The notes under the pieces: generated by a model
The model's input: the letters and a program-made list of their open reading frames with translations, nothing else
The model's database searches: none
What the model was told of the DNA's origin: nothing
Assembly (NCBI GenBank): GCA_963818475.1
Contig: CAWFSF010000006.1
Coordinates: 384,001-448,000, forward strand
Length of the DNA: 64,000 bases
Source of the DNA: Nitrospirota bacterium
GTDB lineage: Bacteria; Nitrospirota; UBA9217
Direction of reading: 5' to 3'
Shown: piece by piece, positions 1 to 64,000 of the stretch
Position numbering within the stretch: position 1 is the stretch's first letter
Layout of the letters: every line of letters begins with the position of its first letter
Program-made: the position numbers and the translations under genes

Positions 1-26
1 CGCAGTTTGTAACCGCCTAAAAAAAC

Positions 27-80
27 GAGATTGCCGCGTCGCTCCGCTCCTCGCAATGACGGCAGAGGAGACTTCTTACG
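27..80. repeat. REP-like palindrome half plus MITE-like terminal repeat (partial, at window edge)
   Basis: gagattgccgcgtcgctccgctcctcgcaatgac is the reverse complement of a GTCATTGCGAG-type REP half. It is followed by gacttcttacgagaccatcaa, which resembles the end seen at 41926-41946. Confidence 0.55.
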
Positions 81-121
81 AGACCATCAAGCTTCCTTGT
101 CGTGTTGACTGCCTTGTTCCC

Positions 122-847
122 ATGCATTTGCCGCAGAGGATATCATCGAGTATGCTGGAAAAAAACCGAACCTATGGGCTCCTCGTCTTCTCCGCCTTTC
201 TTGTGCTGCTCCTGACACTGGCGACGGTGACGCGGAACCGCGCCTTTCGCGACACCGTCAGTTTCTGGGCGGATGCCACGGAAAAATCGCCGGGAAAGCA
301 GCGGACGCACCATAACTATGGCTGTGCCCTGTCCGATGCCGGTTTGCATGACGCTGCTTTGCGTGAGTTCAGAACGACGCTGGCCATGAAGCCGGACGGG
401 AGCGTACTGTTAGGGTATCTGCTGATCGAGATGGGAATTTCCTATTACCACCTTGAACAGTACGACAATGCCATAAGCACCTGGCAGGAAGCACTGAGGC
501 ATGAACCGGACAACGCCGAAGTGCTCAATGACCTGGCCATGGCGTTCCTCAAAAAGAAGAGATTTGCCGATGCTCGCGCGTATGCGGAACGGGCGCTGAC
601 GATAGATCCATCGATGGCGGACACGTGGAATACACTGGGACAGATCCAGCTTGCCCAGGGTGATCCCGAGGGGGCGATCCGTTCTTTGCTGCTGGCCCTG
701 GAAAAAGAGCCCGACGTGGCATCACGATATTGGGACGTTATCGAGATATTTGAAAAAACAGGCCGCGATGCTTTGGCCCGTGAGTATGCAGACAGGGCGA
801 AAACGCTGGAGCAGGAGGCCTGGTCCAGGCAGCGGGCACTCAAGTGA
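122..847 (+). CDS. Membrane-anchored tetratricopeptide repeat protein (TMTC-like C-terminal module)
   Basis: One TM helix, then an RN..F.D...FW.D..EKSP.K.R motif and several TPRs. The ORF is open from 56, but that start lies inside the repeat, so ATG 122 or 152 is more likely. Confidence 0.8.
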   Translation: MHLPQRISSSMLEKNRTYGLLVFSAFLVLLLTLATVTRNRAFRDTVSFWADATEKSPGKQRTHHNYGCALSDAGLHDAALREFRTTLAMKPDGSVLLGYLLIEMGISYYHLEQYDNAISTWQEALRHEPDNAEVLNDLAMAFLKKKRFADARAYAERALTIDPSMADTWNTLGQIQLAQGDPEGAIRSLLLALEKEPDVASRYWDVIEIFEKTGRDALAREYADRAKTLEQEAWSRQRALK

Positions 848-952
848 AAAACTTTTTGGCCGCAGATTACGCAGATGGACGCAGATTTTAATAACATCAT
901 TCAGGGTTTTGTTTTAACAGGTTATTGAAAAAGGCGAAAAACCACTAGATTT

Positions 953-1022
953 GTCATTCTGAGCGTAGCGAAGAATCTCGGTTTTACAACAACTTCAGAT
1001 CCTTCACTTCGTTCAGGATGAC
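953..1022. repeat. REP-like inverted repeat pair
   Basis: gtcattctgagcgtagcgaagaatct (953-978) pairs with agatccttcacttcgttcaggatgac (997-1022). Confidence 0.75.
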
Positions 1023-1026
1023 CCTT

Positions 1027-1163
1027 TAACAGGTTGTTGAAAAAGTGTTTTGAGTGGTTCGACATGCTCACCACGAACGAATTAAAATCAATCATTTCAA
1101 TGTTCCCTCCGTTCGCCCTGAGCTTGTCGAAGGGTTAATAGAGGGTTTTTCAACAGCCTGCTA
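1027..1163. mobile_element. MITE-like element with 18-bp terminal inverted repeats enclosing a REP-like pair
   Basis: taacaggttgttgaaaaa (1027-1044) and tttttcaacagcctgcta (1146-1163) are 16/18 complementary. Internal ttcgacatgctcaccacgaacg pairs with cgttcgccctgagcttgtcgaa. A second left end, taacaggttattgaaaaa, is at 915-932. Confidence 0.65.
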
Positions 1164-1449
1164 AACCTAAAAACGGCATTTGGACAGGTCAGAATCGGAA
1201 ACATCTGATTACCAGAAGTAGGCGCTTCTAAGCGACGCGGATAAATTCTAAAGCAAAGCTTTATCCGTCCGCTTCACATGGGTTTGACTCACTCCTTCGC
1301 ATCCTACGTTTTCGCGGTCACAATGCCTGCAAATAACTGCAATTTGTTGCGTATACCCTGAAAATACCCTGACTTGAAAAATGAAAATTGAAATCAAATA
1401 CTTGAATGTCCACCATAGCTTTCTGCTCACCTCAAATTAAAATTTTGGA

Positions 1450-1477
1450 TTGACAAAAAAATATAAATAATGATACT
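1450..1477 (+). promoter_or_regulatory. Putative sigma-70 promoter
   Basis: TTGACA-N16-GATACT upstream of RBS aggagggg and ATG 1535. An IHF-like aatcaaatacttg is at about 1392-1404. Confidence 0.45.
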
Positions 1478-1534
1478 GCGCAAAGTCATAATAGGCCGAA
1501 TATCACGCATTCGAAAAATCATCAGGAGGGGACT

Positions 1535-4500
1535 ATGAAAAGGATTGGCTGGTTCGGTATTGTTTGGATCGCAGCATTTTTTGTATGTGCTCTGACCGTT
1601 CACGCAGCTTGGGTGCCATCGGGATTGGAAGGGAAAAATGTTTTGTCCGTTGCTGAAGATCCGACGACGGTGACGGCATGGTTTGCGGGTACGGCAGACG
1701 GAGAACTGTATAAATCAACCGACGGCACAAACTGGGCAGTCTTAAATACGGGCATCCCTGCAGGGGCGGCGATACAAGCCATTACGATCGATCCCGTCAA
1801 TGCTGCAACGATGTACGCGGGCACTGCCGGGCAGGGCGTTTACGTATCGCTTGATGCGGGTAATACCTGGGCCGGTTCCGGACTTGCCGAAATGTCGGTA
1901 CGAAGCATAGAGATAGACCCTTACAATACTTCGATACTGTTTGCAGCCACGAACAGCGGAATATTCAAAAGCATTGATTCCGGCGTGAACTGGCAGCAAA
2001 TTACATCCGCCGCAATCGAATCCACGGATATCAGGAAAATCACTTTTAATCCGCGGGATCTGACATTAACACCCGCTCCCACACAAACGGATATTTTGTA
2101 TTCTGCGGCAACGGGCACGGGCGGTCTGTATAAAAGCACGGACGCGGGCGCGACCTGGACCAAAATCAGTACCGGGCTTTCCAGTCCAAACTTTACCACC
2201 GTCGCAGTAGATCCGAGCCAACCGGCTAATGTATATGCAGGTACAGCCGATGCGGGGATGTATAAGAGCGCAGATGCGGGCAGCACCTGGACGCAGATCA
2301 ACACCGGGCTCGGCAGTCAGAATATATTGAAGATCACCTTTTATCCTTACGGTCCCACGAGCATCCTGGTAGGGACGCAGTCTGAAGGTATTTACCGGAC
2401 GGACACATCCGGCAACAGCTGGTATGTGTGGAATAGTGGAAATGCAGCGACGAAAGTAAATGCAATAATCTTCCTTACGCCGCAGAATAGTTCGATTTTT
2501 GCGGGGACTTCCAACGGGGTGGTTTCTTTCGATAACTTAAAAGCAGATTTGGTCATAACTTCAGTCAGCACGGACGTCTCGACAGCGGAGACGGGCCAAA
2601 CGGTGACGGTGACGGCGACGGTGAAGAACCAGGGCCAGTGGGCCGCAGGCAATTTCTACGTGCCGATCTACCTGTCCACGGACAATGCGATTACGTCTTC
2701 GGACTTGTACGTGACGAATGTATCGGTGATGAGCCTTGCTGCGGGAGCGGAGGCGACGGTGACGGCCGTATTTACGGTGCCGGTGATGAACAGCGGGACG
2801 TACTACGCCGGGGCAATAGCGGACGGGGGTTTTAAAGATTACGGCGTATTGTACGGTAACAACTTCGTGACTGAGTCGGACGAGACGAACAACGCATTAG
2901 CAGGCAACATGATAACGCTTACCCGGCTGTATGCGGATCTCATCATAAAGCCGTCGTCGGTCAGCACGGACGTCTCGACAGCGGAGACGGGCCAAACGGT
3001 GACGGTGACGGCGACGGTGAAGAACCAGGGCCAGTGGGCTGCAGGCAATTTCTACGTGCCGATCTACCTGTCCACGGACAATGCGATTACGTCTTCGGAC
3101 TTGTACGTGACGAATGTATCGGTGATGAGCCTTGCTGCGGGAGCGGAGGCGACGGTGACGGCCGTATTTACGGTGCCGGTGATGAACAGCGGGACGTACT
3201 ACGCCGGGGCAATAGCGGACGGGGGTTTTAAAGATTACGACGTATTGTACGGTAACAACTTCGTGACTGAGTCGGACGAGACGAACAACGCATTAGCAGG
3301 CAACATGATAACGCTTACCCGGCTGTATGCGGATCTCATCATAAAGCCGTCGTCGGTCAGCACGGACGTCTCGACAGCGGAAACGGGCCAAACGGTGACG
3401 GTGACGGCGACGGTGAAGAACCAGGGCCAGTGGGCTGCAGGCAATTTCTACGTGCCGATCTACCTGTCCACGGACAATGCGATTACGTCTTCGGACTTGT
3501 ACGTGACGAATGTATCGGTGATGAGCCTTGCTGCGGGAGCGGAGGCGACGGTGACGGCCGTATTTACGGTGCCGGTGATGAACAGCGGGACGTACTACGC
3601 CGGGGCAATAGCGGACGGGGGTTTTAAAGATTACGACGTATTGTACGGTAACAACTTCGTGACTGAGTCGGACGAGACGAACAACGCATTAGCAGGCAAC
3701 ATGATAACGCTTACCCGGCTGTATGCGGATCTCATCATAAAGCCGTCGTCGGTCAGCACGGACGTCTCGACAGCGGAGACGGGCCAAACGGTGACGGTGA
3801 CGGCGACGGTGAAGAACCAGGGCCAGTGGGCTGCGGGCAATTTCTACGTGCCGATCTACCTGTCCACGGACAATGCGATTACGTCTTCGGACTTGTACGT
3901 GACGAATGTATCGGTGATGAGCCTTGCTGCGGGAGCGGAGGCGACGGTGACGGCCGTATTTACGGTGCCGGTGATGAACAGCGGGACGTACTACGCCGGG
4001 GCAATAGCGGACGGGGGTTTTAAAGATTACGGCGTATTGTACGGTAACAACTTCGTGACTGAGTCGGACGAGACGAACAACACGCTCGCGGGCAACACCA
4101 TAGCTATCGGCACGATCAACTCTTACTTTGTGACTCCCTTCGCAGGGGTTAATGGGGGCATCAGCCCCGCAGCGACTCAGGCAATAGATTCCGGACAAAG
4201 TACGCAGTTCACGATTACGCCGGACACAGGTTATCACATCGCCTCGGTGACCGGGTGCGGGGGTACTCTCGATGGAAGCACTTACACCACAGGCGCGATC
4301 ACGGGTGATTGCACGATCACAGCCGCGTTTGCAATCAACACGTACACGATCACTGCCGGGGCAGGACCCAACGGCACCATCGATCCCGCTGGGAATATCA
4401 CGATGAATCACGGCGAGAACCAGACCTTCGCGATTATACCCGCCGATGCCAGATATCATGTCGCCGATGTTGTGGTTGACGGCGTATCTGTCGGGCCTGT

Positions 4501-5275
4501 GACAAGTTATACGTTCACCAACGTGACCGCAAACCATACGATCTCCGCGACGTTTGCAATTAACACGTACACGATCACTGCCGGGGCAGGACCCAACGGC
4601 ACCATCGATCCCGCTGGGAATATCACGGTGAATCACGGCGAGAACCAGACCTTCGCGATTATACCCGCCGATGCCAGATATCATGTCGCCGATGTTGTGG
4701 TTGACGGCGCATCAGTCGGACCTGTGTCGAGTTACACGTTCACCAACGTGACCGCAAACCATACGATCTCCGCGACGTTTGCGATCAACACGTACACGAT
4801 CGTTGCTGAGGCCGGGGCCAATGGAAGCATCTCCCCCTACGGGAACATCACGGTGACTGACGGTGGCAGCCAGACATTCACGGTCACGCCTGCTTCGGGC
4901 TATAACATTGTTGATGTGCTGGTGGACGGGGTCTCAGTCGGGTCGGTGACTAGCTATACCTTCACAGCCGTGAATGCCGGGCATATTATCTTTGCTTCCT
5001 TTGACCGCGGGGCATCCGGTTCCTGCACGCCGACCATATCGCCCAGGAGCAGTCTATTCAATGGAGCAGGAGGCACAGGCAGTATTACCGTGAACGTGGA
5101 CAGCCAATGCGGCTGGACCGCCGCAAGCGATAACAGCTGGATAACGGTTACGAATGGAAGCGGCACAGGCAGCGCGACCCTGACTTACTCAGTCTCTGAG
5201 AACCAGACGTCGGCTCGCAGGGTCGGCACTATAACCATTTCCGGCCAGACATTTTCAGTCATGCAGCTGCGTTGA
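1535..5275 (+). CDS. Secreted modular surface protein: BNR/Asp-box (Vps10/sortilin-like) beta-propeller, 4x CARDB, InlB-B/Flg_new-like repeats, C-terminal BACON
   Basis: Signal peptide; repeated YKSTDxGxTW Asp-boxes; ADL...TVKNQG...ESDETNN CARDB units; YTITA..GPNGTI.P.G repeats; WTAASDNSWIT...R.GTITI BACON motif. Confidence 0.85.
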   Translation: MKRIGWFGIVWIAAFFVCALTVHAAWVPSGLEGKNVLSVAEDPTTVTAWFAGTADGELYKSTDGTNWAVLNTGIPAGAAIQAITIDPVNAATMYAGTAGQGVYVSLDAGNTWAGSGLAEMSVRSIEIDPYNTSILFAATNSGIFKSIDSGVNWQQITSAAIESTDIRKITFNPRDLTLTPAPTQTDILYSAATGTGGLYKSTDAGATWTKISTGLSSPNFTTVAVDPSQPANVYAGTADAGMYKSADAGSTWTQINTGLGSQNILKITFYPYGPTSILVGTQSEGIYRTDTSGNSWYVWNSGNAATKVNAIIFLTPQNSSIFAGTSNGVVSFDNLKADLVITSVSTDVSTAETGQTVTVTATVKNQGQWAAGNFYVPIYLSTDNAITSSDLYVTNVSVMSLAAGAEATVTAVFTVPVMNSGTYYAGAIADGGFKDYGVLYGNNFVTESDETNNALAGNMITLTRLYADLIIKPSSVSTDVSTAETGQTVTVTATVKNQGQWAAGNFYVPIYLSTDNAITSSDLYVTNVSVMSLAAGAEATVTAVFTVPVMNSGTYYAGAIADGGFKDYDVLYGNNFVTESDETNNALAGNMITLTRLYADLIIKPSSVSTDVSTAETGQTVTVTATVKNQGQWAAGNFYVPIYLSTDNAITSSDLYVTNVSVMSLAAGAEATVTAVFTVPVMNSGTYYAGAIADGGFKDYDVLYGNNFVTESDETNNALAGNMITLTRLYADLIIKPSSVSTDVSTAETGQTVTVTATVKNQGQWAAGNFYVPIYLSTDNAITSSDLYVTNVSVMSLAAGAEATVTAVFTVPVMNSGTYYAGAIADGGFKDYGVLYGNNFVTESDETNNTLAGNTIAIGTINSYFVTPFAGVNGGISPAATQAIDSGQSTQFTITPDTGYHIASVTGCGGTLDGSTYTTGAITGDCTITAAFAINTYTITAGAGPNGTIDPAGNITMNHGENQTFAIIPADARYHVADVVVDGVSVGPVTSYTFTNVTANHTISATFAINTYTITAGAGPNGTIDPAGNITVNHGENQTFAIIPADARYHVADVVVDGASVGPVSSYTFTNVTANHTISATFAINTYTIVAEAGANGSISPYGNITVTDGGSQTFTVTPASGYNIVDVLVDGVSVGSVTSYTFTAVNAGHIIFASFDRGASGSCTPTISPRSSLFNGAGGTGSITVNVDSQCGWTAASDNSWITVTNGSGTGSATLTYSVSENQTSARRVGTITISGQTFSVMQLR
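2564..4081 (+). repeat. Intragenic tandem repeat, 396-bp period, about 4 near-identical copies (CARDB domains)
   Basis: gtcagcacggacgtctcg recurs at 2564, 2960, 3356 and 3752 with only a few substitutions between copies. Confidence 0.95.
4328..4800 (+). repeat. Intragenic tandem repeat, 225-bp period, 2 near-identical copies
   Basis: tttgc.at.aacacgtacacgatc occurs at 4328, 4553 and 4778. Confidence 0.9.
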
Positions 5276-5352
5276 TTTGGAAACTAAAATGTGCTGGATG
5301 TCGAGATTTTGAACACTACTTTTTGTTGAGCTGGAGACCGTAAATCACAAAT

Positions 5353-5387
5353 GAAGCGCCCTCGCTAGTCGGGGGCGCTTCTGTTTT
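5353..5387 (+). terminator. Rho-independent terminator
   Basis: gaagcgccctcg-ctagt-cgggggcgcttc followed by tgtttt. Confidence 0.7.
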
Positions 5388-5439
5388 GGTGTGCTGAGCA
5401 TGTTCGAGAGCTTGGAGTTTGCAAGTCCTCTACCCAGCC

Positions 5440-5556
5440 TGGGCAAAAATGAGCAGGCTGTGCGCATTATCGCTCATTGCGATAGCCTTTACAGTCACTA
5501 CCATTTTAAATTATTATTGTTTTTCAATTAATTACTACTATGGCACGGGTATTGCT
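5440..5556 (+). promoter_or_regulatory. Sigma-54 promoter with upstream palindromic activator sites
   Basis: TGGCAC-GGGTA-TTGCT at 5541-5556 is a perfect -24/-12 consensus. TGCGCATTATCGCTCA is at 5461-5476, with a weaker site 21 bp upstream. IHF-like tttcaattaatta is at 5522-5534. Confidence 0.8.
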
Positions 5557-5810
5557 TAATTTACCCTACTATTGATACTTTAGTCCGTCATTGTTGAAGT
5601 TGCTGGAAAAATTCCCGCCAGAATACTGGCGAAATTGAATCCAAAAACAGAAATTATCGTGAAAGGGGGCGATAGCTGCCTGTGGCAGCAACATCATTTT
5701 CTTTAGCATGAAGGTGGCAGCTTTGTTATTTTTGATAAGGTCCGGCAAGTATTAAGGGCGGGGGATCAGAATTTTTTAGTTGTAAACTAAACCTGATAAC
5801 GAGGGAAAAA

Positions 5811-6479
5811 ATGAAAAAAATGATCGTTGTAACAGTAGCACTGGCTTTTGTGCTCTTGAGCGCCGGAGCGGCACTGGCCGCTCTCGCGGGCAGCAAGCAC
5901 GACATGAGGACCTACCTGACAGGTCAGACGGGTGGATACGACGAAGTCTGCGTCTATTGCCACACGCCGCACAGCGCATCAATGACAGCTCAGCTCTGGA
6001 ACCATACGGCTTCCTCAGTAGGTTCCTACCAGACCTATACAAACACCTGGGGAACCTTGCAATCCGTTCCAGGAACCCCCGGCAATGGGTCGCTGCTCTG
6101 CTTAAGCTGTCATGACGGCACCGTTGCTGTTGATAACCTGGTCAATCCGCCGAACAGCGGCTCCCAGGGGAGTAATGACGGCGGCGGCGAACTTAATGCT
6201 TCTAAATATATCACTTCCGGAAGAGCTTCAAATTTTAGCACCGATCTCAGGAACGACCACCCGATCGGCTTCGCGTATAACGCCTCCCTCGTAACTAACG
6301 ACGGCGGACTTGTTGATGCGAATACCGTTGGAAATAGCACCTATGTGCGTATTATCAATGGTATTGGCGGTACTGTAGAGTGTGCAACCTGCCACGATGC
6401 TCACAATACAACGGTTCCACCGTTCCTGCGGAGCTCCAACGCGGCATCAGCGCTCTGCACCCGTTGCCACACTAAGTAA
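5811..6479 (+). CDS. Tetraheme c-type cytochrome, OmcE-like (doubled CXXCH family)
   Basis: Signal peptide, then SKHD...CVYCHTPH...LWN...CLSCHDG...DLRNDHP...ECATCHDAH...PFLR...LCTRCHTK. This is the motif order I recall for Geobacter OmcE. Confidence 0.88.
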   Translation: MKKMIVVTVALAFVLLSAGAALAALAGSKHDMRTYLTGQTGGYDEVCVYCHTPHSASMTAQLWNHTASSVGSYQTYTNTWGTLQSVPGTPGNGSLLCLSCHDGTVAVDNLVNPPNSGSQGSNDGGGELNASKYITSGRASNFSTDLRNDHPIGFAYNASLVTNDGGLVDANTVGNSTYVRIINGIGGTVECATCHDAHNTTVPPFLRSSNAASALCTRCHTK

Positions 6480-6504
6480 GCAGAAGATACGAATGTTACA
6501 GTTC

Positions 6505-6534
6505 AAGAGGGGAGGAGACTCCCCTCTTTTTTTT
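6505..6534 (+). terminator. Rho-independent terminator
   Basis: aagaggggag-GAGA-ctcccctctt followed by a T tract. Confidence 0.85.
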
Positions 6535-6940
6535 GGATTATGGCAGGTCGTTTGGCGCGGCAAAAGGTACTAAAAAAGTTTTGACTTTACTGTGACGGAG
6601 TGATAATCTGCTACGCTGGGTTGTAATTGAGGCGTGTAAATGGAGTTATGAATCATCCTTAAACGTTATTGCCATTGCGATGTGGAGCAGCTTCCATAGC
6701 CCAAAGCAGGATCGGTCGGGGTAAACCAGGACACTACAGGATGCGTACGCAGCGCCCTCGTTTATCGGGGGTTGTAAGGCGGCTAATTGTAACAATTGTA
6801 CCGCGGCGCCTCGTAGAAAAAGAGTATTGGGTTATGATTTCATTTCACTCGTAGGAAGAAGTTCATACACGCCCAAGCTCCCTGTATTCCCCGTATCCAT
6901 CTCTGGTCAACTGCCGTTATCAGATTCAAGAGGAATAGAA

Positions 6941-8002
6941 ATGCCTATTCGTGCGATACTTATACTTCTGATGCTTCTCGCTGGATGCGCGACAAAAGCG
7001 CCGCAACAAGAGCTGCTCGCGTGGCCTTCGCTGCCGGCTCTGCCGCGGGTCGCCTATGTGGCGAGCTACCGGGGATCGATCGATTTTTTCAAGCCCAAGT
7101 TTTGGGATAGTATTTTGGGGAGCGACGAAGTAAGAAAAAAAGACCTCAACAAGCCCTTTGGCGTGTCTGTGTATGGCGACAGAATTTATGTTTCCGATAC
7201 AGGGTTCGGCTATGTCGCCGTGATTGACACAAAAGAACGGAAGGTGTCCTACCTCGGCGCCAGCGGGAGGGCTGTTTTGAAACAGCCCTTTGGGGTCGCA
7301 GCTGCAGCTGATGGGACGATCTATGTTGCCGACGGAAAGCAGAAAAGTATCTACGCATTTAACCAGAACGGCGAGCTCCTGTCGGCTTTTGGCGATACCG
7401 GTGAGTTCAGCAGGCCGGCAGGGATCGCTGTCAACAGCGGACTGGGAAGGCTCTATGTGTGTGATGTTGCGGCGAACGCGGTCTTTGCCTTCTCCCTTAA
7501 GGGGGAGCGACTCTTCGAGTTTAAAAAAGGGGAGGAATCCGGAGACGGGGTTTTCAATTCGCCGACCCACATTGCCATTGACCGGAGAAATGGAAATGTG
7601 CTTGTTGCTGATACAAATAATTTCAGGGTGCAGGTTTTTGACAAAGACGGTACCTACTTGAGGAAATTCGGGCAGCTGGGCGACGGTCCCGGAGATTTCA
7701 GCAGGCCCAAGGGCATCGCTGTCGACTCCGAAGGCCATGTTTATGTGGCAGATGCGGCTTTTAATAATTTCCAGATATTCGATGACATGGGCCGGCTGCT
7801 GCTGACCGTAGGGCAACTGGGCAACGGAGCTGGAAATTTTCTACTGCCTGGCGGCATGTATATTGACGGTCAAGACAGGATCTATGTCGCTGATACCCTT
7901 AACAGGAGGGTCGAGGTGTTTCAATACATGAGCGATTCCTGGCAGCTGGCGCATCCTGAGGAGTTCAAAAAATACCTGCTTCCCGATACTGTGGCAGAGT
8001 GA
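6941..8002 (+). CDS. NHL-repeat (6-bladed beta-propeller) lipoprotein
   Basis: RBS gagga before ATG 6941; lipobox LAGC; repeated F..P.GIAVD..G.IYVAD..N.R.QVFD units. Confidence 0.88.
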   Translation: MPIRAILILLMLLAGCATKAPQQELLAWPSLPALPRVAYVASYRGSIDFFKPKFWDSILGSDEVRKKDLNKPFGVSVYGDRIYVSDTGFGYVAVIDTKERKVSYLGASGRAVLKQPFGVAAAADGTIYVADGKQKSIYAFNQNGELLSAFGDTGEFSRPAGIAVNSGLGRLYVCDVAANAVFAFSLKGERLFEFKKGEESGDGVFNSPTHIAIDRRNGNVLVADTNNFRVQVFDKDGTYLRKFGQLGDGPGDFSRPKGIAVDSEGHVYVADAAFNNFQIFDDMGRLLLTVGQLGNGAGNFLLPGGMYIDGQDRIYVADTLNRRVEVFQYMSDSWQLAHPEEFKKYLLPDTVAE

Positions 8003-8053
8003 CAGGTTCTCGCCACCTGAAGAGGTTGAAACTCTTGTGCTGCATATCCGCTA

Positions 8054-8081
8054 GTAGAGGCGGGTTTAAAACCCGACCCTC
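8054..8081. repeat. GTAG-type REP-like palindrome
   Basis: gtagaggcgggtttaaaacccgaccct lies in the gap between the NHL and PPIase genes. Confidence 0.45.
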
Positions 8082-8124
8082 CCTTCTGTCCATTTTTTGC
8101 GCCTGGTGTCGGGACTGGGGTAGT

Positions 8125-9045
8125 ATGAATAAATTATTATTAGTACTTATCATGCTTTTTTATGCGTTCCCACTGCAGGCCGACGGCAATGTGGTTGCAA
8201 GGGTTAACGGTGCTGCAATTTACTCGTTGCAGCTTGATATTGCTGTGCGTCAGCTTATCACCACCTCTACATTTCATGGGAGTCTTTCTGATGAAAAACG
8301 CCATGAATTCCAGGAACAGGCCCTTCAGGATCTTATCATCCGCGAACTGAAATATCAGGATGCAGTGGCTCGAGGATTTAATCCTGATAAAAATCTGGTA
8401 AAAACAAAGATAGCGGAAATTAAGAACAAATTTAATTCTGGAAAGGAATATAGAAAAGCGCTGTCCGAAGCAGGGCTTTCGGAAGACGATATACGCTCAG
8501 ATGTGGAAAAGAACCTTGTTATCGAAGGCGCGATCAATAAAATCGTAGTGGACGCGGCACGCTGGAATGATGCCGAGCTCAAGGCGTACTACGATTCGAA
8601 TGCCGATAAATTTACGCAACCGGAAAGCGTAAAACTGAGGATCATATCGTGTGCGGCTGAAAAAAAAGCAGCTGAGGCGTTGACCTTGATACGTTCAAAC
8701 GAAGCTTTTGGTGCGGTCGCAGCCAAAATGTCCGAGGATAATTATCGGACAAGGGGGGGCGATATCGGATATATTCATCGGGACAGGATCTACCCGGAGC
8801 TGGAAAACGAAGCTTTCAGGATGAAGCCGGGAGAGGTGAGCGGTCTGATACGCGCTGAAGGAATGTGGTTCATCATCAAGGTCGAAGAGAAAATCCCCGA
8901 GCGCCGGATCGCATTCGAGGAGGCAAAGGATAAACTCAAAAAAGAGCTCGAGGCAAGACGTTCCACTGAGATGCTCGAGAAATGGAGCCAGGAACTCAGG
9001 GCAAAGGCAAAGATAGAAATTCTGCTTAACAACGAAAAAAAATAA
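8125..9045 (+). CDS. Periplasmic peptidyl-prolyl isomerase/chaperone (SurA-N + PpiC/parvulin)
   Basis: Signal peptide from ATG 8125; VVARVNG..I; F..VA.KMSED.....GGDIG; AF.MKPGEVS..I....WFIIKV. Confidence 0.88.
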   Translation: MNKLLLVLIMLFYAFPLQADGNVVARVNGAAIYSLQLDIAVRQLITTSTFHGSLSDEKRHEFQEQALQDLIIRELKYQDAVARGFNPDKNLVKTKIAEIKNKFNSGKEYRKALSEAGLSEDDIRSDVEKNLVIEGAINKIVVDAARWNDAELKAYYDSNADKFTQPESVKLRIISCAAEKKAAEALTLIRSNEAFGAVAAKMSEDNYRTRGGDIGYIHRDRIYPELENEAFRMKPGEVSGLIRAEGMWFIIKVEEKIPERRIAFEEAKDKLKKELEARRSTEMLEKWSQELRAKAKIEILLNNEKK

Positions 9046-9156
9046 AAGAGGTACCTGGCGGCGAATGAATTATCTTATGGCGAAAGCAGGCGTAACCCCT
9101 CATATTTAGTATCCCTCCCCAATAAATTCTCCTTCTGTATGGTTCGTGCTCTATGG

Positions 9157-9258
9157 TGAGCGAATGTGCGCACGACGTTGCATTTCCCATTGATTAGTAA
9201 TGATAACTAATTGAAATGTAATAAAAATTTTACGGCTATTATAGGCATGTTAATTGCT
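9157..9258 (+). promoter_or_regulatory. Sigma-54 promoter with upstream palindrome
   Basis: AGGCAT-GTTAA-TTGCT at 9243-9258; TGAGCGAATGTGCGCA at 9157-9172; IHF-like site at 9204-9216. Confidence 0.65.
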
Positions 9259-9292
9259 TGTATATCTATAGTAGAAATACTGCGACTACATC

Positions 9293-11220
9293 GTGAAAGT
9301 TATGTGCTTGTATAAAATATTATATAAAATATTATATTTATCAATAATTTCCGTTCTTCTTCTTGGACCGGGACGCGCAGATGCTTATCGCGTTTCAGGC
9401 TTAGCAGCATTTACCTATACTGTTGATGAGTCTCGAACAGGAGATCGGAAAACTTCTTCACATTATTTTACCCAGGATTATAACGTCGGGTTCCAAAATC
9501 ATATCTGGGATCCGCGGTTTCTAAGATTTCACGCGGGAATCGGATATAACGTTATCACTGGTTCGACTGAAAACAAAAGCCTGACTTATGACCTTGGTAT
9601 GAACTTCTTCAGTGGCATGATGATATCCTGGAACTTGTTCGATAGAAAATCTACAAGCAAGGTGTCGACCAGAGGAAATGACTACGATCTAATGACGAGT
9701 TCCTATGGCGGATCCTTGGACCTTAATCTCAGCCGCATGGCAGGGCGGCGAAGGAATAATAACAACAACAACAACAACAACAACAATAACAACAACAATA
9801 ACTTTAATAATAACATAACAATAATAACAACAACAACAATAATAATAACAACAATAACAACGGAAGCCGGTTCCGTTTCCCTCTCCCTGATATTGAACTT
9901 TCCTTCGGACATGTTGAGTCTGAAGCACAGAATGCGCTGAATCCGATCCGTGAATCGCGTGACAACGCTGGCCTGTCTATGAAATACCGCTTTACTTCAC
10001 GGGGCGATCTGAACATAGGTCAGACCGTGGAAACGTATAAGAACTTCATTACCGGAGGAACCTATGATACGAAGTCCACGGACTTTTCATCAAAAATTCT
10101 TGTGTCCCCTGGTGCTGACCTGGTGGTGAGTGGCAACCGGCTTGACCGGACAATCACGGGCATTCCCGGGTTTGGTGCTGATAAAAGATTGCAGTCCAAG
10201 GTAGCCCTTAATTTTAAGGAGCGGGAAGGAATATCGTATGGCTACACGTATGACTTCAGCGATTCTCAGACGCCCAGCGATGAACTGACCCGCCACGATG
10301 CCGCGGCCACGGTGTCGTACCTGATCAATAGTGACCTGTCTTTGCGCGGAAACCTCAATTATAGCGTAGCGGACTATTTCATCAAAGCCACGGAAGAGAG
10401 ACAGAACCTGGAGACCGGAGGTGCTCAGACTGGGGTGGCCTACCGGAAAATCCATACGCCGGATTTTCTCGGGCCATTTGTAATGGACACTAATTATGGA
10501 TTCAATACGGGCTATTCGAAGGTCACTGGCCAGGTCAGTGAGGATACGGGGGGAGGCCTGTATTATGAAAACACCGCGGGTCTCTTATTCACGAGCAAGG
10601 GATGGACAAAGGATAGATTGTCCGCGGGTTACAATATCTCCAGCAAAAGAGACCGGTCGCCTCTTAGTAACAATGCCCGGCGGGAGAATTTTAGATTTGA
10701 TGCTTCCACATTCCGGATTCCTCAGACAACCGTGCAAGCCAATATCTCCTATAGTTCCATCGAAAATAGCAGTGCCGCCAACTATAGTGAGTTGATATAT
10801 GGATATCAAAAAAATCCGATTGCCGAACGCAGAGATCTTACCTACCAGGTGACCGCGCTTTACCTGGTCTCGCCTTCCCTGAACATTGATGTCGGAGCCT
10901 CGAAACAGCGTACTTCGGACGCTGCCTCACTTTCTACCTTGCAGCCTACTAATGCAGCGATGATCGAACAACTGGCATATATTGGCGCCCACTATGTAAA
11001 TGCTATTAGCCGCAGTCTGGTGTACCGGGCAGATGTCCGTGATGAATTCCGAAGCACATCCGGGGAAAGAATAGAAAGACGCAATGTCGAAATGAACCTC
11101 GATTACCGCATCAGGCAGGTTCTGGTAAATTTTAAATACCGCTGGAACGCGTCGATGCCTGACAACGGTCTTACTACCTACGTGCAGAGCTATTATGTGA
11201 AATTGTCGAGGCCGTTCTAA
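9293..11220 (+). CDS. Outer-membrane beta-barrel protein, split by a 1-nt deletion at about 9815 inside a poly-Asn tract
   Basis: Signal peptide, alternating Tyr/Phe-rich beta-strands and a C-terminal beta-signal YYVKLSRPF. ORFs 9293-9940 and 9979-11220 join if aac-at-aac at 9812-9819 is restored to aac-aat-aac. Confidence 0.75.
9755..9861 (+). repeat. (AAC/AAT)n trinucleotide tract encoding about 35 Asn
   Basis: 107-nt run of aac/aat triplets with one ttt codon and one missing base. Confidence 0.95.
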
Positions 11221-11568
11221 GGAGAGTGCTCGCATCGCTCCAACAAGCAAGCATGTCGTTGCCGATCCGGCATCCGCTGAGGATCAGCAGAAACATTATC
11301 CTTTGGGTCCTGTTTACATGTGAGATAGGGCTTCCGGCAGACATCATTATATTGCCACCTCAATGCCTCCCGCATCCTGCGAACGTATAAGGCGTTTTCC
11401 GATTACTGACAGCACTTTCATCGCCTGAGCAATGCTGGCATGCGCCGGTTATATTCGTTCGAGCACATGGTAGATATAGGCTTCCAGGCGTATCTCAAGT
11501 GTGGATAACGACGGATTGTTCCTTGTACAAAGGCTTCACTTTGGCGGGAATGTGGGTGAATAAACGGG

Positions 11569-12327
11569 ATGATCCACGGAAAAAAACTCATTGTTGTCAT
11601 GCCTGCCTATAACGCGGAAAAAACGCTTCGGCAGACCTATGCGGAGCTGCCTCATGAGTATGTTGATGAGGTCATTCTGGTGGATGATGCCTCCGGGGAT
11701 AATACGACCACGGTTGCCCATGATCTTGGCATCACCACAATCGTGCATGCTGAAAACAGAGGATACGGTGCAAACCAGAAGACCTGCTATCGGGAGGCGC
11801 TGAAGCTGGGCGCTGACATCGTGGTGATGGTCCACCCCGATTATCAGTATTCACCTCGGCTGGTAACCGCCATGGCATCCATGATCACTTCGGGGCATTA
11901 TGATGTTGCACTGGGATCAAGGATCCTGTGCGGCGGGACCTGGCAGGGAGGAATGCCCCTGTACAAATATATAGCCAATCGTTTTCTCACGCTGGTCGAG
12001 AACGTGATGCTCGGCATCAAATTATCCGAGTTCCATACCGGCTACCGCGCCTTCAGCCGGAAAGTGCTCCTTGCTCTGCCCTTAGGGGAAAATTCCGATG
12101 ATTTTGTTTTTGATAACGAGATGCTTGCCCAGTCGGTATACCGGGGGTTCAGGATCGGCGAGATAAGCTGTCCCACGAAATATTTTGACGATGCTTCCTC
12201 GATCTCGTTCACGCGCAGCGTTCACTACGGATTCGGTGTCCTGGGGACGTCGGGAAAATTTGTGCTTCAGAAGCTCGGTCTCGCAAAATTTGCCCTGTTT
12301 AGCAGCACCGGGAAAAAACTGTGCTGA
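11569..12327 (+). CDS. GT2 glycosyltransferase, polyprenol-phosphate mannose synthase-like
   Basis: [34 protein letters not shown] and HTGYRAF motifs. Confidence 0.9.
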
Positions 12328-12550
12328 TGCAACCCGCTCCGCACTCGCCAGCATGGCGCCTTCCGTGATCAGAACGACGAAAGACGCTCGCATCGTGCAG
12401 CACCGCCCTCATGCCCTCCTTCAGGCGTTCTTACCGGCAATGCTTGTCCAGCGCCAACCGCATCCGTCTCTCTGAGATCCCCGACCGGTCCCGACGGCCG
12501 GTATTCCAGATGCTGTTTGACAGCTCATTCGGTCACATGTCGCTTTCTGG

Positions 12551-13327
12551 CTAGTTCGTTTTTTGCTCTGCCGGTTTGGTCGGCAGCGGCTGCGGCGCCG
12601 GCGCTGCTGCTGTCCCGGTCGGAGCCGAAGCCGGCGTGGGTTGCTGGACCGCAACCGGATTCTGGACTGCCAAGTCGATCGTGGCCGGAGCCTGTATAAT
12701 GATGATGGTCTTCTGATCTCTGATCTTAAACCCGCGATCAGGCAACGCTGCCGGATATGCCGCTGCAACGAGCGATTCCTGGTTGATGCCACCTTTTTCT
12801 ACCAGATATTTTACCAGGGCGGTTGACCGTTCCGATGCAAGGATTCGCGCGTCTTTTGCCGGGATCTTTTTTTTGCCCTTGCCGCGAGCTGCGACCGGCA
12901 GGGTCATATTGCCGATGATGATCTCCCGGTCTTTCAAAACGGGATTTTTGAGCAGATTTGCAAGCTTCTGGAGCAGTGGGACGCTGTCTTTGGAAAAAGT
13001 GACCGAACGGTCCAGATAGAGCATGTTCTCAGAGATGTTCACGATGACCTGGGTGTCGGCAGCCTGCACTTCTGCCGTGCCCGCGTTCGTTTCAACGCTC
13101 AGCTCTTTTTTTGCAGCCTCGACGACCGGGGCGACCCAAGCTGTCGTTTTTTTCGCTGCTTCTTTGCACTTTTTGAGGTCTCTCTTTGCTTTCTCGAATT
13201 CCGGCATGCCGGCTTTCAGCTGCTGGTTTTCCGCGGTCATGGGTGCTGCAATGGTAAAATAATAAAACGCCGCGGCACCGAGAACGGCTGCGAGCAATGC
13301 TCCCAGGATGTATGTTACGATCTTCAT
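12551..13327 (-). CDS. MotB/OmpA-like membrane-anchored protein (degenerate)
   Basis: RBS gaaggag before ATG 13327; N-terminal TM helix, coiled coil, then LASERS..LVKYL...GI....L.A.AY resembling the OmpA-C fold; Pro/Ala tail. Confidence 0.65.
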   Translation of the reverse strand: MKIVTYILGALLAAVLGAAAFYYFTIAAPMTAENQQLKAGMPEFEKAKRDLKKCKEAAKKTTAWVAPVVEAAKKELSVETNAGTAEVQAADTQVIVNISENMLYLDRSVTFSKDSVPLLQKLANLLKNPVLKDREIIIGNMTLPVAARGKGKKKIPAKDARILASERSTALVKYLVEKGGINQESLVAAAYPAALPDRGFKIRDQKTIIIIQAPATIDLAVQNPVAVQQPTPASAPTGTAAAPAPQPLPTKPAEQKTN

Positions 13328-13385
13328 GACAATCTCCTTCGTGCGCGGGATGATGAGCAGCGGCCGGAGCTGCCAACCGGAACAC

Positions 13386-14579
13386 TCACTGCAATCGTGC
13401 AAACGCTTTTTCGATCCGGTCAAGCCCCTTCTGGATATTTTCCATGGATGTTGCGTAGGACAGCCTGATATAGGCCTCAGCGCCGAATGCATCGCCCGAC
13501 ACCAGCGCCACCTGCGCATCTTCGAGCAAATAGGTAGCGAGGTCGGCCGAACCCTTAAGGGTTTTTCCGTTCACGCTCTTGCCGAACAGCCGTGAGACAT
13601 CGGGAAACGCGTAAAATGCGCCGACTGGCATGAGACAGGAGACACCCTTCATGGCGTTCAAGCGCTCCACCATGAAGCGCCGTCTTTTATCGAATTCGAT
13701 ATTCATGGTCGCAATAAAGTCCTGAGGCCCCCTGAGCGCCTCGACAGCCGCTTTCTGTGATATGGAGCAAGGGTTCGAGGTGCTCTGGCTCTGAATGTTC
13801 GCCATGGCGGACAGGACATCCGTCGGGCCGGCTGCATAGCCGATGCGCCAGCCGGTCATGGCATGCGACTTGGAAACGCCGTTCACCACGATGGTGAGGT
13901 CCTTGATGTCCTTGCCCAGCGATGCTATGCTGCAATGGTTGAAGCCGTCATAGAGGAGCTTTTCGTATATTTCGTCGGAGATCACATAGAACTGGTGCCG
14001 AACGGCAACTGCCGCGATCTCTTCGAGCGTTTTTCTGTCGTATGCAAGGCCGGTCGGGTTCGAAGGGCTGTTGAGCACCAGCGCCTTGGTCTTTTTGGTC
14101 ACGGACTGTTCGAGTTTTTTTGCCGTCAGCGTGAAACCTTCCTCGGCGGTCGTCTCCACGATGACCGGCGTGGCATCGTTCAAAATCACCTGGTCAGGAT
14201 AGGAAACCCAGTAGGGGGCCGGGATAATGACCTCGTCGCCCGGATCGAACAGCGCTTCAGCAATATTGTACAGGCTGTGCTTGGCGCCGCAGGAAATGAG
14301 GACCTGCGGTCGCTCGTAGGCCAGGTTGTTGTCTTTTTTAAACTTATCGATCACCGCGTCCTTCAGCTCATCGGTGCCGCCTGCCGGCGTATATTTGGTA
14401 AAGCCCGACTGGATCGCCTTGATCCCGGCTTGTTTCACGTTCTCAGGCGTGTCGAAATCCGGCTCGCCGACGCCGAAATCGACCACATCGATTCCCTGTG
14501 CTTTCATGGCCTTGGCTTTGGCTGCTGTTGCCAGGGTCGGGGACGGCTTAATAGCCATAGCTCGCTTTGCAATGCCCAT
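13386..14579 (-). CDS. aspC: Aspartate aminotransferase (PLP class I/II)
   Basis: GEPDFDTP, NSPSNPTG, SDEIY and SKSHAMTGWRIGY (PLP lysine) motifs. Confidence 0.92.
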   Translation of the reverse strand: MGIAKRAMAIKPSPTLATAAKAKAMKAQGIDVVDFGVGEPDFDTPENVKQAGIKAIQSGFTKYTPAGGTDELKDAVIDKFKKDNNLAYERPQVLISCGAKHSLYNIAEALFDPGDEVIIPAPYWVSYPDQVILNDATPVIVETTAEEGFTLTAKKLEQSVTKKTKALVLNSPSNPTGLAYDRKTLEEIAAVAVRHQFYVISDEIYEKLLYDGFNHCSIASLGKDIKDLTIVVNGVSKSHAMTGWRIGYAAGPTDVLSAMANIQSQSTSNPCSISQKAAVEALRGPQDFIATMNIEFDKRRRFMVERLNAMKGVSCLMPVGAFYAFPDVSRLFGKSVNGKTLKGSADLATYLLEDAQVALVSGDAFGAEAYIRLSYATSMENIQKGLDRIEKAFARLQ

Positions 14580-14770
14580 GCTTATGGTGCCCTTTCTATC
14601 TAAAACAGAGTGAAATATGGAGTATCAAAAGTTGTCTAAGTGCTTGAATTTTTATCATACCGAACCGTCAAAGTCAAATGGTTTCTTGGATCGCAGGCGC
14701 ATGCATTGGTCAAAGTGGGCCTATTCTCAGTCCAAGAGCATCAAGGGCCTCTACGACCTGCAGGGAGCGC

Positions 14771-14809
14771 AAAAAAAGCCCAGCTTCGTCCGGGGACGAA
14801 GCTGGGCTT
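14771..14809 (-). terminator. Rho-independent terminator of the LysM gene
   Basis: aagcccagcttcgtcc/ggacgaagctgggctt hairpin preceded by A7 on the + strand. Confidence 0.85.
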
Positions 14810-14833
14810 GACATGCGAACAGCTGAATACGCG

Positions 14834-16105
14834 TTATTTGATGAGCTCGACCCTGTCGCCTTTGGCGATGGTGTCCTTACTGCTCTTTACCAGCGCGGTA
14901 GCCGTTGTGTCCTTGACCAGGACCACCTGTGCCTCACCAATGATCTTTCTCGGGAAGCCTTTTTTTAGCGGGTCAATGAAGACCATGAAACGGTCGCCCG
15001 GTTTTACGCCGTCATTGCCGCCTTTGTCCAGAAAGAGCAGGTCGAACGTTCCATTGATCGAGCGGCTGTCCATGACCTCCATGACGTGCCCGTCGATGCT
15101 CCGGCCATCGTTCTGCGGGACCGAGTAGATGAGCATCGGTTCCTGATAGGGCGCTAACAGGCTGCCTTTGGAGATGGTGTCGAAGGAGAGGGAGATCTGC
15201 GCTGTGAGGTAGGCGGCGCCGGGAGCCTTTTCGATCACCTGGAGTATGCCGAGAACCTTGATCAGGCGGCCCATTTTTTTGCCGGTTTGGGGGTGCTTCA
15301 CTTTCTTCACCGGAGCTACGATAAGGTATTTGTCCCCGATATTCACGTTCTCCGGCGCGTTCACCTTGATAAAGACGATATCGTCGTAACCAAGCATGGA
15401 TTTCGGCTCCAATGCCCCGGCAATGGATTCCTCCCAGGTGTCGGTGCTCACATAGCTTGCGCTGAGCATGGTGTACTTGTCAATGAGGGGATGCACGGCC
15501 CCTTGCTCCAGGATGAGTCCGCGCTTGACCGGTTCCTCTGCTTGTGCCGGTGCAGCGGTCGGAGGAGCGGGTGTTGCAGTTGCAGGCGGTGCTTTGGTGC
15601 CAGCCTTTTCTGCTCCCTCCGGCGGTGCGGCCTCTGCTGGCGCCTGCATGGCACGCTCAAGCATGGCAAGGCTCGGTATGGTGAGCTTGTTCCCGGGATA
15701 GATCAGATCGGGATTCTTGATAAAAGGATTTTCCTTCCAGATGAGCGGCCACAGGAACGGGTCTTTGAGCAAACTGTTCGAGATGTCCCAGAGCGTATCG
15801 CCCTTGACGACGATATAGATGCCGCTTTCCGGCGCAGCCGATTCAGTTTTTTCCGGTGTAGCCGTTTCCGTTTTTTCCGGTGTAGCCGTTTCCGTTTTTT
15901 CCGGTGTAGCCGTTTCCGTTTTTTCCGGTGTAGCCGTTTCCGTTTTTTCCGGTGCAGCCGTTTCCGTTTTTTCCGGTGCAGCCGTTTCCATTTTTTCTGT
16001 CGCAGCCGATTCCGTTTTTTCCTGGAGCCGGGCGGTGGACGGGAACAGCATGATAGTGGTTGTGATCACAAGAGTGAAAACGAGGGTATGCGACCTTTTG
16101 GTCAT
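14834..16105 (-). CDS. LysM peptidoglycan-binding protein (TsaP-like, FlgT-like C-terminus)
   Basis: Signal peptide; YIVVKGDTLWDIS...DPFLWPLIWKENPFIKNPDLIYPG; C-terminal LDKG..DGVKPGD motif. Confidence 0.85.
   Translation of the reverse strand: MTKRSHTLVFTLVITTTIMLFPSTARLQEKTESAATEKMETAAPEKTETAAPEKTETATPEKTETATPEKTETATPEKTETATPEKTESAAPESGIYIVVKGDTLWDISNSLLKDPFLWPLIWKENPFIKNPDLIYPGNKLTIPSLAMLERAMQAPAEAAPPEGAEKAGTKAPPATATPAPPTAAPAQAEEPVKRGLILEQGAVHPLIDKYTMLSASYVSTDTWEESIAGALEPKSMLGYDDIVFIKVNAPENVNIGDKYLIVAPVKKVKHPQTGKKMGRLIKVLGILQVIEKAPGAAYLTAQISLSFDTISKGSLLAPYQEPMLIYSVPQNDGRSIDGHVMEVMDSRSINGTFDLLFLDKGGNDGVKPGDRFMVFIDPLKKGFPRKIIGEAQVVLVKDTTATALVKSSKDTIAKGDRVELIK
15828..16020 (-). repeat. 24-bp coding tandem repeat x8 (KTETATPE)
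   Basis: gccgtttccgttttttccggtgta repeated on the + strand. Confidence 0.9.
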
Positions 16106-16395
16106 TCCTGCCTCCTGATCTTCTTTTGCCGGCCGGCTTGCCGGTTCTGTTTTGCAGCAACTCTCTTCTGCTCGAGGCGGGCTTCAGGTTGGGCTCGGCC
16201 TGTGCCTCTCTGCTCTACCAGTCTTCCCGCGCCTTCATCCTTATCAAAACAGGTCAATAGTTGTGGTTGATTCGTCACGTTACTGTTGGTGGCATGCTGG
16301 AGTTTTTGAAGTTCGAGAAGCTGTTTTAGCAGGATGATGACCTCGTTCTTTCGAGGATATAGTTGCCGCTGTTGAGCAGGCGTATACGCTGTCAA
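16102..16395 (-). CDS. Hypothetical protein
   Basis: 97-aa ORF whose stop overlaps the LysM start (ATGA). No recognisable motif and the start is uncertain. Confidence 0.3.
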   Translation of the reverse strand: MTAYTPAQQRQLYPRKNEVIILLKQLLELQKLQHATNSNVTNQPQLLTCFDKDEGAGRLVEQRGTGRAQPEARLEQKRVAAKQNRQAGRQKKIRRQE

Positions 16396-16627
16396 GAGCA
16401 GGCCGGCAAGCGCCTTATCGGCAGAGCAGACCAGCGTGTTCTTTCTGAACTCAGCAGTCCCCCTGTCCGTCTCACCTCACTCATCTGATACCAAATTCCG
16501 CCAAGCCGACTGACGCAAATCAGATGATGGCTTGCTGTAAGATAGCTGAGAAACCTCTTGTTTGTCAAGAGAATTAATCATATCAGGAACTTGCTTTTGC
16601 AGTATCTTTTTGGTATTCTGCCCTACC

Positions 16628-18808
16628 ATGACGACGCGGCAAAAAGAACAGCAGACGGGGTTCAAGGCAGTGCTCTACCTTCTGGGGTTCATGTTCTTGA
16701 CCGCGGTCGCCGTAGTGCTGCAGCTCAGGTTCAGGGGGTTTGAAGGACCCCTCTCGGACAGCCTCCTCATTATCGTCCTGATCAATGCCAATTTCCTGCT
16801 GCTGGCGGCGGTCATCGTCATGATCGCCCGCAGTCTCTGGAAACTGTCGATCGAGAGGAAGCAACGGGTGCTGGGGGCCAGGTTCAGGACCAAGCTGGTC
16901 ACCGCCTTCGTCAGCCTGTCGTTCATTCCGCCGGTCCTGCTGTTCATCATCGGCAGCGGCATGTTCACCAGCAGCATCGAGCGGCTCTTTAACCTCAGGA
17001 TCGAGAACTCGCTCAAAGCCTCCCGTTCCGTTGCCCAGGCATATTACGACCTCCTCGATAAAAAGGCGCTCGCCTTCGGCAGGGAGATCAGCAGGCAAAT
17101 GGCTGAGGAACAGCTGCTGAACCGCTTTGAACGGCCGGTGCTCAAGGAGTATCTTGCCCGCAAAGCGGCCGAGTACGACCTGGGCGGGATCGAGCTCATT
17201 ACCGCCTCCCGTGAACGGGCGGTTACCGTTGTTACGGGACAATTCCCGGCGAAAACGTTCAGCGCCACTTCCTCCGAGCTGGCCGCGCAGGCATTATCCG
17301 GCAGGCCCGCCTCCGGCATCATCGAGTTGGGGAGGCGGGGGCAGATCGTACGCACCGTGGTCCCGCTCCGTGCCTCCGCCGAGGACCGTCAGGTGACGGC
17401 GCTGATCAGCATCAGCTACTATGTACCCGAGAACCTTGCATCAAAAGCGGCTGAGAGCAGCACAGGATATTCGCAATACCGGGCGCTGCGGACCGAAAAG
17501 GAACCGATCAAGCTGGCCTATCGGCTCGGGTTTCTCGCGGTAACGCTGTCCCTGCTTCTCGCCGCCATCTGGGTCGCGCTCCGCGTGGCGGCCGGAATCA
17601 CCGTTCCGATCCAAAAGCTGGCCGAAGGGACGGCTGCAGTAGCAGCCGGCCGGTTCGATTACCACATCGACGAAGCGCCGGGAGACGAGGTCGGGGTACT
17701 GATCAACTCATTCAACAAAATGACGAGCGACCTGAAGCATTCCCGGGAGCGCCTGGAGCAGGAGGTCGCGTACAAGGAAACCATCCTTTCGAACATCGAT
17801 ACCGGTGTTGTGTCCATGGACCGCGCCGGCCGGATCACCACCATCAATCGGGCTGCCTCGGACATTCTGAGCGTCCAGGATCAGGATGTACTCTTCAAAC
17901 GATATGACGAGGCTTTCAGCTTTATCGAACTGGGACCGGTGCGCACGTTGTTCAGCAGACTTGAGAAAGGGCCGGGCCAGGCGGAGGAGGAACTGTCGCT
18001 GACAGTGCGCGGCAGGGTCCTGACGCTCCGCATGAGGGTCACGATGCTGCGGGACAGCGGCGGGGCGCTGGTCGGATCGGTCATCACCTTTGACGATCTG
18101 ACGGAGCTGCTCAGGGCGAAAAAGGCGGAGACCTGGCAGGATGTGGCCCGCAGGATCGCTCACGAGTTTAAAAATCCGCTCACTCCCATCAAGCTCTCGG
18201 CCGAACGCCTGCGGAAAAAACATGCCGAGGGCGCTGCGGATTTCGATGCGGTTTTCGATGATTGCAGCCGCACAATCGTTCAGGAAGCAGATGCTCTGCG
18301 AAAGTTGGTCGATGAGTTCGCGAACTTTGCCCGGATGCCGAGTTCGAATCCTGTGCCGCAGCCGCTCCACCTGGTCCTGGAGAGCGTCATATCGCTTTAC
18401 GCCGGTGCGCATAAGGACATCTCCTTTGTGAGCCGGTTCCAGGCCGATATGCCCGATGTGCTGCTGGACCGGGAGCAGGTGAAGCGGGTGTTCATCAATC
18501 TCTTCGAAAATTCCGTTGAGGCCATGGGCGGCAAGGGCACGATCTGGATCACGACGGCCATGAACGCCTCGGGCAGGGCGCTGGTGGAGGTAGCGGACAG
18601 CGGGCCCGGCATCGCGCCCGAGGATGTCCCGCGGGTGTTCGAACCGGATTTCTCCCGGAAGAAAAAGAATGGCGGTCTCGGGCTGGCCATCGTGCACAAG
18701 ATCATCGCCGACCACGGCGGCTCGATCCGTTTTGAGCAGAACACACCAAGGGGTGCACGCTTTATTATAGAACTCGCTGTCAGGGACAGGGAAGTTCAGA
18801 GTTCATAG
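16628..18808 (+). CDS. ntrY: NtrY-like sensor histidine kinase (TM, HAMP, PAS, HisKA, HATPase)
   Basis: GARFRTKLV..F, HAMP (PI.KL...DEVG.L...FN.M), H-box ARRIAHEFKNPLTPI, N box NLFENS, G boxes DSGPGI and GLGLAI. Confidence 0.85.
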   Translation: MTTRQKEQQTGFKAVLYLLGFMFLTAVAVVLQLRFRGFEGPLSDSLLIIVLINANFLLLAAVIVMIARSLWKLSIERKQRVLGARFRTKLVTAFVSLSFIPPVLLFIIGSGMFTSSIERLFNLRIENSLKASRSVAQAYYDLLDKKALAFGREISRQMAEEQLLNRFERPVLKEYLARKAAEYDLGGIELITASRERAVTVVTGQFPAKTFSATSSELAAQALSGRPASGIIELGRRGQIVRTVVPLRASAEDRQVTALISISYYVPENLASKAAESSTGYSQYRALRTEKEPIKLAYRLGFLAVTLSLLLAAIWVALRVAAGITVPIQKLAEGTAAVAAGRFDYHIDEAPGDEVGVLINSFNKMTSDLKHSRERLEQEVAYKETILSNIDTGVVSMDRAGRITTINRAASDILSVQDQDVLFKRYDEAFSFIELGPVRTLFSRLEKGPGQAEEELSLTVRGRVLTLRMRVTMLRDSGGALVGSVITFDDLTELLRAKKAETWQDVARRIAHEFKNPLTPIKLSAERLRKKHAEGAADFDAVFDDCSRTIVQEADALRKLVDEFANFARMPSSNPVPQPLHLVLESVISLYAGAHKDISFVSRFQADMPDVLLDREQVKRVFINLFENSVEAMGGKGTIWITTAMNASGRALVEVADSGPGIAPEDVPRVFEPDFSRKKKNGGLGLAIVHKIIADHGGSIRFEQNTPRGARFIIELAVRDREVQSS

Positions 18809-18868
18809 TTCGGAGTTGCACTGCACCGCTGACTGTGTGTCTCAGCTCCGAACTCCATGCTCCGAACA
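18792..18868. repeat. Heptamer-based inverted repeat
   Basis: agttcagagttcatagttcggagt pairs loosely with gctccgaactccatgctccgaac. Confidence 0.4.
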
Positions 18869-18886
18869 TAATTTAAGGGGGTCACA

Positions 18887-19255
18887 TTGGATACACCGTC
18901 AACGATACTGGTCGGGATCATCGTCGTGTTTGCACTGGTGAAGGTAATCGGGTACCTGGGTCGTCTGGGCATCAAGCAGATAAGTCCCCGGGAGCTTGAT
19001 CAGAAAAAAGGTATCATGCTGATCGATGTCCGCACGGACAGGGAGTATAGCCAGGGACACATCCCCGGCGCGGTCCATGTGCCGCTCTCCGAGGTCGGCA
19101 CCCGGATCAAAAAAGTGAAGAAGGACAAGGAACTCGTTGTGTACTGCCGGAGCGGCAACCAGAGCATCTGGGCGATCAAACGCCTGATGGGCATGGGCTA
19201 CACTCATCTCTACAACCTGAAGGGCGGCTATAGTGCCTGGAAGCGAATTCATTGA
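18887..19255 (+). CDS. Rhodanese-like domain protein with N-terminal TM helix
   Basis: LIDVRT..EY..GHIPGA, VVYCRSG and NLKGGY.AW motifs. Confidence 0.9.
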   Translation: MDTPSTILVGIIVVFALVKVIGYLGRLGIKQISPRELDQKKGIMLIDVRTDREYSQGHIPGAVHVPLSEVGTRIKKVKKDKELVVYCRSGNQSIWAIKRLMGMGYTHLYNLKGGYSAWKRIH

Positions 19256-19890
19256 CGAACTGAAGCGCGACTATCGCGCCAAACGGCCGCAGATCGTCAA
19301 ACGGCTTGCGGAGTTCAAAGAGGCGTACCGGAAGGGCGATACCGTTATCTTCGAGGAATTGTGCTACTGTATCCTGACCGCAGGAAGCAGCGCCAAGATG
19401 GGGATGCGAACGGTCGAGGCGCTTCGCGATCTTCTGCAGCAGGGGACGCAAGAAGAGCTGCAGCAGCGTGCCCGTGCAAGCCGCGTGCGGTTCTGGCGCG
19501 TCAGGCCGTCCTACATCGTGCAGACGCGGGAACGTCTCCGGGAGCGCTGCGGTCTCCAGCATGCAGTCCTTTATCGAGTCCTTTGAAAACCCCGAAGCTT
19601 TGCGGGATTTTTTCGCATCGGACAAGGGGATCAAGGGCCTGGGGTATAAGGAAGCGAGCCACTTTCTGCGGAACATCGGATTGAGCGGCTATGCGATCCT
19701 GGACAAGCACATTCTGAACAGCCTGCGCGAAATGGGTGTCATTGGAAAGCGGATGCGGCCGCCTGCGACACGCGCCCGTTATCTTGCCATAGAAAAAAAA
19801 CTGGCCCGTTTCTCCCGCGAGATCGGGATCGACATGGACCACCTGGACCTGCTCCTGTGGTCGCGAAAAACCGGAGAGATACTGAAATAG
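19233..19890 (+). CDS. ogg: 8-oxoguanine N-glycosylase/DNA lyase (Ogg2 type), split by a +1 frameshift at about 19556
   Basis: FEELCYCILTA is in the first frame and the HhH motif IKGLGYKEASHFLRNIG...AILDKHIL...LDLLLW in the second. Removing one C from ctcc joins them. Confidence 0.8.
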
Positions 19891-19948
19891 GTTTTGGAAT
19901 GCGGATGACGGATGATGCGTCTGATCAGGCGCAGACGAGGAGCTACCA

Positions 19949-20245
19949 ATGAGCGATAGCGGTCTGAAAAAAGCGGTCATCATCGGTGCGGTGCTTGGCG
20001 CCATGGTGAGCCTTGGCACCGCGCTTGCCATGGATTATGTCCTGTCGGACTCGCTCCAGGGGACTTGGCGGCAAGCTGCGGCAAAGGATGTGACAAAAAT
20101 CTTCGGCGCCTCCTGCGGGCAGAACTGGTGGGCGGTCTCGCTGGTCCTGGTGTTCGTCATGTCGTTCCTGGCAGCTTTTGGTGCTGTTCTGGGCGTTGTG
20201 GCCGGCGTGATCATGAACCGGTTCTTCAAGTTGGTGCTCAAATAA
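19949..20245 (+). CDS. Small membrane protein, two TM helices
   Basis: RBS gaggag before ATG 19949; two hydrophobic Gly-rich segments. Confidence 0.7.
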   Translation: MSDSGLKKAVIIGAVLGAMVSLGTALAMDYVLSDSLQGTWRQAAAKDVTKIFGASCGQNWWAVSLVLVFVMSFLAAFGAVLGVVAGVIMNRFFKLVLK

Positions 20246-20402
20246 ACGAAGCAGTTGGTGCGGTTCACGGCGGTCGGTTCCAGCGCGGACAGAATAGGCC
20301 AAAACGATATCGTATCTCCTTGAATCAAAACGGGATAGTTCCCGGGTTGCAGCAGGGGAACCGGCGTCAGTGGGCCGGTATGCTCAGTGAGGTCACGAAG
20401 AC

Positions 20403-21635
20403 GTGCTTTTCAATATTATCAAACGATCGTTCATGAATCAGAAAAAGGCCATGGCCGTCATGGTCGTGTCGGTGGCGGTGGGAACTGCGATCGCAGCCTC
20501 GCTGCTGTCGCTTTCGTTCGACATCGCCGCAAAGGTCTCGAAGGAACTCCGGTCCTATGGAGCGAACATCGTTGTGCAGCCAAAGGTAACTGGTCTTGCC
20601 GGTCTCAGCGGCCAGAAGCGCTATCTCCGGGAGCAGGACGTCGTCAAAGCAAAGACCATTTTCTGGAAGCACAATATTCTTGGCGTCGTGCCGATCCTGA
20701 CCGTGCCTGACGAAAAGCTGGCCGCGGTGGTGCTCGGTACCTGGTATCACAAGACCCTGCCGGTTCCGGGCGAGAAAAACGGTTTTGACACGGGTATCTC
20801 GAGCGTGATGCCCTGGTGGTCGATCGACGGCGCCTGGCCCCAGGGTGATGAAGAAGTCCTTGCAGGCGTCAGCCTTGCACAAAAGCGCGGGCTTAAGCTT
20901 CATGATACGGTCACGGTCCTGGGCCGCCGCCTCAAAATATCCGGCATACTGACAACAGGCGGGAAGGAAGACGACATGGTTGTCGGGGAACTGGCATCGG
21001 TCCAGCGCTTGTCCGGTCTTGAGGGAAAGCTCTCCCAGGTGTTCGTGAGCGCGCTCACGACTCCCATGGATGCTTTTGCCTATAAAGATCCCAACACGAT
21101 GACCAAAAAAGAATATGAAAAATGGTACTGCACCGGATACGTCACCTCGATCGCAAAGCAGCTTGAGGAAGAGAATGTGTTCGCCGGTTCGATCGCGAGG
21201 CCGATCTGGCCTGTGGCCGAGACCGAAGGCCGGGTCTTGAACAGGCTTGAGATGCTGATCGGACTCTTGACCGCCGTGTCGCTCCTGGCCGCGGCGCTCG
21301 GCGTATCAACGACCATGATCATGAGCCTGCTGCGGAGGATCGACGAAGTGGCGCTCATGAAGGCCATCGGAGCCGACCGTATATCGACCGTGACCATTTT
21401 CATGACCGAAGCGCTGCTGATCGGGCTTGCCGGCGGCATCATCGGCTACTTTCTGTCGCTCGGCATCTCGCAATATCTCGGCTACGAGGTGTTCGGCGCC
21501 GCGCTGGAGCAGAAAAGCATTCTTTTCCCGATCAGCGTCAGCGTCTCGGTGCTCATCTCGATGATGGGGGTGTATTTGCCGATCCGGCGGGCGCTCTCGA
21601 TCAAGCCTGCCATCGTCCTGAAAGGGGGCCAATAG
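20403..21635 (+). CDS. ABC transporter permease, MacB/FtsX type
   Basis: ELRSYGANI periplasmic domain, RR..E.ALMKAIGA motif and three C-terminal TMs. Confidence 0.88.
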   Translation: MLFNIIKRSFMNQKKAMAVMVVSVAVGTAIAASLLSLSFDIAAKVSKELRSYGANIVVQPKVTGLAGLSGQKRYLREQDVVKAKTIFWKHNILGVVPILTVPDEKLAAVVLGTWYHKTLPVPGEKNGFDTGISSVMPWWSIDGAWPQGDEEVLAGVSLAQKRGLKLHDTVTVLGRRLKISGILTTGGKEDDMVVGELASVQRLSGLEGKLSQVFVSALTTPMDAFAYKDPNTMTKKEYEKWYCTGYVTSIAKQLEEENVFAGSIARPIWPVAETEGRVLNRLEMLIGLLTAVSLLAAALGVSTTMIMSLLRRIDEVALMKAIGADRISTVTIFMTEALLIGLAGGIIGYFLSLGISQYLGYEVFGAALEQKSILFPISVSVSVLISMMGVYLPIRRALSIKPAIVLKGGQ

Positions 21636-21731
21636 TTCCAAATCGCAGTCCAAATACAGCCTCTCAACACCGGCGCGAGACGTCACCATTGCCATGGCTG
21701 GATACTTTTGCTGAAATCGTAGTAAACTTTT

Positions 21732-21918
21732 TTAGCCACATAAGCCACAAAAGACACAGAAATAATCTTTGTTTTTTCCGCAGCAAGAGAACGCAGAGAG
21801 CACAAAGAAGGGGAAAGCGGTTTGTATTTTCTGAGATCTTTGCGTTCTTTAGCGGCCAACCTGAATGGTTACTGTTTTTAAGGTTTTACTCTGTACTTAT
21901 GTGAATTATGACGGCAAA
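21732..21918. repeat. Nested imperfect inverted repeats (MITE/REP-like) between the permease genes
   Basis: Outer pair gccacataagccacaaaagacacaga / tctgtacttatgtgaattatgacggc. Inner pair aagagaacgcagagagcacaaagaa / ttctgagatctttgcgttcttt. cctgaatggttac at 21860 resembles cctgagtagttac at 23133. Confidence 0.5.
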
Positions 21919-21979
21919 TTTGAGTTCTTGCGAGTTTCTCAAGTTTGAATATTTGACAATTTAGAACTGGAAATTTCTT

Positions 21980-23059
21980 ATGAAAAACTGGTTCCTCTAT
22001 TTTCTAAAAAGATCGGTATCCGAGCGCAAGGGCCGGTTCATTATTGCGGCTTCAGCCGTGATGCTGACCGTTTCCGTCGTAACATCGCTGGCAACGCTCT
22101 CGCTCGGGATCAGGGACAAAATGGGCATTGAGCTCAAGCAGTATGGCGCGAATATGATCATTACCGGCAGCTCCGGAAAAGAGCTCGACCTCACCGTTGC
22201 GAACGGGATCGTGGCCATGAAAGAATATGTCAAAGGCGCGTCCTTCCAGATCTATGGAAGTGCCATGGTGAAGAACGCGGCAGTTGAGGTCATTGGAGCG
22301 GAGCCTGCGAAGATGACGGGCTATCGGCTGTATGGAACGCTACCCCGGGAATCAGACGAGATGATGGTCGGGGTCAATCTCAAGGATGCCTTGAAAATAA
22401 AACAAGGGGATATCCTGCGGTTTGACGGTTCCCCTGTGGAATTCCGGGTGACCGCGTTGTTCGAAAAGGGTTCAGATGAGGACTCCACGCTGGTAATGCC
22501 GATCGAAGGGGCCCGGCAGCTGCTGGGCGTGGCCGGCGTGAGCGCCATCCTTTTGAACGCGGATACGAAGTCGCTGCCAAAAGCTGAGGCGGCGTTCCTC
22601 CTGAGCTATCCGTTCATCGAGGTCAAAACACTCAGGCAGGTCGCCGTTGCAGAAGAACGCATCCTCGGCAGGATCCAGCTGCTCATGCTCCTGGTAACCG
22701 GCGTCGTGCTCTTTTCCTCGATCATCGCCCTGGGAAGCACCATGGGGGCCAATGTGATCGAGCGGAGGGAGGAGATCGGCGTCATGAAATCGCTGGGAGC
22801 AACGCGGAAGCATATCCGGGATTTTTTCATGTCCGAAGCGGCAGGCGCCGGCCTGGTCGGCGCGCTGGCCGGTTATCTCGCCGGCATTGTGTCGGCCGAG
22901 GTCGTATCGAAGACCGCCTTTGGGTCCTTTATCCCGGTGAACCTGCTGGTGGCCCCGCTCGCTGTTCTGCTCGGTGTGTTCATCGCGATCCTTTCAACGT
23001 ACCTGCCTGTTCGCGACGCCATGAAAGTCGTTCCTGCGCAGATCCTGCGCGGGGAGTGA
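21980..23059 (+). CDS. ABC transporter permease, MacB/FtsX type
   Basis: ELKQYGAN and ERREEIGVMKSLGA motifs; C-terminal P..ILRGE. Confidence 0.88.
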   Translation: MKNWFLYFLKRSVSERKGRFIIAASAVMLTVSVVTSLATLSLGIRDKMGIELKQYGANMIITGSSGKELDLTVANGIVAMKEYVKGASFQIYGSAMVKNAAVEVIGAEPAKMTGYRLYGTLPRESDEMMVGVNLKDALKIKQGDILRFDGSPVEFRVTALFEKGSDEDSTLVMPIEGARQLLGVAGVSAILLNADTKSLPKAEAAFLLSYPFIEVKTLRQVAVAEERILGRIQLLMLLVTGVVLFSSIIALGSTMGANVIERREEIGVMKSLGATRKHIRDFFMSEAAGAGLVGALAGYLAGIVSAEVVSKTAFGSFIPVNLLVAPLAVLLGVFIAILSTYLPVRDAMKVVPAQILRGE

Positions 23060-23166
23060 TTGATGCAAAAAGGGTGAATAGGGAGAAGGCTGAAGGTGGA
23101 AGTTGAATATGCGTCAGCTTTCAGCCTGATCTCCTGAGTAGTTACGAAAAAAATGAGGTATGCCCA

Positions 23167-23835
23167 ATGGCGATCATTTCAATAACCGAACTGTCAAAGC
23201 ATTATGATACAACGTCAGCGCTGAAGGGCGTGAACTGCGAGATCGAACAGGGAGAGTGGGTAAGCCTTGTCGGCCCCTCGGGGTCCGGCAAGAGCACGCT
23301 GCTCAATATTGTCGGAGGCCTTGACCAGCCCTCAGAAGGGGGGATCAGCATCAACGGCACCGACATCAATGCGCTGCGCGACGATGAGCTCGCCCGCTTC
23401 CGGCGGGAAACCATCGGATTCGTGTTCCAGCAGTCGCACCTGATCCCCTACCTCGATGCTACGGAAAACGTGATGCTGGCCCAGTATTTTCACAGCATTC
23501 CCGACCGGGCCGAGGCCGAGGACGCGCTCAGGCGCGTAGGGCTCGGGCACCGGCTCGGCCACCGCCCGTCACAGCTCTCCGGCGGAGAGCAGCAACGGGT
23601 CTGTATCGCCCGCGCGCTCATCAACAACCCCTCCTTGCTGCTGGCCGACGAGCCGACGGGCAATCTCGACCGGTCGAACACCAAGAACATCCTCGAACTG
23701 ATGAAGGACCTCCATGCGCAGGAAGGCTTCACGATCGTCGTGGTGACCCATGACCCTTTTGTGTCGCAATGGGCAGGCCGGATACTCTCCATGGAGGACG
23801 GAAGGATAATCAGGGATGAGCCCGTTCATCGGTGA
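23167..23835 (+). CDS. ABC transporter ATP-binding protein (LolD/MacB-like)
   Basis: GPSGSGKST, LSGGEQQR, LLADEPTGNLD and VTHD motifs. Confidence 0.95.
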   Translation: MAIISITELSKHYDTTSALKGVNCEIEQGEWVSLVGPSGSGKSTLLNIVGGLDQPSEGGISINGTDINALRDDELARFRRETIGFVFQQSHLIPYLDATENVMLAQYFHSIPDRAEAEDALRRVGLGHRLGHRPSQLSGGEQQRVCIARALINNPSLLLADEPTGNLDRSNTKNILELMKDLHAQEGFTIVVVTHDPFVSQWAGRILSMEDGRIIRDEPVHR

Positions 23836-25207
23836 CGCCTTCGTCATAGGGGTAAAAGAGGGCATACCGCTCTATCTCAGCGCCGGCCTCGTACTTGCGT
23901 ATGGCAGGAAAGAGCGTCTCGCGTCTCTGACGATGCCTCTGGTTGCGGGCGTGCTTGCTGTTCTGCTGACGTCTTTCGCGGTGTTGAACACCGGCGTTAC
24001 TCCCGAGTTCAGGGATATCATCGTTAAGATGGTCGGCTACGTCTTCGGGCTGTTCTTTCTGTTTTCCCTCGGCGCTTTGTACCATACAACGGGGACCGAT
24101 CTGCTCGGGCCGCTGAAAGCGCTTTCCCAAAAAAGAACGGTTATGGTCCCGGTCATCCTTCTGCTTACCCTGCTGTATTGTGCACCCGATATGGCGGGAT
24201 CGTCCCTGTACGTTGCGGACCTGTACTCCATGGCGGAAGGGAACAAGAGCGTGTTTCTTGCCGCCGCTGGGGGGTTCGGCCTGGCGGTCCTGCTTACCCA
24301 CGTTGTTGCAACGCGGATCAGATTCGACGTGATGCGCTTTTTCGATTTGCCCCAGGTATTATTGTCTCTAGCACTCATGAAACTGATCGCCGGCGGCGTG
24401 CGGGGTTTCGCCGAACTGTCCCTGATCCCGTCAATGCAGTCGGGATTGATGAAGCTCATTCATGATATGGTGCATCAGACCTTCGTGTTCCTTCTGGTCC
24501 CGGATCATCCGCTTCTCTCCACGACGACCTGGAGCTTTATCGGTTTCCTGTTCGGTCCGGCCGTGGGCCTGTGGCTTTCCCTCGGCATCATGCTCCTGCC
24601 GCTCATCATCTTCATAAAAATGCATTTCACCGAAGCGGTTGCTCTCCCTGCGGAGATCAGCGTTCCTGCACGAAAGAGGATCTTCATCAGGGCCGTCCGC
24701 GACCAGCGCATCATGAAATCCATCCCGGTGTTCTTGTTCATGGTATTCATCGTGAGCACGTGGTTCGCGCAAAAGGGAGAGCAGGCCGATCGCTTGTACA
24801 CGCCGCAACCGAGGCCGATCATGGCAGAGAATGGAAAAGTGACCATCCCGCTCCAGTCGACCCTGGATGATCTGCGCGACGGGGCACTGCATAAGTTCTC
24901 AGTAACAGTGGCAGGGGAAGAGGTGCGGCTTTTGATCATGAAAAAACCGGATGGCACGCTCGCGGTCTGTCTCGATGCCTGCGAGATCTGCCAACCTGAA
25001 GGGTATGGCCAGGCCCCGGAACATGTTGTGTGCCTTTATTGCAAGACGCCCATTCTGTTCGCTTCGCTCGGCAAACCGGGCGGATGCAATCCCATCCCCC
25101 TTGCCGCACTGGTCACGGAGAAGGATGTGCAGGTCGATCTTGCAGAGATCTCCGGACAGTGGGCGAAGGTAAAAAGCGGCGATGCGAAAGGAATGGTCAC
25201 GCAATGA
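23816..25207 (+). CDS. Polytopic membrane protein with C-terminal DUF2318 (FtrD-like Fe-S) domain
   Basis: About 8 TM helices followed by CLDACEIC...GY...VVCLYC...GGCNPIPL. Confidence 0.8.
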   Translation: MSPFIGDAFVIGVKEGIPLYLSAGLVLAYGRKERLASLTMPLVAGVLAVLLTSFAVLNTGVTPEFRDIIVKMVGYVFGLFFLFSLGALYHTTGTDLLGPLKALSQKRTVMVPVILLLTLLYCAPDMAGSSLYVADLYSMAEGNKSVFLAAAGGFGLAVLLTHVVATRIRFDVMRFFDLPQVLLSLALMKLIAGGVRGFAELSLIPSMQSGLMKLIHDMVHQTFVFLLVPDHPLLSTTTWSFIGFLFGPAVGLWLSLGIMLLPLIIFIKMHFTEAVALPAEISVPARKRIFIRAVRDQRIMKSIPVFLFMVFIVSTWFAQKGEQADRLYTPQPRPIMAENGKVTIPLQSTLDDLRDGALHKFSVTVAGEEVRLLIMKKPDGTLAVCLDACEICQPEGYGQAPEHVVCLYCKTPILFASLGKPGGCNPIPLAALVTEKDVQVDLAEISGQWAKVKSGDAKGMVTQ

Positions 25208-26220
25208 AGCTTCCGCACAAGCTCATTTCTTTTATTGCTTCCAGGACCGTTACCCTGTGGCTTATCGGCCTGTTCATCGTTTATTATCTGACGAAGGCTG
25301 TCTGGTCGAAGGAAGCTTTTGGAGCGTTTATTTCCCATCTGGGAAATCATGCGGTATTCAGGCTGCTGTACGCGGTTTTCTTCCTGAACGTGACTTGCAG
25401 GGCGTCAGCTGCCCTGAAGCGGTCCTGGCCGTGCAAACCCCGTTTTTTTTTGCGCCTTCCCTTGTACCTGGGATTGATCATTTTCCTTTTCTCCTTGTTC
25501 ATGAGCTTGAATGTCCGGAAAACCCTGTGGTCTCCGCCGTTGGGAGAAGGAGATCCGGTGGTAATTCCCTGGGAAGCGGAACAGTTGCAGGTCGTTCAGG
25601 TCGAGCCGGCGCTCAAAAAAAAGGCGCTCAGGGCCGAGGGGTCCGCGATTTTTGATTATGAGCCTATTGTTACCCTGCAGGACGCTGTTGGTAAACGGTT
25701 CAGCGTGGGAGCTTTTCCTCCAACACAGATACATTCAACGTATCTTCATATACTGCAATTCGGCATTGGTCCTGGTGTGGAACTGAAAAAGGACGGGGAG
25801 GTGGTTTCTCAAGGCTATGTGGCGCTGAATCTCACTCCCTTTGGTGTGGTGGACACCTTTCAGCTCCAACCCTATCACTATCAGTTTTATATCAGCGTTG
25901 TTCCGAACGGGACTGTCAAAAAAGGGAGGGAAATTGCCCGAAACTATGACCTTGAGAAACCACGGTATCACCTCGAGATCGTGGCGGGAGATCGTGCCAT
26001 CTATGCGGGAGACGTGGAAACGGGCAGGGAAATGGCATTCGATGGCCAGATGACAGTGCGTTTTATTGCACCCTCTGACTGGGTGCTCCTCGATATCGTT
26101 CATGATCCCTTCCTTTTCTGGTTCGTAGGCGGGATCTTGCTGCTTGTTGCCGGAGCACTGCTTTACCCGTTGTCTCTGCTTATGAAAAAGTGCGACAGCG
26201 AATTAAAAAATGCAGCTTGA
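25204..26220 (+). CDS. ResB-like membrane protein (divergent cytochrome c biogenesis protein)
   Basis: Start overlaps the upstream stop (ATGA). Layout is 3 TM, periplasmic domain, 1 TM. FGIGPGVEL...GYVALNL parallels LGVAPLVIL...GAYVKLNV of the ResB at 55835. Confidence 0.6.
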   Translation: MKLPHKLISFIASRTVTLWLIGLFIVYYLTKAVWSKEAFGAFISHLGNHAVFRLLYAVFFLNVTCRASAALKRSWPCKPRFFLRLPLYLGLIIFLFSLFMSLNVRKTLWSPPLGEGDPVVIPWEAEQLQVVQVEPALKKKALRAEGSAIFDYEPIVTLQDAVGKRFSVGAFPPTQIHSTYLHILQFGIGPGVELKKDGEVVSQGYVALNLTPFGVVDTFQLQPYHYQFYISVVPNGTVKKGREIARNYDLEKPRYHLEIVAGDRAIYAGDVETGREMAFDGQMTVRFIAPSDWVLLDIVHDPFLFWFVGGILLLVAGALLYPLSLLMKKCDSELKNAA

Positions 26221-26301
26221 AAATAAGAAGTTGCCCTTAGACATGATTTTTTTGTTTTTTCATGAATTAAATGCTCAGTAGATAGAAAACCAACAGTATT
26301 T

Positions 26302-26417
26302 TGAGCATAATCACTCATAATTTGAGACTTTAGGATGTTTTTTCCGTTATATTTTAAAACCAATATAAATAAGTTATTGATATAAAAGGCCAATGATGTC
26401 GTGGTATGTGTATTGCA
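26302..26417 (+). promoter_or_regulatory. Sigma-54 promoter with upstream palindrome and IHF site
   Basis: TGGTAT-GTGTA-TTGCA at 26402-26417; TGAGCATAATCACTCA at 26302-26317; IHF consensus match (reverse complement TATCAATAACTTA) at 26370-26382. Confidence 0.7.
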
Positions 26418-26505
26418 TATTAACATTGCAACAATCATAAAAGGGCAATAGTTGTATGACGATAAATTGCTCTTTAAGTAGTTGAATTTATTTAGGAGTA
26501 TTGAA

Positions 26506-27261
26506 ATGTCAAGAAAAAGCATGCTGGTTAATCTGATGATAATATGTTTTATGTTTACCTTCTCAGGTATGGCTTCCGGTGGCACTATTGCCGGCAGCAA
26601 GCATGACTTTTCGAAGAACGAATTGCCAATTGTAACCTATTTTGCCGGAAACTTCACGTCCGGAGGTGATGAAATCAGAGAGACGTGCGTGTTCTGCCAC
26701 ACCCCGCATGCTGCTTCGACAGCGGTGACAGGGTTTCTCTGGAACCGGACCGGTTCTTCTGTGGCTAACTATGATATGTACACCAGCACAACGCTTTCCG
26801 TCGTCCCTGACTCGAGGCCGACCGGCTTGACGCTTATGTGCATGAGCTGTCATGACGGCGTAACCTCCATAGCGGTTGGAACGCTTATAAATGCGCCCGG
26901 GGCAGGCCCTGTTGACCTGGTCGCTCCTGGTGCCTATCAGTTTATCGGCGAGATTTACTACCCCAGTCCTTTTTTCGGTGGTGAATGGCAGGCGAATATC
27001 GGCAACCTTACCCCGGATGGCACCTTCGGCACGAGGGCGAACCTTAGTGATGACCACCCGGTATCGTTTACGTGGAATAATAATGTCCCCGGCATTTTCG
27101 ATCCAGGCGAGTGGACGGGAGTTGGTGCGACAGCGCTCAAACTTTTTAATAACAGGATGGAATGCTCCACGTGTCACAATGTGCATGATAACACAAACGC
27201 GCCTTTTTTAAGGATGTCGAATGCTGATAGCGCTATGTGCACAACGTGCCACGACAAGTAA
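26506..27261 (+). CDS. Tetraheme c-type cytochrome, OmcE-like (paralog of 5811)
   Basis: RBS aggag; signal peptide; IAGSKHD...CVFCHTPH...LWNR...CMSCHDG...DDHPVSF...ECSTCHNVHDNTNAPFLR...MCTTCHDK. Confidence 0.88.
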   Translation: MSRKSMLVNLMIICFMFTFSGMASGGTIAGSKHDFSKNELPIVTYFAGNFTSGGDEIRETCVFCHTPHAASTAVTGFLWNRTGSSVANYDMYTSTTLSVVPDSRPTGLTLMCMSCHDGVTSIAVGTLINAPGAGPVDLVAPGAYQFIGEIYYPSPFFGGEWQANIGNLTPDGTFGTRANLSDDHPVSFTWNNNVPGIFDPGEWTGVGATALKLFNNRMECSTCHNVHDNTNAPFLRMSNADSAMCTTCHDK

Positions 27262-27317
27262 CGACGGCTTCGGTGAAACTGGGCGATCCTGATTTTAAAG
27301 CTACCTCGGAGGTGTGT

Positions 27318-30056
27318 ATGAACCGGAAAAGATATCTGATGGTCGCAGTTATCCTGGCAGCATTGTTTTTTCTCCTGTCGGGTGCCGGCTATGCAGCCCC
27401 TGCGCTAATCGGTGCTATTACGGATACTGTGTATCGTCCGGCATGCCTCGCCATAGATTCCCAGGGAAACCTCTATGTGTCCGAGACGTCGAACGATATG
27501 TTTAAGGTTTATAATCGAAAAGGCAAGCTGCTTAAACAGTTCTCGGTCCAGCGTCCGATGGGTGTGGCGGTGGACGCCTCCGGATATATCTATATAGGAT
27601 CGGCAACCAGGGGCGCTGTTGATATTTATGCTCCGGATTACAAATATGTACGCAGTCTTGGCGCGGGCCAGGGCGAAATCGTCCGGCCGATGTCCATTGC
27701 CGTTGACGGCGGAAAGGTGTACGTCCTTGACAGCGACACAAGCATGGTCCGTATCTACGATTCGTCAACAGCTCAGTTCCTGTTCAGCTTCGGCGGCAGC
27801 GGCAGCACGGACGGTCTTTTTAACGTGCCAACTGCCGTTGCCGTAAATGACGCTACGAACGAGATCTTTGTTGCCGATCTTCGGAAGACACTGGATAGTA
27901 CCGGCGTACTCATCAATGGCGCAAAAATACAGGTATTTGACAAGGCGGGCGCATTCAAGAGATCTTTTGGTACTTACGGTTTCGAGGCGGGAAAGATCGG
28001 CAAACCGGTAGGCCTGGCTTTGGATGGTTCCGGCAATATTTTTATTTGCGACCTTATTCAGGGCGCGGTCCTTTCCTTTGATGCGGCAACAGGAGCGTTC
28101 AACAATACCGCACTCTATAAAGCTGAAAGCTCGAAGCCCCTGGGCGTAGCAATCGGAAAAAACAAGATCGCTTATGTATCGTTAGCGAACTACCTCAGGA
28201 GTATTGACGTCTACGGTCTTGATGGATTCACGACCATGGATGAGGCGCCGGCCGCCCTGACCTTCGAAAGCAAACAGCTGACCGCGAACGCCGAAGCCCA
28301 GACTGTCACGATCACCAACACGGGAAATGGTTCTTTAGGATGGACCGCAGCGGCTGATAGCAACTGGATAACATTGGGTGCCGCGAGCGGGACCGCAGGC
28401 CCGAACAGCACGAGCAGCCTTGCCATTGGTACGAATAACGCGGACCTGACGGCCGGCACGTACCAGGGCGTGGTAACGGTAACGTCTGATTTCGGCCAGA
28501 TAGACAGGATTCCCGTAACGTTTACGGTAACTCCTGCGGCAACGATCGGCTTCAGCAATGGATCGGTCGCGGTTGCCGCCAAAAAGGGCAAAACGCCCGA
28601 TGCTCAACCAATAACGATCACGGTACAGAATGCAGAATCGCTGCCGTGGTCCGCTTCCTCTGATTCCTCCTGGCTTCTCATTTCCCCGGCCAATGGCACG
28701 GCAACCGCAGCATCAGCTCTCTCTATTAATATGGCGGGTGTCAATCCCGGAACGCATACCGGCCATATCACGCTTTCCGCGCCGACTGCCATAGGAGACG
28801 GCAGCAAGATGACCGTCACCCTCACGGTGACCGCAGGTACGAAGATCAGCGTGGCTTCGAACATTCCGGAGGCCAGGTTTACCGTCGTAAGCACAGCCGC
28901 TACCTATACGGGCTCCGGCGTGGCATGGAGCGTCGAGGACGTTCCGCTGGGAGATTACACTGTTACCTTTGATGCGGTAAGCGGATATCGGAAGCCCCTT
29001 GCCCAAACAAAAAGCCTGACTGATACGGAAATTGCACTGTCGGGAAACTACCGTTCTCATGCCGATATCGCAAGCCGCACGAATATCATTGTCGGCAAAG
29101 GCGCGCATCCGAACAATGACTCCAGGGTCAGGATATACAGGAACGACGGCGCCCCGGCTGCTGATATCATGGCTTTCGGTTTGGACAGCAGATTCGGGAC
29201 CAATGTAACATCAGCTGATATCGACGGAGATGGGATTGCAGAGCTTATCGCGGAAAGCGGCGCTGGTGCGGACAAGCCATCCGTTGTGCGAGTGCTCAAA
29301 TCCGATGGAACAACGCTGGTTGAGCTTGCGCCCTTTACTGCGCCCGGCAGGGCCAATGTGGCCGCAGGTGATCTGAACGGCGATGGCAGGGCGGAGCTCG
29401 TGGTCGCCCCGGCGGATAATGATATGAACGCCTTGGTCAAGGTGTATACCTACAGGGCGGACACGAAGGAGATGGTGGCAACGGGGATCGAGCTTACCGC
29501 TCTTGGATACGATCAGGCGGTAGCGGTTGCCGTTGCGGATACCGACGGCAGTCCTGCGTCGAAGCTCGTTACCGCGTCTCATATGGTTATGAGCGTCTGG
29601 ACGATCGATGCCTCGAAGGGCGTCGGAAGCTGGTCAGCCTCACTCATGAATGATTTTAAAATCCTCGGCAGAGGCAACAAGGTTTCGCTCTCGGCCGGCG
29701 ATATTGATGGTGACGGCAGGGATGAACTTATTGCCGGCGATGGGGCAGGTGTGGCCAATGCCTCATCATCGAATGCGCCATCAGGGGTCATGATCTTCAA
29801 AACCGATGGCGCCATGGCGGGGAATTTTGCTCCCGCCGCTAACTTCCCGAACGGGATGAGCGTGGCGGCAGCCGACCTGACCGGCGATGGTATCGCTGAA
29901 GTGATCGTCGGTTCCGGGGTGGATCAGCGCACTGGAGGACGTAAATCTTCAAGCGTCATGATATTTGACGCGTCAGGAAAGCTTTTGAATACCATAACGC
30001 CCGACGCAAGTTCGCAAAGCGGTCTGAACGTCACGGTTGGAGAGATGGGATTATGA
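27318..30056 (+). CDS. Secreted protein: NHL beta-propeller, 2x BACON-like, PEGA-like, FG-GAP repeats
   Basis: RBS ggagg; signal peptide; NHL repeats; WTAAADSNWIT and WSASSDSSWL; repeated ADIDGDG..ELI / AGDLNGDG. Confidence 0.85.
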   Translation: MNRKRYLMVAVILAALFFLLSGAGYAAPALIGAITDTVYRPACLAIDSQGNLYVSETSNDMFKVYNRKGKLLKQFSVQRPMGVAVDASGYIYIGSATRGAVDIYAPDYKYVRSLGAGQGEIVRPMSIAVDGGKVYVLDSDTSMVRIYDSSTAQFLFSFGGSGSTDGLFNVPTAVAVNDATNEIFVADLRKTLDSTGVLINGAKIQVFDKAGAFKRSFGTYGFEAGKIGKPVGLALDGSGNIFICDLIQGAVLSFDAATGAFNNTALYKAESSKPLGVAIGKNKIAYVSLANYLRSIDVYGLDGFTTMDEAPAALTFESKQLTANAEAQTVTITNTGNGSLGWTAAADSNWITLGAASGTAGPNSTSSLAIGTNNADLTAGTYQGVVTVTSDFGQIDRIPVTFTVTPAATIGFSNGSVAVAAKKGKTPDAQPITITVQNAESLPWSASSDSSWLLISPANGTATAASALSINMAGVNPGTHTGHITLSAPTAIGDGSKMTVTLTVTAGTKISVASNIPEARFTVVSTAATYTGSGVAWSVEDVPLGDYTVTFDAVSGYRKPLAQTKSLTDTEIALSGNYRSHADIASRTNIIVGKGAHPNNDSRVRIYRNDGAPAADIMAFGLDSRFGTNVTSADIDGDGIAELIAESGAGADKPSVVRVLKSDGTTLVELAPFTAPGRANVAAGDLNGDGRAELVVAPADNDMNALVKVYTYRADTKEMVATGIELTALGYDQAVAVAVADTDGSPASKLVTASHMVMSVWTIDASKGVGSWSASLMNDFKILGRGNKVSLSAGDIDGDGRDELIAGDGAGVANASSSNAPSGVMIFKTDGAMAGNFAPAANFPNGMSVAAADLTGDGIAEVIVGSGVDQRTGGRKSSSVMIFDASGKLLNTITPDASSQSGLNVTVGEMGL

Positions 30057-30085
30057 GGCGCTTAAAGCACGAAGGAGCGGGGACT

Positions 30086-33000
30086 ATGAAGAAATCGAAT
30101 TACACACTGATCTCACTCGTACTACTGGTAGGAATGTACTGTGCTGCAAGCGTGTCATACGCGCTCGATGCGCCGCATAACCCCGCTAACACCGCGGTCC
30201 CAGTCGTCTGCAATAAGTGCCACTACCCCGCGGGTCAGGTGCCGGGCTGGGTGACGAGAACTCCTCCGGTAGGCAGCACGTACCTGAACGAGCTCTGCAT
30301 AGTTTGTCATTCTTCAAATAGCGGCTTCGTCGCGAACGCGAAGTCTGAGGACGTCCTCACCCATTCAAGCTATGTGACCCTTCCCACGAATACTAACATC
30401 CCCGTCTATCTCATGGAATGCCGCAACTGCCATAACCCGCATACGCAGGACCAGATGAGGGCAAATCCCTCCCTGGGTGATATTGAGTCAGGTGTTACGT
30501 CCGCCGTATTTGCTTCCTCGCTGACAGACAGCACTAAAAACTGGGTGGTAAACCGGTTTAAGGATGCATTGCTGCTGCCGAATGGGGCTTACGTGTCGAA
30601 TGCATATGTGATCACGGGTAATACCGCGACTACGCTTAACGTCATCGGCCCCATGAACATAAAGTCTCCCTATGCAGGCGCAGGTACAACCTATAAGATC
30701 AAATATGGCAAACTGGTGAAGACGTCTGTCAAATTACCGGCCGGCGGCACAATGCCCGTCACATTCGTGTCCAATACCGGGGCCAATTCCTTTGTAAACA
30801 CGCCGACCGTGAATGGGGTATGTCAGGTATGCCACACCCTTACCAAGGGCTTCAAAAGAGACGGATCCATGAGTTGGTCAGGTCATGCCGGTCAACCAGG
30901 CGCTAATTGCACCGAGTCCTGCCATCTGCACAAGAACGGGTTCAAAGGCCTTCTTGGCCTGGGCGCTGGTTGCAACGCCTGCCACGGCGCTCCGCCAACA
31001 GACTCAACGCTAATCACTGTTGATAAAAATCAGGTGGGCGTCACCTCACAGTCTAACGGCGCCGGCGCTCACGCGATACACACGGCACTTGACCCTGTCA
31101 ACACCTGCGTAAACTGTCATCTCGGCGGCATGGCTCCGCTGCTTGGAGCGACTGAGGCTGGCAACAAAATAACCATGGGCTTTTCCTTGGCGACCGTTAC
31201 TATCCCTGGCACCTATGATGGTGAATCCGGACGGACCACTTTTGATTATGAGCAAAAAGGAACGACTGTTGTTACCAGAAACAATAACTTTACCTGTACG
31301 AACCTGTATTGTCACAGCAATGTGCAGACGGGAACCGGCGGTACTGCCTCTGCTGCTACCTCAACGCCGAGCTGGTACAATACAGCAAGCGGCCAGTGCG
31401 GCACCTGCCACTTGGGAGATGGCGTACAGGGCAACGCGAGCCTGATCAGTACGGGAAGCCATACCAAGCATGTGACCCTGGCAACCTATAACTTTTCCTG
31501 CGGCCAGTGCCATAATAACGCCGGCACCGGGAACGCGAACCACGTTGACAATAATATTCAAGTATCGCTCCTTGGCACCGGCGCTTACAGTCAGGTGCCC
31601 AATACCCCGAAAAACGGCTACGGCAACTGCTCGACGAGCTATTGCCACAGCACCGGCCAGTCTTCGACGGGCGGCTTACCGGCAACCTACGTCACGGCCA
31701 CCTGGGGCACCACGCTGGGCTGCAACGGCTGCCATGTGAACATGAACTCCAGCCCCGTTGCTCCGGGCAGCCACATCAGCCATGTCCAGTCCGCGCCCAA
31801 CTACGCGTGTTCGGTCTGTCACAATGGTTATACTGCGTCTGCGGTCAATCCTTCTACCCACGTAAAAAATGGTTCCATCGATGTCGCGATTACCGGCTAT
31901 GGCGCTGGCGCGTATTACACAGGCGGCACGACCAGCGGCAATCACGCCAGCGGCGGAGGATACGGCACCTGTAACGCATCGATGTGCCACGGCAGCAAGT
32001 CTCCTGCGTGGGGCGCCGGCTATAAAAATTATGATAATTGCACGGTCTGCCACGGCGTTCCGACGACCGGCAACGACGGATCGGTAATTTCGGTCAACCC
32101 TGAAAAAACAGCGCCCGGCGGAACGGGTACGGACACCAACGGCGACACGGCGTCAACAGACCCCCAGGTCGGCATGCACCAGGCCCATCTTACGGCGGCC
32201 AGAAATTACAGCGATCCCATTGCCTGCGGCGAGTGTCATACCGTGCCAACGCCTGCAACGCTTACCACCCATATTAATGACCTGCTTCCCGCCGAAGTGC
32301 CGCTGGCAGGAGGGCTCACGACCACAAATCCCCGCTCACTACCGCAAACGCCGGCGTATTCCGGAGGGCAATGCAACAATACCTATTGCCACGACTACAA
32401 CAGGTTCAAAAACGGTTTTCCTGATGACGCAACCCCTCCGTTTGCAACAAACGCGCCGATATGGAACACGACGCTTCTGAACGGAACGAGCGCCGACTGC
32501 CAGCAGTGCCATGGATATCCTCCGGGGGGCAGTCACCCGCAGCCCGCTACCGATTGCGCCGGTTGCCATCCTGATGTGGCTCCCAATAATATATCCTTCT
32601 CGATCGTTTACCAGCATATAAACGGGTCAATTGAGGGCGGCGGATGCAACGGCTGTCACGGCCAGTCCAATTCGACCGGCGCACCGTACACCTATAACGA
32701 TCGGGTAACCACTAATGGTGGGACGGGCCATATAACAGCTGGCGTTGTGGGAGCGCACCAGAAACACGTGGCAACGCTCTTGTACACAGACTGCAATCTC
32801 TGCCATGCGGGCAACACCATGCCGACCGTCGATAGCAAGATGACCATGAGCTTCAGCGGCATAGCGAGATTCGGCGGAGCTCCCGGCTTGTACATGGGCA
32901 AAACCTTAGCGGGCAGCCCGGCGTATGTCTATGACCCCGGCACGATCTCCACCGCCGGCCCTATGAGCTGTTCCAACATCTACTGCCACAGTGACGGCGG

Positions 33001-36000
33001 CAACTATGCGGGAACGAAAGTTTACAGCTCCGTAACCTGGACTGGCGCAGCTCTCACCTGCGATAAGTGCCATGGAAACGGTGCAGGCACGCTCGTGACC
33101 ACGAATGTCCACCCGAAACATGTCACGAGCTACTCCCTGGGCTGCCAGGAGTGCCATTACAACACGACGACGGACGGCGCCACGATCACGACCCCGGCAA
33201 ACCACGTCAATACCGTGAAAAACGTGGACTGGAAAGTTGGCGGACTTAATGCCGGCGGAAGCGCTTATGCGCGGCCGAACTGTTCCACCATATACTGCCA
33301 CAGCCAGGGTATCAGCACCACGGCTCCTTACGGAGGTGCGGCGAACACGACAGCGGCCTGGAATGGAACAGCGTTGACCTGCGAAGGCTGCCACAGCTAC
33401 GATGCAGCGGCAACGAACAAGATGGCCACGGGCAAGCACACCCAGCACATCAACCAGAGCGCCGTGCTCGGTACCAACTACGGCTGTCAGGAATGCCATA
33501 ACACCACCACGACGAACGGCACGACGATCACGACGATAGCTAACCATGTCAACGGGACGCGGAACGTTTCGATGGTCAGAGGCGGCACCTGGACGTCGCC
33601 GAACTGCACGGCCACCTATTGCCACAGCACGGGCCAGGCCACACCGACTTCGGTGAATCCCGGTACCTGGACTGCAGGCGCAGCGCTGACCTGCGATAGC
33701 TGCCACGGCACGGAAGGCGGAACGGCCTTTGGCGAGCCTGCTTATACCAACGGAGTTCAGCCGGCCGTGGCCGAGAACAATGACAACAGCCATGCCGCGC
33801 ACGTGACTGCGGCAGCGGACTGCGTGAATTGCCATACGGACACGGTAAGCGCGACCGGCACGGCGATCAAGGCCGCATCGATACTGCATACGAACCAGGC
33901 GCGGAACGTAAACTTCGCCGCATCCCTGGACACCAACGGCGGAACGAACTCGGACAACTACAATGCCGGTGCCAAGACCTGCTCGTCAATTGTCTGTCAT
34001 GGAGCAGGAACCCCGATGTGGGGCGGCGCGACCCTTGCCTGCGATCAGTGCCATCTGGCGAACAACACCCTGGCCGGCAAGCACGCCAGGCATTACGGCG
34101 TGGCAACAGTAGCCGTGACCGCGGACAAGACACCGTCAAACACCTCGTCCGCAACGGTCTATGAATACAGCTGCGGCGTCTGCCACAACGCGACGCCCCA
34201 TGCCACCGGCAACGCAAGTGCGAACCAGGCGGCCAATGTGGTGTTTGACTCAACCATAGCAGGAGGAGGCACCTATACCGCCGGCGGCGCTCTTGCGGGC
34301 ACTGATACGGGCGGCATGGAGTGGACGAACGGCACCTGCGGGACCACGTACTGCCACAGCCAGGGTGCAAGCACCACGTCTCCGTTCGGCGGAGCGCCGA
34401 ACAGCACGGCCACCTGGAATGGTGGGGCCATGAACTGCGAAAGCTGCCACAACTTCAATGCGGCGGCAACGAACAAGATGGCCACGGGCAAGCACACCGC
34501 GCATATCAACGACGGAACAATCATGCCGAATGTGGCCTGCAGCGCCTGCCACACGTCGACGACGAGCGACAGCACCACGATCACTACTGAATCGAACCAT
34601 GTGAACAAGCTGAGGGATGTAACCATAGCAGCCACCTACGACAGCGACGCGACGCCGGGGAACAACTGGGCGACCAGCACCTGCTCCAATGTCTACTGCC
34701 ACAGCACGGGCGAAGCAACGCCGACGTATAAGCCGGTTCTCTGGACGGCCACGATAACGAACTGCGAAGCCTGCCACAACTACGATGCGGCCGCAACGAA
34801 CAAGATGGCCACGGGCAAACACTCCCAGCACATCAACCAGAGCGCCGTGCTCGGTACCAACTACGGCTGCCAGGAATGCCATAACACCACCACGACGAAC
34901 GGCACGACGATCACGACCCCGGCAAGCCACGTTGATAAAGTACGTGACGTGTCCATGCTCAGGGGCGGCACCTGGACGTCGCCGAACTGCACGGCCACCT
35001 ATTGCCACAGCACGGGCCAGGCCACACCGACTTCGGTGAATCCCGGTACCTGGACTGCAGGCGCAGCGCTGACCTGCGATAGCTGCCACGGCACGGAAGG
35101 CGGAACGGCCTTTGGCGAGCCTGCTTATACCAACGGAGTTCAGCCGGCCGTGGCCGAGAACAATGACAACAGCCATGCCGCGCACGTGACTGCGGCAGCG
35201 GACTGCGTGAATTGCCATACGGACACGGTAAGCGCGACCGGCACGGCGATCAAGGCCGCATCGATACTGCATACGAACCAGGCGCGGAACGTAAACTTCG
35301 CCGCATCCCTGGACACCAACGGCGGAACGAACTCGGACAACTACAATGCCGGTGCCAAGACCTGCTCGTCAATTGTCTGTCATGGAGCAGGAACCCCGAT
35401 GTGGGGCGGCGCGACCCTTGCCTGCGATCAGTGCCATCTGGCGAACAACACCCTGGCCGGCAAGCACGCCAGGCATTACGGCGTGGCAACAGTAGCCGTG
35501 ACCGCGGACAAGACACCGTCAAACACCTCGTCCGCAACGGTCTATGAATACAGCTGCGGCGTCTGCCACAACGCGACGCCCCATGCCACCGGCAACGCAA
35601 GTGCGAACCAGGCGGCCAATGTGGTGTTTGACTCAACCATAGCAGGAGGAGGCACCTATACCGCCGGCGGCGCTCTTGCGGGCACTGATACGGGCGGCAT
35701 GGAGTGGACGAACGGCACCTGCGGGACCACGTACTGCCACAGCCAGGGTGCAAGCACCACGTCTCCGTTCGGCGGAGCGCCGAACAGCACGGCCACCTGG
35801 AACGGTGGGGCCATGAACTGCGAAAGCTGCCACAACTTCAATGCGGCGGCAACGAACAAGATGGCCACGGGCAAGCACACCCAGCACATCAACCAGAGCG
35901 CCGTACTCGGTACGAACTACGGCTGCCAGGAATGTCATAACACGACCACGACCGACGGCACGACTATCACGAATGAGGCAAATCACGTCAACAAGACGCG

Positions 36001-38422
36001 TGACGTATCAATGCTCAGGGGCGGCACCTGGACTTCGCCGAACTGCACGGCCACCTATTGCCACAGCACGGGCCAGGCCACACCGACCTCTGTGAACCCG
36101 GGCACCTGGACTGCCGGCGCGGCAATGACCTGCGACAGCTGCCACGGAACGGAAGGCGGAACGGCCTTTGGCGAGCCCGCGTACACCAACGGAGTTCAGC
36201 CGGCCGTGGCCGAGAACAATGACAACAGCCATGCCGCGCACGTGACCGCGGCAATAGATTGCGTGAACTGTCATACGGACACGGTAAGCGCGACCGGTAC
36301 GGCGATAAAGGCCGCATCGATACTGCATACGAACCAGGCGCGGAACGTAAACTTCGCCGCGACCTTGGACAATAACGGCGGCACAAACTCCGACAACTAC
36401 AATGCTGGTGCCAAGACCTGCTCGTCAATTGTCTGCCATGGAGCGGGAACACCCATGTGGGGAGGTGCCTCTCTCAAATGTTCGGATTGCCACAGCGGAG
36501 CGTCCGATGTGGTTGATTACACAAGCAATGGTACCATCGCAACGATCAACAACACGCAGTGGGGCTACTCCGGCCACGGCAAGCCATCGTCAACCTATGA
36601 TATAACGGGCAATACGGCGGCCAACTTCCCTGGCGCGGTCACCACGGGAGATCCTTGCCAGTATTGCCATGACAGCACTGTTGCGCACAATGACGCGAAC
36701 AACCCGCTCAGACTGCGGAACTTCGCCGACGGGACATACGGCAAAAACGGCGTGTGCATGAAGTGTCACGGAACGGGCCAGACGGGCGTGAACCCGGGCA
36801 CGGGCTACTCACTTAAGACCGCCACCAAGAAGGTCGACAAGTACCACTATGCCGCCAAACACGGCGGGAGCTACACAGGCGGTCAGTACTGCTGGGATTG
36901 CCACGACGGCCACGGCGATTCGACCACCACTGCCGGACCCATCGCCATGATCCAGTTGAACCCGGCCAGCGCGTCCAACAGCACGACGGCGATACCCACG
37001 ACCATCGTGTCGACAGCGGTCACGATGACCGGCCGTACTCTTCCATCGAACTACGGCAAGACCGTTACTCCCTTTAACGGCATATGCAACGTCTGCCATA
37101 CCGCGGGGGCGAACGGTCTCAGCAGCCATTACACGTCAACGACGTCGGACGGACACAACTCGACCACGCTCTGCACCGATTGCCATAAGCACAGTGTAAA
37201 TACGACCTATGAAAACAAGGCATGGGAAGGCGCGGGCGGCGATTGTCTCGGGTGCCACAACTCGGCGCAGAGCGATGGCGCCAACACGGACATCGACAAC
37301 AACGGCGTGCGGGTGGTGGCGTCGGAGTTCACCAAACAGTCGCACCATGTAACCGGCAAGACCTTGTCCAAATTCGACTGCGCGGTCTGCCACGGAGAGG
37401 GCGATTATCTGACCGGCAGCACCACGGCGCTGCATAAGAACGGCCAGATCGATCTGCGAAACGCGGACAACGCGAGCGCCTACTATACCTGGACCGGGTC
37501 CGAGCATACGAACATGGATAACTTCTGCATGAGTTGCCATGATGCGAACGGAGCTTCGGTAACCTATTCACGTGATCCGCTGGCGACAAGTCCGAGCAGG
37601 ACGAACCCTTTCGGTGACACGCGTCAGAACTCCTATGACCAGGTTGTGCGCACGGTCGTGGTCGACGTTTTCACGGCATTCAACCCCGGCACAGGCGGCT
37701 CGGGCACCGGCTACAACGGGAATTACTCGCAGCATGCGGTCCGCGGGGCCCGGTATTCCAATGATGCCGATGCCGGCAGCATGTATACGAACGGCCGGTT
37801 TGATGCCGCCTATACGCCGCTCGGTGGAAGTGTGTCCGTACGTGATTCCTCGACGCTCCACTGCGGCGATTGCCATACGAACGGCCAGTATAGTACGGCA
37901 ACCGCGCCGGTGATCGGCGCTCATGGATCGAACAACGAGTACCTGCTCAGGACAATCAACAGCAGTGACGCGGAGCATACCAAGACGACCTACGGCTGCT
38001 TCAAGTGCCACCTCCTGGCCAGATATAGCGCCACGCACTCTAATGGAAACGCATCTGACTTCGTCGATTCGTCTACGTTGACCGGCATTGCCGGCCGCGC
38101 CGCGAGCAACGCGAACATTACCGGCATTTCCTGCACGAACTGTCATAACTCCGGAGATGCGAAGTTTGGCGGGGTGCACGGTGGCAACGCCACGTACACG
38201 GACAATCAAGGCTATACGGCGAAGACCTACCGGTTCATGCCGGGTTTGGGCAACAACAAGTACTCACCGACGCAGAGCGGGTCAAGCGCGGAAGCAGACT
38301 GGGAACAGCCCACTGCTTACGGATGCTACACTACGCCGACCGCAAATTGGGGAAGCTGCACCAAGCATAGCGGCGGAGCCAAGACGGTGACAAGAGGCCA
38401 ATCACGGAAACTCAGGTACTAA
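30086..38422 (+). CDS. Giant multiheme c-type cytochrome, Geobacter CxxxxCH/CxxCH repeat type (about 64 heme motifs)
   Basis: Signal peptide. Manual count gives 48 CXXCH, 15 CX4CH and 1 CX3CH. An alternative start at 30053 overlaps the upstream stop. Confidence 0.92.
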   Translation: MKKSNYTLISLVLLVGMYCAASVSYALDAPHNPANTAVPVVCNKCHYPAGQVPGWVTRTPPVGSTYLNELCIVCHSSNSGFVANAKSEDVLTHSSYVTLPTNTNIPVYLMECRNCHNPHTQDQMRANPSLGDIESGVTSAVFASSLTDSTKNWVVNRFKDALLLPNGAYVSNAYVITGNTATTLNVIGPMNIKSPYAGAGTTYKIKYGKLVKTSVKLPAGGTMPVTFVSNTGANSFVNTPTVNGVCQVCHTLTKGFKRDGSMSWSGHAGQPGANCTESCHLHKNGFKGLLGLGAGCNACHGAPPTDSTLITVDKNQVGVTSQSNGAGAHAIHTALDPVNTCVNCHLGGMAPLLGATEAGNKITMGFSLATVTIPGTYDGESGRTTFDYEQKGTTVVTRNNNFTCTNLYCHSNVQTGTGGTASAATSTPSWYNTASGQCGTCHLGDGVQGNASLISTGSHTKHVTLATYNFSCGQCHNNAGTGNANHVDNNIQVSLLGTGAYSQVPNTPKNGYGNCSTSYCHSTGQSSTGGLPATYVTATWGTTLGCNGCHVNMNSSPVAPGSHISHVQSAPNYACSVCHNGYTASAVNPSTHVKNGSIDVAITGYGAGAYYTGGTTSGNHASGGGYGTCNASMCHGSKSPAWGAGYKNYDNCTVCHGVPTTGNDGSVISVNPEKTAPGGTGTDTNGDTASTDPQVGMHQAHLTAARNYSDPIACGECHTVPTPATLTTHINDLLPAEVPLAGGLTTTNPRSLPQTPAYSGGQCNNTYCHDYNRFKNGFPDDATPPFATNAPIWNTTLLNGTSADCQQCHGYPPGGSHPQPATDCAGCHPDVAPNNISFSIVYQHINGSIEGGGCNGCHGQSNSTGAPYTYNDRVTTNGGTGHITAGVVGAHQKHVATLLYTDCNLCHAGNTMPTVDSKMTMSFSGIARFGGAPGLYMGKTLAGSPAYVYDPGTISTAGPMSCSNIYCHSDGGNYAGTKVYSSVTWTGAALTCDKCHGNGAGTLVTTNVHPKHVTSYSLGCQECHYNTTTDGATITTPANHVNTVKNVDWKVGGLNAGGSAYARPNCSTIYCHSQGISTTAPYGGAANTTAAWNGTALTCEGCHSYDAAATNKMATGKHTQHINQSAVLGTNYGCQECHNTTTTNGTTITTIANHVNGTRNVSMVRGGTWTSPNCTATYCHSTGQATPTSVNPGTWTAGAALTCDSCHGTEGGTAFGEPAYTNGVQPAVAENNDNSHAAHVTAAADCVNCHTDTVSATGTAIKAASILHTNQARNVNFAASLDTNGGTNSDNYNAGAKTCSSIVCHGAGTPMWGGATLACDQCHLANNTLAGKHARHYGVATVAVTADKTPSNTSSATVYEYSCGVCHNATPHATGNASANQAANVVFDSTIAGGGTYTAGGALAGTDTGGMEWTNGTCGTTYCHSQGASTTSPFGGAPNSTATWNGGAMNCESCHNFNAAATNKMATGKHTAHINDGTIMPNVACSACHTSTTSDSTTITTESNHVNKLRDVTIAATYDSDATPGNNWATSTCSNVYCHSTGEATPTYKPVLWTATITNCEACHNYDAAATNKMATGKHSQHINQSAVLGTNYGCQECHNTTTTNGTTITTPASHVDKVRDVSMLRGGTWTSPNCTATYCHSTGQATPTSVNPGTWTAGAALTCDSCHGTEGGTAFGEPAYTNGVQPAVAENNDNSHAAHVTAAADCVNCHTDTVSATGTAIKAASILHTNQARNVNFAASLDTNGGTNSDNYNAGAKTCSSIVCHGAGTPMWGGATLACDQCHLANNTLAGKHARHYGVATVAVTADKTPSNTSSATVYEYSCGVCHNATPHATGNASANQAANVVFDSTIAGGGTYTAGGALAGTDTGGMEWTNGTCGTTYCHSQGASTTSPFGGAPNSTATWNGGAMNCESCHNFNAAATNKMATGKHTQHINQSAVLGTNYGCQECHNTTTTDGTTITNEANHVNKTRDVSMLRGGTWTSPNCTATYCHSTGQATPTSVNPGTWTAGAAMTCDSCHGTEGGTAFGEPAYTNGVQPAVAENNDNSHAAHVTAAIDCVNCHTDTVSATGTAIKAASILHTNQARNVNFAATLDNNGGTNSDNYNAGAKTCSSIVCHGAGTPMWGGASLKCSDCHSGASDVVDYTSNGTIATINNTQWGYSGHGKPSSTYDITGNTAANFPGAVTTGDPCQYCHDSTVAHNDANNPLRLRNFADGTYGKNGVCMKCHGTGQTGVNPGTGYSLKTATKKVDKYHYAAKHGGSYTGGQYCWDCHDGHGDSTTTAGPIAMIQLNPASASNSTTAIPTTIVSTAVTMTGRTLPSNYGKTVTPFNGICNVCHTAGANGLSSHYTSTTSDGHNSTTLCTDCHKHSVNTTYENKAWEGAGGDCLGCHNSAQSDGANTDIDNNGVRVVASEFTKQSHHVTGKTLSKFDCAVCHGEGDYLTGSTTALHKNGQIDLRNADNASAYYTWTGSEHTNMDNFCMSCHDANGASVTYSRDPLATSPSRTNPFGDTRQNSYDQVVRTVVVDVFTAFNPGTGGSGTGYNGNYSQHAVRGARYSNDADAGSMYTNGRFDAAYTPLGGSVSVRDSSTLHCGDCHTNGQYSTATAPVIGAHGSNNEYLLRTINSSDAEHTKTTYGCFKCHLLARYSATHSNGNASDFVDSSTLTGIAGRAASNANITGISCTNCHNSGDAKFGGVHGGNATYTDNQGYTAKTYRFMPGLGNNKYSPTQSGSSAEADWEQPTAYGCYTTPTANWGSCTKHSGGAKTVTRGQSRKLRY
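33581..36465 (+). repeat. Intragenic duplication: about 0.9-kb near-identical block at 1383-bp offset plus a third partial copy
   Basis: ggcggcacctggac..cgccgaactgc starts at 33581, 34964 and 36020. Identical shadow ORFs at 33829 and 35212 confirm the offset. Confidence 0.92.
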
Positions 38423-38439
38423 CGAAGAGCTGCATTCAC

Positions 38440-38474
38440 GGCGGGAAGTTCGAAAGAACTTCCCGCCTTTTTTA
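38440..38474 (+). terminator. Rho-independent terminator
   Basis: ggcgggaagttc-GAAA-gaacttcccgcc followed by a T tract. Confidence 0.88.
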
Positions 38475-38851
38475 TTGTCAGCGGGACGTTCTATTCAGGA
38501 GGGGTGTATCATGGTTTCGGCACTAACGCGCCTCATCCCGATAACGATTGTTGACAGGAATATCCGCAGAGAAGGGATGGGGGCTTCACCTTATCCGACA
38601 TGGGTTTAACTGAAAAGTTTTAAAGATGAAGACCATCAAAGGGTGCGGAAGAAGCCGGTTCCGCGATCAATGCCAGATTCAGGAAAAAGAATTATGCGCA
38701 TCAATAGGGATAGAGGTCTGGCAGGCGGCGTTCGGACTGGCGGGGAAAGGTAGAGACAGCATGTCGCTGGTTTCATCGCTCTTTCAGCGCCGCTGTTGTG
38801 TGTGAGATCTATCTTGTGGTTCTTTTACCAGGTACTCTGCTTTGTGCCGGG

Positions 38852-40441
38852 TTAGTCGTTGATTCCCCTGATGATATTATTGACGGTATTGAACTCCAGG
38901 AGGGGCAGATCATCGGTATTTATCGCGACATCGGACCTCTCCACGATTTCCCGCACCTGCTGGGGATCTCTTGAAAGGCTGATTTCGAGGGGGATCCCCG
39001 ACTTATTGAGCGCCGCCACCCGTTTTATGGTTTCATCCCGGGTGAACGGGAACGGCTCTACCGATGCGACCGCGATAAGGTCAAAGCTGTCCCCGACCTT
39101 CCAAAGGTATACATTCTTAAAAACCGAGCCGATCGTTTTGAGCATCATTGTAACGTCGTCGTTGGTGAGCGTGTAATAGGGAAGCCACTGGCAGTATATC
39201 CCTCCCGGCAGGAGCCTGTTTTTGGCCAATTCGTAGTACTCCCGGGTGAACAGATTTGCGACGGCGGACTCCGCAGGATAGGACGGTTCGGAGGAGATGA
39301 TGTCGTACCGTTTTTCCTCGTGGATAAAATGCCGCCTCGCGTCGTCGATATGGACATCTACCCCTTCGAAGATGCCTGGAGGGCCGTACCTGCCAATAGC
39401 CTCCGCCACGCCGGGGTTTATCTCAATGACACCGGTGTCTTTTATGTGCTCTTTCGCCGCCATGAGCGTTACGCCCGCTCCGAGCCCGATCGTCAGAAAA
39501 CTGCCGGGATTCCGGTGAGAGGCTATGGGCAGGTAGGCAAGGAGGAGCGTGTTGGGCATGTCTTCTTTCGTGGTCCCTTCCATTTTCCCGCCGGTCTGGA
39601 GGACAAGATAGCCGTCCCGTTCTCGATAGAGCCTGACGGCGCCCTCGGGAAACTCCTTGTAGTAGAGCAGCTCGTGGCCCATTTTGTTTTTCTGAAGCAG
39701 ATAGCGAGGGGGTATGTTCTGGAACCGACTGAGAGTATAAAAGGTTACGAAGGTTGTTTTTTCCTCTGACCAGGCTGATACGCTTCCCGCCATTAGAACG
39801 AACATCCCAAGTCCTGCGATGACTCTCCGGCTGCCGCCGAGGAGAAGCAGGACCAGCAGCGCAATGGCTAGGTTCATTCCGGCCGCAAAGAAGGTCGTTA
39901 TCTTCAGTCCGAGATGGGGGATGAGAATGAAACCGCCGGAGAGCGCCCCGGCTATGGCCCCCAGGGTATTTACAGCGTAGGCGTTCCCTACCGTTCTCCC
40001 TATTTCCCCCATTTCACCGGCTATCGCCCTCGATACGAGGGGGAATGACATTCCCATGAGGGTCGTGGGAACGATCATGACAGCGGCGGCGAGGAACAAT
40101 TGAACTTCCAGAAAAAGGGCGAGGTCCATATGAAAGAGCCGGTGAAGATGCAGGTAGGCGGTGGGGATAGCGTATATCATCGGAATGGTAAGGAGACCGA
40201 AGATGCCTATACCGGCTTCACAGAAAGCGAACAGCCTGACGGGATCCCTGTCCGTGTCCGCCAGCTTGCCTCCTATGTATCCCCCGAGGGCAAGCCCTGC
40301 CATAAATGTGGAAAGCATTGAAGAAAGGGCATAGGTGGTGGATCCGAAAACGAGTGACAGCGCACGTGTCCACGTAACTTCATAAATAAGCGCGGCGGTT
40401 CCCGATAACCCGAATGCAGCCAGTATCCATTTTTTTTTCAT
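38852..40441 (-). CDS. Fused membrane domain/spermidine synthase-like SAM-dependent transferase
   Basis: SG.AALIYEV.W.R...FGST membrane domain; IGLGAGVT, IEINP, DDAR, YDIISSEP and NTDD.P.LEF motifs. The start could be 40450. Confidence 0.85.
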   Translation of the reverse strand: MKKKWILAAFGLSGTAALIYEVTWTRALSLVFGSTTYALSSMLSTFMAGLALGGYIGGKLADTDRDPVRLFAFCEAGIGIFGLLTIPMIYAIPTAYLHLHRLFHMDLALFLEVQLFLAAAVMIVPTTLMGMSFPLVSRAIAGEMGEIGRTVGNAYAVNTLGAIAGALSGGFILIPHLGLKITTFFAAGMNLAIALLVLLLLGGSRRVIAGLGMFVLMAGSVSAWSEEKTTFVTFYTLSRFQNIPPRYLLQKNKMGHELLYYKEFPEGAVRLYRERDGYLVLQTGGKMEGTTKEDMPNTLLLAYLPIASHRNPGSFLTIGLGAGVTLMAAKEHIKDTGVIEINPGVAEAIGRYGPPGIFEGVDVHIDDARRHFIHEEKRYDIISSEPSYPAESAVANLFTREYYELAKNRLLPGGIYCQWLPYYTLTNDDVTMMLKTIGSVFKNVYLWKVGDSFDLIAVASVEPFPFTRDETIKRVAALNKSGIPLEISLSRDPQQVREIVERSDVAINTDDLPLLEFNTVNNIIRGIND

Positions 40442-40652
40442 GGGATGCATTGTACCGGATAGGTGTTTGAATTTCAATTAAAATTGCGACATGAAGGTCC
40501 GAATTCAGAATGACAGGAGCGCATCGGATGGAGACGAACTCCGCCTGTGAGGAGACTTTGCAGGCGGACTGCAACATGCAGCATGGAACTTGCTGTTTTT
40601 CATGACTTGTTTTTAATAGACTTGAACTATTGATTCTGTTATTATAAATTTA

Positions 40653-41852
40653 ATGACTTTCATTGGCTTCCTCAAGAGACTTTTCCATGCGCCTTGGATC
40701 GTTCTCGCCTTTCTGGTCCTTCCCGGCATACTGATTACCCAGCGCATGCTGCATCTCCCCCTTATCGATCCGCGCTTCGTCATGTACGATGTCATTCTGT
40801 TCGTTGTCTATCTGCTTGCGGTGCTCGGCATGCGGATCAGTCGTCTGCGCCGGCGGATCAGGCTGGGAGACACAAAACCCTTTTTCTTAAAGAGAGTCGA
40901 CACCATGGGCAGCCCTGCAGTGATCCGAAAAGCCCTGGAGGCGGACGGATATTTTTTTACCGATCAAGGTAATTATGCCGAAAAGCGGGACCGGGGGTAT
41001 GGGGGCGGCATTCTGTTCCTTGTCGGTTTCGTCATACTGCTCACGGTGGGGTCCTACGATAACCTGCGGAACCTTTCCGGAACGGTTCTCCTGGCGGTTG
41101 GGCAGCCGATCAAGCTTTTTGACCGGGTGTCGTACACAGAGATCGGCGCTGGACCGTGGGCAGACCTCGAAAAGTTTCCTTATCAGCTCCAGGTCAGCAA
41201 TCAGATCCATCCCACGACGCAGGCTCCGAAAGGCGCGGCGGAGATTAACCTGCTCGGGCGCGACGGGGCGCTGATCCGGCAGGCGGCGATTAATCCTGAA
41301 ACACCACTTTCCATCGACGATTTTCGCATCCACATGGCGGGCTTCGTGTATGATGCGTGGGTAGTCATTGTCACGTCGAAGGACCACACCATATTTACCG
41401 ACTGGGTCAAACTGAAGCTCGATAAAAAAAGAGAGGGCGCCTACCTGTATTCCGGGGCTTTTCGCGATGATTTCGCGAAGGTGGAGGGCCGTGCCCGGTA
41501 CGCCCCTGAAACCGAACGGCTTAAAATCGAGGCTGCGCTGGATGGGAAAAAAATCGTCGATGCGGTCCTCGCCTACCGGCATGAGGAAGGCGGGTATATT
41601 ACGACCATGCCGGGGATCGGCAAGTGGTGTGAATTTCGCGTGGTGCGGAAACGCCACCTTTTTATTCTGGCCGCGGGGGCGATCATGACCGTCCTGGGAG
41701 GCGCGCTGCGTCTGTGGTTCAGGCCGAAGCGGGTCTGGATCGAGGAACGAGCGGGAATCAGCCGAATCGCAACAACAGATACGGACGTGAAAAAACTGTT
41801 TTTCCCTAAAGTGTTCCCTGATCAGGAAAGACGACCTAAAATAGAAAGTTGA
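40653..41852 (+). CDS. ResB-like membrane protein (divergent)
   Basis: YAEK...GGILFLVGFVILL.VG parallels YAVK...ATILFHLSFLLILAGG of the ResB at 55835. C-terminal TM followed by PKRVWI. Confidence 0.65.
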   Translation: MTFIGFLKRLFHAPWIVLAFLVLPGILITQRMLHLPLIDPRFVMYDVILFVVYLLAVLGMRISRLRRRIRLGDTKPFFLKRVDTMGSPAVIRKALEADGYFFTDQGNYAEKRDRGYGGGILFLVGFVILLTVGSYDNLRNLSGTVLLAVGQPIKLFDRVSYTEIGAGPWADLEKFPYQLQVSNQIHPTTQAPKGAAEINLLGRDGALIRQAAINPETPLSIDDFRIHMAGFVYDAWVVIVTSKDHTIFTDWVKLKLDKKREGAYLYSGAFRDDFAKVEGRARYAPETERLKIEAALDGKKIVDAVLAYRHEEGGYITTMPGIGKWCEFRVVRKRHLFILAAGAIMTVLGGALRLWFRPKRVWIEERAGISRIATTDTDVKKLFFPKVFPDQERRPKIES

Positions 41853-41946
41853 TGCCTTTGATAAAAAAGTCGTCATTCCCGCTTGTTTCCCAGACTGCCC
41901 CGGCATGGGTCCTTTGGCGATTTTCGACTTTTTACGAAACAATAAA
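41849..41946. mobile_element. Degenerate MITE-like element
   Basis: ttgatgcctttgataaaaaagtc and gactttttacgaaacaataaa form imperfect terminal repeats. gtcattcccgc lies inside, and the right end resembles 60-80. Confidence 0.45.
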
Positions 41947-41980
41947 ATTTAACATTACCTGACTTGCACGAGGCTTATTT

Positions 41981-42508
41981 ATGATACCGAAACGACACTG
42001 GATACTTCTCCTGACTGCGGGAGCACTGCTTTTTGTCCTGCCGGGATGCAAGAACAAGGGCAAAAATGATCCTGCGGTCATTTTGCAGGAAGGCAACACG
42101 TCTTTTGCGCAAGGGCAATATAAAGAAGCCGCGGAAATTTACACCCGCGCGCTTTCCCTTAAACCCGACTACATCGAGGCATTCGTAAACCGCGGCTTTG
42201 CCAATGAGAAGATGGGCAAGCTGGATGAAGCCCTCCGGGATTATTCCGCGATAATCGCGATCCGGCCTGATTATCATTACGCGTACTTTATCCGCGGCAA
42301 TGTATTTCATCACCGGCATGAATCGAAAGAGGCGATCGCCGATTACACGAAGGCCGTCGAGTTAAAACCCGGTTACCTCGAGTGTTACTATAACCGTGCC
42401 CTTGAGTATCGGGCCATGGGAAAAATGAAGCAGGCGCGCCTTGATTATAAGAAGGCGTGCGACCTCGGGTTCAAGCAGGCCTGCGAGGACTATCGCAAGC
42501 TCCGATAA
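41981..42508 (+). CDS. TPR lipoprotein
   Basis: Lipobox LPGC, about 4 TPRs and a C-terminal KACDLG...AC motif. Confidence 0.85.
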   Translation: MIPKRHWILLLTAGALLFVLPGCKNKGKNDPAVILQEGNTSFAQGQYKEAAEIYTRALSLKPDYIEAFVNRGFANEKMGKLDEALRDYSAIIAIRPDYHYAYFIRGNVFHHRHESKEAIADYTKAVELKPGYLECYYNRALEYRAMGKMKQARLDYKKACDLGFKQACEDYRKLR

Positions 42509-42711
42509 ACCCGCGCATGAATTCGACCGTGCGCGTACCGGCATGCATTTCGGCGCTGTAATACCGGAGTGCGGACAGCTTCTTTTCATCGGCACAGGAG
42601 AGGTGGTCCGCCCGGATGCCTCTGTCCCGACGGCCCCGAAGCGGGCAATGGACGATGCTTCAGCGAACCAGGTAGATACAATTAGAAGACTATTAATAAG
42701 TAATTCTTAAC

Positions 42712-43920
42712 GTGTCTGAGGCGAAGTCCATGCGCGAACAATTGAAAAACGGCTTTCTCCTTGTATGTTCCGTTGTTCTCGTGCTCCTGATGCTGGAACT
42801 GGCGCTCGCGCTTTTTTGGCCCCATAAAGTCACGTTTCATCCTTATCAGGCGGAACACTGCCAATACGACGAATTCCTGGGATGGGTAAACAAGCCGGAC
42901 CTCGACGGTTTTGTGAAGGTCAGTGACCGGATCGCTTTTCACCGACGACATAACAGCAAAGGCATGCGGAGTCTCAGAGAGACGGGCTATGAGAAGCTGG
43001 CGGGAGTCAAGCGGGTCCTGGTCCTGGGCGATTCGTTCACCTGGGGGTTCGGGGTTGACGATCAACAGGTCCTGACGCACCTTCTCCAGCAAAAGACCGG
43101 AAGCGGGATCGAGATCCTGAACGGGTCGGTCGTCGGCTACGGTACGGACCAGGAATTCTTGTGGCTCGAGCGGGAGGGGTTGCGCTACTTGCCGGATCTG
43201 GTGGTCCTCGCTTTTTATGTCGGCAACGATTATGAAGAGGTATCCCAGTCTCTCTCCTACGGCTATCCCAAGCCGTATTTCGATATTGACGAGCAGGGAC
43301 TGCTTCTCGGCAATGTGCCGGTGCCGGACACCCGGGAAACCCGCCGGAAAGGGTTTGATAAACCTTCATCGATGTTCGGCAGATTCAAGAAATTCCTGCG
43401 TTACAACACGCATACCTATCCGTTTCTTGCCGGTCGCCTCAATTCTATTCCCCGGCTCCGGCATTTTATTCTGAAGACCGGGATCGGCGAGGAGTTCTCG
43501 CGAAATCTGCCGGGCGTTCCCTATCGCCGTGTCGCACCCGAGAAGGTGAAGCCCATTGTCGAAGCCTTGATCCGGTCGATCCGTGACATTGCGGCCAGCC
43601 GGGGAGCGCAGCTCCTCCTGATGCCGATACCGGCGATCGAGGAAAACCCTAATAAGGCGATCGGCTACCGCGGCCAAGTTGACTGGAATGAGGCGTTTGC
43701 GGATAATGAAAAGGAGAATAACTATCTGAAGTCCTTTGCCAGGGCGAACGGGATTCAATTTCTCGACCTGCTGCAGATAATCAGGGCTCAGCACCGAAAG
43801 GGTTTAGCGCTTTATAATATCAACCCGGACGACCATCACTGGAACTCGGAAGGCCATCGGGTTGCCGCAGAGGCTCTGTATGATTGGATCAAAGCATATG
43901 ACTGGAACCGGAAGAAATAA
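42712..43920 (+). CDS. SGNH/GDSL-family membrane-anchored esterase/acyltransferase
   Basis: VLGDSFTWG, GYGTDQ, GND and DHHWN..GH motifs. Confidence 0.85.
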   Translation: MSEAKSMREQLKNGFLLVCSVVLVLLMLELALALFWPHKVTFHPYQAEHCQYDEFLGWVNKPDLDGFVKVSDRIAFHRRHNSKGMRSLRETGYEKLAGVKRVLVLGDSFTWGFGVDDQQVLTHLLQQKTGSGIEILNGSVVGYGTDQEFLWLEREGLRYLPDLVVLAFYVGNDYEEVSQSLSYGYPKPYFDIDEQGLLLGNVPVPDTRETRRKGFDKPSSMFGRFKKFLRYNTHTYPFLAGRLNSIPRLRHFILKTGIGEEFSRNLPGVPYRRVAPEKVKPIVEALIRSIRDIAASRGAQLLLMPIPAIEENPNKAIGYRGQVDWNEAFADNEKENNYLKSFARANGIQFLDLLQIIRAQHRKGLALYNINPDDHHWNSEGHRVAAEALYDWIKAYDWNRKK

Positions 43921-44158
43921 CTGCACCGGCGCGCTAACGGACAGAAAAACGCTTGCGAGACGGCTTTTGCATTGGTGGCGCATTTTTGCCGCGGCGCTGG
44001 GGAGAGTGAATACAATGCTGCTTCTCGGTGTTCTGTTTCTTCTTGTGGTCACGCCGATCGGTCTTTTAGGCCGGCTGTTCCGAAAAGAAAAAATTCTGCG
44101 CGGTAATTCCGCCTGGACCTCACGCAGTGACGATGGCACCTATGAAAGGCAGTTTTGA
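43898..44158 (+). CDS. SxtJ-family small membrane protein
   Basis: W..FA.ALG.VNT.LLL..LF.LV.TPIGL..RLF and a terminal RQF; adjacent to the carbamoyltransferase. Confidence 0.75.
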   Translation: MTGTGRNNCTGALTDRKTLARRLLHWWRIFAAALGRVNTMLLLGVLFLLVVTPIGLLGRLFRKEKILRGNSAWTSRSDDGTYERQF

Positions 44159-45847
44159 ATGCATATCCTGGGTCTGTCCTGTTTCTATCACGACGCGGCA
44201 GCATGCCTTATCCATGATGGGAAACTGGTTGCCGCTGCCCAGGAGGAGCGCTTTTCCCGGGTCAAGCATGACTGGCGGTTTCCGGAAAAAGCCATTCAAT
44301 ACTGTCTTAGCGAAGCGGGGATATCGGTCGACGATGTCTCCCTCGTGGCATTTTATGAAAAGCCGATTTTAAAGTTCGAGAGGGTCCTCGAGACCTTTCT
44401 TGCTGTCGCGCCGCGCGGGATCCTGGCCTTCATGGAAACCATCCCCTCCTGGTTGAACCAGAAGCTCCGGGTCCCCGATATTATCCGCAAGAATCTGGGC
44501 TACCGGGGTCCTCTTATCTTCGTTGAACACCACATGGCACACGCTGCGAGCAGTTTTTTTTTCTCTCCCTTTGACGAAGCCGCTGTCCTGGTCCTGGACG
44601 GCGTAGGTGAGTGGGCTACTGCCTCCTATGGAACGGGGAATGGCAACCGATTGTCGCTTTCTCATGAAGTTACTTTTCCTCATTCTCTCGGCCTTTTATA
44701 CAGCGCGTTTACCGCATATCTCGGTTTTGAAGTTAACGATGCCGAATACAAGGTAATGGGCATGGCCTCCTATGGATCGCCCGTTTTCCGGGAAACGATC
44801 ACGCAAAATCTGGCGCATATCAACCCGGACGGCAGCCTGACGTTAAATATGAAGTATTTCTCCTTTCAGCACGGGAAAAAGATGTTTAACGGCCACTTCG
44901 AGCGTCTGTTCGGAAGTCCCGGCCGGACGCCTGAATCGGAACTTTTGCAAAAGCATTTCGACATCGCCGCCAGTATTCAGGCCGTAACCGAAGATGTCGT
45001 GCTTTCCATGGCCCGTTATGTGCATCAGCAGACCGGTATGCGGTGTTTATGCCTGGCTGGCGGGGTGGCCTTGAACAGCGTGAGCAACGGCAAGCTGCTG
45101 CGGGAAGGGCCTTTTGACGAGCTGTTCATTCAGCCGGCTGCGGGAGATGCGGGGGCCGCCCTGGGAGCGGCCTATGCGGGGCATCACCTGTACTTAAAAA
45201 AAGAAGAGCGGCACCGGCTTGGCAATGTGTACCTCGGTCCCTTTTATCAAGACGCAGATCCCTCATCGCTAGCCGGGCCTGGTGTGCTTACGCGTATATT
45301 GGACGATCCTCTTCTGGTTGAGGAAGTCGCCCGGCTCCTTTCAGAGGGGAAGGTCATCGGGTGGCACCAGGGGAGGATGGAGTTCGGCCCTCGCGCTCTG
45401 GGGAACAGGAGTATCCTGGCTGACCCGCGTAAATCCGGCATGAAGGACACCGTGAACAGGATGGTCAAGTTCCGTGAAGCCTTCAGGCCTTTTGCGCCGG
45501 TTGTTACGGTGGAAGACGCAGAACGTTTTTTCTCTATTCGTGGAGAGAGTCCCTTCATGCTCTTGACCTTTCCGGTCAAAACCGATAAACTTCCGGCAGT
45601 GACGCACGTTGACGGCTCCGCGCGGGTCCAGACCGTGTCAAAGGAGCAGAACGAAAAACTCTATGCCCTGCTTCGCGCTTTTGAGCGGCTTACCGGCGTG
45701 CCGGTGCTGCTCAATACCTCGCTGAATCTGCGGGGCGAACCGATCGCCTGCTCTCCCGAGGATGCATATCACTGTTTTGTCCGGAGCGGCATGGACGGCC
45801 TGGTTGTCGGACAGGCCTTGTTCATGAAGGAAGCGGCATCCCCGTAA
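44159..45847 (+). CDS. O-carbamoyltransferase (NodU/CmcH family)
   Basis: YHDAAA, AAQEERFSR.KH, EHH.AHA.S, GGVALN, GRMEFGPRALGNRSIL, HVDGSAR.QTV and NTS.N..GEPI motifs. Confidence 0.95.
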   Translation: MHILGLSCFYHDAAACLIHDGKLVAAAQEERFSRVKHDWRFPEKAIQYCLSEAGISVDDVSLVAFYEKPILKFERVLETFLAVAPRGILAFMETIPSWLNQKLRVPDIIRKNLGYRGPLIFVEHHMAHAASSFFFSPFDEAAVLVLDGVGEWATASYGTGNGNRLSLSHEVTFPHSLGLLYSAFTAYLGFEVNDAEYKVMGMASYGSPVFRETITQNLAHINPDGSLTLNMKYFSFQHGKKMFNGHFERLFGSPGRTPESELLQKHFDIAASIQAVTEDVVLSMARYVHQQTGMRCLCLAGGVALNSVSNGKLLREGPFDELFIQPAAGDAGAALGAAYAGHHLYLKKEERHRLGNVYLGPFYQDADPSSLAGPGVLTRILDDPLLVEEVARLLSEGKVIGWHQGRMEFGPRALGNRSILADPRKSGMKDTVNRMVKFREAFRPFAPVVTVEDAERFFSIRGESPFMLLTFPVKTDKLPAVTHVDGSARVQTVSKEQNEKLYALLRAFERLTGVPVLLNTSLNLRGEPIACSPEDAYHCFVRSGMDGLVVGQALFMKEAASP

Positions 45848-45904
45848 CGGTATCCGCGGACTGCGCAGAGGAAGACATTCACAGATGCATAAATGAGGTG
45901 GCTT

Positions 45905-46063
45905 ATGGGACACATCACACTTCTCAAGGAATTATGGGCATTTCTCCGGGTCAGGAAAAAATACTGGCTCCTCCCTATTATTTTCATGCTGCTGCTGCTG
46001 GGCGCTTTGATCGTATTCACGGAAGGCAGCGCCCTTTCGCCATTCATCTATATTCTTTTCTAA
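45905..46063 (+). CDS. DUF5989/SxtK-family small membrane protein (52 aa, not in the ORF track)
   Basis: Hand translation: MGHITLLKELWAFLRVRKKYWLLPIIFMLLLLGALIVFTEGSALSPFIYILF. RBS gaggtg. Confidence 0.85.
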   Translation: MGHITLLKELWAFLRVRKKYWLLPIIFMLLLLGALIVFTEGSALSPFIYILF

Positions 46064-46140
46064 TATAAGTTCGACCCGCCTCATTCAAGCCTCGCCTGTT
46101 GGACTGCAAACTTTAACACAGTTGGGATTCCAACATTATT

Positions 46141-46241
46141 TGAGCGAAAAAGCTCATCTGATCCCGTTCTTTGTTGCACAAAGCCGCTAAGTATTTGATT
46201 TTTAGCTTTATTTAATAAAAGACTATGGCAACTGTATTGCA
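46141..46241 (+). promoter_or_regulatory. Sigma-54 promoter with upstream palindrome and IHF site
   Basis: TGGCAA-CTGTA-TTGCA at 46226-46241; TGAGCGAAAAAGCTCA at 46141-46156; IHF match (reverse complement AATCAAATACTTA) at 46188-46200. Confidence 0.72.
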
Positions 46242-46503
46242 TGTTTTTTAAATGTTGTAGTTTTCAATTTATCCTGTCCTGCAAGCACTACCATCTTAAC
46301 TCAGTACGAATATCAAGAATTTTACAGCAGTCGGCCGAGGCATAAGCAGCACTCGATAACATGATATTCGATCAGCATATTTTTAAAAGGATACCGCGGC
46401 TATGACCGGCAATTCCGGATTTAGAAGTGCCGAAGAATGCGATGCTCTGATTGACCTGAAACGGCATTTAATCCATTAAACTCGAGCTGATCAGGGAGAA
46501 TGT

Positions 46504-48915
46504 ATGAATGGTCTGTCGCAGGATAGGTTTGCTACCCGGCGTTTAGGCCTTGTCATTTTCATCATAGCCGCGCTGATCTATCTGAATTCCCTGTCGAATG
46601 GCTTCGTCTGGGATGATACTCCTATCATCTCTCAAAACCGCCTGCTGACCGGTCTGGAAAATCTGCCCCGCCTGATCGCCTCCCCGGACAGTGCTCCCGG
46701 CATCGGCACAACTTACTATCGGCCCGTCACGTATCTCTCTTTTTTTGTGAACCGGATGACCGGTGGGGAAAATCCTTTCGGCTTTCATCTGGTAAATATT
46801 CTGCTGCATGCCGCGGTATCCCTGGCGCTGTTCGCTCTCATCACCCTGCTGTTCGGTGACCGTCTCCTTGCGTTCCTGGCGGCAATCCTTTTTGCAGCAC
46901 ATCCGATCAATTCGGAAACGGTCAATTTTCTCTCCGGCGGCAGGAACACCCTGCTCTCGGCGCTGTTTGCGCTACTCACGTTCATCGACTACGTCAAAGG
47001 ACGCAGCCGCAGATCGCTGCTTTGGTTCAGCCTGTCGGTCTTCTCAAAGGAATTCGGACTGGTTTTGCCATTGATGCTGTATGCCCATGACCGGTTGGTC
47101 AGCAGGGAGCGGAAACCTTTCGGCGCCTACGCGCCTTATATCGCGGTTGTTGTTCTGTACCTCGCGGCCCGGACGGTTGTTCTGAAGGGCGCCGGGACCC
47201 TTGACCTCGAGATCCTCGGCGACCGGCTGTTGTTCGTTCCCCGTCAGTTTGCCGACTACCTGCGGGTGCTCCTGTTCTCGGTCGTGCCGCAATTGCCGGG
47301 CAGAACGGAGCTTCCCCTGGCCCTTGATGGGGGCGCCGGTATCGCGGCCCTGATTCTTATTGGCGCCGGAGTTTTTTTCTACCGGTTCCGGTCATTCCCG
47401 GTAGTGCGCTTTGCGGGGTTCTGGCTGCTGCTTTTTTTCCTCCCGGTCAGCAACATTCTTCCCATCGGCTATACTCTTATGGCTGACAGATACGCCTATT
47501 TCATGTCCATGGCCGTGAGCCTGCTCATTGCTTTTGCGCTTCTTTCGGTTTTCCGGAACAGGCAAAAGGCCATTGCGGTCGCTGCACTGATGTGCATAGT
47601 GTTCAGCGTCATGGTCGTGCGTCGCAATATGGTATGGCGCAGCGACGAAACGCTCTATCGGCAAATGATCGTTGATTCACCCGATTCAAGCATCGGCTAC
47701 TATAATCTCGGTCTGCTTCTCTATGAAAAAGGAGAAACGGAACAGGCACTGAATCATCTGCAAAAAGCCGCCTCCACGGTCCCCTATTCCAGTGACGCTC
47801 CCTACCTGCTCGGGTTCGCGTCGGCTGAACTGGGCATGATCGACAATGCGCTGTCTTCATTCCATAAGACCATAGCCCGGGACCCGGAGCATTTTATGGC
47901 ATACCTTCTGCTCAGCCGCCTTTATGAAAGCCGGGGAGACCACGTTTTGGCCGAATCATACCGCTCCAAAGCGCTGGAGCTGTTGCCGAACCTGGAAAGA
48001 ATTATTTCCCCGCGTGCCGAAAGGATAGCAGGCGATGCATGGAGAATGCAGGCCCGTGGAGCGATGGCAAATGCAAAGTCTCTTTTTCAGAGGGCGCTGC
48101 TGTTCGATCCCCTGTTCCCCGAAGCACTCGTAGGATTGACCGCGATTCAGCCGGGAAAGGGCGATTCAGACCCCGGTCCGTTCTTTGAACAGTCCGATAA
48201 CTGCTCTAAGTGCCACTCAATGAGGGAGGCCTATGACAGCTGGAAAGCGTCACCGCATTCAAGGGCCGGATGCCTCGAATGCCACGAGTACGATGCAAAG
48301 CGTATGGCGGGCAATCAGCTTAATCATCTCGAAGGAAATCACGGTGCGAAACACAGAACTATTGTCAATAGAGCGTCTTGCCTTGCCAAGGGATGCCACG
48401 AACAGAGATTGACCGACCCGATCGTTCGTTATTCACGCAGGGATATATTCTTTGATCATACTCATGCAACAGGGATGCGGCGGGGGATCATCTCACTGCG
48501 TTGCCGGAGTTGCCATGCTGAAGTCGGGCATGGAAAAGAAAAAAACGTGGCTAAGGAAGTGTGTTTTCTCTGCCATTTCAAAAATACGGGTAAACCGCAA
48601 CAGGCCTTTACCGGCTGTCCCTCCTGTCATCCGGCCCCGAAGGGGAATATTGTCTTCAAAGGAATGGTTTTTTCGCACGAGAAAAAGCTGCGGCAAGGCT
48701 ATACGTGCCAGGACTGCCATAGGAAAGTTGTGAAGGGGAACGGTAATGTCCCGAGAGAGCGCTGCAGCCATTGCCACCCCGACAGGTCCGCGAAATACGG
48801 TGATAAGGCGTTGATCCACAAAAAACATGTGGAGGGGATGCAGATCTACTGCTTTGAATGCCACGAAAAGATCGAGCACGGGAAGATCGAAGTCTCGGAT
48901 CGAAGCCGCAAATAG
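46504..48915 (+). CDS. Fusion protein: TMTC-like GT-C glycosyltransferase, TPRs and a nonaheme cytochrome c
   Basis: FVWDD, YYRP, FH..N..LH, HPI..E.V, SKE and ADRY.Y motifs, then TPRs, then 8 CXXCH plus 1 CX4CH from 48202. Confidence 0.85.
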   Translation: MNGLSQDRFATRRLGLVIFIIAALIYLNSLSNGFVWDDTPIISQNRLLTGLENLPRLIASPDSAPGIGTTYYRPVTYLSFFVNRMTGGENPFGFHLVNILLHAAVSLALFALITLLFGDRLLAFLAAILFAAHPINSETVNFLSGGRNTLLSALFALLTFIDYVKGRSRRSLLWFSLSVFSKEFGLVLPLMLYAHDRLVSRERKPFGAYAPYIAVVVLYLAARTVVLKGAGTLDLEILGDRLLFVPRQFADYLRVLLFSVVPQLPGRTELPLALDGGAGIAALILIGAGVFFYRFRSFPVVRFAGFWLLLFFLPVSNILPIGYTLMADRYAYFMSMAVSLLIAFALLSVFRNRQKAIAVAALMCIVFSVMVVRRNMVWRSDETLYRQMIVDSPDSSIGYYNLGLLLYEKGETEQALNHLQKAASTVPYSSDAPYLLGFASAELGMIDNALSSFHKTIARDPEHFMAYLLLSRLYESRGDHVLAESYRSKALELLPNLERIISPRAERIAGDAWRMQARGAMANAKSLFQRALLFDPLFPEALVGLTAIQPGKGDSDPGPFFEQSDNCSKCHSMREAYDSWKASPHSRAGCLECHEYDAKRMAGNQLNHLEGNHGAKHRTIVNRASCLAKGCHEQRLTDPIVRYSRRDIFFDHTHATGMRRGIISLRCRSCHAEVGHGKEKNVAKEVCFLCHFKNTGKPQQAFTGCPSCHPAPKGNIVFKGMVFSHEKKLRQGYTCQDCHRKVVKGNGNVPRERCSHCHPDRSAKYGDKALIHKKHVEGMQIYCFECHEKIEHGKIEVSDRSRK

Positions 48916-48967
48916 GCGAATAGAATATGTTCCCGAGGCAACCCAATGATCATGCGCACTCGCGCAG

Positions 48968-50137
48968 CTATTTTGCCAGGTTGTCATCCCTCAGTTTCCC
49001 GGAGATGGCCCTGGCCGCGTAGCGGTGTCCCTCGGCGTTGAAATGATCGTCCATGGGGTGGTACAGGGGCACGCCTTTTCGGGCTGCGGACCTGATCGCC
49101 GGGAGGAGGTCGAGGTAGCTGACTCCGTTCACGTCCGAAAACATTCGCAGGTGATACGCCATTACGTCGTTTTCCTCCCCTTCGATAATAATCCGCTTAT
49201 AGCCGAGGCGGGCGTCGGGTAATTCCTCCTTGCCGGGGATATGCACGAGCAGGAACCCTGCCCCGTTCAGCCGCGCGACAGCGCGCATTTCCCGTATAAG
49301 GGCAAAGGTCAGATCCATTTTGTCTTCGATACTGGGAAGTTCGTAGTAGGATAGGCCGGCATATTTTTTTGTATATTCTTCTCCAAGCCCTGTCGCAAGG
49401 AACAGGCTCCTGAGGAAGGGAACCGAATTTAAGCGGCCCACCAGAAAATTGTACGAGTGGATATTACGGCGAAGGAATTTTTTCAATTTGCCGAAGGCCG
49501 TCGGGGGGTTGTCGAACATCTTCCTCTCTATCTCGGTGGTGTGGGGCACCGGTGTGAACATGAGCCTGAGCGGGGAGCCGAGGCCGAACATGGGCTTGGG
49601 ATACCCATAGCTGATATTCGCGCCATTTTCGCCCACGTCGTTTCCGTAAAAAGCGTAGATGACGACGTCCGGTTGATATTTCAGCCCTTCTTCAAGCAGG
49701 AAGAGGAGGGATTGGTCGGTGCCGTATCCGGAACACCCCATGTTAATGACCTCCGTACCGGTGAGTTCCCGGTTGAGCACCTCTGAAAAAGTTTCGTTAT
49801 CATCGACCGCGGAACCCCAGGCAAAGGAATCCCCTATGACCGCGATCCGCCTCACACCAGGTGGTTTTTCGTAATCCGCTTCGTGCGCCCTCAGCCCCTT
49901 GCTGTTGATGGTCACGTAGGTCGAAAAGTCGGTTGAAGAGAAAACTCCTTCCGTCAGCGGCTTGTTTCTCCAGCCCAGCACGCGGTCGTATTGGCAGAAA
50001 TACCGTTGGATGAAGAATGGCCTGGCAATGAATTTGGAGGGATGGAAGAGGACGAGAGTAATTTCCAGGAAAATAAGGAAAAAGAGGACGCTTCCAAGGA
50101 GCAACAAGGCATTTATGGTCCGTTGCTTAAGTCTCAC
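48968..50137 (-). CDS. SGNH/GDSL-family protein (paralog of 42712)
   Basis: IGDSFAWG, GYGTDQ, GND and DDHFN..GH motifs. Confidence 0.85.
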   Translation of the reverse strand: MRLKQRTINALLLLGSVLFFLIFLEITLVLFHPSKFIARPFFIQRYFCQYDRVLGWRNKPLTEGVFSSTDFSTYVTINSKGLRAHEADYEKPPGVRRIAVIGDSFAWGSAVDDNETFSEVLNRELTGTEVINMGCSGYGTDQSLLFLLEEGLKYQPDVVIYAFYGNDVGENGANISYGYPKPMFGLGSPLRLMFTPVPHTTEIERKMFDNPPTAFGKLKKFLRRNIHSYNFLVGRLNSVPFLRSLFLATGLGEEYTKKYAGLSYYELPSIEDKMDLTFALIREMRAVARLNGAGFLLVHIPGKEELPDARLGYKRIIIEGEENDVMAYHLRMFSDVNGVSYLDLLPAIRSAARKGVPLYHPMDDHFNAEGHRYAARAISGKLRDDNLAK

Positions 50138-50245
50138 GACTTATACTATATACAAATTATCAGGTTTCGTCCAATGATTTTTCCCACACGTTTTTTATTT
50201 GACAATAGCAGGCGATTCCTTTAATTTGTAGCATTGCTCTTCTCT

Positions 50246-51067
50246 ATGAAGGTAAAAATTAAAAATAAAAAGCTCAAAATCGTCTTTTTTTTATGCCTCG
50301 CTTTCGCGGTATTTGCCATCCTGGCATTCGCCATTACCAGTGTTGTTTTCAAAAATCCCGACAACTGCATCAAATGTCACTACATGAGGCCTTTTTATGA
50401 CACCTGGAAGTCCTCGGCCCATGCGGGATCCGGCTGCCTTACCTGCCATGATTACGGACCTACGCGAATGATCGGAAATCAACTCAAGTATCTTGCCGGC
50501 ACGTATAACCCGAAACCCCGGACCATTGTGCCGAGGCTGGTTTGTATTGCCGAGGGGTGTCATGACGAGCGACTGGTGGATCCGGTCGTCAAATACTCGC
50601 GCAGGGGGATCTTTTTCAGCCATACTCACGCGACCGAGGTGAGGAGGGACATCATCAAACTTCGATGCCGCAGTTGCCACGTGAGTGTGGGCCATTCGAA
50701 AGGGAAAAGCGTCGCAAAGGAGGTCTGCTTTATCTGCCATTTTATCAATACGGGCGACCTCCAGAAGGCGGTGACGGGCTGTCCGTCGTGTCATCCCTCA
50801 CCGAAGGGGGATATCCTCCACGACGGCAAGAGGTTCTCCCACGAGGCGGCGCTCCGGAAAGGCCGTGTGTGCAGAGATTGCCATGTAAAAATCGTAAAGG
50901 GAAGAGGGGAAGTCCCCCGGGAACGCTGCCATCTTTGCCACGTAGACCGGTTTGACAAATACGGCGATAAAGCGCTGATCCATAAAAAACATGTGGAGGA
51001 CCTGCAGATATACTGTCTTTACTGTCATGAAAAAATCGAACATGGAAAGATAGAAGTCTCGCATTGA
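50246..51067 (+). CDS. Membrane-anchored nonaheme cytochrome c (NapC/NirT-like N-terminus)
   Basis: N-terminal TM; CIKCH..W..S.H..CLTCH; CIAEGCH; six further CXXCH motifs. Confidence 0.88.
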   Translation: MKVKIKNKKLKIVFFLCLAFAVFAILAFAITSVVFKNPDNCIKCHYMRPFYDTWKSSAHAGSGCLTCHDYGPTRMIGNQLKYLAGTYNPKPRTIVPRLVCIAEGCHDERLVDPVVKYSRRGIFFSHTHATEVRRDIIKLRCRSCHVSVGHSKGKSVAKEVCFICHFINTGDLQKAVTGCPSCHPSPKGDILHDGKRFSHEAALRKGRVCRDCHVKIVKGRGEVPRERCHLCHVDRFDKYGDKALIHKKHVEDLQIYCLYCHEKIEHGKIEVSH

Positions 51068-51077
51068 CCGGCTGGCT

Positions 51078-52733
51078 ATGAGCGAGCAGGAACGCCGTCC
51101 AGTTCTCCGCTACCTTGCCCTCGTCGTTTTTATCGCGGCTGGTTTGCTCTATGTAAATTCGCTTGGTAATGGATTCGTCTGGGACGATTCTTTTATCATC
51201 GTCCAGAACCCCCTGATGCAGGGAATAAAAAATCTGCCTCGTCTCCTGGTTTCCGAGGACACGTTCCCCGGGGTACGGATCGGATGTTACCGTCCCGTCG
51301 CCTATTTCAGTTTTTTTCTCAACCGCCTGATCGGGGGCGGGGGCCCCTTCAGTTTTCATCTCGTAAATCTGCTGCTCCATGCCACAATATCCGCGGCGTT
51401 GTATGTCCTGATCGCCAGGCTGTTTCAGGACCACGTCCTGGGGTTCCTTGCGGCACTCCTCTTTGCCGCCCATCCGATCAACGCGGAAACCGTCAATTTT
51501 CTGTCGGGCGGCAGGAACACCCTCCTTGCCGCGCTGTTTACACTCATGTCTTTTATCACCTATGCGCGGGGACAGCGCCGCTGGTCCATCGTCTGGTTCG
51601 GCCTTTCGGCCTTCTCCAAGGAATTCGGTCTGATCACGCCGGCGATGCTGTATGTTTATGACCGCTTCGTAAAAAAGGAACGGAAGCCCTTCAGGAACTA
51701 CGCTCCCTATATTGCAGCGGGTGTCGTGTACCTCGCTGTCCGGAGCTTTGTTCTGGGCGGTGTCGGCCCCCTGGGGCTCGAAGCTCTCGGCAGCCGGCTT
51801 CTGTTCGTCCCCCGGCTTTTCGCGGACTACATGCGTGTGTTCCTGTTTGCCGTCCAGCCGAAACTCCCTCGCTGGACTGAGTTTCCAGAGGCGTTCGATA
51901 CCGTCGCCATCACCGCCGTGCTGGCTCTTTTCGCCGTAGGAGCGCTTATTTATTGGTTCCGGTCTTTCCCGGCAATCCGCTTTTCCGGCTTCTGGCTGCT
52001 GTTGTATTTTCTTCCTGCTGCCAACATTCAGCCGATCGGTTATATTCTGATGGCCGACCGGCATGCGTATTTCATGTCCATGGGCATCAGCCTGCTGGCG
52101 GCTTTTACAGTTCTCCGTCTGTTCCGGAGCGATCGGCGGGCGATGGCCACGGTCGTCGTTGTTTGTTTGCTGTTCAGTGCCATGGTTGTCCGGCGCAATG
52201 CCGCCTGGCGCAGCAATGAAACACTCTATCGCCAGATGATCGCCGATGCTCCCGACTCCAGCATCGGCTACCAGAATCTGGGAATGCTCCTCTACGACAG
52301 CGGGGAATCGGAGCAGGCGTTGGCCCCGCTTGAACGGGCCGTGGCCACGTCCCCGGTGTCCGAAGACGCGTTGTTTGCGCTCGGCACGTTGTACGCCGAA
52401 CTCGGCATGCCCGACAGGGCGGTAGTCTCCTTGCAAAAAACAGCGGCCCTGAATCCCGATGATTTCAGGGTTTTCCTCATGCTCAGCCGGCTTTATGAGG
52501 GCAGGGGAGAACTCGCGCTAGCGAGGTCGTATCGCGATAAAGCACTTGGGCTCATGCCGCAAATAGAGCGGATTCTCGCTCTCCGCGCGAAACGAATGTT
52601 CGAGCAGGCTGAGGAGGCACGGGCACTTGGCAGCGTCATGAAGGCCGAACGATTTTACCGCCGGGCGTTGCTCTATGACCCCCAGTCCGCGGCCGCACAG
52701 GCCGGACTGAGGGCAGTCGTCACGGAGAAATAA
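51078..52733 (+). CDS. TMTC-like GT-C glycosyltransferase with C-terminal TPRs
   Basis: Same motifs as the N-terminal ~550 aa of 46504 (FVWDD, YRP, HPINAETV, SKE, ADRH.Y, RN..W). Confidence 0.85.
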   Translation: MSEQERRPVLRYLALVVFIAAGLLYVNSLGNGFVWDDSFIIVQNPLMQGIKNLPRLLVSEDTFPGVRIGCYRPVAYFSFFLNRLIGGGGPFSFHLVNLLLHATISAALYVLIARLFQDHVLGFLAALLFAAHPINAETVNFLSGGRNTLLAALFTLMSFITYARGQRRWSIVWFGLSAFSKEFGLITPAMLYVYDRFVKKERKPFRNYAPYIAAGVVYLAVRSFVLGGVGPLGLEALGSRLLFVPRLFADYMRVFLFAVQPKLPRWTEFPEAFDTVAITAVLALFAVGALIYWFRSFPAIRFSGFWLLLYFLPAANIQPIGYILMADRHAYFMSMGISLLAAFTVLRLFRSDRRAMATVVVVCLLFSAMVVRRNAAWRSNETLYRQMIADAPDSSIGYQNLGMLLYDSGESEQALAPLERAVATSPVSEDALFALGTLYAELGMPDRAVVSLQKTAALNPDDFRVFLMLSRLYEGRGELALARSYRDKALGLMPQIERILALRAKRMFEQAEEARALGSVMKAERFYRRALLYDPQSAAAQAGLRAVVTEK

Positions 52734-52889
52734 TGATCCATGCAGGGATGGTGGTATGATAACTAAAGAATGCCCAGTGCCGGCACTGAACTCTTGTTGC
52801 TCCAGGATGCAGCCTCGGCACCTCTCCGCCAGGGGCGGAGGGACCGGAACGTTTTATTATTGCCTTTTTGAGACGGTTAATGAGGAGCC

Positions 52890-53630
52890 ATGTTGCGCAC
52901 AAGAATGGTTTGGATAATCGCGGTTGCGATACTTCTTTTTTTCCTTGCTACAACGTTCTTCCTGGACCTCAAAGGGCGGAGCGCAAGGTCTTACGGTGAA
53001 CGAGTCCATGATGTTTCGGAAACCCAATTGCCGGTGACCATGATCGCCAGTTCGGGAGAATTGTATCGTCTTTATAAATCCCGCGGTGTGCAGGGAAGGC
53101 TTTTGGTACATATCGGAACGCACCTGCATTTCGTCGACGGCAATGATGACAAAGGACCTTTTTCGCCGCTGCCCCGTCCAGACGCTTTGGGCGTTCTCCA
53201 CGCATACGAACAACGGATAGACTATACTAATGTGTTCTGGGTGGCGATGCAGGCGAATATCGTTCGCGGAATTTATTACGTTTTGCCGGACCAGGTATAT
53301 CAGGAAATAAGAAAGGCGGCGCGCGAGGACGACTTTGATATTGCTTACATGGATACGGAACGTATTGTGGCCCATGAATGGGGTTTCCGCCGCGAAATTT
53401 CCAATTCAATCCCCGTTCTTCCCGAACCGGTGCTGTTGAACATTGACGCCTCGGTGTTCGAGTATCGGGAAGTGTCCGATATCCTTCGCATGGTTAAGCA
53501 GTCGCGCTTGAAAGCCGATCTTATTACGGCGAACCTGTCGGAGGACAGCCCGGACGTATCGCCGGCAAGCAGGGGGAAAATGAGGTTGTTCATATCGCTC
53601 TTGACCGGGGGGGGCAGTGGAAAACAATAA
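52890..53630 (+). CDS. Hypothetical exported protein (possibly UPF0489/arginase-like fold)
   Basis: N-terminal TM; GRLLVHIG.H, IVRGIYYVLP, VLLNIDAS and ADLIT motifs; paralog of 60121. Confidence 0.65.
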   Translation: MLRTRMVWIIAVAILLFFLATTFFLDLKGRSARSYGERVHDVSETQLPVTMIASSGELYRLYKSRGVQGRLLVHIGTHLHFVDGNDDKGPFSPLPRPDALGVLHAYEQRIDYTNVFWVAMQANIVRGIYYVLPDQVYQEIRKAAREDDFDIAYMDTERIVAHEWGFRREISNSIPVLPEPVLLNIDASVFEYREVSDILRMVKQSRLKADLITANLSEDSPDVSPASRGKMRLFISLLTGGGSGKQ

Positions 53631-54843
53631 AAAAGAGTTTCTTGCGCTGCTGCTGTTAATAACCCTGCTTGGCATATGTCTCCGCGTATATGGGGTCTTC
53701 GGGCAGCCTCTCCTGGAGGACGAAACTCTGATGGCCTCCACGGCGCGCAATTACATGGAGCGGGGACATTTCGTGCCTTCCATGCCTCACCACCCCAATT
53801 TGCGCAATATCCTTGTTTTTTTGTCCATGAATACGTTCGGTGAGAACGGCCTCGGGGTACGGTTCTTCAGCCTTCTCTTCGGTATCCTGAGCGTCCCGCT
53901 TCTGGGGCTCCTGCTGTACAGGCTGACCTCGAATGTAACCGCTTCCAGCCTGGCCGCGTTTTTCCTTGCAGTGGATCCCGTCCATATCCTCTACAGCAGG
54001 CACGCCATCCAAGAGGTCCATACGGCATTTTTTTTCCTCGCAGGCACGCTTCTCTTTGTCCATGCGGCGACCCGGAACGATCGTTGGTGGCTTCTACCGG
54101 CAAGCGGGGTATTTTTCGGGTTCGGACTCGCGTCCAAGGCCCATGCCGCATTCCCGCTCCTCGTCTGCCTGGTCTCTGTGTTTTTATCAGCGAAGGAGTT
54201 GAGAAAGAAAGAGTTTCGTATCCTGGCGGTAGTATCTCTTACGGTGCTGCCCCTCACGGTGTTCATGCTGACCGATGCAGCGTGGTTCAGCCGGGGGTAT
54301 GATCTTGCCGACTGGCTGTTCATGAGAAAAACGCTCATTGGCCCCATGACGGCGAAATTTACCCCGCCGACCACGGAAATCAATGTGGACACGTTGGCCT
54401 GGCAGTGGTTCCTTGTTCCCTTTCTCGGGTATCATGAATTTTCCTATGGCAGCGGAAAACCGGTTCTCTTTGTCGCCATGGGGAACCCTCTTGTCTGGAT
54501 GCTCGTGCTGCCCGCCGCTTTTTATATCCTGTACAGGTGGAGGAGCATACAAGGCGCATTGTTTATGCAGGCCCTCTTCTGGCTTTCCTATCTGCCGCTC
54601 GTAGTTGCTCCCCGAAGAATATTTCTACTTTCGTCCATAGCAGTCACGCCCTTCGCCTATGGTCTCGTAGGTCTCGCGGTTTCCCATGCGGCAACGCGTT
54701 GGGGGAAAAAAATAGTATATGTCTATCTCGGCGCTGTTCTGGCAATAAGCCTGCTGCTGTACCCTTTGACCTTGGGGCAGGGATGGAATTATCAGTACCT
54801 CCGTCCGATGGTAGAACGATTTAATCCCCATCAAAACCGTTAA
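53617..54843 (+). CDS. Pmt-like (GT39/GT-C) phospholipid carrier-dependent glycosyltransferase
   Basis: DE motif, HHP, G.R..S.LFG, DP.H..YSR, GLASK, AWQW and GNPLVW motifs. Confidence 0.85.
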   Translation: MENNKKEFLALLLLITLLGICLRVYGVFGQPLLEDETLMASTARNYMERGHFVPSMPHHPNLRNILVFLSMNTFGENGLGVRFFSLLFGILSVPLLGLLLYRLTSNVTASSLAAFFLAVDPVHILYSRHAIQEVHTAFFFLAGTLLFVHAATRNDRWWLLPASGVFFGFGLASKAHAAFPLLVCLVSVFLSAKELRKKEFRILAVVSLTVLPLTVFMLTDAAWFSRGYDLADWLFMRKTLIGPMTAKFTPPTTEINVDTLAWQWFLVPFLGYHEFSYGSGKPVLFVAMGNPLVWMLVLPAAFYILYRWRSIQGALFMQALFWLSYLPLVVAPRRIFLLSSIAVTPFAYGLVGLAVSHAATRWGKKIVYVYLGAVLAISLLLYPLTLGQGWNYQYLRPMVERFNPHQNR

Positions 54844-54932
54844 CAATTATATATTCGCCGCCTGGTGTATGCGATGGCGGTTGAACGGGAAGAGAGACCT
54901 TGCTTCCGGGCGGACCTCCGGATTCCTTTTAT

Positions 54933-54961
54933 TTGACAAAGTACAGGGGAAAATAGATAAT
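54933..54961 (+). promoter_or_regulatory. Sigma-70 promoter of ccsA-resB
   Basis: TTGACA-N17-GATAAT. Confidence 0.65.
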
Positions 54962-55001
54962 AGCATACTCGGGCAGAATGCCTCACTTTGAAAGGAGTAT
55001 T

Positions 55002-55838
55002 ATGTCTCCCGTAGAAACCGTCTTATTCTGGATATGTCTTCTTGCCTATGCATTGGCAACAGGCGGATATATCTATTCGTTTGTCTTCAAAAACGAAAAG
55101 GTCCTTCCCAAGCTGATGCTCCTGGTTACGGTTGGTTTTGTTCTCCATACCGCTACTATCGCTGCGCGATATTACGCCCAAGGGCATCTTCCCTGGAGCG
55201 GAGATTATGAAAACGGGCTCATGGGGGGCTGGTTCGTCATGGTATTGACGGTGTATGTCGTACGGCAGCAGAAACAACTCCAGGCACTGGCGGCGGTGAC
55301 TGTGCCTTTTACCCTGTTAATGATGGGCTTCGGCGTAATGCGGAACCCGACACTCGGGCCCATGGCGGCTTCTCTCAAGTCCTTCTGGCTGTTGATCCAC
55401 GTATATTTCGCCTGGCTGGCTTTCGGAGCGTTCGCGCTCGCCATGGCCGCCGGCATTCTTTATTTGCTCAAGGAAAAAGACGCTGCGCAGCCGGCACAAA
55501 ACCCGGTTTATGGTCGTTTTCCCTCTATCACCAGACTCGATGAATTGATGTTTCGCTACATAATCTTCGGGTTCATCACCGATGCTATCATGATCGCCGC
55601 GGGCGCCATCTGGGCCAAGGATTTGTGGGGAAGCTACTGGAGCTGGGACCCGGTCGAGACGTGGTCCCTGGTGTCATGGCTCATGTACGGCATCATCATC
55701 CATCTCCGCATGACCTTCGGGTGGCGGGGCCGAAGGCTTTCCTGGCTGACGATTTTCGCTATCGTCGGCATGATCATCACCTTTTTCGGCGTCAACTTCG
55801 TCGTCGAAAGCAGCTTCCACCTTTTTAACGTCAGATGA
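55002..55838 (+). CDS. ccsA: Cytochrome c biogenesis protein CcsA/ResC (system II)
   Basis: RBS aaggag; L.S.WL.IHV; WWD domain GAIWA...WGSYWSWDPVETW; conserved His residues. Confidence 0.93.
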   Translation: MSPVETVLFWICLLAYALATGGYIYSFVFKNEKVLPKLMLLVTVGFVLHTATIAARYYAQGHLPWSGDYENGLMGGWFVMVLTVYVVRQQKQLQALAAVTVPFTLLMMGFGVMRNPTLGPMAASLKSFWLLIHVYFAWLAFGAFALAMAAGILYLLKEKDAAQPAQNPVYGRFPSITRLDELMFRYIIFGFITDAIMIAAGAIWAKDLWGSYWSWDPVETWSLVSWLMYGIIIHLRMTFGWRGRRLSWLTIFAIVGMIITFFGVNFVVESSFHLFNVR

Positions 55839-57237
55839 TCCGCAAAGTCCTTTCCATAGCGTCATCACTGCGTTTTACGCTGATCTTGATCGTGGCGCTG
55901 TCGATCATATTCCTTCTCGGCCTATGGATACCCCAGAAGGGGTTGTTCACCCGTGAGGTTTACGTTCAATGGAAGACCAATTCTCCCGGGTCTCGTAACA
56001 GCGCTCGAAACCCTGGGGTTTACGGATATCTATACTGCCCCGATAACCATGGCCCTCTGGGTTCTTTTTTTCCTCAATCTCGTGTTTGGTCATGTTCAGA
56101 CGGCTGGATGTCGTCAAGGCTAAAATACGCCTCTCCGAGGACAAGCAGGAAGACCCGTCGACGAGTTCGCGATACCGGTACCGCAAGAGCATTCCTCTGT
56201 CAACGGAACTAGAACGCGATGCAGTCGCGCGAGCGCTTAAGCAGGAGGGGTATCGGGTTTTCGGACAGCCTGAGCGTTTTTACGCCGTAAAAAATCGTTT
56301 TTCGCCGGTTGCCACGATACTGTTCCATTTAAGTTTTCTTCTCATTCTTGCCGGAGGCATAGTTGGCCTCTATACACGTTTTTCCGCTTATCTCGATTTG
56401 GCTGCCGGAGAAGAGATCGACGGTTCCCTTGACCGGTTCACGAAACCTCTGACAATCCCTAAGATCGGCGCAATCCCGTCGGGAAGCTTCAAAGTCACGG
56501 ATATCCGTCCCGAGATGATTGGTGACACTCCGGCCGGTCTGCAAGTCGACATCCTCGATCCCGCCGGGAAGATCACGACTGCGGATATTAACAAACCATA
56601 CAAACCGGGAAAAGTGTCTTTCGTAGTCAAGGACCTCGGGGTGGCTCCGCTGGTAATTCTGCAGGACCGTTCGGGGAAGGAAGTGGACGGCGCCTATGTG
56701 AAGCTCAATGTGCTGCGCGGTAAGCAGGACCACTTCAAATTGCAGGGCGTCACCTTTACGGTCGATTTTTTCCCGGATTATGCTGTTCAGGACGGCATTG
56801 AAATATCACGTTCTGAAGAAGTTCGGAATCCTGCCTTCAGGTTTGCTTTGCAAGGGAGGGATTCCGTGCCCCTGCAGAGCACGATCCGTCCCGGTGAAGA
56901 GGCAGCGCTCGGCGCTTACCGGCTGAAGGTGCCCTCGGTACTGTACTGGGTCCGCTTCTACGTTGTGAAGGAGGAAGGGCTGGAATTGGTCTACGCAGGA
57001 TTCTTTCTCTCCGTTTTCGCGCTGATCTGGCGTTTTGGCTATTATCAGCGGGAACTCGTGGGCCGCAGGATAAACCAGGAAGGGAAAGAAGTTCTGCTCC
57101 TGGCCGGGCGGGCGGAGTTTTACCCCGCGCTTTACGAGGATGAATTCAATGAGCTGACGGAGAGGATAATGAAATTTTCCAACCGGGTGAACTCAGATAT
57201 GAAGCGGCCAAGTGCGGACAGCCGGGAGCCCTTGTGA
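55835..57237 (+). CDS. resB: Cytochrome c biogenesis protein ResB/CcsB, interrupted by two +1 indels (about 55988 and 56085)
   Basis: ASSL.F..ILI...G.WIPQ, then GFTDIYTAP...FFLNL in an intermediate frame, then LFHLSFLLILAGG and INKP. Coupled to ccsA by ATGA. Confidence 0.82.
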
Positions 57238-58100
57238 AAAGAAAAACTGTTAAAAGCGTAAGCAACTCAACTCAACTCAACTCAACTCAAGGAAGTCATC
57301 CCCTTCAAATCGCCCTCGTGTTCTTGCTGGTAATTGTCCTCTGTGCCGCTGCTTTTAAAAGAAATACGATTTGGCACGATAAAGTTCGTCTCTGGAACGA
57401 CGTGGTCGAGAAAAGCCCGTATATGGCAAGGGGATATATCAATCGCGCCAACGCCTTTAGAGAAGCCCGGCAGTATAGAGAGGCAATCGAGGATTGCGCT
57501 CGTGGGCTTGAACTTCATGAACTAAATCCCCGCCTCAATGAAGCGCACTTTACCTGCGGAATTATCTATTACGAGACCGGGGACTACGGAAACGCTATAC
57601 GGGAATACAGCCGGGAAATAGCTATAAATCCCGGTTTCGCAAGGGCTTATTTCAATCGGGGTAATATCTATTATCTGCAGGGAAATTATGATAGTGCGAT
57701 CCAGGATTACAGCGCGGAAATAGCGATAAATCCGGAGGATGCAAAATCTTACTTCAATCGAGCCAATGCCTTCAATACTATCGGCCTTCACGACAAGGCA
57801 ATCTCGGACTACACCAGAGAAATAACGGTCAATCCCCTGAATTCCGTGGCGTATTGCAATCGTGCGATAGCCTTGAGCGCAAAGGGGCATTATGATGCGG
57901 CGCTTGAAGATTTCAACAAGGCCATAGCTCTGAATCAGGGGAATGCCCAGCTCTTCTTCAGCCGGGGAAATGAATATCTCAGGCGGGCGCAATATGAACT
58001 GGCGATCGAGGATTATAACAAGGCAATCGAAATCAAGCCTGATTACAGGGATGCTGACATCAATAGGGGTATCGCATTGAGGAACATAAGAGGACGCTGA
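57234..58100 (+). CDS. Membrane-anchored TPR protein
   Basis: TM helix, RN.IW.D...LW.D...KSP...R motif and about 6 TPRs. The GTG start overlaps the resB stop. Confidence 0.85.
   Translation: MKRKTVKSVSNSTQLNSTQGSHPLQIALVFLLVIVLCAAAFKRNTIWHDKVRLWNDVVEKSPYMARGYINRANAFREARQYREAIEDCARGLELHELNPRLNEAHFTCGIIYYETGDYGNAIREYSREIAINPGFARAYFNRGNIYYLQGNYDSAIQDYSAEIAINPEDAKSYFNRANAFNTIGLHDKAISDYTREITVNPLNSVAYCNRAIALSAKGHYDAALEDFNKAIALNQGNAQLFFSRGNEYLRRAQYELAIEDYNKAIEIKPDYRDADINRGIALRNIRGR
57263..57290 (+). repeat. (CAACT)5.6 pentanucleotide simple sequence repeat
   Basis: caactcaactcaactcaactcaactcaa, about 30 nt after the start codon. Confidence 0.9.
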
Positions 58101-58492
58101 GAAAGCAAAAGCTGACGCTCCAAAAGCCTTATAAACTACTCATGGGAAAATAAATGGCAACAGTGACGACCTATCGATTACAGACCACACCGTAACTTAA
58201 AGCTGACCACTGGAAAGCGCGATTCTCCGATTTAGCACACGGCGCGCGATACCGAACAAATGCACTGATTACGGGATTGCTTCCCCGGGTAGCGGCTAAT
58301 TTAAAGAAAGAAGTGATATGAAATTTAGTCAGCAGTTGCCTTATTATCGAAACGTGTTTGTGCACCCTGCCCTCTCCAGTAAATATAGTAGAAAATGTTA
58401 TTGCATCAAGTATGAACAATGAGTATGATGGCCCTGAGGAGAAAAAATACTTCTTCCAGGGCCACAATTTTTATGTTACCCGATATCCGTAA

Positions 58493-59332
58493 ATGTACCG
58501 TAAATTTATGAGCAAATTCTTAAACGTAACTCGCCGCTGGCACATCACGACTGCATTGGCTATTTCTGTGGTTATATTGCTGTCTTACACTGCATACAAG
58601 AGAAATTCCGCCTGGCAAAATGATCTAACGTTAATGACTGATATTACAAACAAATCTCCCCAGAAATCACGCGGATACATCTATCTTGGAAATTATCATT
58701 ATTTTACAGGTTCGTTTGATAATGCAATAATAAATTTTCAGACAGCTTTGCGACTCACCGGCAAGCAGCCGGACTTATTGCCCGGAATATATGTTAGTTT
58801 AGGCAATGCCTATGTCTCTACGGGGCAAATAGAGAAGGCAATCGAATATTATGTGAAAGCCGTAGAAATCAATCCCGATTATGATTCAGCATATGCCAAC
58901 CTCGGCAATGCGTATAGTTCTCAAGGGGCGCTGGATAAAGCAATAGATTATTATCAAATTGCACTGAGGCTTAATCCGAATTCCGCCAATGCTTATAATA
59001 ATATTGCTAATGCCTACTTCAAGAAAAACGAGCTAGATAAAGCCATTGAATATTATCGGCTGTCCTTAAGACTAAATCCCGATTCAGCTTATTTATACAA
59101 TAATATCGCCAGTGCTTATTTTGCAAAAGGACTGCCTAAAGAAGCAATTGAGAATTTTGATAAAGCCATAGAGTTAAAAAATGATATGGCGCTTTTTTAT
59201 GTTAACCGAGGCGACGCGCATCTTAAACTAGGGCAGAGAAGAGAAGCAATGTCAGACTATGGAGAGGCATGCGCATTAAGTGACGAACCGGGATGTAGAG
59301 AACTTCGGAAATTAGGATTTGCTCACGATTAA
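58493..59332 (+). CDS. Membrane-anchored TPR protein (AT-rich)
   Basis: TM helix, RNSAW.N...KSPQK.R motif and 6 TPRs. Confidence 0.85.
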   Translation: MYRKFMSKFLNVTRRWHITTALAISVVILLSYTAYKRNSAWQNDLTLMTDITNKSPQKSRGYIYLGNYHYFTGSFDNAIINFQTALRLTGKQPDLLPGIYVSLGNAYVSTGQIEKAIEYYVKAVEINPDYDSAYANLGNAYSSQGALDKAIDYYQIALRLNPNSANAYNNIANAYFKKNELDKAIEYYRLSLRLNPDSAYLYNNIASAYFAKGLPKEAIENFDKAIELKNDMALFYVNRGDAHLKLGQRREAMSDYGEACALSDEPGCRELRKLGFAHD

Positions 59333-59379
59333 CTTGAACATATTATTATTCCATGACGTTTTTGGCCTAAATATATAAT

Positions 59380-59585
59380 CCGCACGTGAATCAGCCTTTT
59401 ACCGGGCGCTTTGATTATAGCCGGTAAAAAGACTGGACCAGGTTTTTCGTAATGCGCTCCCATTGCATAGCCTACGATTTCACCGTTGAAAAGATTGATA
59501 TCATTGTGACTCGCAAGATATAGCCACTCTTCATCGGTCGGTATATAGGATAATATTCACTCACCCAGACACAGTTGGACGTTGC
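59380..59585 (-). pseudogene. IS3-family transposase (integrase core) remnant
   Basis: The minus strand reads NCVWVSE then, after a shift, YIPTDEEWLYLASHNDINLFNGEIVGYAMG. This matches the IS3 W..DITYI.T..GW.YLA...D.F...IVG signature. Confidence 0.7.
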
Positions 59586-59841
59586 TTCTCATTCCCCGTA
59601 TGTCGTTTGGACCAATTACTTCTTGATCCTTGACATCTTCAGCCGGGACATAGCCGGCTAGAGGATCGCCTCCAGGGAATCGGCTGCAAAGGAACTCTGT
59701 CCTACGATGGGAGAGGGTAGGTGGTGGTTTGCCGCCTCATGCCAGGCGTACGTCGGCATGCAAATTTTTCTTTTGCATTTGTAAAAACGCAAACCCTCTT
59801 TTCGCAACTCTGCAAAAAAATAACAAAACTTTTTATCATTA

Positions 59842-59875
59842 ATTCAATAAGTTACGTTTTGGCATACGAGATGCA
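59842..59875 (+). promoter_or_regulatory. Putative sigma-54 promoter with IHF-like site
   Basis: TGGCAT-ACGAG-ATGCA at 59860-59875; attcaataagtta at 59842-59854. Confidence 0.5.
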
Positions 59876-60120
59876 ATAATCCAGGCAAGACTGCACGTTC
59901 CATTCCCATGATTTGATTGAAAAATACTGCCAATGCTGTCCCAGCAAGACAGCCCTTGGCATGCCCCGCGTTACCTGATTGGTCTCCTTAGTCTCCAGTT
60001 TGAAAATAACACTGGAGCGTCGGCTTAATCTCGGCTGGATTGCGGCAGGCGCTTTTGATCGTCGGAGGAAACGCAGTGCGCCCATCTTATTACTCCCCCA
60101 TAACAATTCAAAAGAAAAGG

Positions 60121-60723
60121 ATGATCATTTTCAATATCCTTATCGTTGTTGTCTCTACTTCAATTTTAGTGTTTTTCTCTCTCTATGGAACGTCCCGGAG
60201 GGTGTTTTTACAAACGGGACTCATTCAGGTGTTGAAGGAACCGAAGGAATGCATATACGCATGGCGCAACGCCGGTGTTTCCGGGCGGGTCCTTTTCCAC
60301 ATTGACAGGCGACTGCGCGCCGAGTATGACCCCGATGATCCGATTCTGGACAATGACAACTATATGTATACCGCGAGGAGCGAGGCTGTTGTCAGAAAAA
60401 TTTACCATATCGTTCCCGAAGAATCTTGGACGGAAGTGGCGTCCAATCTCTCGAAACTCCCAAACGTGGCAGCTGCCGGCCCCGGTTTTCGATATTCGCT
60501 GGAGGGGACCCCGGTGTTCATTATGCGTGCAAAAGACATTGTCCCAATGAAGGAAAAGGTCCTCATCCATATCAACGGTGATTCCTGGGGAGGTGAGGGT
60601 ATTGAACAGATAATCGGGCTGCTTACTGATAACGTCCTCAGCGCAGACTTCATCACAATAACCGGGAAGATGGAAAATAGTCATGTGCAGTCGTTCAAAT
60701 CGTCGATGAATGAGTATCTTTAA
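60121..60723 (+). CDS. Hypothetical exported protein (paralog of 52890)
   Basis: TM helix; GRVLFHID, VVRKIYHIVP, VLIHINGD and ADFIT motifs. Confidence 0.65.
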   Translation: MIIFNILIVVVSTSILVFFSLYGTSRRVFLQTGLIQVLKEPKECIYAWRNAGVSGRVLFHIDRRLRAEYDPDDPILDNDNYMYTARSEAVVRKIYHIVPEESWTEVASNLSKLPNVAAAGPGFRYSLEGTPVFIMRAKDIVPMKEKVLIHINGDSWGGEGIEQIIGLLTDNVLSADFITITGKMENSHVQSFKSSMNEYL

Positions 60724-61958
60724 TAGACAAGTTGTGATCGTGGCGCTCCTGACCGTCCTCGCGCTGGGATTACGGTTGTGGGGAATTTCCGACATGGAGG
60801 CCCACACCGGCGACGAGGCGGGGCAGGTGTCTTCAGCAAAGCATTTCATCCGGACCGGCCATACTGATTCTACTTTTTGGCACCACCCTCCTTTTGGTCT
60901 CATTCTCATCGCTGCCAGCATCGAGGTTTTCGGAGACAACCCCGCGGGCTGGCGCCTGCGAAACGCCGTGTTGGGCGGCATGACCCCGCTGTTGTTGTTT
61001 CTGATCGCCGCGGAATTATTTGCCTCGCAACGCGTTGCGTTCATGGCAGGCTTGCTTCTGGCGCTCGACCCCCTCCATATTTTTCTGTCTCGTTCGACCA
61101 TGGACGAGATTCCTGCTGTTTTTTTCTTTCTCCTGGCCCTCCTTGTCGACGTGAAATACCTGAAGGGAAAGATCGAGACGCCGCTTGCGTCAGGGCTCTT
61201 TCTCGGTCTTTCTCTTGCTTCGAAGCAATACTACGCTCTCGCAATATTACCTCTTTTTATTTTCAATCTGGTACTCCCGGCGAAGGGTGAGAAGGCGGGC
61301 TGGTATAAGACCATGCACGTCACGCTGGTGTTTCTCCTGCTGCCGCTGGTCGTTTTTACGGCATGCTACTTCCCGTGGTTTGCCGGAGGGCACGGGCTTC
61401 GCGATTTTTATCGCTTCCAACTTGATGCATATTATGATCTGCAAAGCATGACGTATAACTGGTTTGCGCTGGGAGAACTATTGCGGGAAACAGGTGCGCC
61501 ATGGGAATGGTTCGTGCGGCCGAAATATACCATGCTCTTCGGGGCCGGCTGGGGCCAATGGGGCTGCTATCTCTGCCTGACTAATAATCCGGTCATATGG
61601 CTCTTGACGCTGCCGGCATTGTTCTTCATGACCCTTCGATACAGAAAGGAAAAAGACCGCTGGCTTTTGATGACAGTCGTTCTTTTCCTGGCTGTTTATG
61701 TGCCGTTACTGTTGGCAAAAAGGCCGATTTTTCTGTACTCTGCGACCGCAGTCCTTCCCTTTGCCTTCCTGGCGGTCGCATATCTGGTGACTTCGCTGGC
61801 GCAAAAGGCCAGGATGCATGAATTAGCATATTCTATTTGCCACCGCGTGCGTTATTGCGATAGGTTTATACCATTATCCGTTGGCGACGGCGAAGCCCGT
61901 GCCGGCCGTTCTTTACACCCCCATTCTGACCGAAGAGGTGGCGACGCGGAATCTTTAG
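60710..61958 (+). CDS. Pmt-like (GT39) glycosyltransferase with a +1 indel near 61837 affecting the last TM helix
   Basis: GDE, HHPPFG...FGDNPAGWR, DPLH..LSR, PWEW and NNPVIW motifs. The shifted frame reads IATACVIAIGLYHYPLAT...RNL* like the paralog's tail; the uncorrected ORF ends at 61993. Confidence 0.82.
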
Positions 61959-62169
61959 CGCGTTGCCGTCTCAAACCCTTCCCCACCACGTAAAGATATT
62001 ATTCTCTCCGCGGCTTTACCAAATGCAAGTATGCCGGAGTTTATGGCGGTAACTATGATCTTATTTCCTGCTCTCTCAAATAAATAAAGCAGGAAATAAG
62101 TTGCATCGGGTCCGAAGAATAGATATGATGGCCCTCAGAAGAAAAAATACTTCTTTCAGCGCCACAATT

Positions 62170-63474
62170 TTAGCGGGAGTTTTCCATAATAAAGTCGAGA
62201 TCGCTCTTGTCCATCAGCAGCTGCGGTTTCACGGGGATATGTGTCTTTTCGTCGACGCCCGACGCCATGCCGATGGCCAGGATGATAGCTTCCGACTGGC
62301 CCGGACGCAGAATTCTCGGCCCCCATTCCAGAAAAATGACCCTGTTGCTGATGCTCGCCAGCGGGACTTTTTCAGATTCCTGCGCGAACCGTCCTATGCT
62401 GTTGGAAAAGTAGACGGTATCGGGCCTGACCTCACCCAGCCATTCGATGAAATTTGCCATACCCGAGAACGTTTTCGATTTCCCTGACGGTATCATCTTA
62501 TTCCCATAGTCATACTGCCCGGCGTACGAGTATTTCGCGGCGTCTACCATTCCTTCATAGTAGAAGAGCCTGTCTTTTACCCACCCCACATTTCCTTCAG
62601 AGGAGCCGAAATTACCGACCCACGGTTCGTCTCCGTAAATATAGAAATAGGGCACGTCATAGCTGTTCCTGTTTTTTAAAACGATCATCAGAATAAAATA
62701 GGCATCATCGGTTCTGAAAACGGCGTACCGGTCCATATGCAGGGGAACCCCCTGGAATTCGACCTTGTGGCTGCTTTTCAGGATCAGCTTTGATTTGCTT
62801 TTATTCAGGATCTTGCTGCCAAGAAATTCCCAATGGGAAGGAGTCAGCATGTGGTCCGGATCAAATCCGATGCCAAGCGCTTCGTTTGCATTGCACCAGA
62901 GATGCTGCCATTCCTTCCCGTTAAAAAAAGCCATCCCGGTTTCGTTTTTTGTGACGTTGGGATCTTCCAGCTTTGCTCCCGGCAATCCGCCTCCGACAAA
63001 AATTCCTTTAGGAGCGACGCCGTTGCCGCTGTCCTTGAACCGGCTGAAACAGGTGATGAGTCTTTTATTGTCTGGAAAATGAGACTCGACATATCCTCTT
63101 CCGGTTCGTTCGCTCCATCGGTAATGGATTTGGGACTCTTCAGTCGCATTGGTATCAACGCCCATCAAGTGCAAAAGAGGGATCAACCCAGGAATGCTTT
63201 TGCGCTTGATTAAGAAATCGAAAACTGGCTGGAAATCCACTCGGAAAATAATTTTATGCTCGTCTCCCAAAAAATCCTCATTCTGAAGATCGAAGACCGC
63301 GCCGTGGCTGCATCTCAGGAGATATATTCCCTCATAATCTCCTGAAAAGTCGAAGTGAGTTATGGAGATGAAGACCGTGAGCGGCAGTATGAGGATTGCA
63401 AGAAAGAGTATAGGGAGGCGGTTACTTGGAACAAGGAAGGAAAGTCTTCTGAGTTGATTTTTAACAGTATTCAT
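62170..63474 (-). CDS. Hypothetical membrane-anchored protein of unknown function
   Basis: 434-aa ORF with a single N-terminal TM and an aromatic-rich, beta-like soluble domain (GGGLP, ETGMA, WCNANE, YGDEPWVG). Confidence 0.75.
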   Translation of the reverse strand: MNTVKNQLRRLSFLVPSNRLPILFLAILILPLTVFISITHFDFSGDYEGIYLLRCSHGAVFDLQNEDFLGDEHKIIFRVDFQPVFDFLIKRKSIPGLIPLLHLMGVDTNATEESQIHYRWSERTGRGYVESHFPDNKRLITCFSRFKDSGNGVAPKGIFVGGGLPGAKLEDPNVTKNETGMAFFNGKEWQHLWCNANEALGIGFDPDHMLTPSHWEFLGSKILNKSKSKLILKSSHKVEFQGVPLHMDRYAVFRTDDAYFILMIVLKNRNSYDVPYFYIYGDEPWVGNFGSSEGNVGWVKDRLFYYEGMVDAAKYSYAGQYDYGNKMIPSGKSKTFSGMANFIEWLGEVRPDTVYFSNSIGRFAQESEKVPLASISNRVIFLEWGPRILRPGQSEAIILAIGMASGVDEKTHIPVKPQLLMDKSDLDFIMENSR

Positions 63475-64000
63475 GTGAGTGGAATAATTTATTAATGAGG
63501 AAAGGCCTCAGGCCGATAAGGTAAAATCACCATCAACAAAAAGCGTCTTTCGCATAGCAGCCAAGGACGGAAAGGAAATGCGTCAATACCGGTTTTAAAC
63601 CCAAAGGATATATCTTTCCTTGCGATCTTTGCGTCTCAGAGAGGGACGCTTAAAGGGCCATTGCGAGAAATTCGCTGGTTTTTTGGTTCAACTCAAAAAC
63701 TTGACTCAAAATTCAGGATGAGACGAACTAAAGTTACCTTTACAGCGTGCGAAATAATACAATACTTTACTGTCAATTGCCAGAACTATTTTGACCCCTC
63801 ATGATTCCGTTCAGAGGACCTTTTGCTATGAATCCGCGCTGCGATTCCGCTGAAAACCTAAGAAAACGAAAGCCCGAAAGAGGCGCCAGAGCGGAATGGG
63901 GATATTCCGCAGTCCAGCCCGCCCGTTAAAAGTCCCTTGATAATTGACGCAAAATGGTTATAATATACCGTGTTGCATCGTGCTGATCTGCCGCTTACGC

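Follow-up and report, generated by a model that had tools for sequence, protein, structure and literature searches.

The open reading frame considered here raises two questions: whether a membrane glycosyltransferase and a multiheme cytochrome encoded as a single polypeptide in a Nitrospirota bacterium are a true product of gene fusion, and, if so, what joined them. The frame lies in the window, the 64,000-nucleotide stretch of DNA that was analyzed, and the initial annotation had described it as an in-frame fusion of a TMTC-like glycosyltransferase to a nonaheme cytochrome. Table 1 lists its domains and the features of the locus that are discussed below.

Table 1. Features of the fused gene and of its surroundings in the window
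Feature	Position	Strand	Remarks
Fused ORF	46504..48915	+	803 aa: GT-C domain, TPR arm, linker, nine-heme cytochrome domain
GT-C membrane domain, residues 1-379	46504..47640	+	11 helices; AF2 model, Foldseek, motifs
Periplasmic TPR arm (predicted), residues 380-548	47641..48147	+	One repeat shorter than in orthologues
Linker Q549-Q563 (QPGKGDSDPGPFFEQ)	48148..48192	+	Not hydrophobic
Nine-heme c-type cytochrome domain, residues 564-803	48193..48912	+	8 CXXCH + CLAKGCH; Pfam
Split cytochrome, membrane-anchored, nine-heme	50234..51067	+	277 aa (273 aa from ATG at 50246)
Split GT-C/TPR protein	51078..52733	+	551 aa; 10 bp downstream of the split cytochrome
OmcE-type tetraheme nanowire subunit homologue	5811..6479	+	9yuq_N E 2.3e-34, 7tfs_A E 7.8e-28 (phmmer vs PDB); 4 CXXCH
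Second OmcE-type homologue	26482..27261	+	7tfs_A E 3.7e-22, 9yuq_N E 2.8e-20; 4 CXXCH
GT2 glycosyltransferase	11569..12327	+	Pfam Glycos_transf_2 E 1.2e-21
CcsA-type cytochrome c assembly protein	54978..55838	+	Pfam Cytochrom_C_asm E 5e-41
Sigma-54-type -24/-12 consensus match (TGGCAACTGTATTGCA)	46226..46241	+	278 bp upstream of the fused ATG

The frame is open over 2,412 bases and all of its conserved motifs are intact. Residues 5-552 align without gaps to the 551-aa split protein (BLASTP, 321/548 identities, 59%) and residues 561-798 align, also without gaps, to residues 39-276 of the split cytochrome (158/238 identities, 66%), the cytochrome homology beginning at about F560/F561. Eight CXXCH motifs and one CX4CH motif are found at matching positions in the fused and split cytochromes, which bears out the earlier description of an in-frame fusion that keeps nine heme motifs. 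The exact fused protein is present in a public collection, on a 2.35-Mb contig, and a second, independent assembly of 7,764 bp encodes an 803-aa protein with 802/803 identical residues, the sole difference being at residue 132; the same junction therefore occurs in two assemblies. A chimera generated by the collapse of paralogues was excluded because the two halves differ from the stand-alone genes by 34-41% and are not copies of them. An assembly artefact or a dead gene is very improbable. The source genome was not among the 72 loci collected from genome contigs (see below), a point in favor of an artefact, but the uninterrupted frame, the second assembly and the divergence of the halves, which cannot be mis-joined copies, all speak against it, as does the outcome of a search among proteins of 152-485 aa, where the fused heme domain had no free-standing twin. 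The ORF is a genuine gene fusion.

Comparison with the split pair showed how the joined protein differs from its unfused relatives. Read-through of a lost stop codon, which the initial annotation had already dismissed, was ruled out because the split genes are in the opposite order (cytochrome, then GT) and because the orthologues P0024-P0037 carry a further TPR of about 50 aa at the place where the fusion has its heme domain. The split cytochrome has a TM-like segment at residues 16-34 in a Kyte-Doolittle scan, whereas the same scan of the fused protein detected none beyond residues 354-372; the linker consequently holds no remnant of the anchor, as had been noted. In the fusion, the GT-C domain stands in for this anchor and the heme domain takes the place of the last TPR, so that the role of membrane anchor suggested for the GT domain is directly visible in the anatomy of the protein. 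Searches of the window for a cytochrome pseudogene remnant upstream of the fusion, and for traces of the lost TPR behind each of the two GT copies, revealed neither, nor an extra paralogue. Trees of each domain place the fused and the split copy as sisters, with support of 100/100 for the GT and, in a quick tree, an SH-aLRT of 100 for the cytochrome. In both cases the fused half has a longer terminal branch than the split copy (0.48 vs 0.31 and 0.60 vs 0.30), a possible sign of relaxed constraint.

A sequence profile of the TM domain found no match among PDB sequences at E <= 10, and its identification therefore required a comparison of folds. The AF2 model of residues 1-379 (pTM 0.91, mean pLDDT 88.9) was searched against the PDB with Foldseek, and ranks 1-29 were all chains of GT-C fold, mostly glycosyltransferases (prob 0.99-1.00, TMq 0.34-0.56, E 1.5e-3 to 3.3e-2). 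These included Pmt4 (9i5k), STT3, PglB, ArnT (5f15, TMq 0.55), AglB, DPY19, ALG12 and Emb/Aft, while the GPI-transamidase chains at ranks 23 and 29 are presumably the GT-C-like PIG-U subunit. A search with the whole 803-aa model returned mostly TPR matches. In the model, the motifs D37-D38, Y72-R73-P74, H133-P134...E138, K182-E183 and D328-R329..Y332 are predicted to lie in periplasmic loops. Across 47 sequences D37, D38, Y72, R73, P74, P134, E138, E183, P314 and Y332 are invariant, and the acidic catalytic motif D37-D38 (FVWDD) is located, as in GT-C enzymes, just past TM1 in the first extracytoplasmic loop.

These properties resemble those of the TMTC1-4/PMT-type O-mannosyltransferases, in which 11 TM helices are likewise followed by a non-cytoplasmic TPR arm, an arrangement that is predicted for the fused protein. 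The excerpted motif list of PMC7801869 gives TMTC motifs M1-M7 as DD, SHKSYRP, RxD, KE(T/Q)xxT, DW, PxxP and ERxxY. Judged against that excerpt, the invariant residues appear to correspond to M1, M2, M4, M6 and M7, the recognizable elements being DD in the first outer loop, YRP, KE, a conserved Pro in the helix preceding DRxxY, and [D/E]RxxY; RxD (M3) and DW (M5) were not recognized. Unlike the TMTC1-4/PMT-type enzymes, the fused protein has no match to Pfam DUF1736 (PF08409), PMT or PMT_2 at E <= 0.01, and its last TPR is replaced by a cytochrome. PF08409, which in TMTC-type enzymes is the segment between TM7 and TM8, was absent from both paralogues at that threshold and was carried by only 1 of the 120 relatives listed (P0252), and no GT or NrfH family reached its Pfam or NCBIfam cut-off. 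The term TMTC-like is thus appropriate for the fold and the motifs, but the domain DUF1736 was not detected. Sources name relatives "protein O-mannosyl-transferase" or "transmembrane and TPR repeat-containing protein F38B6.6". Since the protein is bacterial, its donor would be a polyprenyl phosphate sugar of bacterial type.

Topology was read from the helices of the model and the charges of the loops and not from a dedicated predictor. One set of loops is short and K/R-rich (KGR, VSRERKP, FRSF, FRN), and the motif-bearing loops are on the opposite side. Because short K/R-rich loops mark the cytoplasmic side, the N-terminus of the GT-C domain is probably cytoplasmic and both the TPR arm and the cytochrome domain would be periplasmic, the compartment where c-type hemes are attached. 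Pfam TPR_1/2/16/17/19 matches span residues 384-495, and the pLDDT of the model is about 90 up to residue 490 and low from there on, with low confidence at 500-560 and in the heme domain. The CcmI/CycH apocytochrome chaperones offer a parallel, since in them, too, a periplasmic TPR module is anchored in the membrane and the surroundings are rich in cytochromes. Matches to Pfam TPR_CcmH_CycH were weak (E 3e-4 for the 551-aa paralogue and E 2e-9 for the orthologue P0024, all below the 42-bit cut-off) and, in contrast to those chaperones, the membrane part of the fused protein is a GT-C enzyme.

The C-terminal domain has the multiple CXXCH motifs of multiheme c-type cytochromes in what the predicted topology suggests is an exported domain. 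It matches Pfam Cytochrome_C7 (31.8 bits) and Cytochrom_c3_2 (31.0 bits), both past the cut-off. Its family is small and has an NrfH-like N-terminus; in an alignment of 17 members that includes the fused protein, the nine heme motifs and seven further His are invariant, and all other members sampled carry a TM anchor at the N-terminus. As in NrfH, NapC, NirT and CymA, the N-terminal TM helix of the split paralogue leads directly to CXXCHxM and a second CXXCH; CXXCHxM, the form of the first heme motif in NrfH, is also kept as the first motif of the fused domain. The N-terminus of the split copy aligns to NrfH (2j7a_C, E 1.4e-4). Family scores stay below the cut-offs: the cytochrome domains reach 31-41 bits of the 134 set for NCBIfam NrfH, and for Pfam Cytochrom_NNT the split copy scores 23.9 vs 24.1 bits and the fused copy has no match. 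NrfH, NapC, NirT and CymA are quinol-oxidising proteins with four hemes, whereas there are nine here, including the CX4CH site, and the TM anchor that precedes the tetraheme core in the NapC/NirT/NrfH group is missing from the fused copy. In NrfH-type proteins, the TM helix helps to form the quinol site. The fused heme domain may therefore have lost its original job.

Homology marks the window as a nanowire locus of OmcE type in which glycosylation genes are present; it also includes two PMT_2-type GT-C genes, ResB, NHL beta-propeller proteins and TPR proteins. The GT2 protein is likely the maker of the polyprenyl-phosphate-sugar donor, and CcsA would be needed for heme loading. Of this context, the two OmcE homologues, the GT2 and PMT_2-type GT-C genes and CcsA/ResB had escaped the initial annotation. 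Glycosylation of extracellular cytochrome nanowires was proposed only recently; in the excerpts of PMC13712944, the OmcE clusters found in Geobacter and in Geomonas have 15-70 genes behind them for GT2/4/39, TPR proteins and related functions, and densities on the OmcE of G. sulfurreducens are taken as glycosylation. According to the same excerpts, the Desulfuromonadia clusters share with the window the OmcE homologues (two here), NHL, resB/ccsA, GT2, GT39-like PMT_2 and TPR genes, but they do not mention a GT-cytochrome fusion.

Searches from both the GT and the cytochrome sides returned no second fused protein. Among long proteins with this cytochrome domain a TPR was found in 1 of 21, namely the query's own cluster, in agreement with the earlier remark that the architecture was unfamiliar. 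There was no fused protein among the best 150 matches out of 1.84 billion representatives, cytochrome Pfam domains among the 120 GT-TPR relatives listed occurred in the self cluster only, and the ten look-alikes listed from the Atlas were all PMT_2/TPR clusters, none bearing a cytochrome. The architecture was not found in the literature searched, which does not prove that it is unpublished. As far as the databases searched go, the fusion appears confined to the lineage of the source organism. The association of unfused genes was assessed at 72 GT-TPR loci, obtained by a search of genome contigs with a 9-sequence alignment (best identity 38%; source genome not included). None of them has a homologue of the nine-heme cytochrome within 8 kb, and the GT/cytochrome link is therefore lineage-specific; the "Rosetta-stone" connection drawn initially is weakened accordingly, as it is not a conserved association of the two families. 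An ORF with 3 or more CXXCH motifs of any kind is present at only 8/72 loci, which also speaks against conservation. GT2 homologues (up to 75% identity) occur at 21/72 loci and CcsA homologues at 9/72, three of them Geobacter loci with 64-67% identity; at these identities the GT2 and CcsA matches are Desulfuromonadales sequences. In three Nitrospirota loci (L035, L036 and L065) the GT-TPR match comes after 26-heme and 16-heme ORFs and a GT2 gene; the GT-TPR genes of L035 form an array of five copies, and both L035 and L036 have an NHL homologue.

We tentatively propose, with a probability of roughly 0.45, that the fusion hard-wires a pre-existing local partnership between the cytochrome and the GT-TPR protein in an OmcE-type nanowire and glycosylation locus. 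The fusion is read in this manner because the unfused genes lie side by side and both fused halves group as sisters with their split counterparts. An 11-helix TMTC/PMT-like GT-C enzyme would have exchanged its last TPR for the periplasmic nine-heme part of an NrfH-like cytochrome, which would have lost its signal-anchor helix by deletion. The last GT-C helix (353-377, in to out) would then export the TPR arm and the apocytochrome, and heme attachment would fall to the CcsA/ResB system, whose genes are nearby. The GT-C/TPR enzyme, seated in the inner membrane beside a multiheme cytochrome, would draw on the polyprenyl-phosphate sugar made by GT2 and glycosylate exported proteins, among which the cytochromes of the locus itself are the most plausible targets. 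Both halves most likely still work, since all GT catalytic motifs and the nine heme motifs are kept. Complex formation, the substrate, the donor and the control by sigma-54 are what we infer. For the 551-aa and 273-aa split proteins, a complex prediction based on their own alignments and run with no control pairs gave a score of 0.00, which counts neither way.

The hard-wired partnership has to be weighed above all against a pure exchange of anchors, in which a chance deletion or recombination joined two periplasm-facing neighbors with no coupling, the GT-C domain only tethering the cytochrome or the cytochrome being a tolerated passenger, with the halves independent or one of them decaying. 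We consider this unlikely, if worth serious attention. It would account for a fusion found in one lineage only, for the 0/72 count and for the longer branches of both fused halves, and the topology of the fusion works without any interaction. It does not explain as well why the unfused paralogues are likewise adjacent, why both domains were co-duplicated according to the trees, why every catalytic and heme motif was kept at 34-41% divergence from the paralogues, or why GT-TPR genes repeatedly adjoin multiheme cytochrome genes, as in the three Nitrospirota loci.

Improbable, in our estimate, is that the nine-heme cytochrome, free or fused, is itself glycosylated by the GT-C/TPR enzyme, the fusion tying enzyme to client. 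The operon couples the two genes, TMTC-type TPR arms are thought to bind protein clients (PMC7801869, in excerpt) and cytochrome glycosylation has been proposed for OmcE (PMC13712944, in excerpt), but a covalent tether would allow one turnover per enzyme, an arrangement for which no precedent was found, the OmcE homologues of the locus are more obvious clients, and no glycosylation site was identified. Even more doubtful is the redox-gated glycosylation put forward in the initial annotation, in which the redox or heme-loading state of the tethered domain would control GT-C activity. Nothing other than the physical linkage favors it and no result supported it; no contact can be read from the low-confidence regions of the model, the GT/cytochrome link is not conserved, and no GT-C enzyme is known to be redox-regulated. 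A broader version of the partnership is likewise a long shot: the numerous TMTC-like GT-C/TPR enzymes of nanowire loci would be dedicated cytochrome glycosyltransferases that dock multiheme cytochromes on the TPR arm, and the fusion would have frozen one such complex, its nine-heme module reporting heme loading or redox state. If this were true, glycosylation and entry into nanowire assembly would be reserved for mature, electron-competent cytochromes, and the step would act as a periplasmic quality control coupling glycosylation to electron transfer.

The fusion shows that the single-helix anchor of an NrfH-like cytochrome can give way to a polytopic enzyme. Geobacter CbcL also combines a periplasmic multiheme c-type domain with a polytopic membrane domain, so that a multi-helix protein provides the anchor instead of a single helix. 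The membrane part of CbcL is a b-type cytochrome with a quinone site, whereas the fused protein has a glycosyltransferase there, in which no redox cofactor site is evident. Located beside two OmcE homologues, the fused protein is a testable candidate for an enzyme acting on or beside cytochromes, and a heme-staining membrane glycosyltransferase would offer a built-in handle for purification. These ideas concern a single lineage; the GT-TPR relatives that were sampled do not conserve the association, and the functions of both GT and cytochrome are predictions from sequence.

The sigma-54-type element reported ahead of the gene was also found. It matches TGGCA-N6-TTGCA exactly, has the GG-N10-GC core, and is a candidate promoter only. 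No gene for a sigma-54 activator (enhancer-binding protein) was recognized in the window, including the vicinity of the NtrY-like kinase (16562..18808). The window has two exact matches to TGGCA-N6-TTGCW, the other one being at 5541..5556, upstream of the OmcE-like gene at 5811. When up to 1 mismatch was allowed, 19 matches to the pattern were found vs 8.95 expected, a number reached in 0/100 shuffles.

The gene joining a GT-C/TPR protein to a nine-heme cytochrome is open throughout, and both of its parts match without gaps the stand-alone paralogues encoded downstream (see the table). Residues 5-552 are 59% identical (321/548) to the 551-aa GT-C/TPR protein, and residues 561-798 are 66% identical (158/238) to residues 39-276 of the 277-aa split cytochrome. 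Eight CXXCH motifs and one CX4CH motif are found at matching positions in the fused and split cytochromes. In a hydropathy scan the split cytochrome has a strong TM-like segment at residues 16-34, and the fused protein has none after that at 354-372; therefore, the linker (Q549-Q563) contains no remnant of the anchor. The initial annotation, which described an in-frame fusion with all nine heme motifs intact and a linker devoid of the cytochrome anchor, was correct on these points. An assembly artefact is an unlikely explanation. An identical protein in a public collection is encoded on a 2.35-Mb contig, and the 803-aa protein of a separate 7,764-bp assembly differs only at residue 132, so the junction is present in two assemblies. 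A mis-join of the stand-alone genes is excluded because each half has diverged by 34-41% from its stand-alone paralogue. With the split cytochrome as query, no stand-alone counterpart to the fused heme domain was found.

Features of the window that surround or resemble the fused gene
Feature	Position	Strand	Remarks
Tetraheme ORF, nanowire-subunit homologue	5811..6479		9yuq_N, E 2.3e-34; 7tfs_A, E 7.8e-28
MacB/FtsX-FtsX-ABC-FtrD-like gene set	20403-25207		Upstream of the second OmcE-like gene
Tetraheme ORF, nanowire-subunit homologue	26482..27261		9yuq_N, E 2.8e-20; 7tfs_A, E 3.7e-22
Cytochrome, 2,789 aa	30053-38422		48 CXXCH and 15 CX4CH; Pfam GSu_C4xC__C2xCH repeats
Two SGNH/AlgX-like paralogues	Within 42712-46063 and 48968-50137		44% identical to each other; flanking the fused gene
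Carbamoyltransferase	44159-45847		Near the fused gene
Small hydrophobic ORF	about 45906-46063		Near the fused gene
Fused GT-C/TPR-cytochrome ORF	46504..48915	+	Open, 803 residues
Split cytochrome	50234..51067
Split GT-C/TPR protein	51078..52733
125-aa ORF	55835-56212		After CcsA; no Pfam match at E <= 0.001
ResB-like ORF, 383 aa	56086-57237		Overlaps the 125-aa ORF by 127 bases in a different frame
NHL and FG-GAP beta-propeller proteins			Encoded in the window
SurA-like PPIase			Encoded in the window
GT2 and two PMT_2-type GT-C proteins			Encoded in the window
CcsA and ResB-like proteins			Encoded in the window
TPR proteins			Several encoded in the window

TPR repeats were the only confident Pfam and NCBIfam matches in the N-terminal half; the glycosyltransferase families Mannosyl_trans2 (E 0.0019) and GT87 (E 0.0017) remained below threshold, and a sequence profile of the TM domain had zero matches among PDB sequences. 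The AlphaFold2 model of residues 1-379 (pTM 0.91) was compared with the PDB using Foldseek, and GT-C-fold chains occupied ranks 1-29 with modest E-values (1.5e-3 to 3.3e-2). Most are glycosyltransferases (Pmt4, STT3, PglB, ArnT 5f15 with TMq 0.55, AglB, AftD, DPY19, ALG12, Emb), and the chains at ranks 23 and 29 come from GPI transamidase and are taken here to be the GT-C-like PIG-U subunit. Across 47 aligned TM domains there is no variation at D37, D38, Y72, R73, P74, P134, E138, E183, P314 and Y332, and very little at K182 and R329. These residues correspond to the TMTC motifs DD, (SHKS)YRP, KE and ERxxY, which Eisenhaber et al. assign in TMTC1-4 to catalysis, metal binding and dolichyl-phosphate-mannose binding (PMC7801869). 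The model has 11 long helices, with short Lys/Arg-rich loops after helices 4, 6, 8 and 10 and the motif-bearing loops on the opposite side. These features suggest an N-in, C-out topology with a periplasmic TPR arm, the same as that described for TMTCs. Source names of the relatives include "protein O-mannosyl-transferase" and "transmembrane and TPR repeat-containing protein F38B6.6". In fold, topology and motifs, TMTC-like GT-C is a fair label; this part of the earlier description stood, although one formal family marker, DUF1736, was undetected by Pfam and NCBIfam and the RxD and DW motifs were not evident in the N-terminal half.

The split cytochrome belongs to a small family that includes eight clusters of 269-271 aa (45-49% identical to it) and the 277-aa protein P0101; longer relatives have 11-29 CXXCH motifs. 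All nine heme motifs, together with seven other histidines, are unchanged throughout 17 aligned members, the fused protein included, and every aligned member but the fused protein has a hydrophobic N-terminal helix. The N-terminus of the split copy, including the helix and the first motif, CXXCHxM, could be aligned with NrfH, a quinol dehydrogenase (2j7a_C, E 1.4e-4). The scores fall below cut-off for both Pfam Cytochrom_NNT (23.9 vs 24.1 bits) and NCBIfam NrfH (41 vs 134 bits), and for this reason we call the protein a predicted NrfH-like, membrane-anchored, nine-heme cytochrome rather than an established member of that family. Elsewhere, the heme module has become attached to other partners, since two relatives carry non-cytochrome parts: about 317 unassigned residues ahead of the NNT-like region in P0020 (766 aa), and cNMP-binding and CBS domains, from precomputed Pfam assignments, in P0019 (705 aa).

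The architecture, which had been reported as unfamiliar, is neither known nor common: searches from both sides found no second fused protein. On the cytochrome side, the domain was present in 21 proteins of 441-1406 aa, accompanied by TPR only in the query's own cluster. When 1.84 billion representatives were scanned exhaustively with HMMER, 147 of the best 150 matches were proteins of the GT-TPR type (relatives of the GT-C/TPR half), none of which has more than one CXXCH, and the other three were pure cytochromes. On the GT side, cytochrome Pfam domains occurred in one of 120 listed proteins, the self cluster; none of 109 newly fetched GT-TPR relatives had even one CXXCH, and PMT_2/TPR proteins make up the ten closest Atlas clusters. 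In the 50%-identity library the query was hidden behind its own unfused paralogue and other clusters could likewise conceal a fused protein, but searches at 90% identity, run from both sides, speak against this. It is a new domain architecture assembled from two known kinds of protein.

In the orthologous GT-TPR proteins P0024-P0037 (36-43% identical), a stretch of about 50 residues, one more TPR, follows the point at which their similarity to both window paralogues ends. The stand-alone GT copy terminates there, before that last TPR, while the fused copy retains a few more, degenerate residues (GKGDSD vs QGRIDE) and then enters the cytochrome exactly at the start of its periplasmic part (FFEQSDNC vs VVFKNPDNC). 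Loss of a stop codon between the split genes, already dismissed in the initial annotation, is ruled out because their order, cytochrome followed by GT at a spacing of 10 bp, is the reverse of that in the fusion. A search of the window for vestiges of another cytochrome or TPR found none. In maximum-likelihood trees the fused and split copies are sisters in both domains (GT 100/100; cytochrome SH-aLRT 100, from a quick tree). The terminal branches of the fused copy are 1.5-2 times longer in both (0.48 vs 0.31; 0.60 vs 0.30); it evolved faster, through either relaxation or adaptation.

Scanning the species genomes of GTDB identified 72 loci with GT-TPR relatives, the best being from Geobacteraceae (33-38% identity). 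GT2 homologues were found in 21 and CcsA homologues in nine; eight had an ORF with at least three CXXCH, and no nine-heme cytochrome homologue was detected in the fetched flanks of any (tblastn, E <= 1e-5). These counts indicate that the GT-TPR family occurs alongside genes for lipid-sugar synthesis and cytochrome maturation, at times also alongside large cytochromes, and that, judged from these flanks, only the window's lineage pairs it with the nine-heme cytochrome. The fusion itself is real and was not found elsewhere, but the Rosetta-stone link first claimed for it is not a conserved one. Three Nitrospirota loci (L035, L036 and L065) share the order 26-heme ORF, 16-heme ORF, GT2, GT-TPR match, with an NHL homologue between the cytochromes and GT2 in L035 and L036 and a five-copy GT-TPR array in L035. 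Tandem arrays of 4-6 paralogues occur in several Nitrospirota MAG loci (L035, 8001-16388; L042, 920-11086; L029; L050). In 7-11 loci, most of them from Geobacteraceae/Desulfuromonadales, the flank upstream of the GT-TPR match contains a MacB/FtsX-ABC-FtrD-like cluster; those sharing the window's set are L003, L004, L008, L011, L016, L018 and L022 (also L014 and L020).

It is directly evident from the anatomy that anchoring and export of the heme domain have passed from the cytochrome's own anchor to the GT-C domain, whose role as an anchor was one of the two options first offered, and that every conserved functional residue is kept in both halves. Because the unfused pair is adjacent and co-oriented and both domains were duplicated together, the fusion would fix a partnership that already existed locally. 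The GT-C/TPR enzyme may use a polyprenyl-phosphate sugar to glycosylate exported proteins of the locus, cytochromes being the most plausible candidates. A serious rival, though the less probable account, is a neutral anchor swap in which GT and cytochrome are uncoupled. That the fusion joins an enzyme to its substrate is a weaker reading, and so is the redox-gated glycosylation suggested at the outset. The significance of the fusion would rise if coupling between enzyme and cytochrome proves real.

The sigma-54-type sequence reported ahead of the fused gene is an exact match at 46226; the only other exact match in the window, at 5541, lies upstream of the first OmcE-like gene, and a site with one mismatch (26402) precedes the second. 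Among the structures matched by the two tetraheme proteins, both of them homologues of OmcE-type nanowire subunits, 9yuq_N is a model deposited alongside a D. soudanensis OmcE study and 7tfs_A is presumably G. sulfurreducens OmcE. The SGNH paralogues, the carbamoyltransferase and the small hydrophobic ORF suggest that a glycan is modified with O-acyl or carbamoyl groups. One GT-TPR locus, L019, has an SGNH homologue immediately upstream of the GT-TPR gene. The window's gene content fits the pattern in the sections of PMC13712944 that describe Geobacter and Geomonas, where OmcE clusters, located near resB/ccsB, precede 15-70 genes that encode GT2/4/39, sugar-modification and TPR proteins; densities in G. 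sulfurreducens OmcE are interpreted there as glycans. The 125-aa and ResB-like ORFs may represent a ResB that carries a frameshift or one that is truly split. Within the 2,789-aa ORF, long internal tandem repeats are suggested by three 16-mers, identical or nearly so, on the minus strand (33959, 35342 and 36398).
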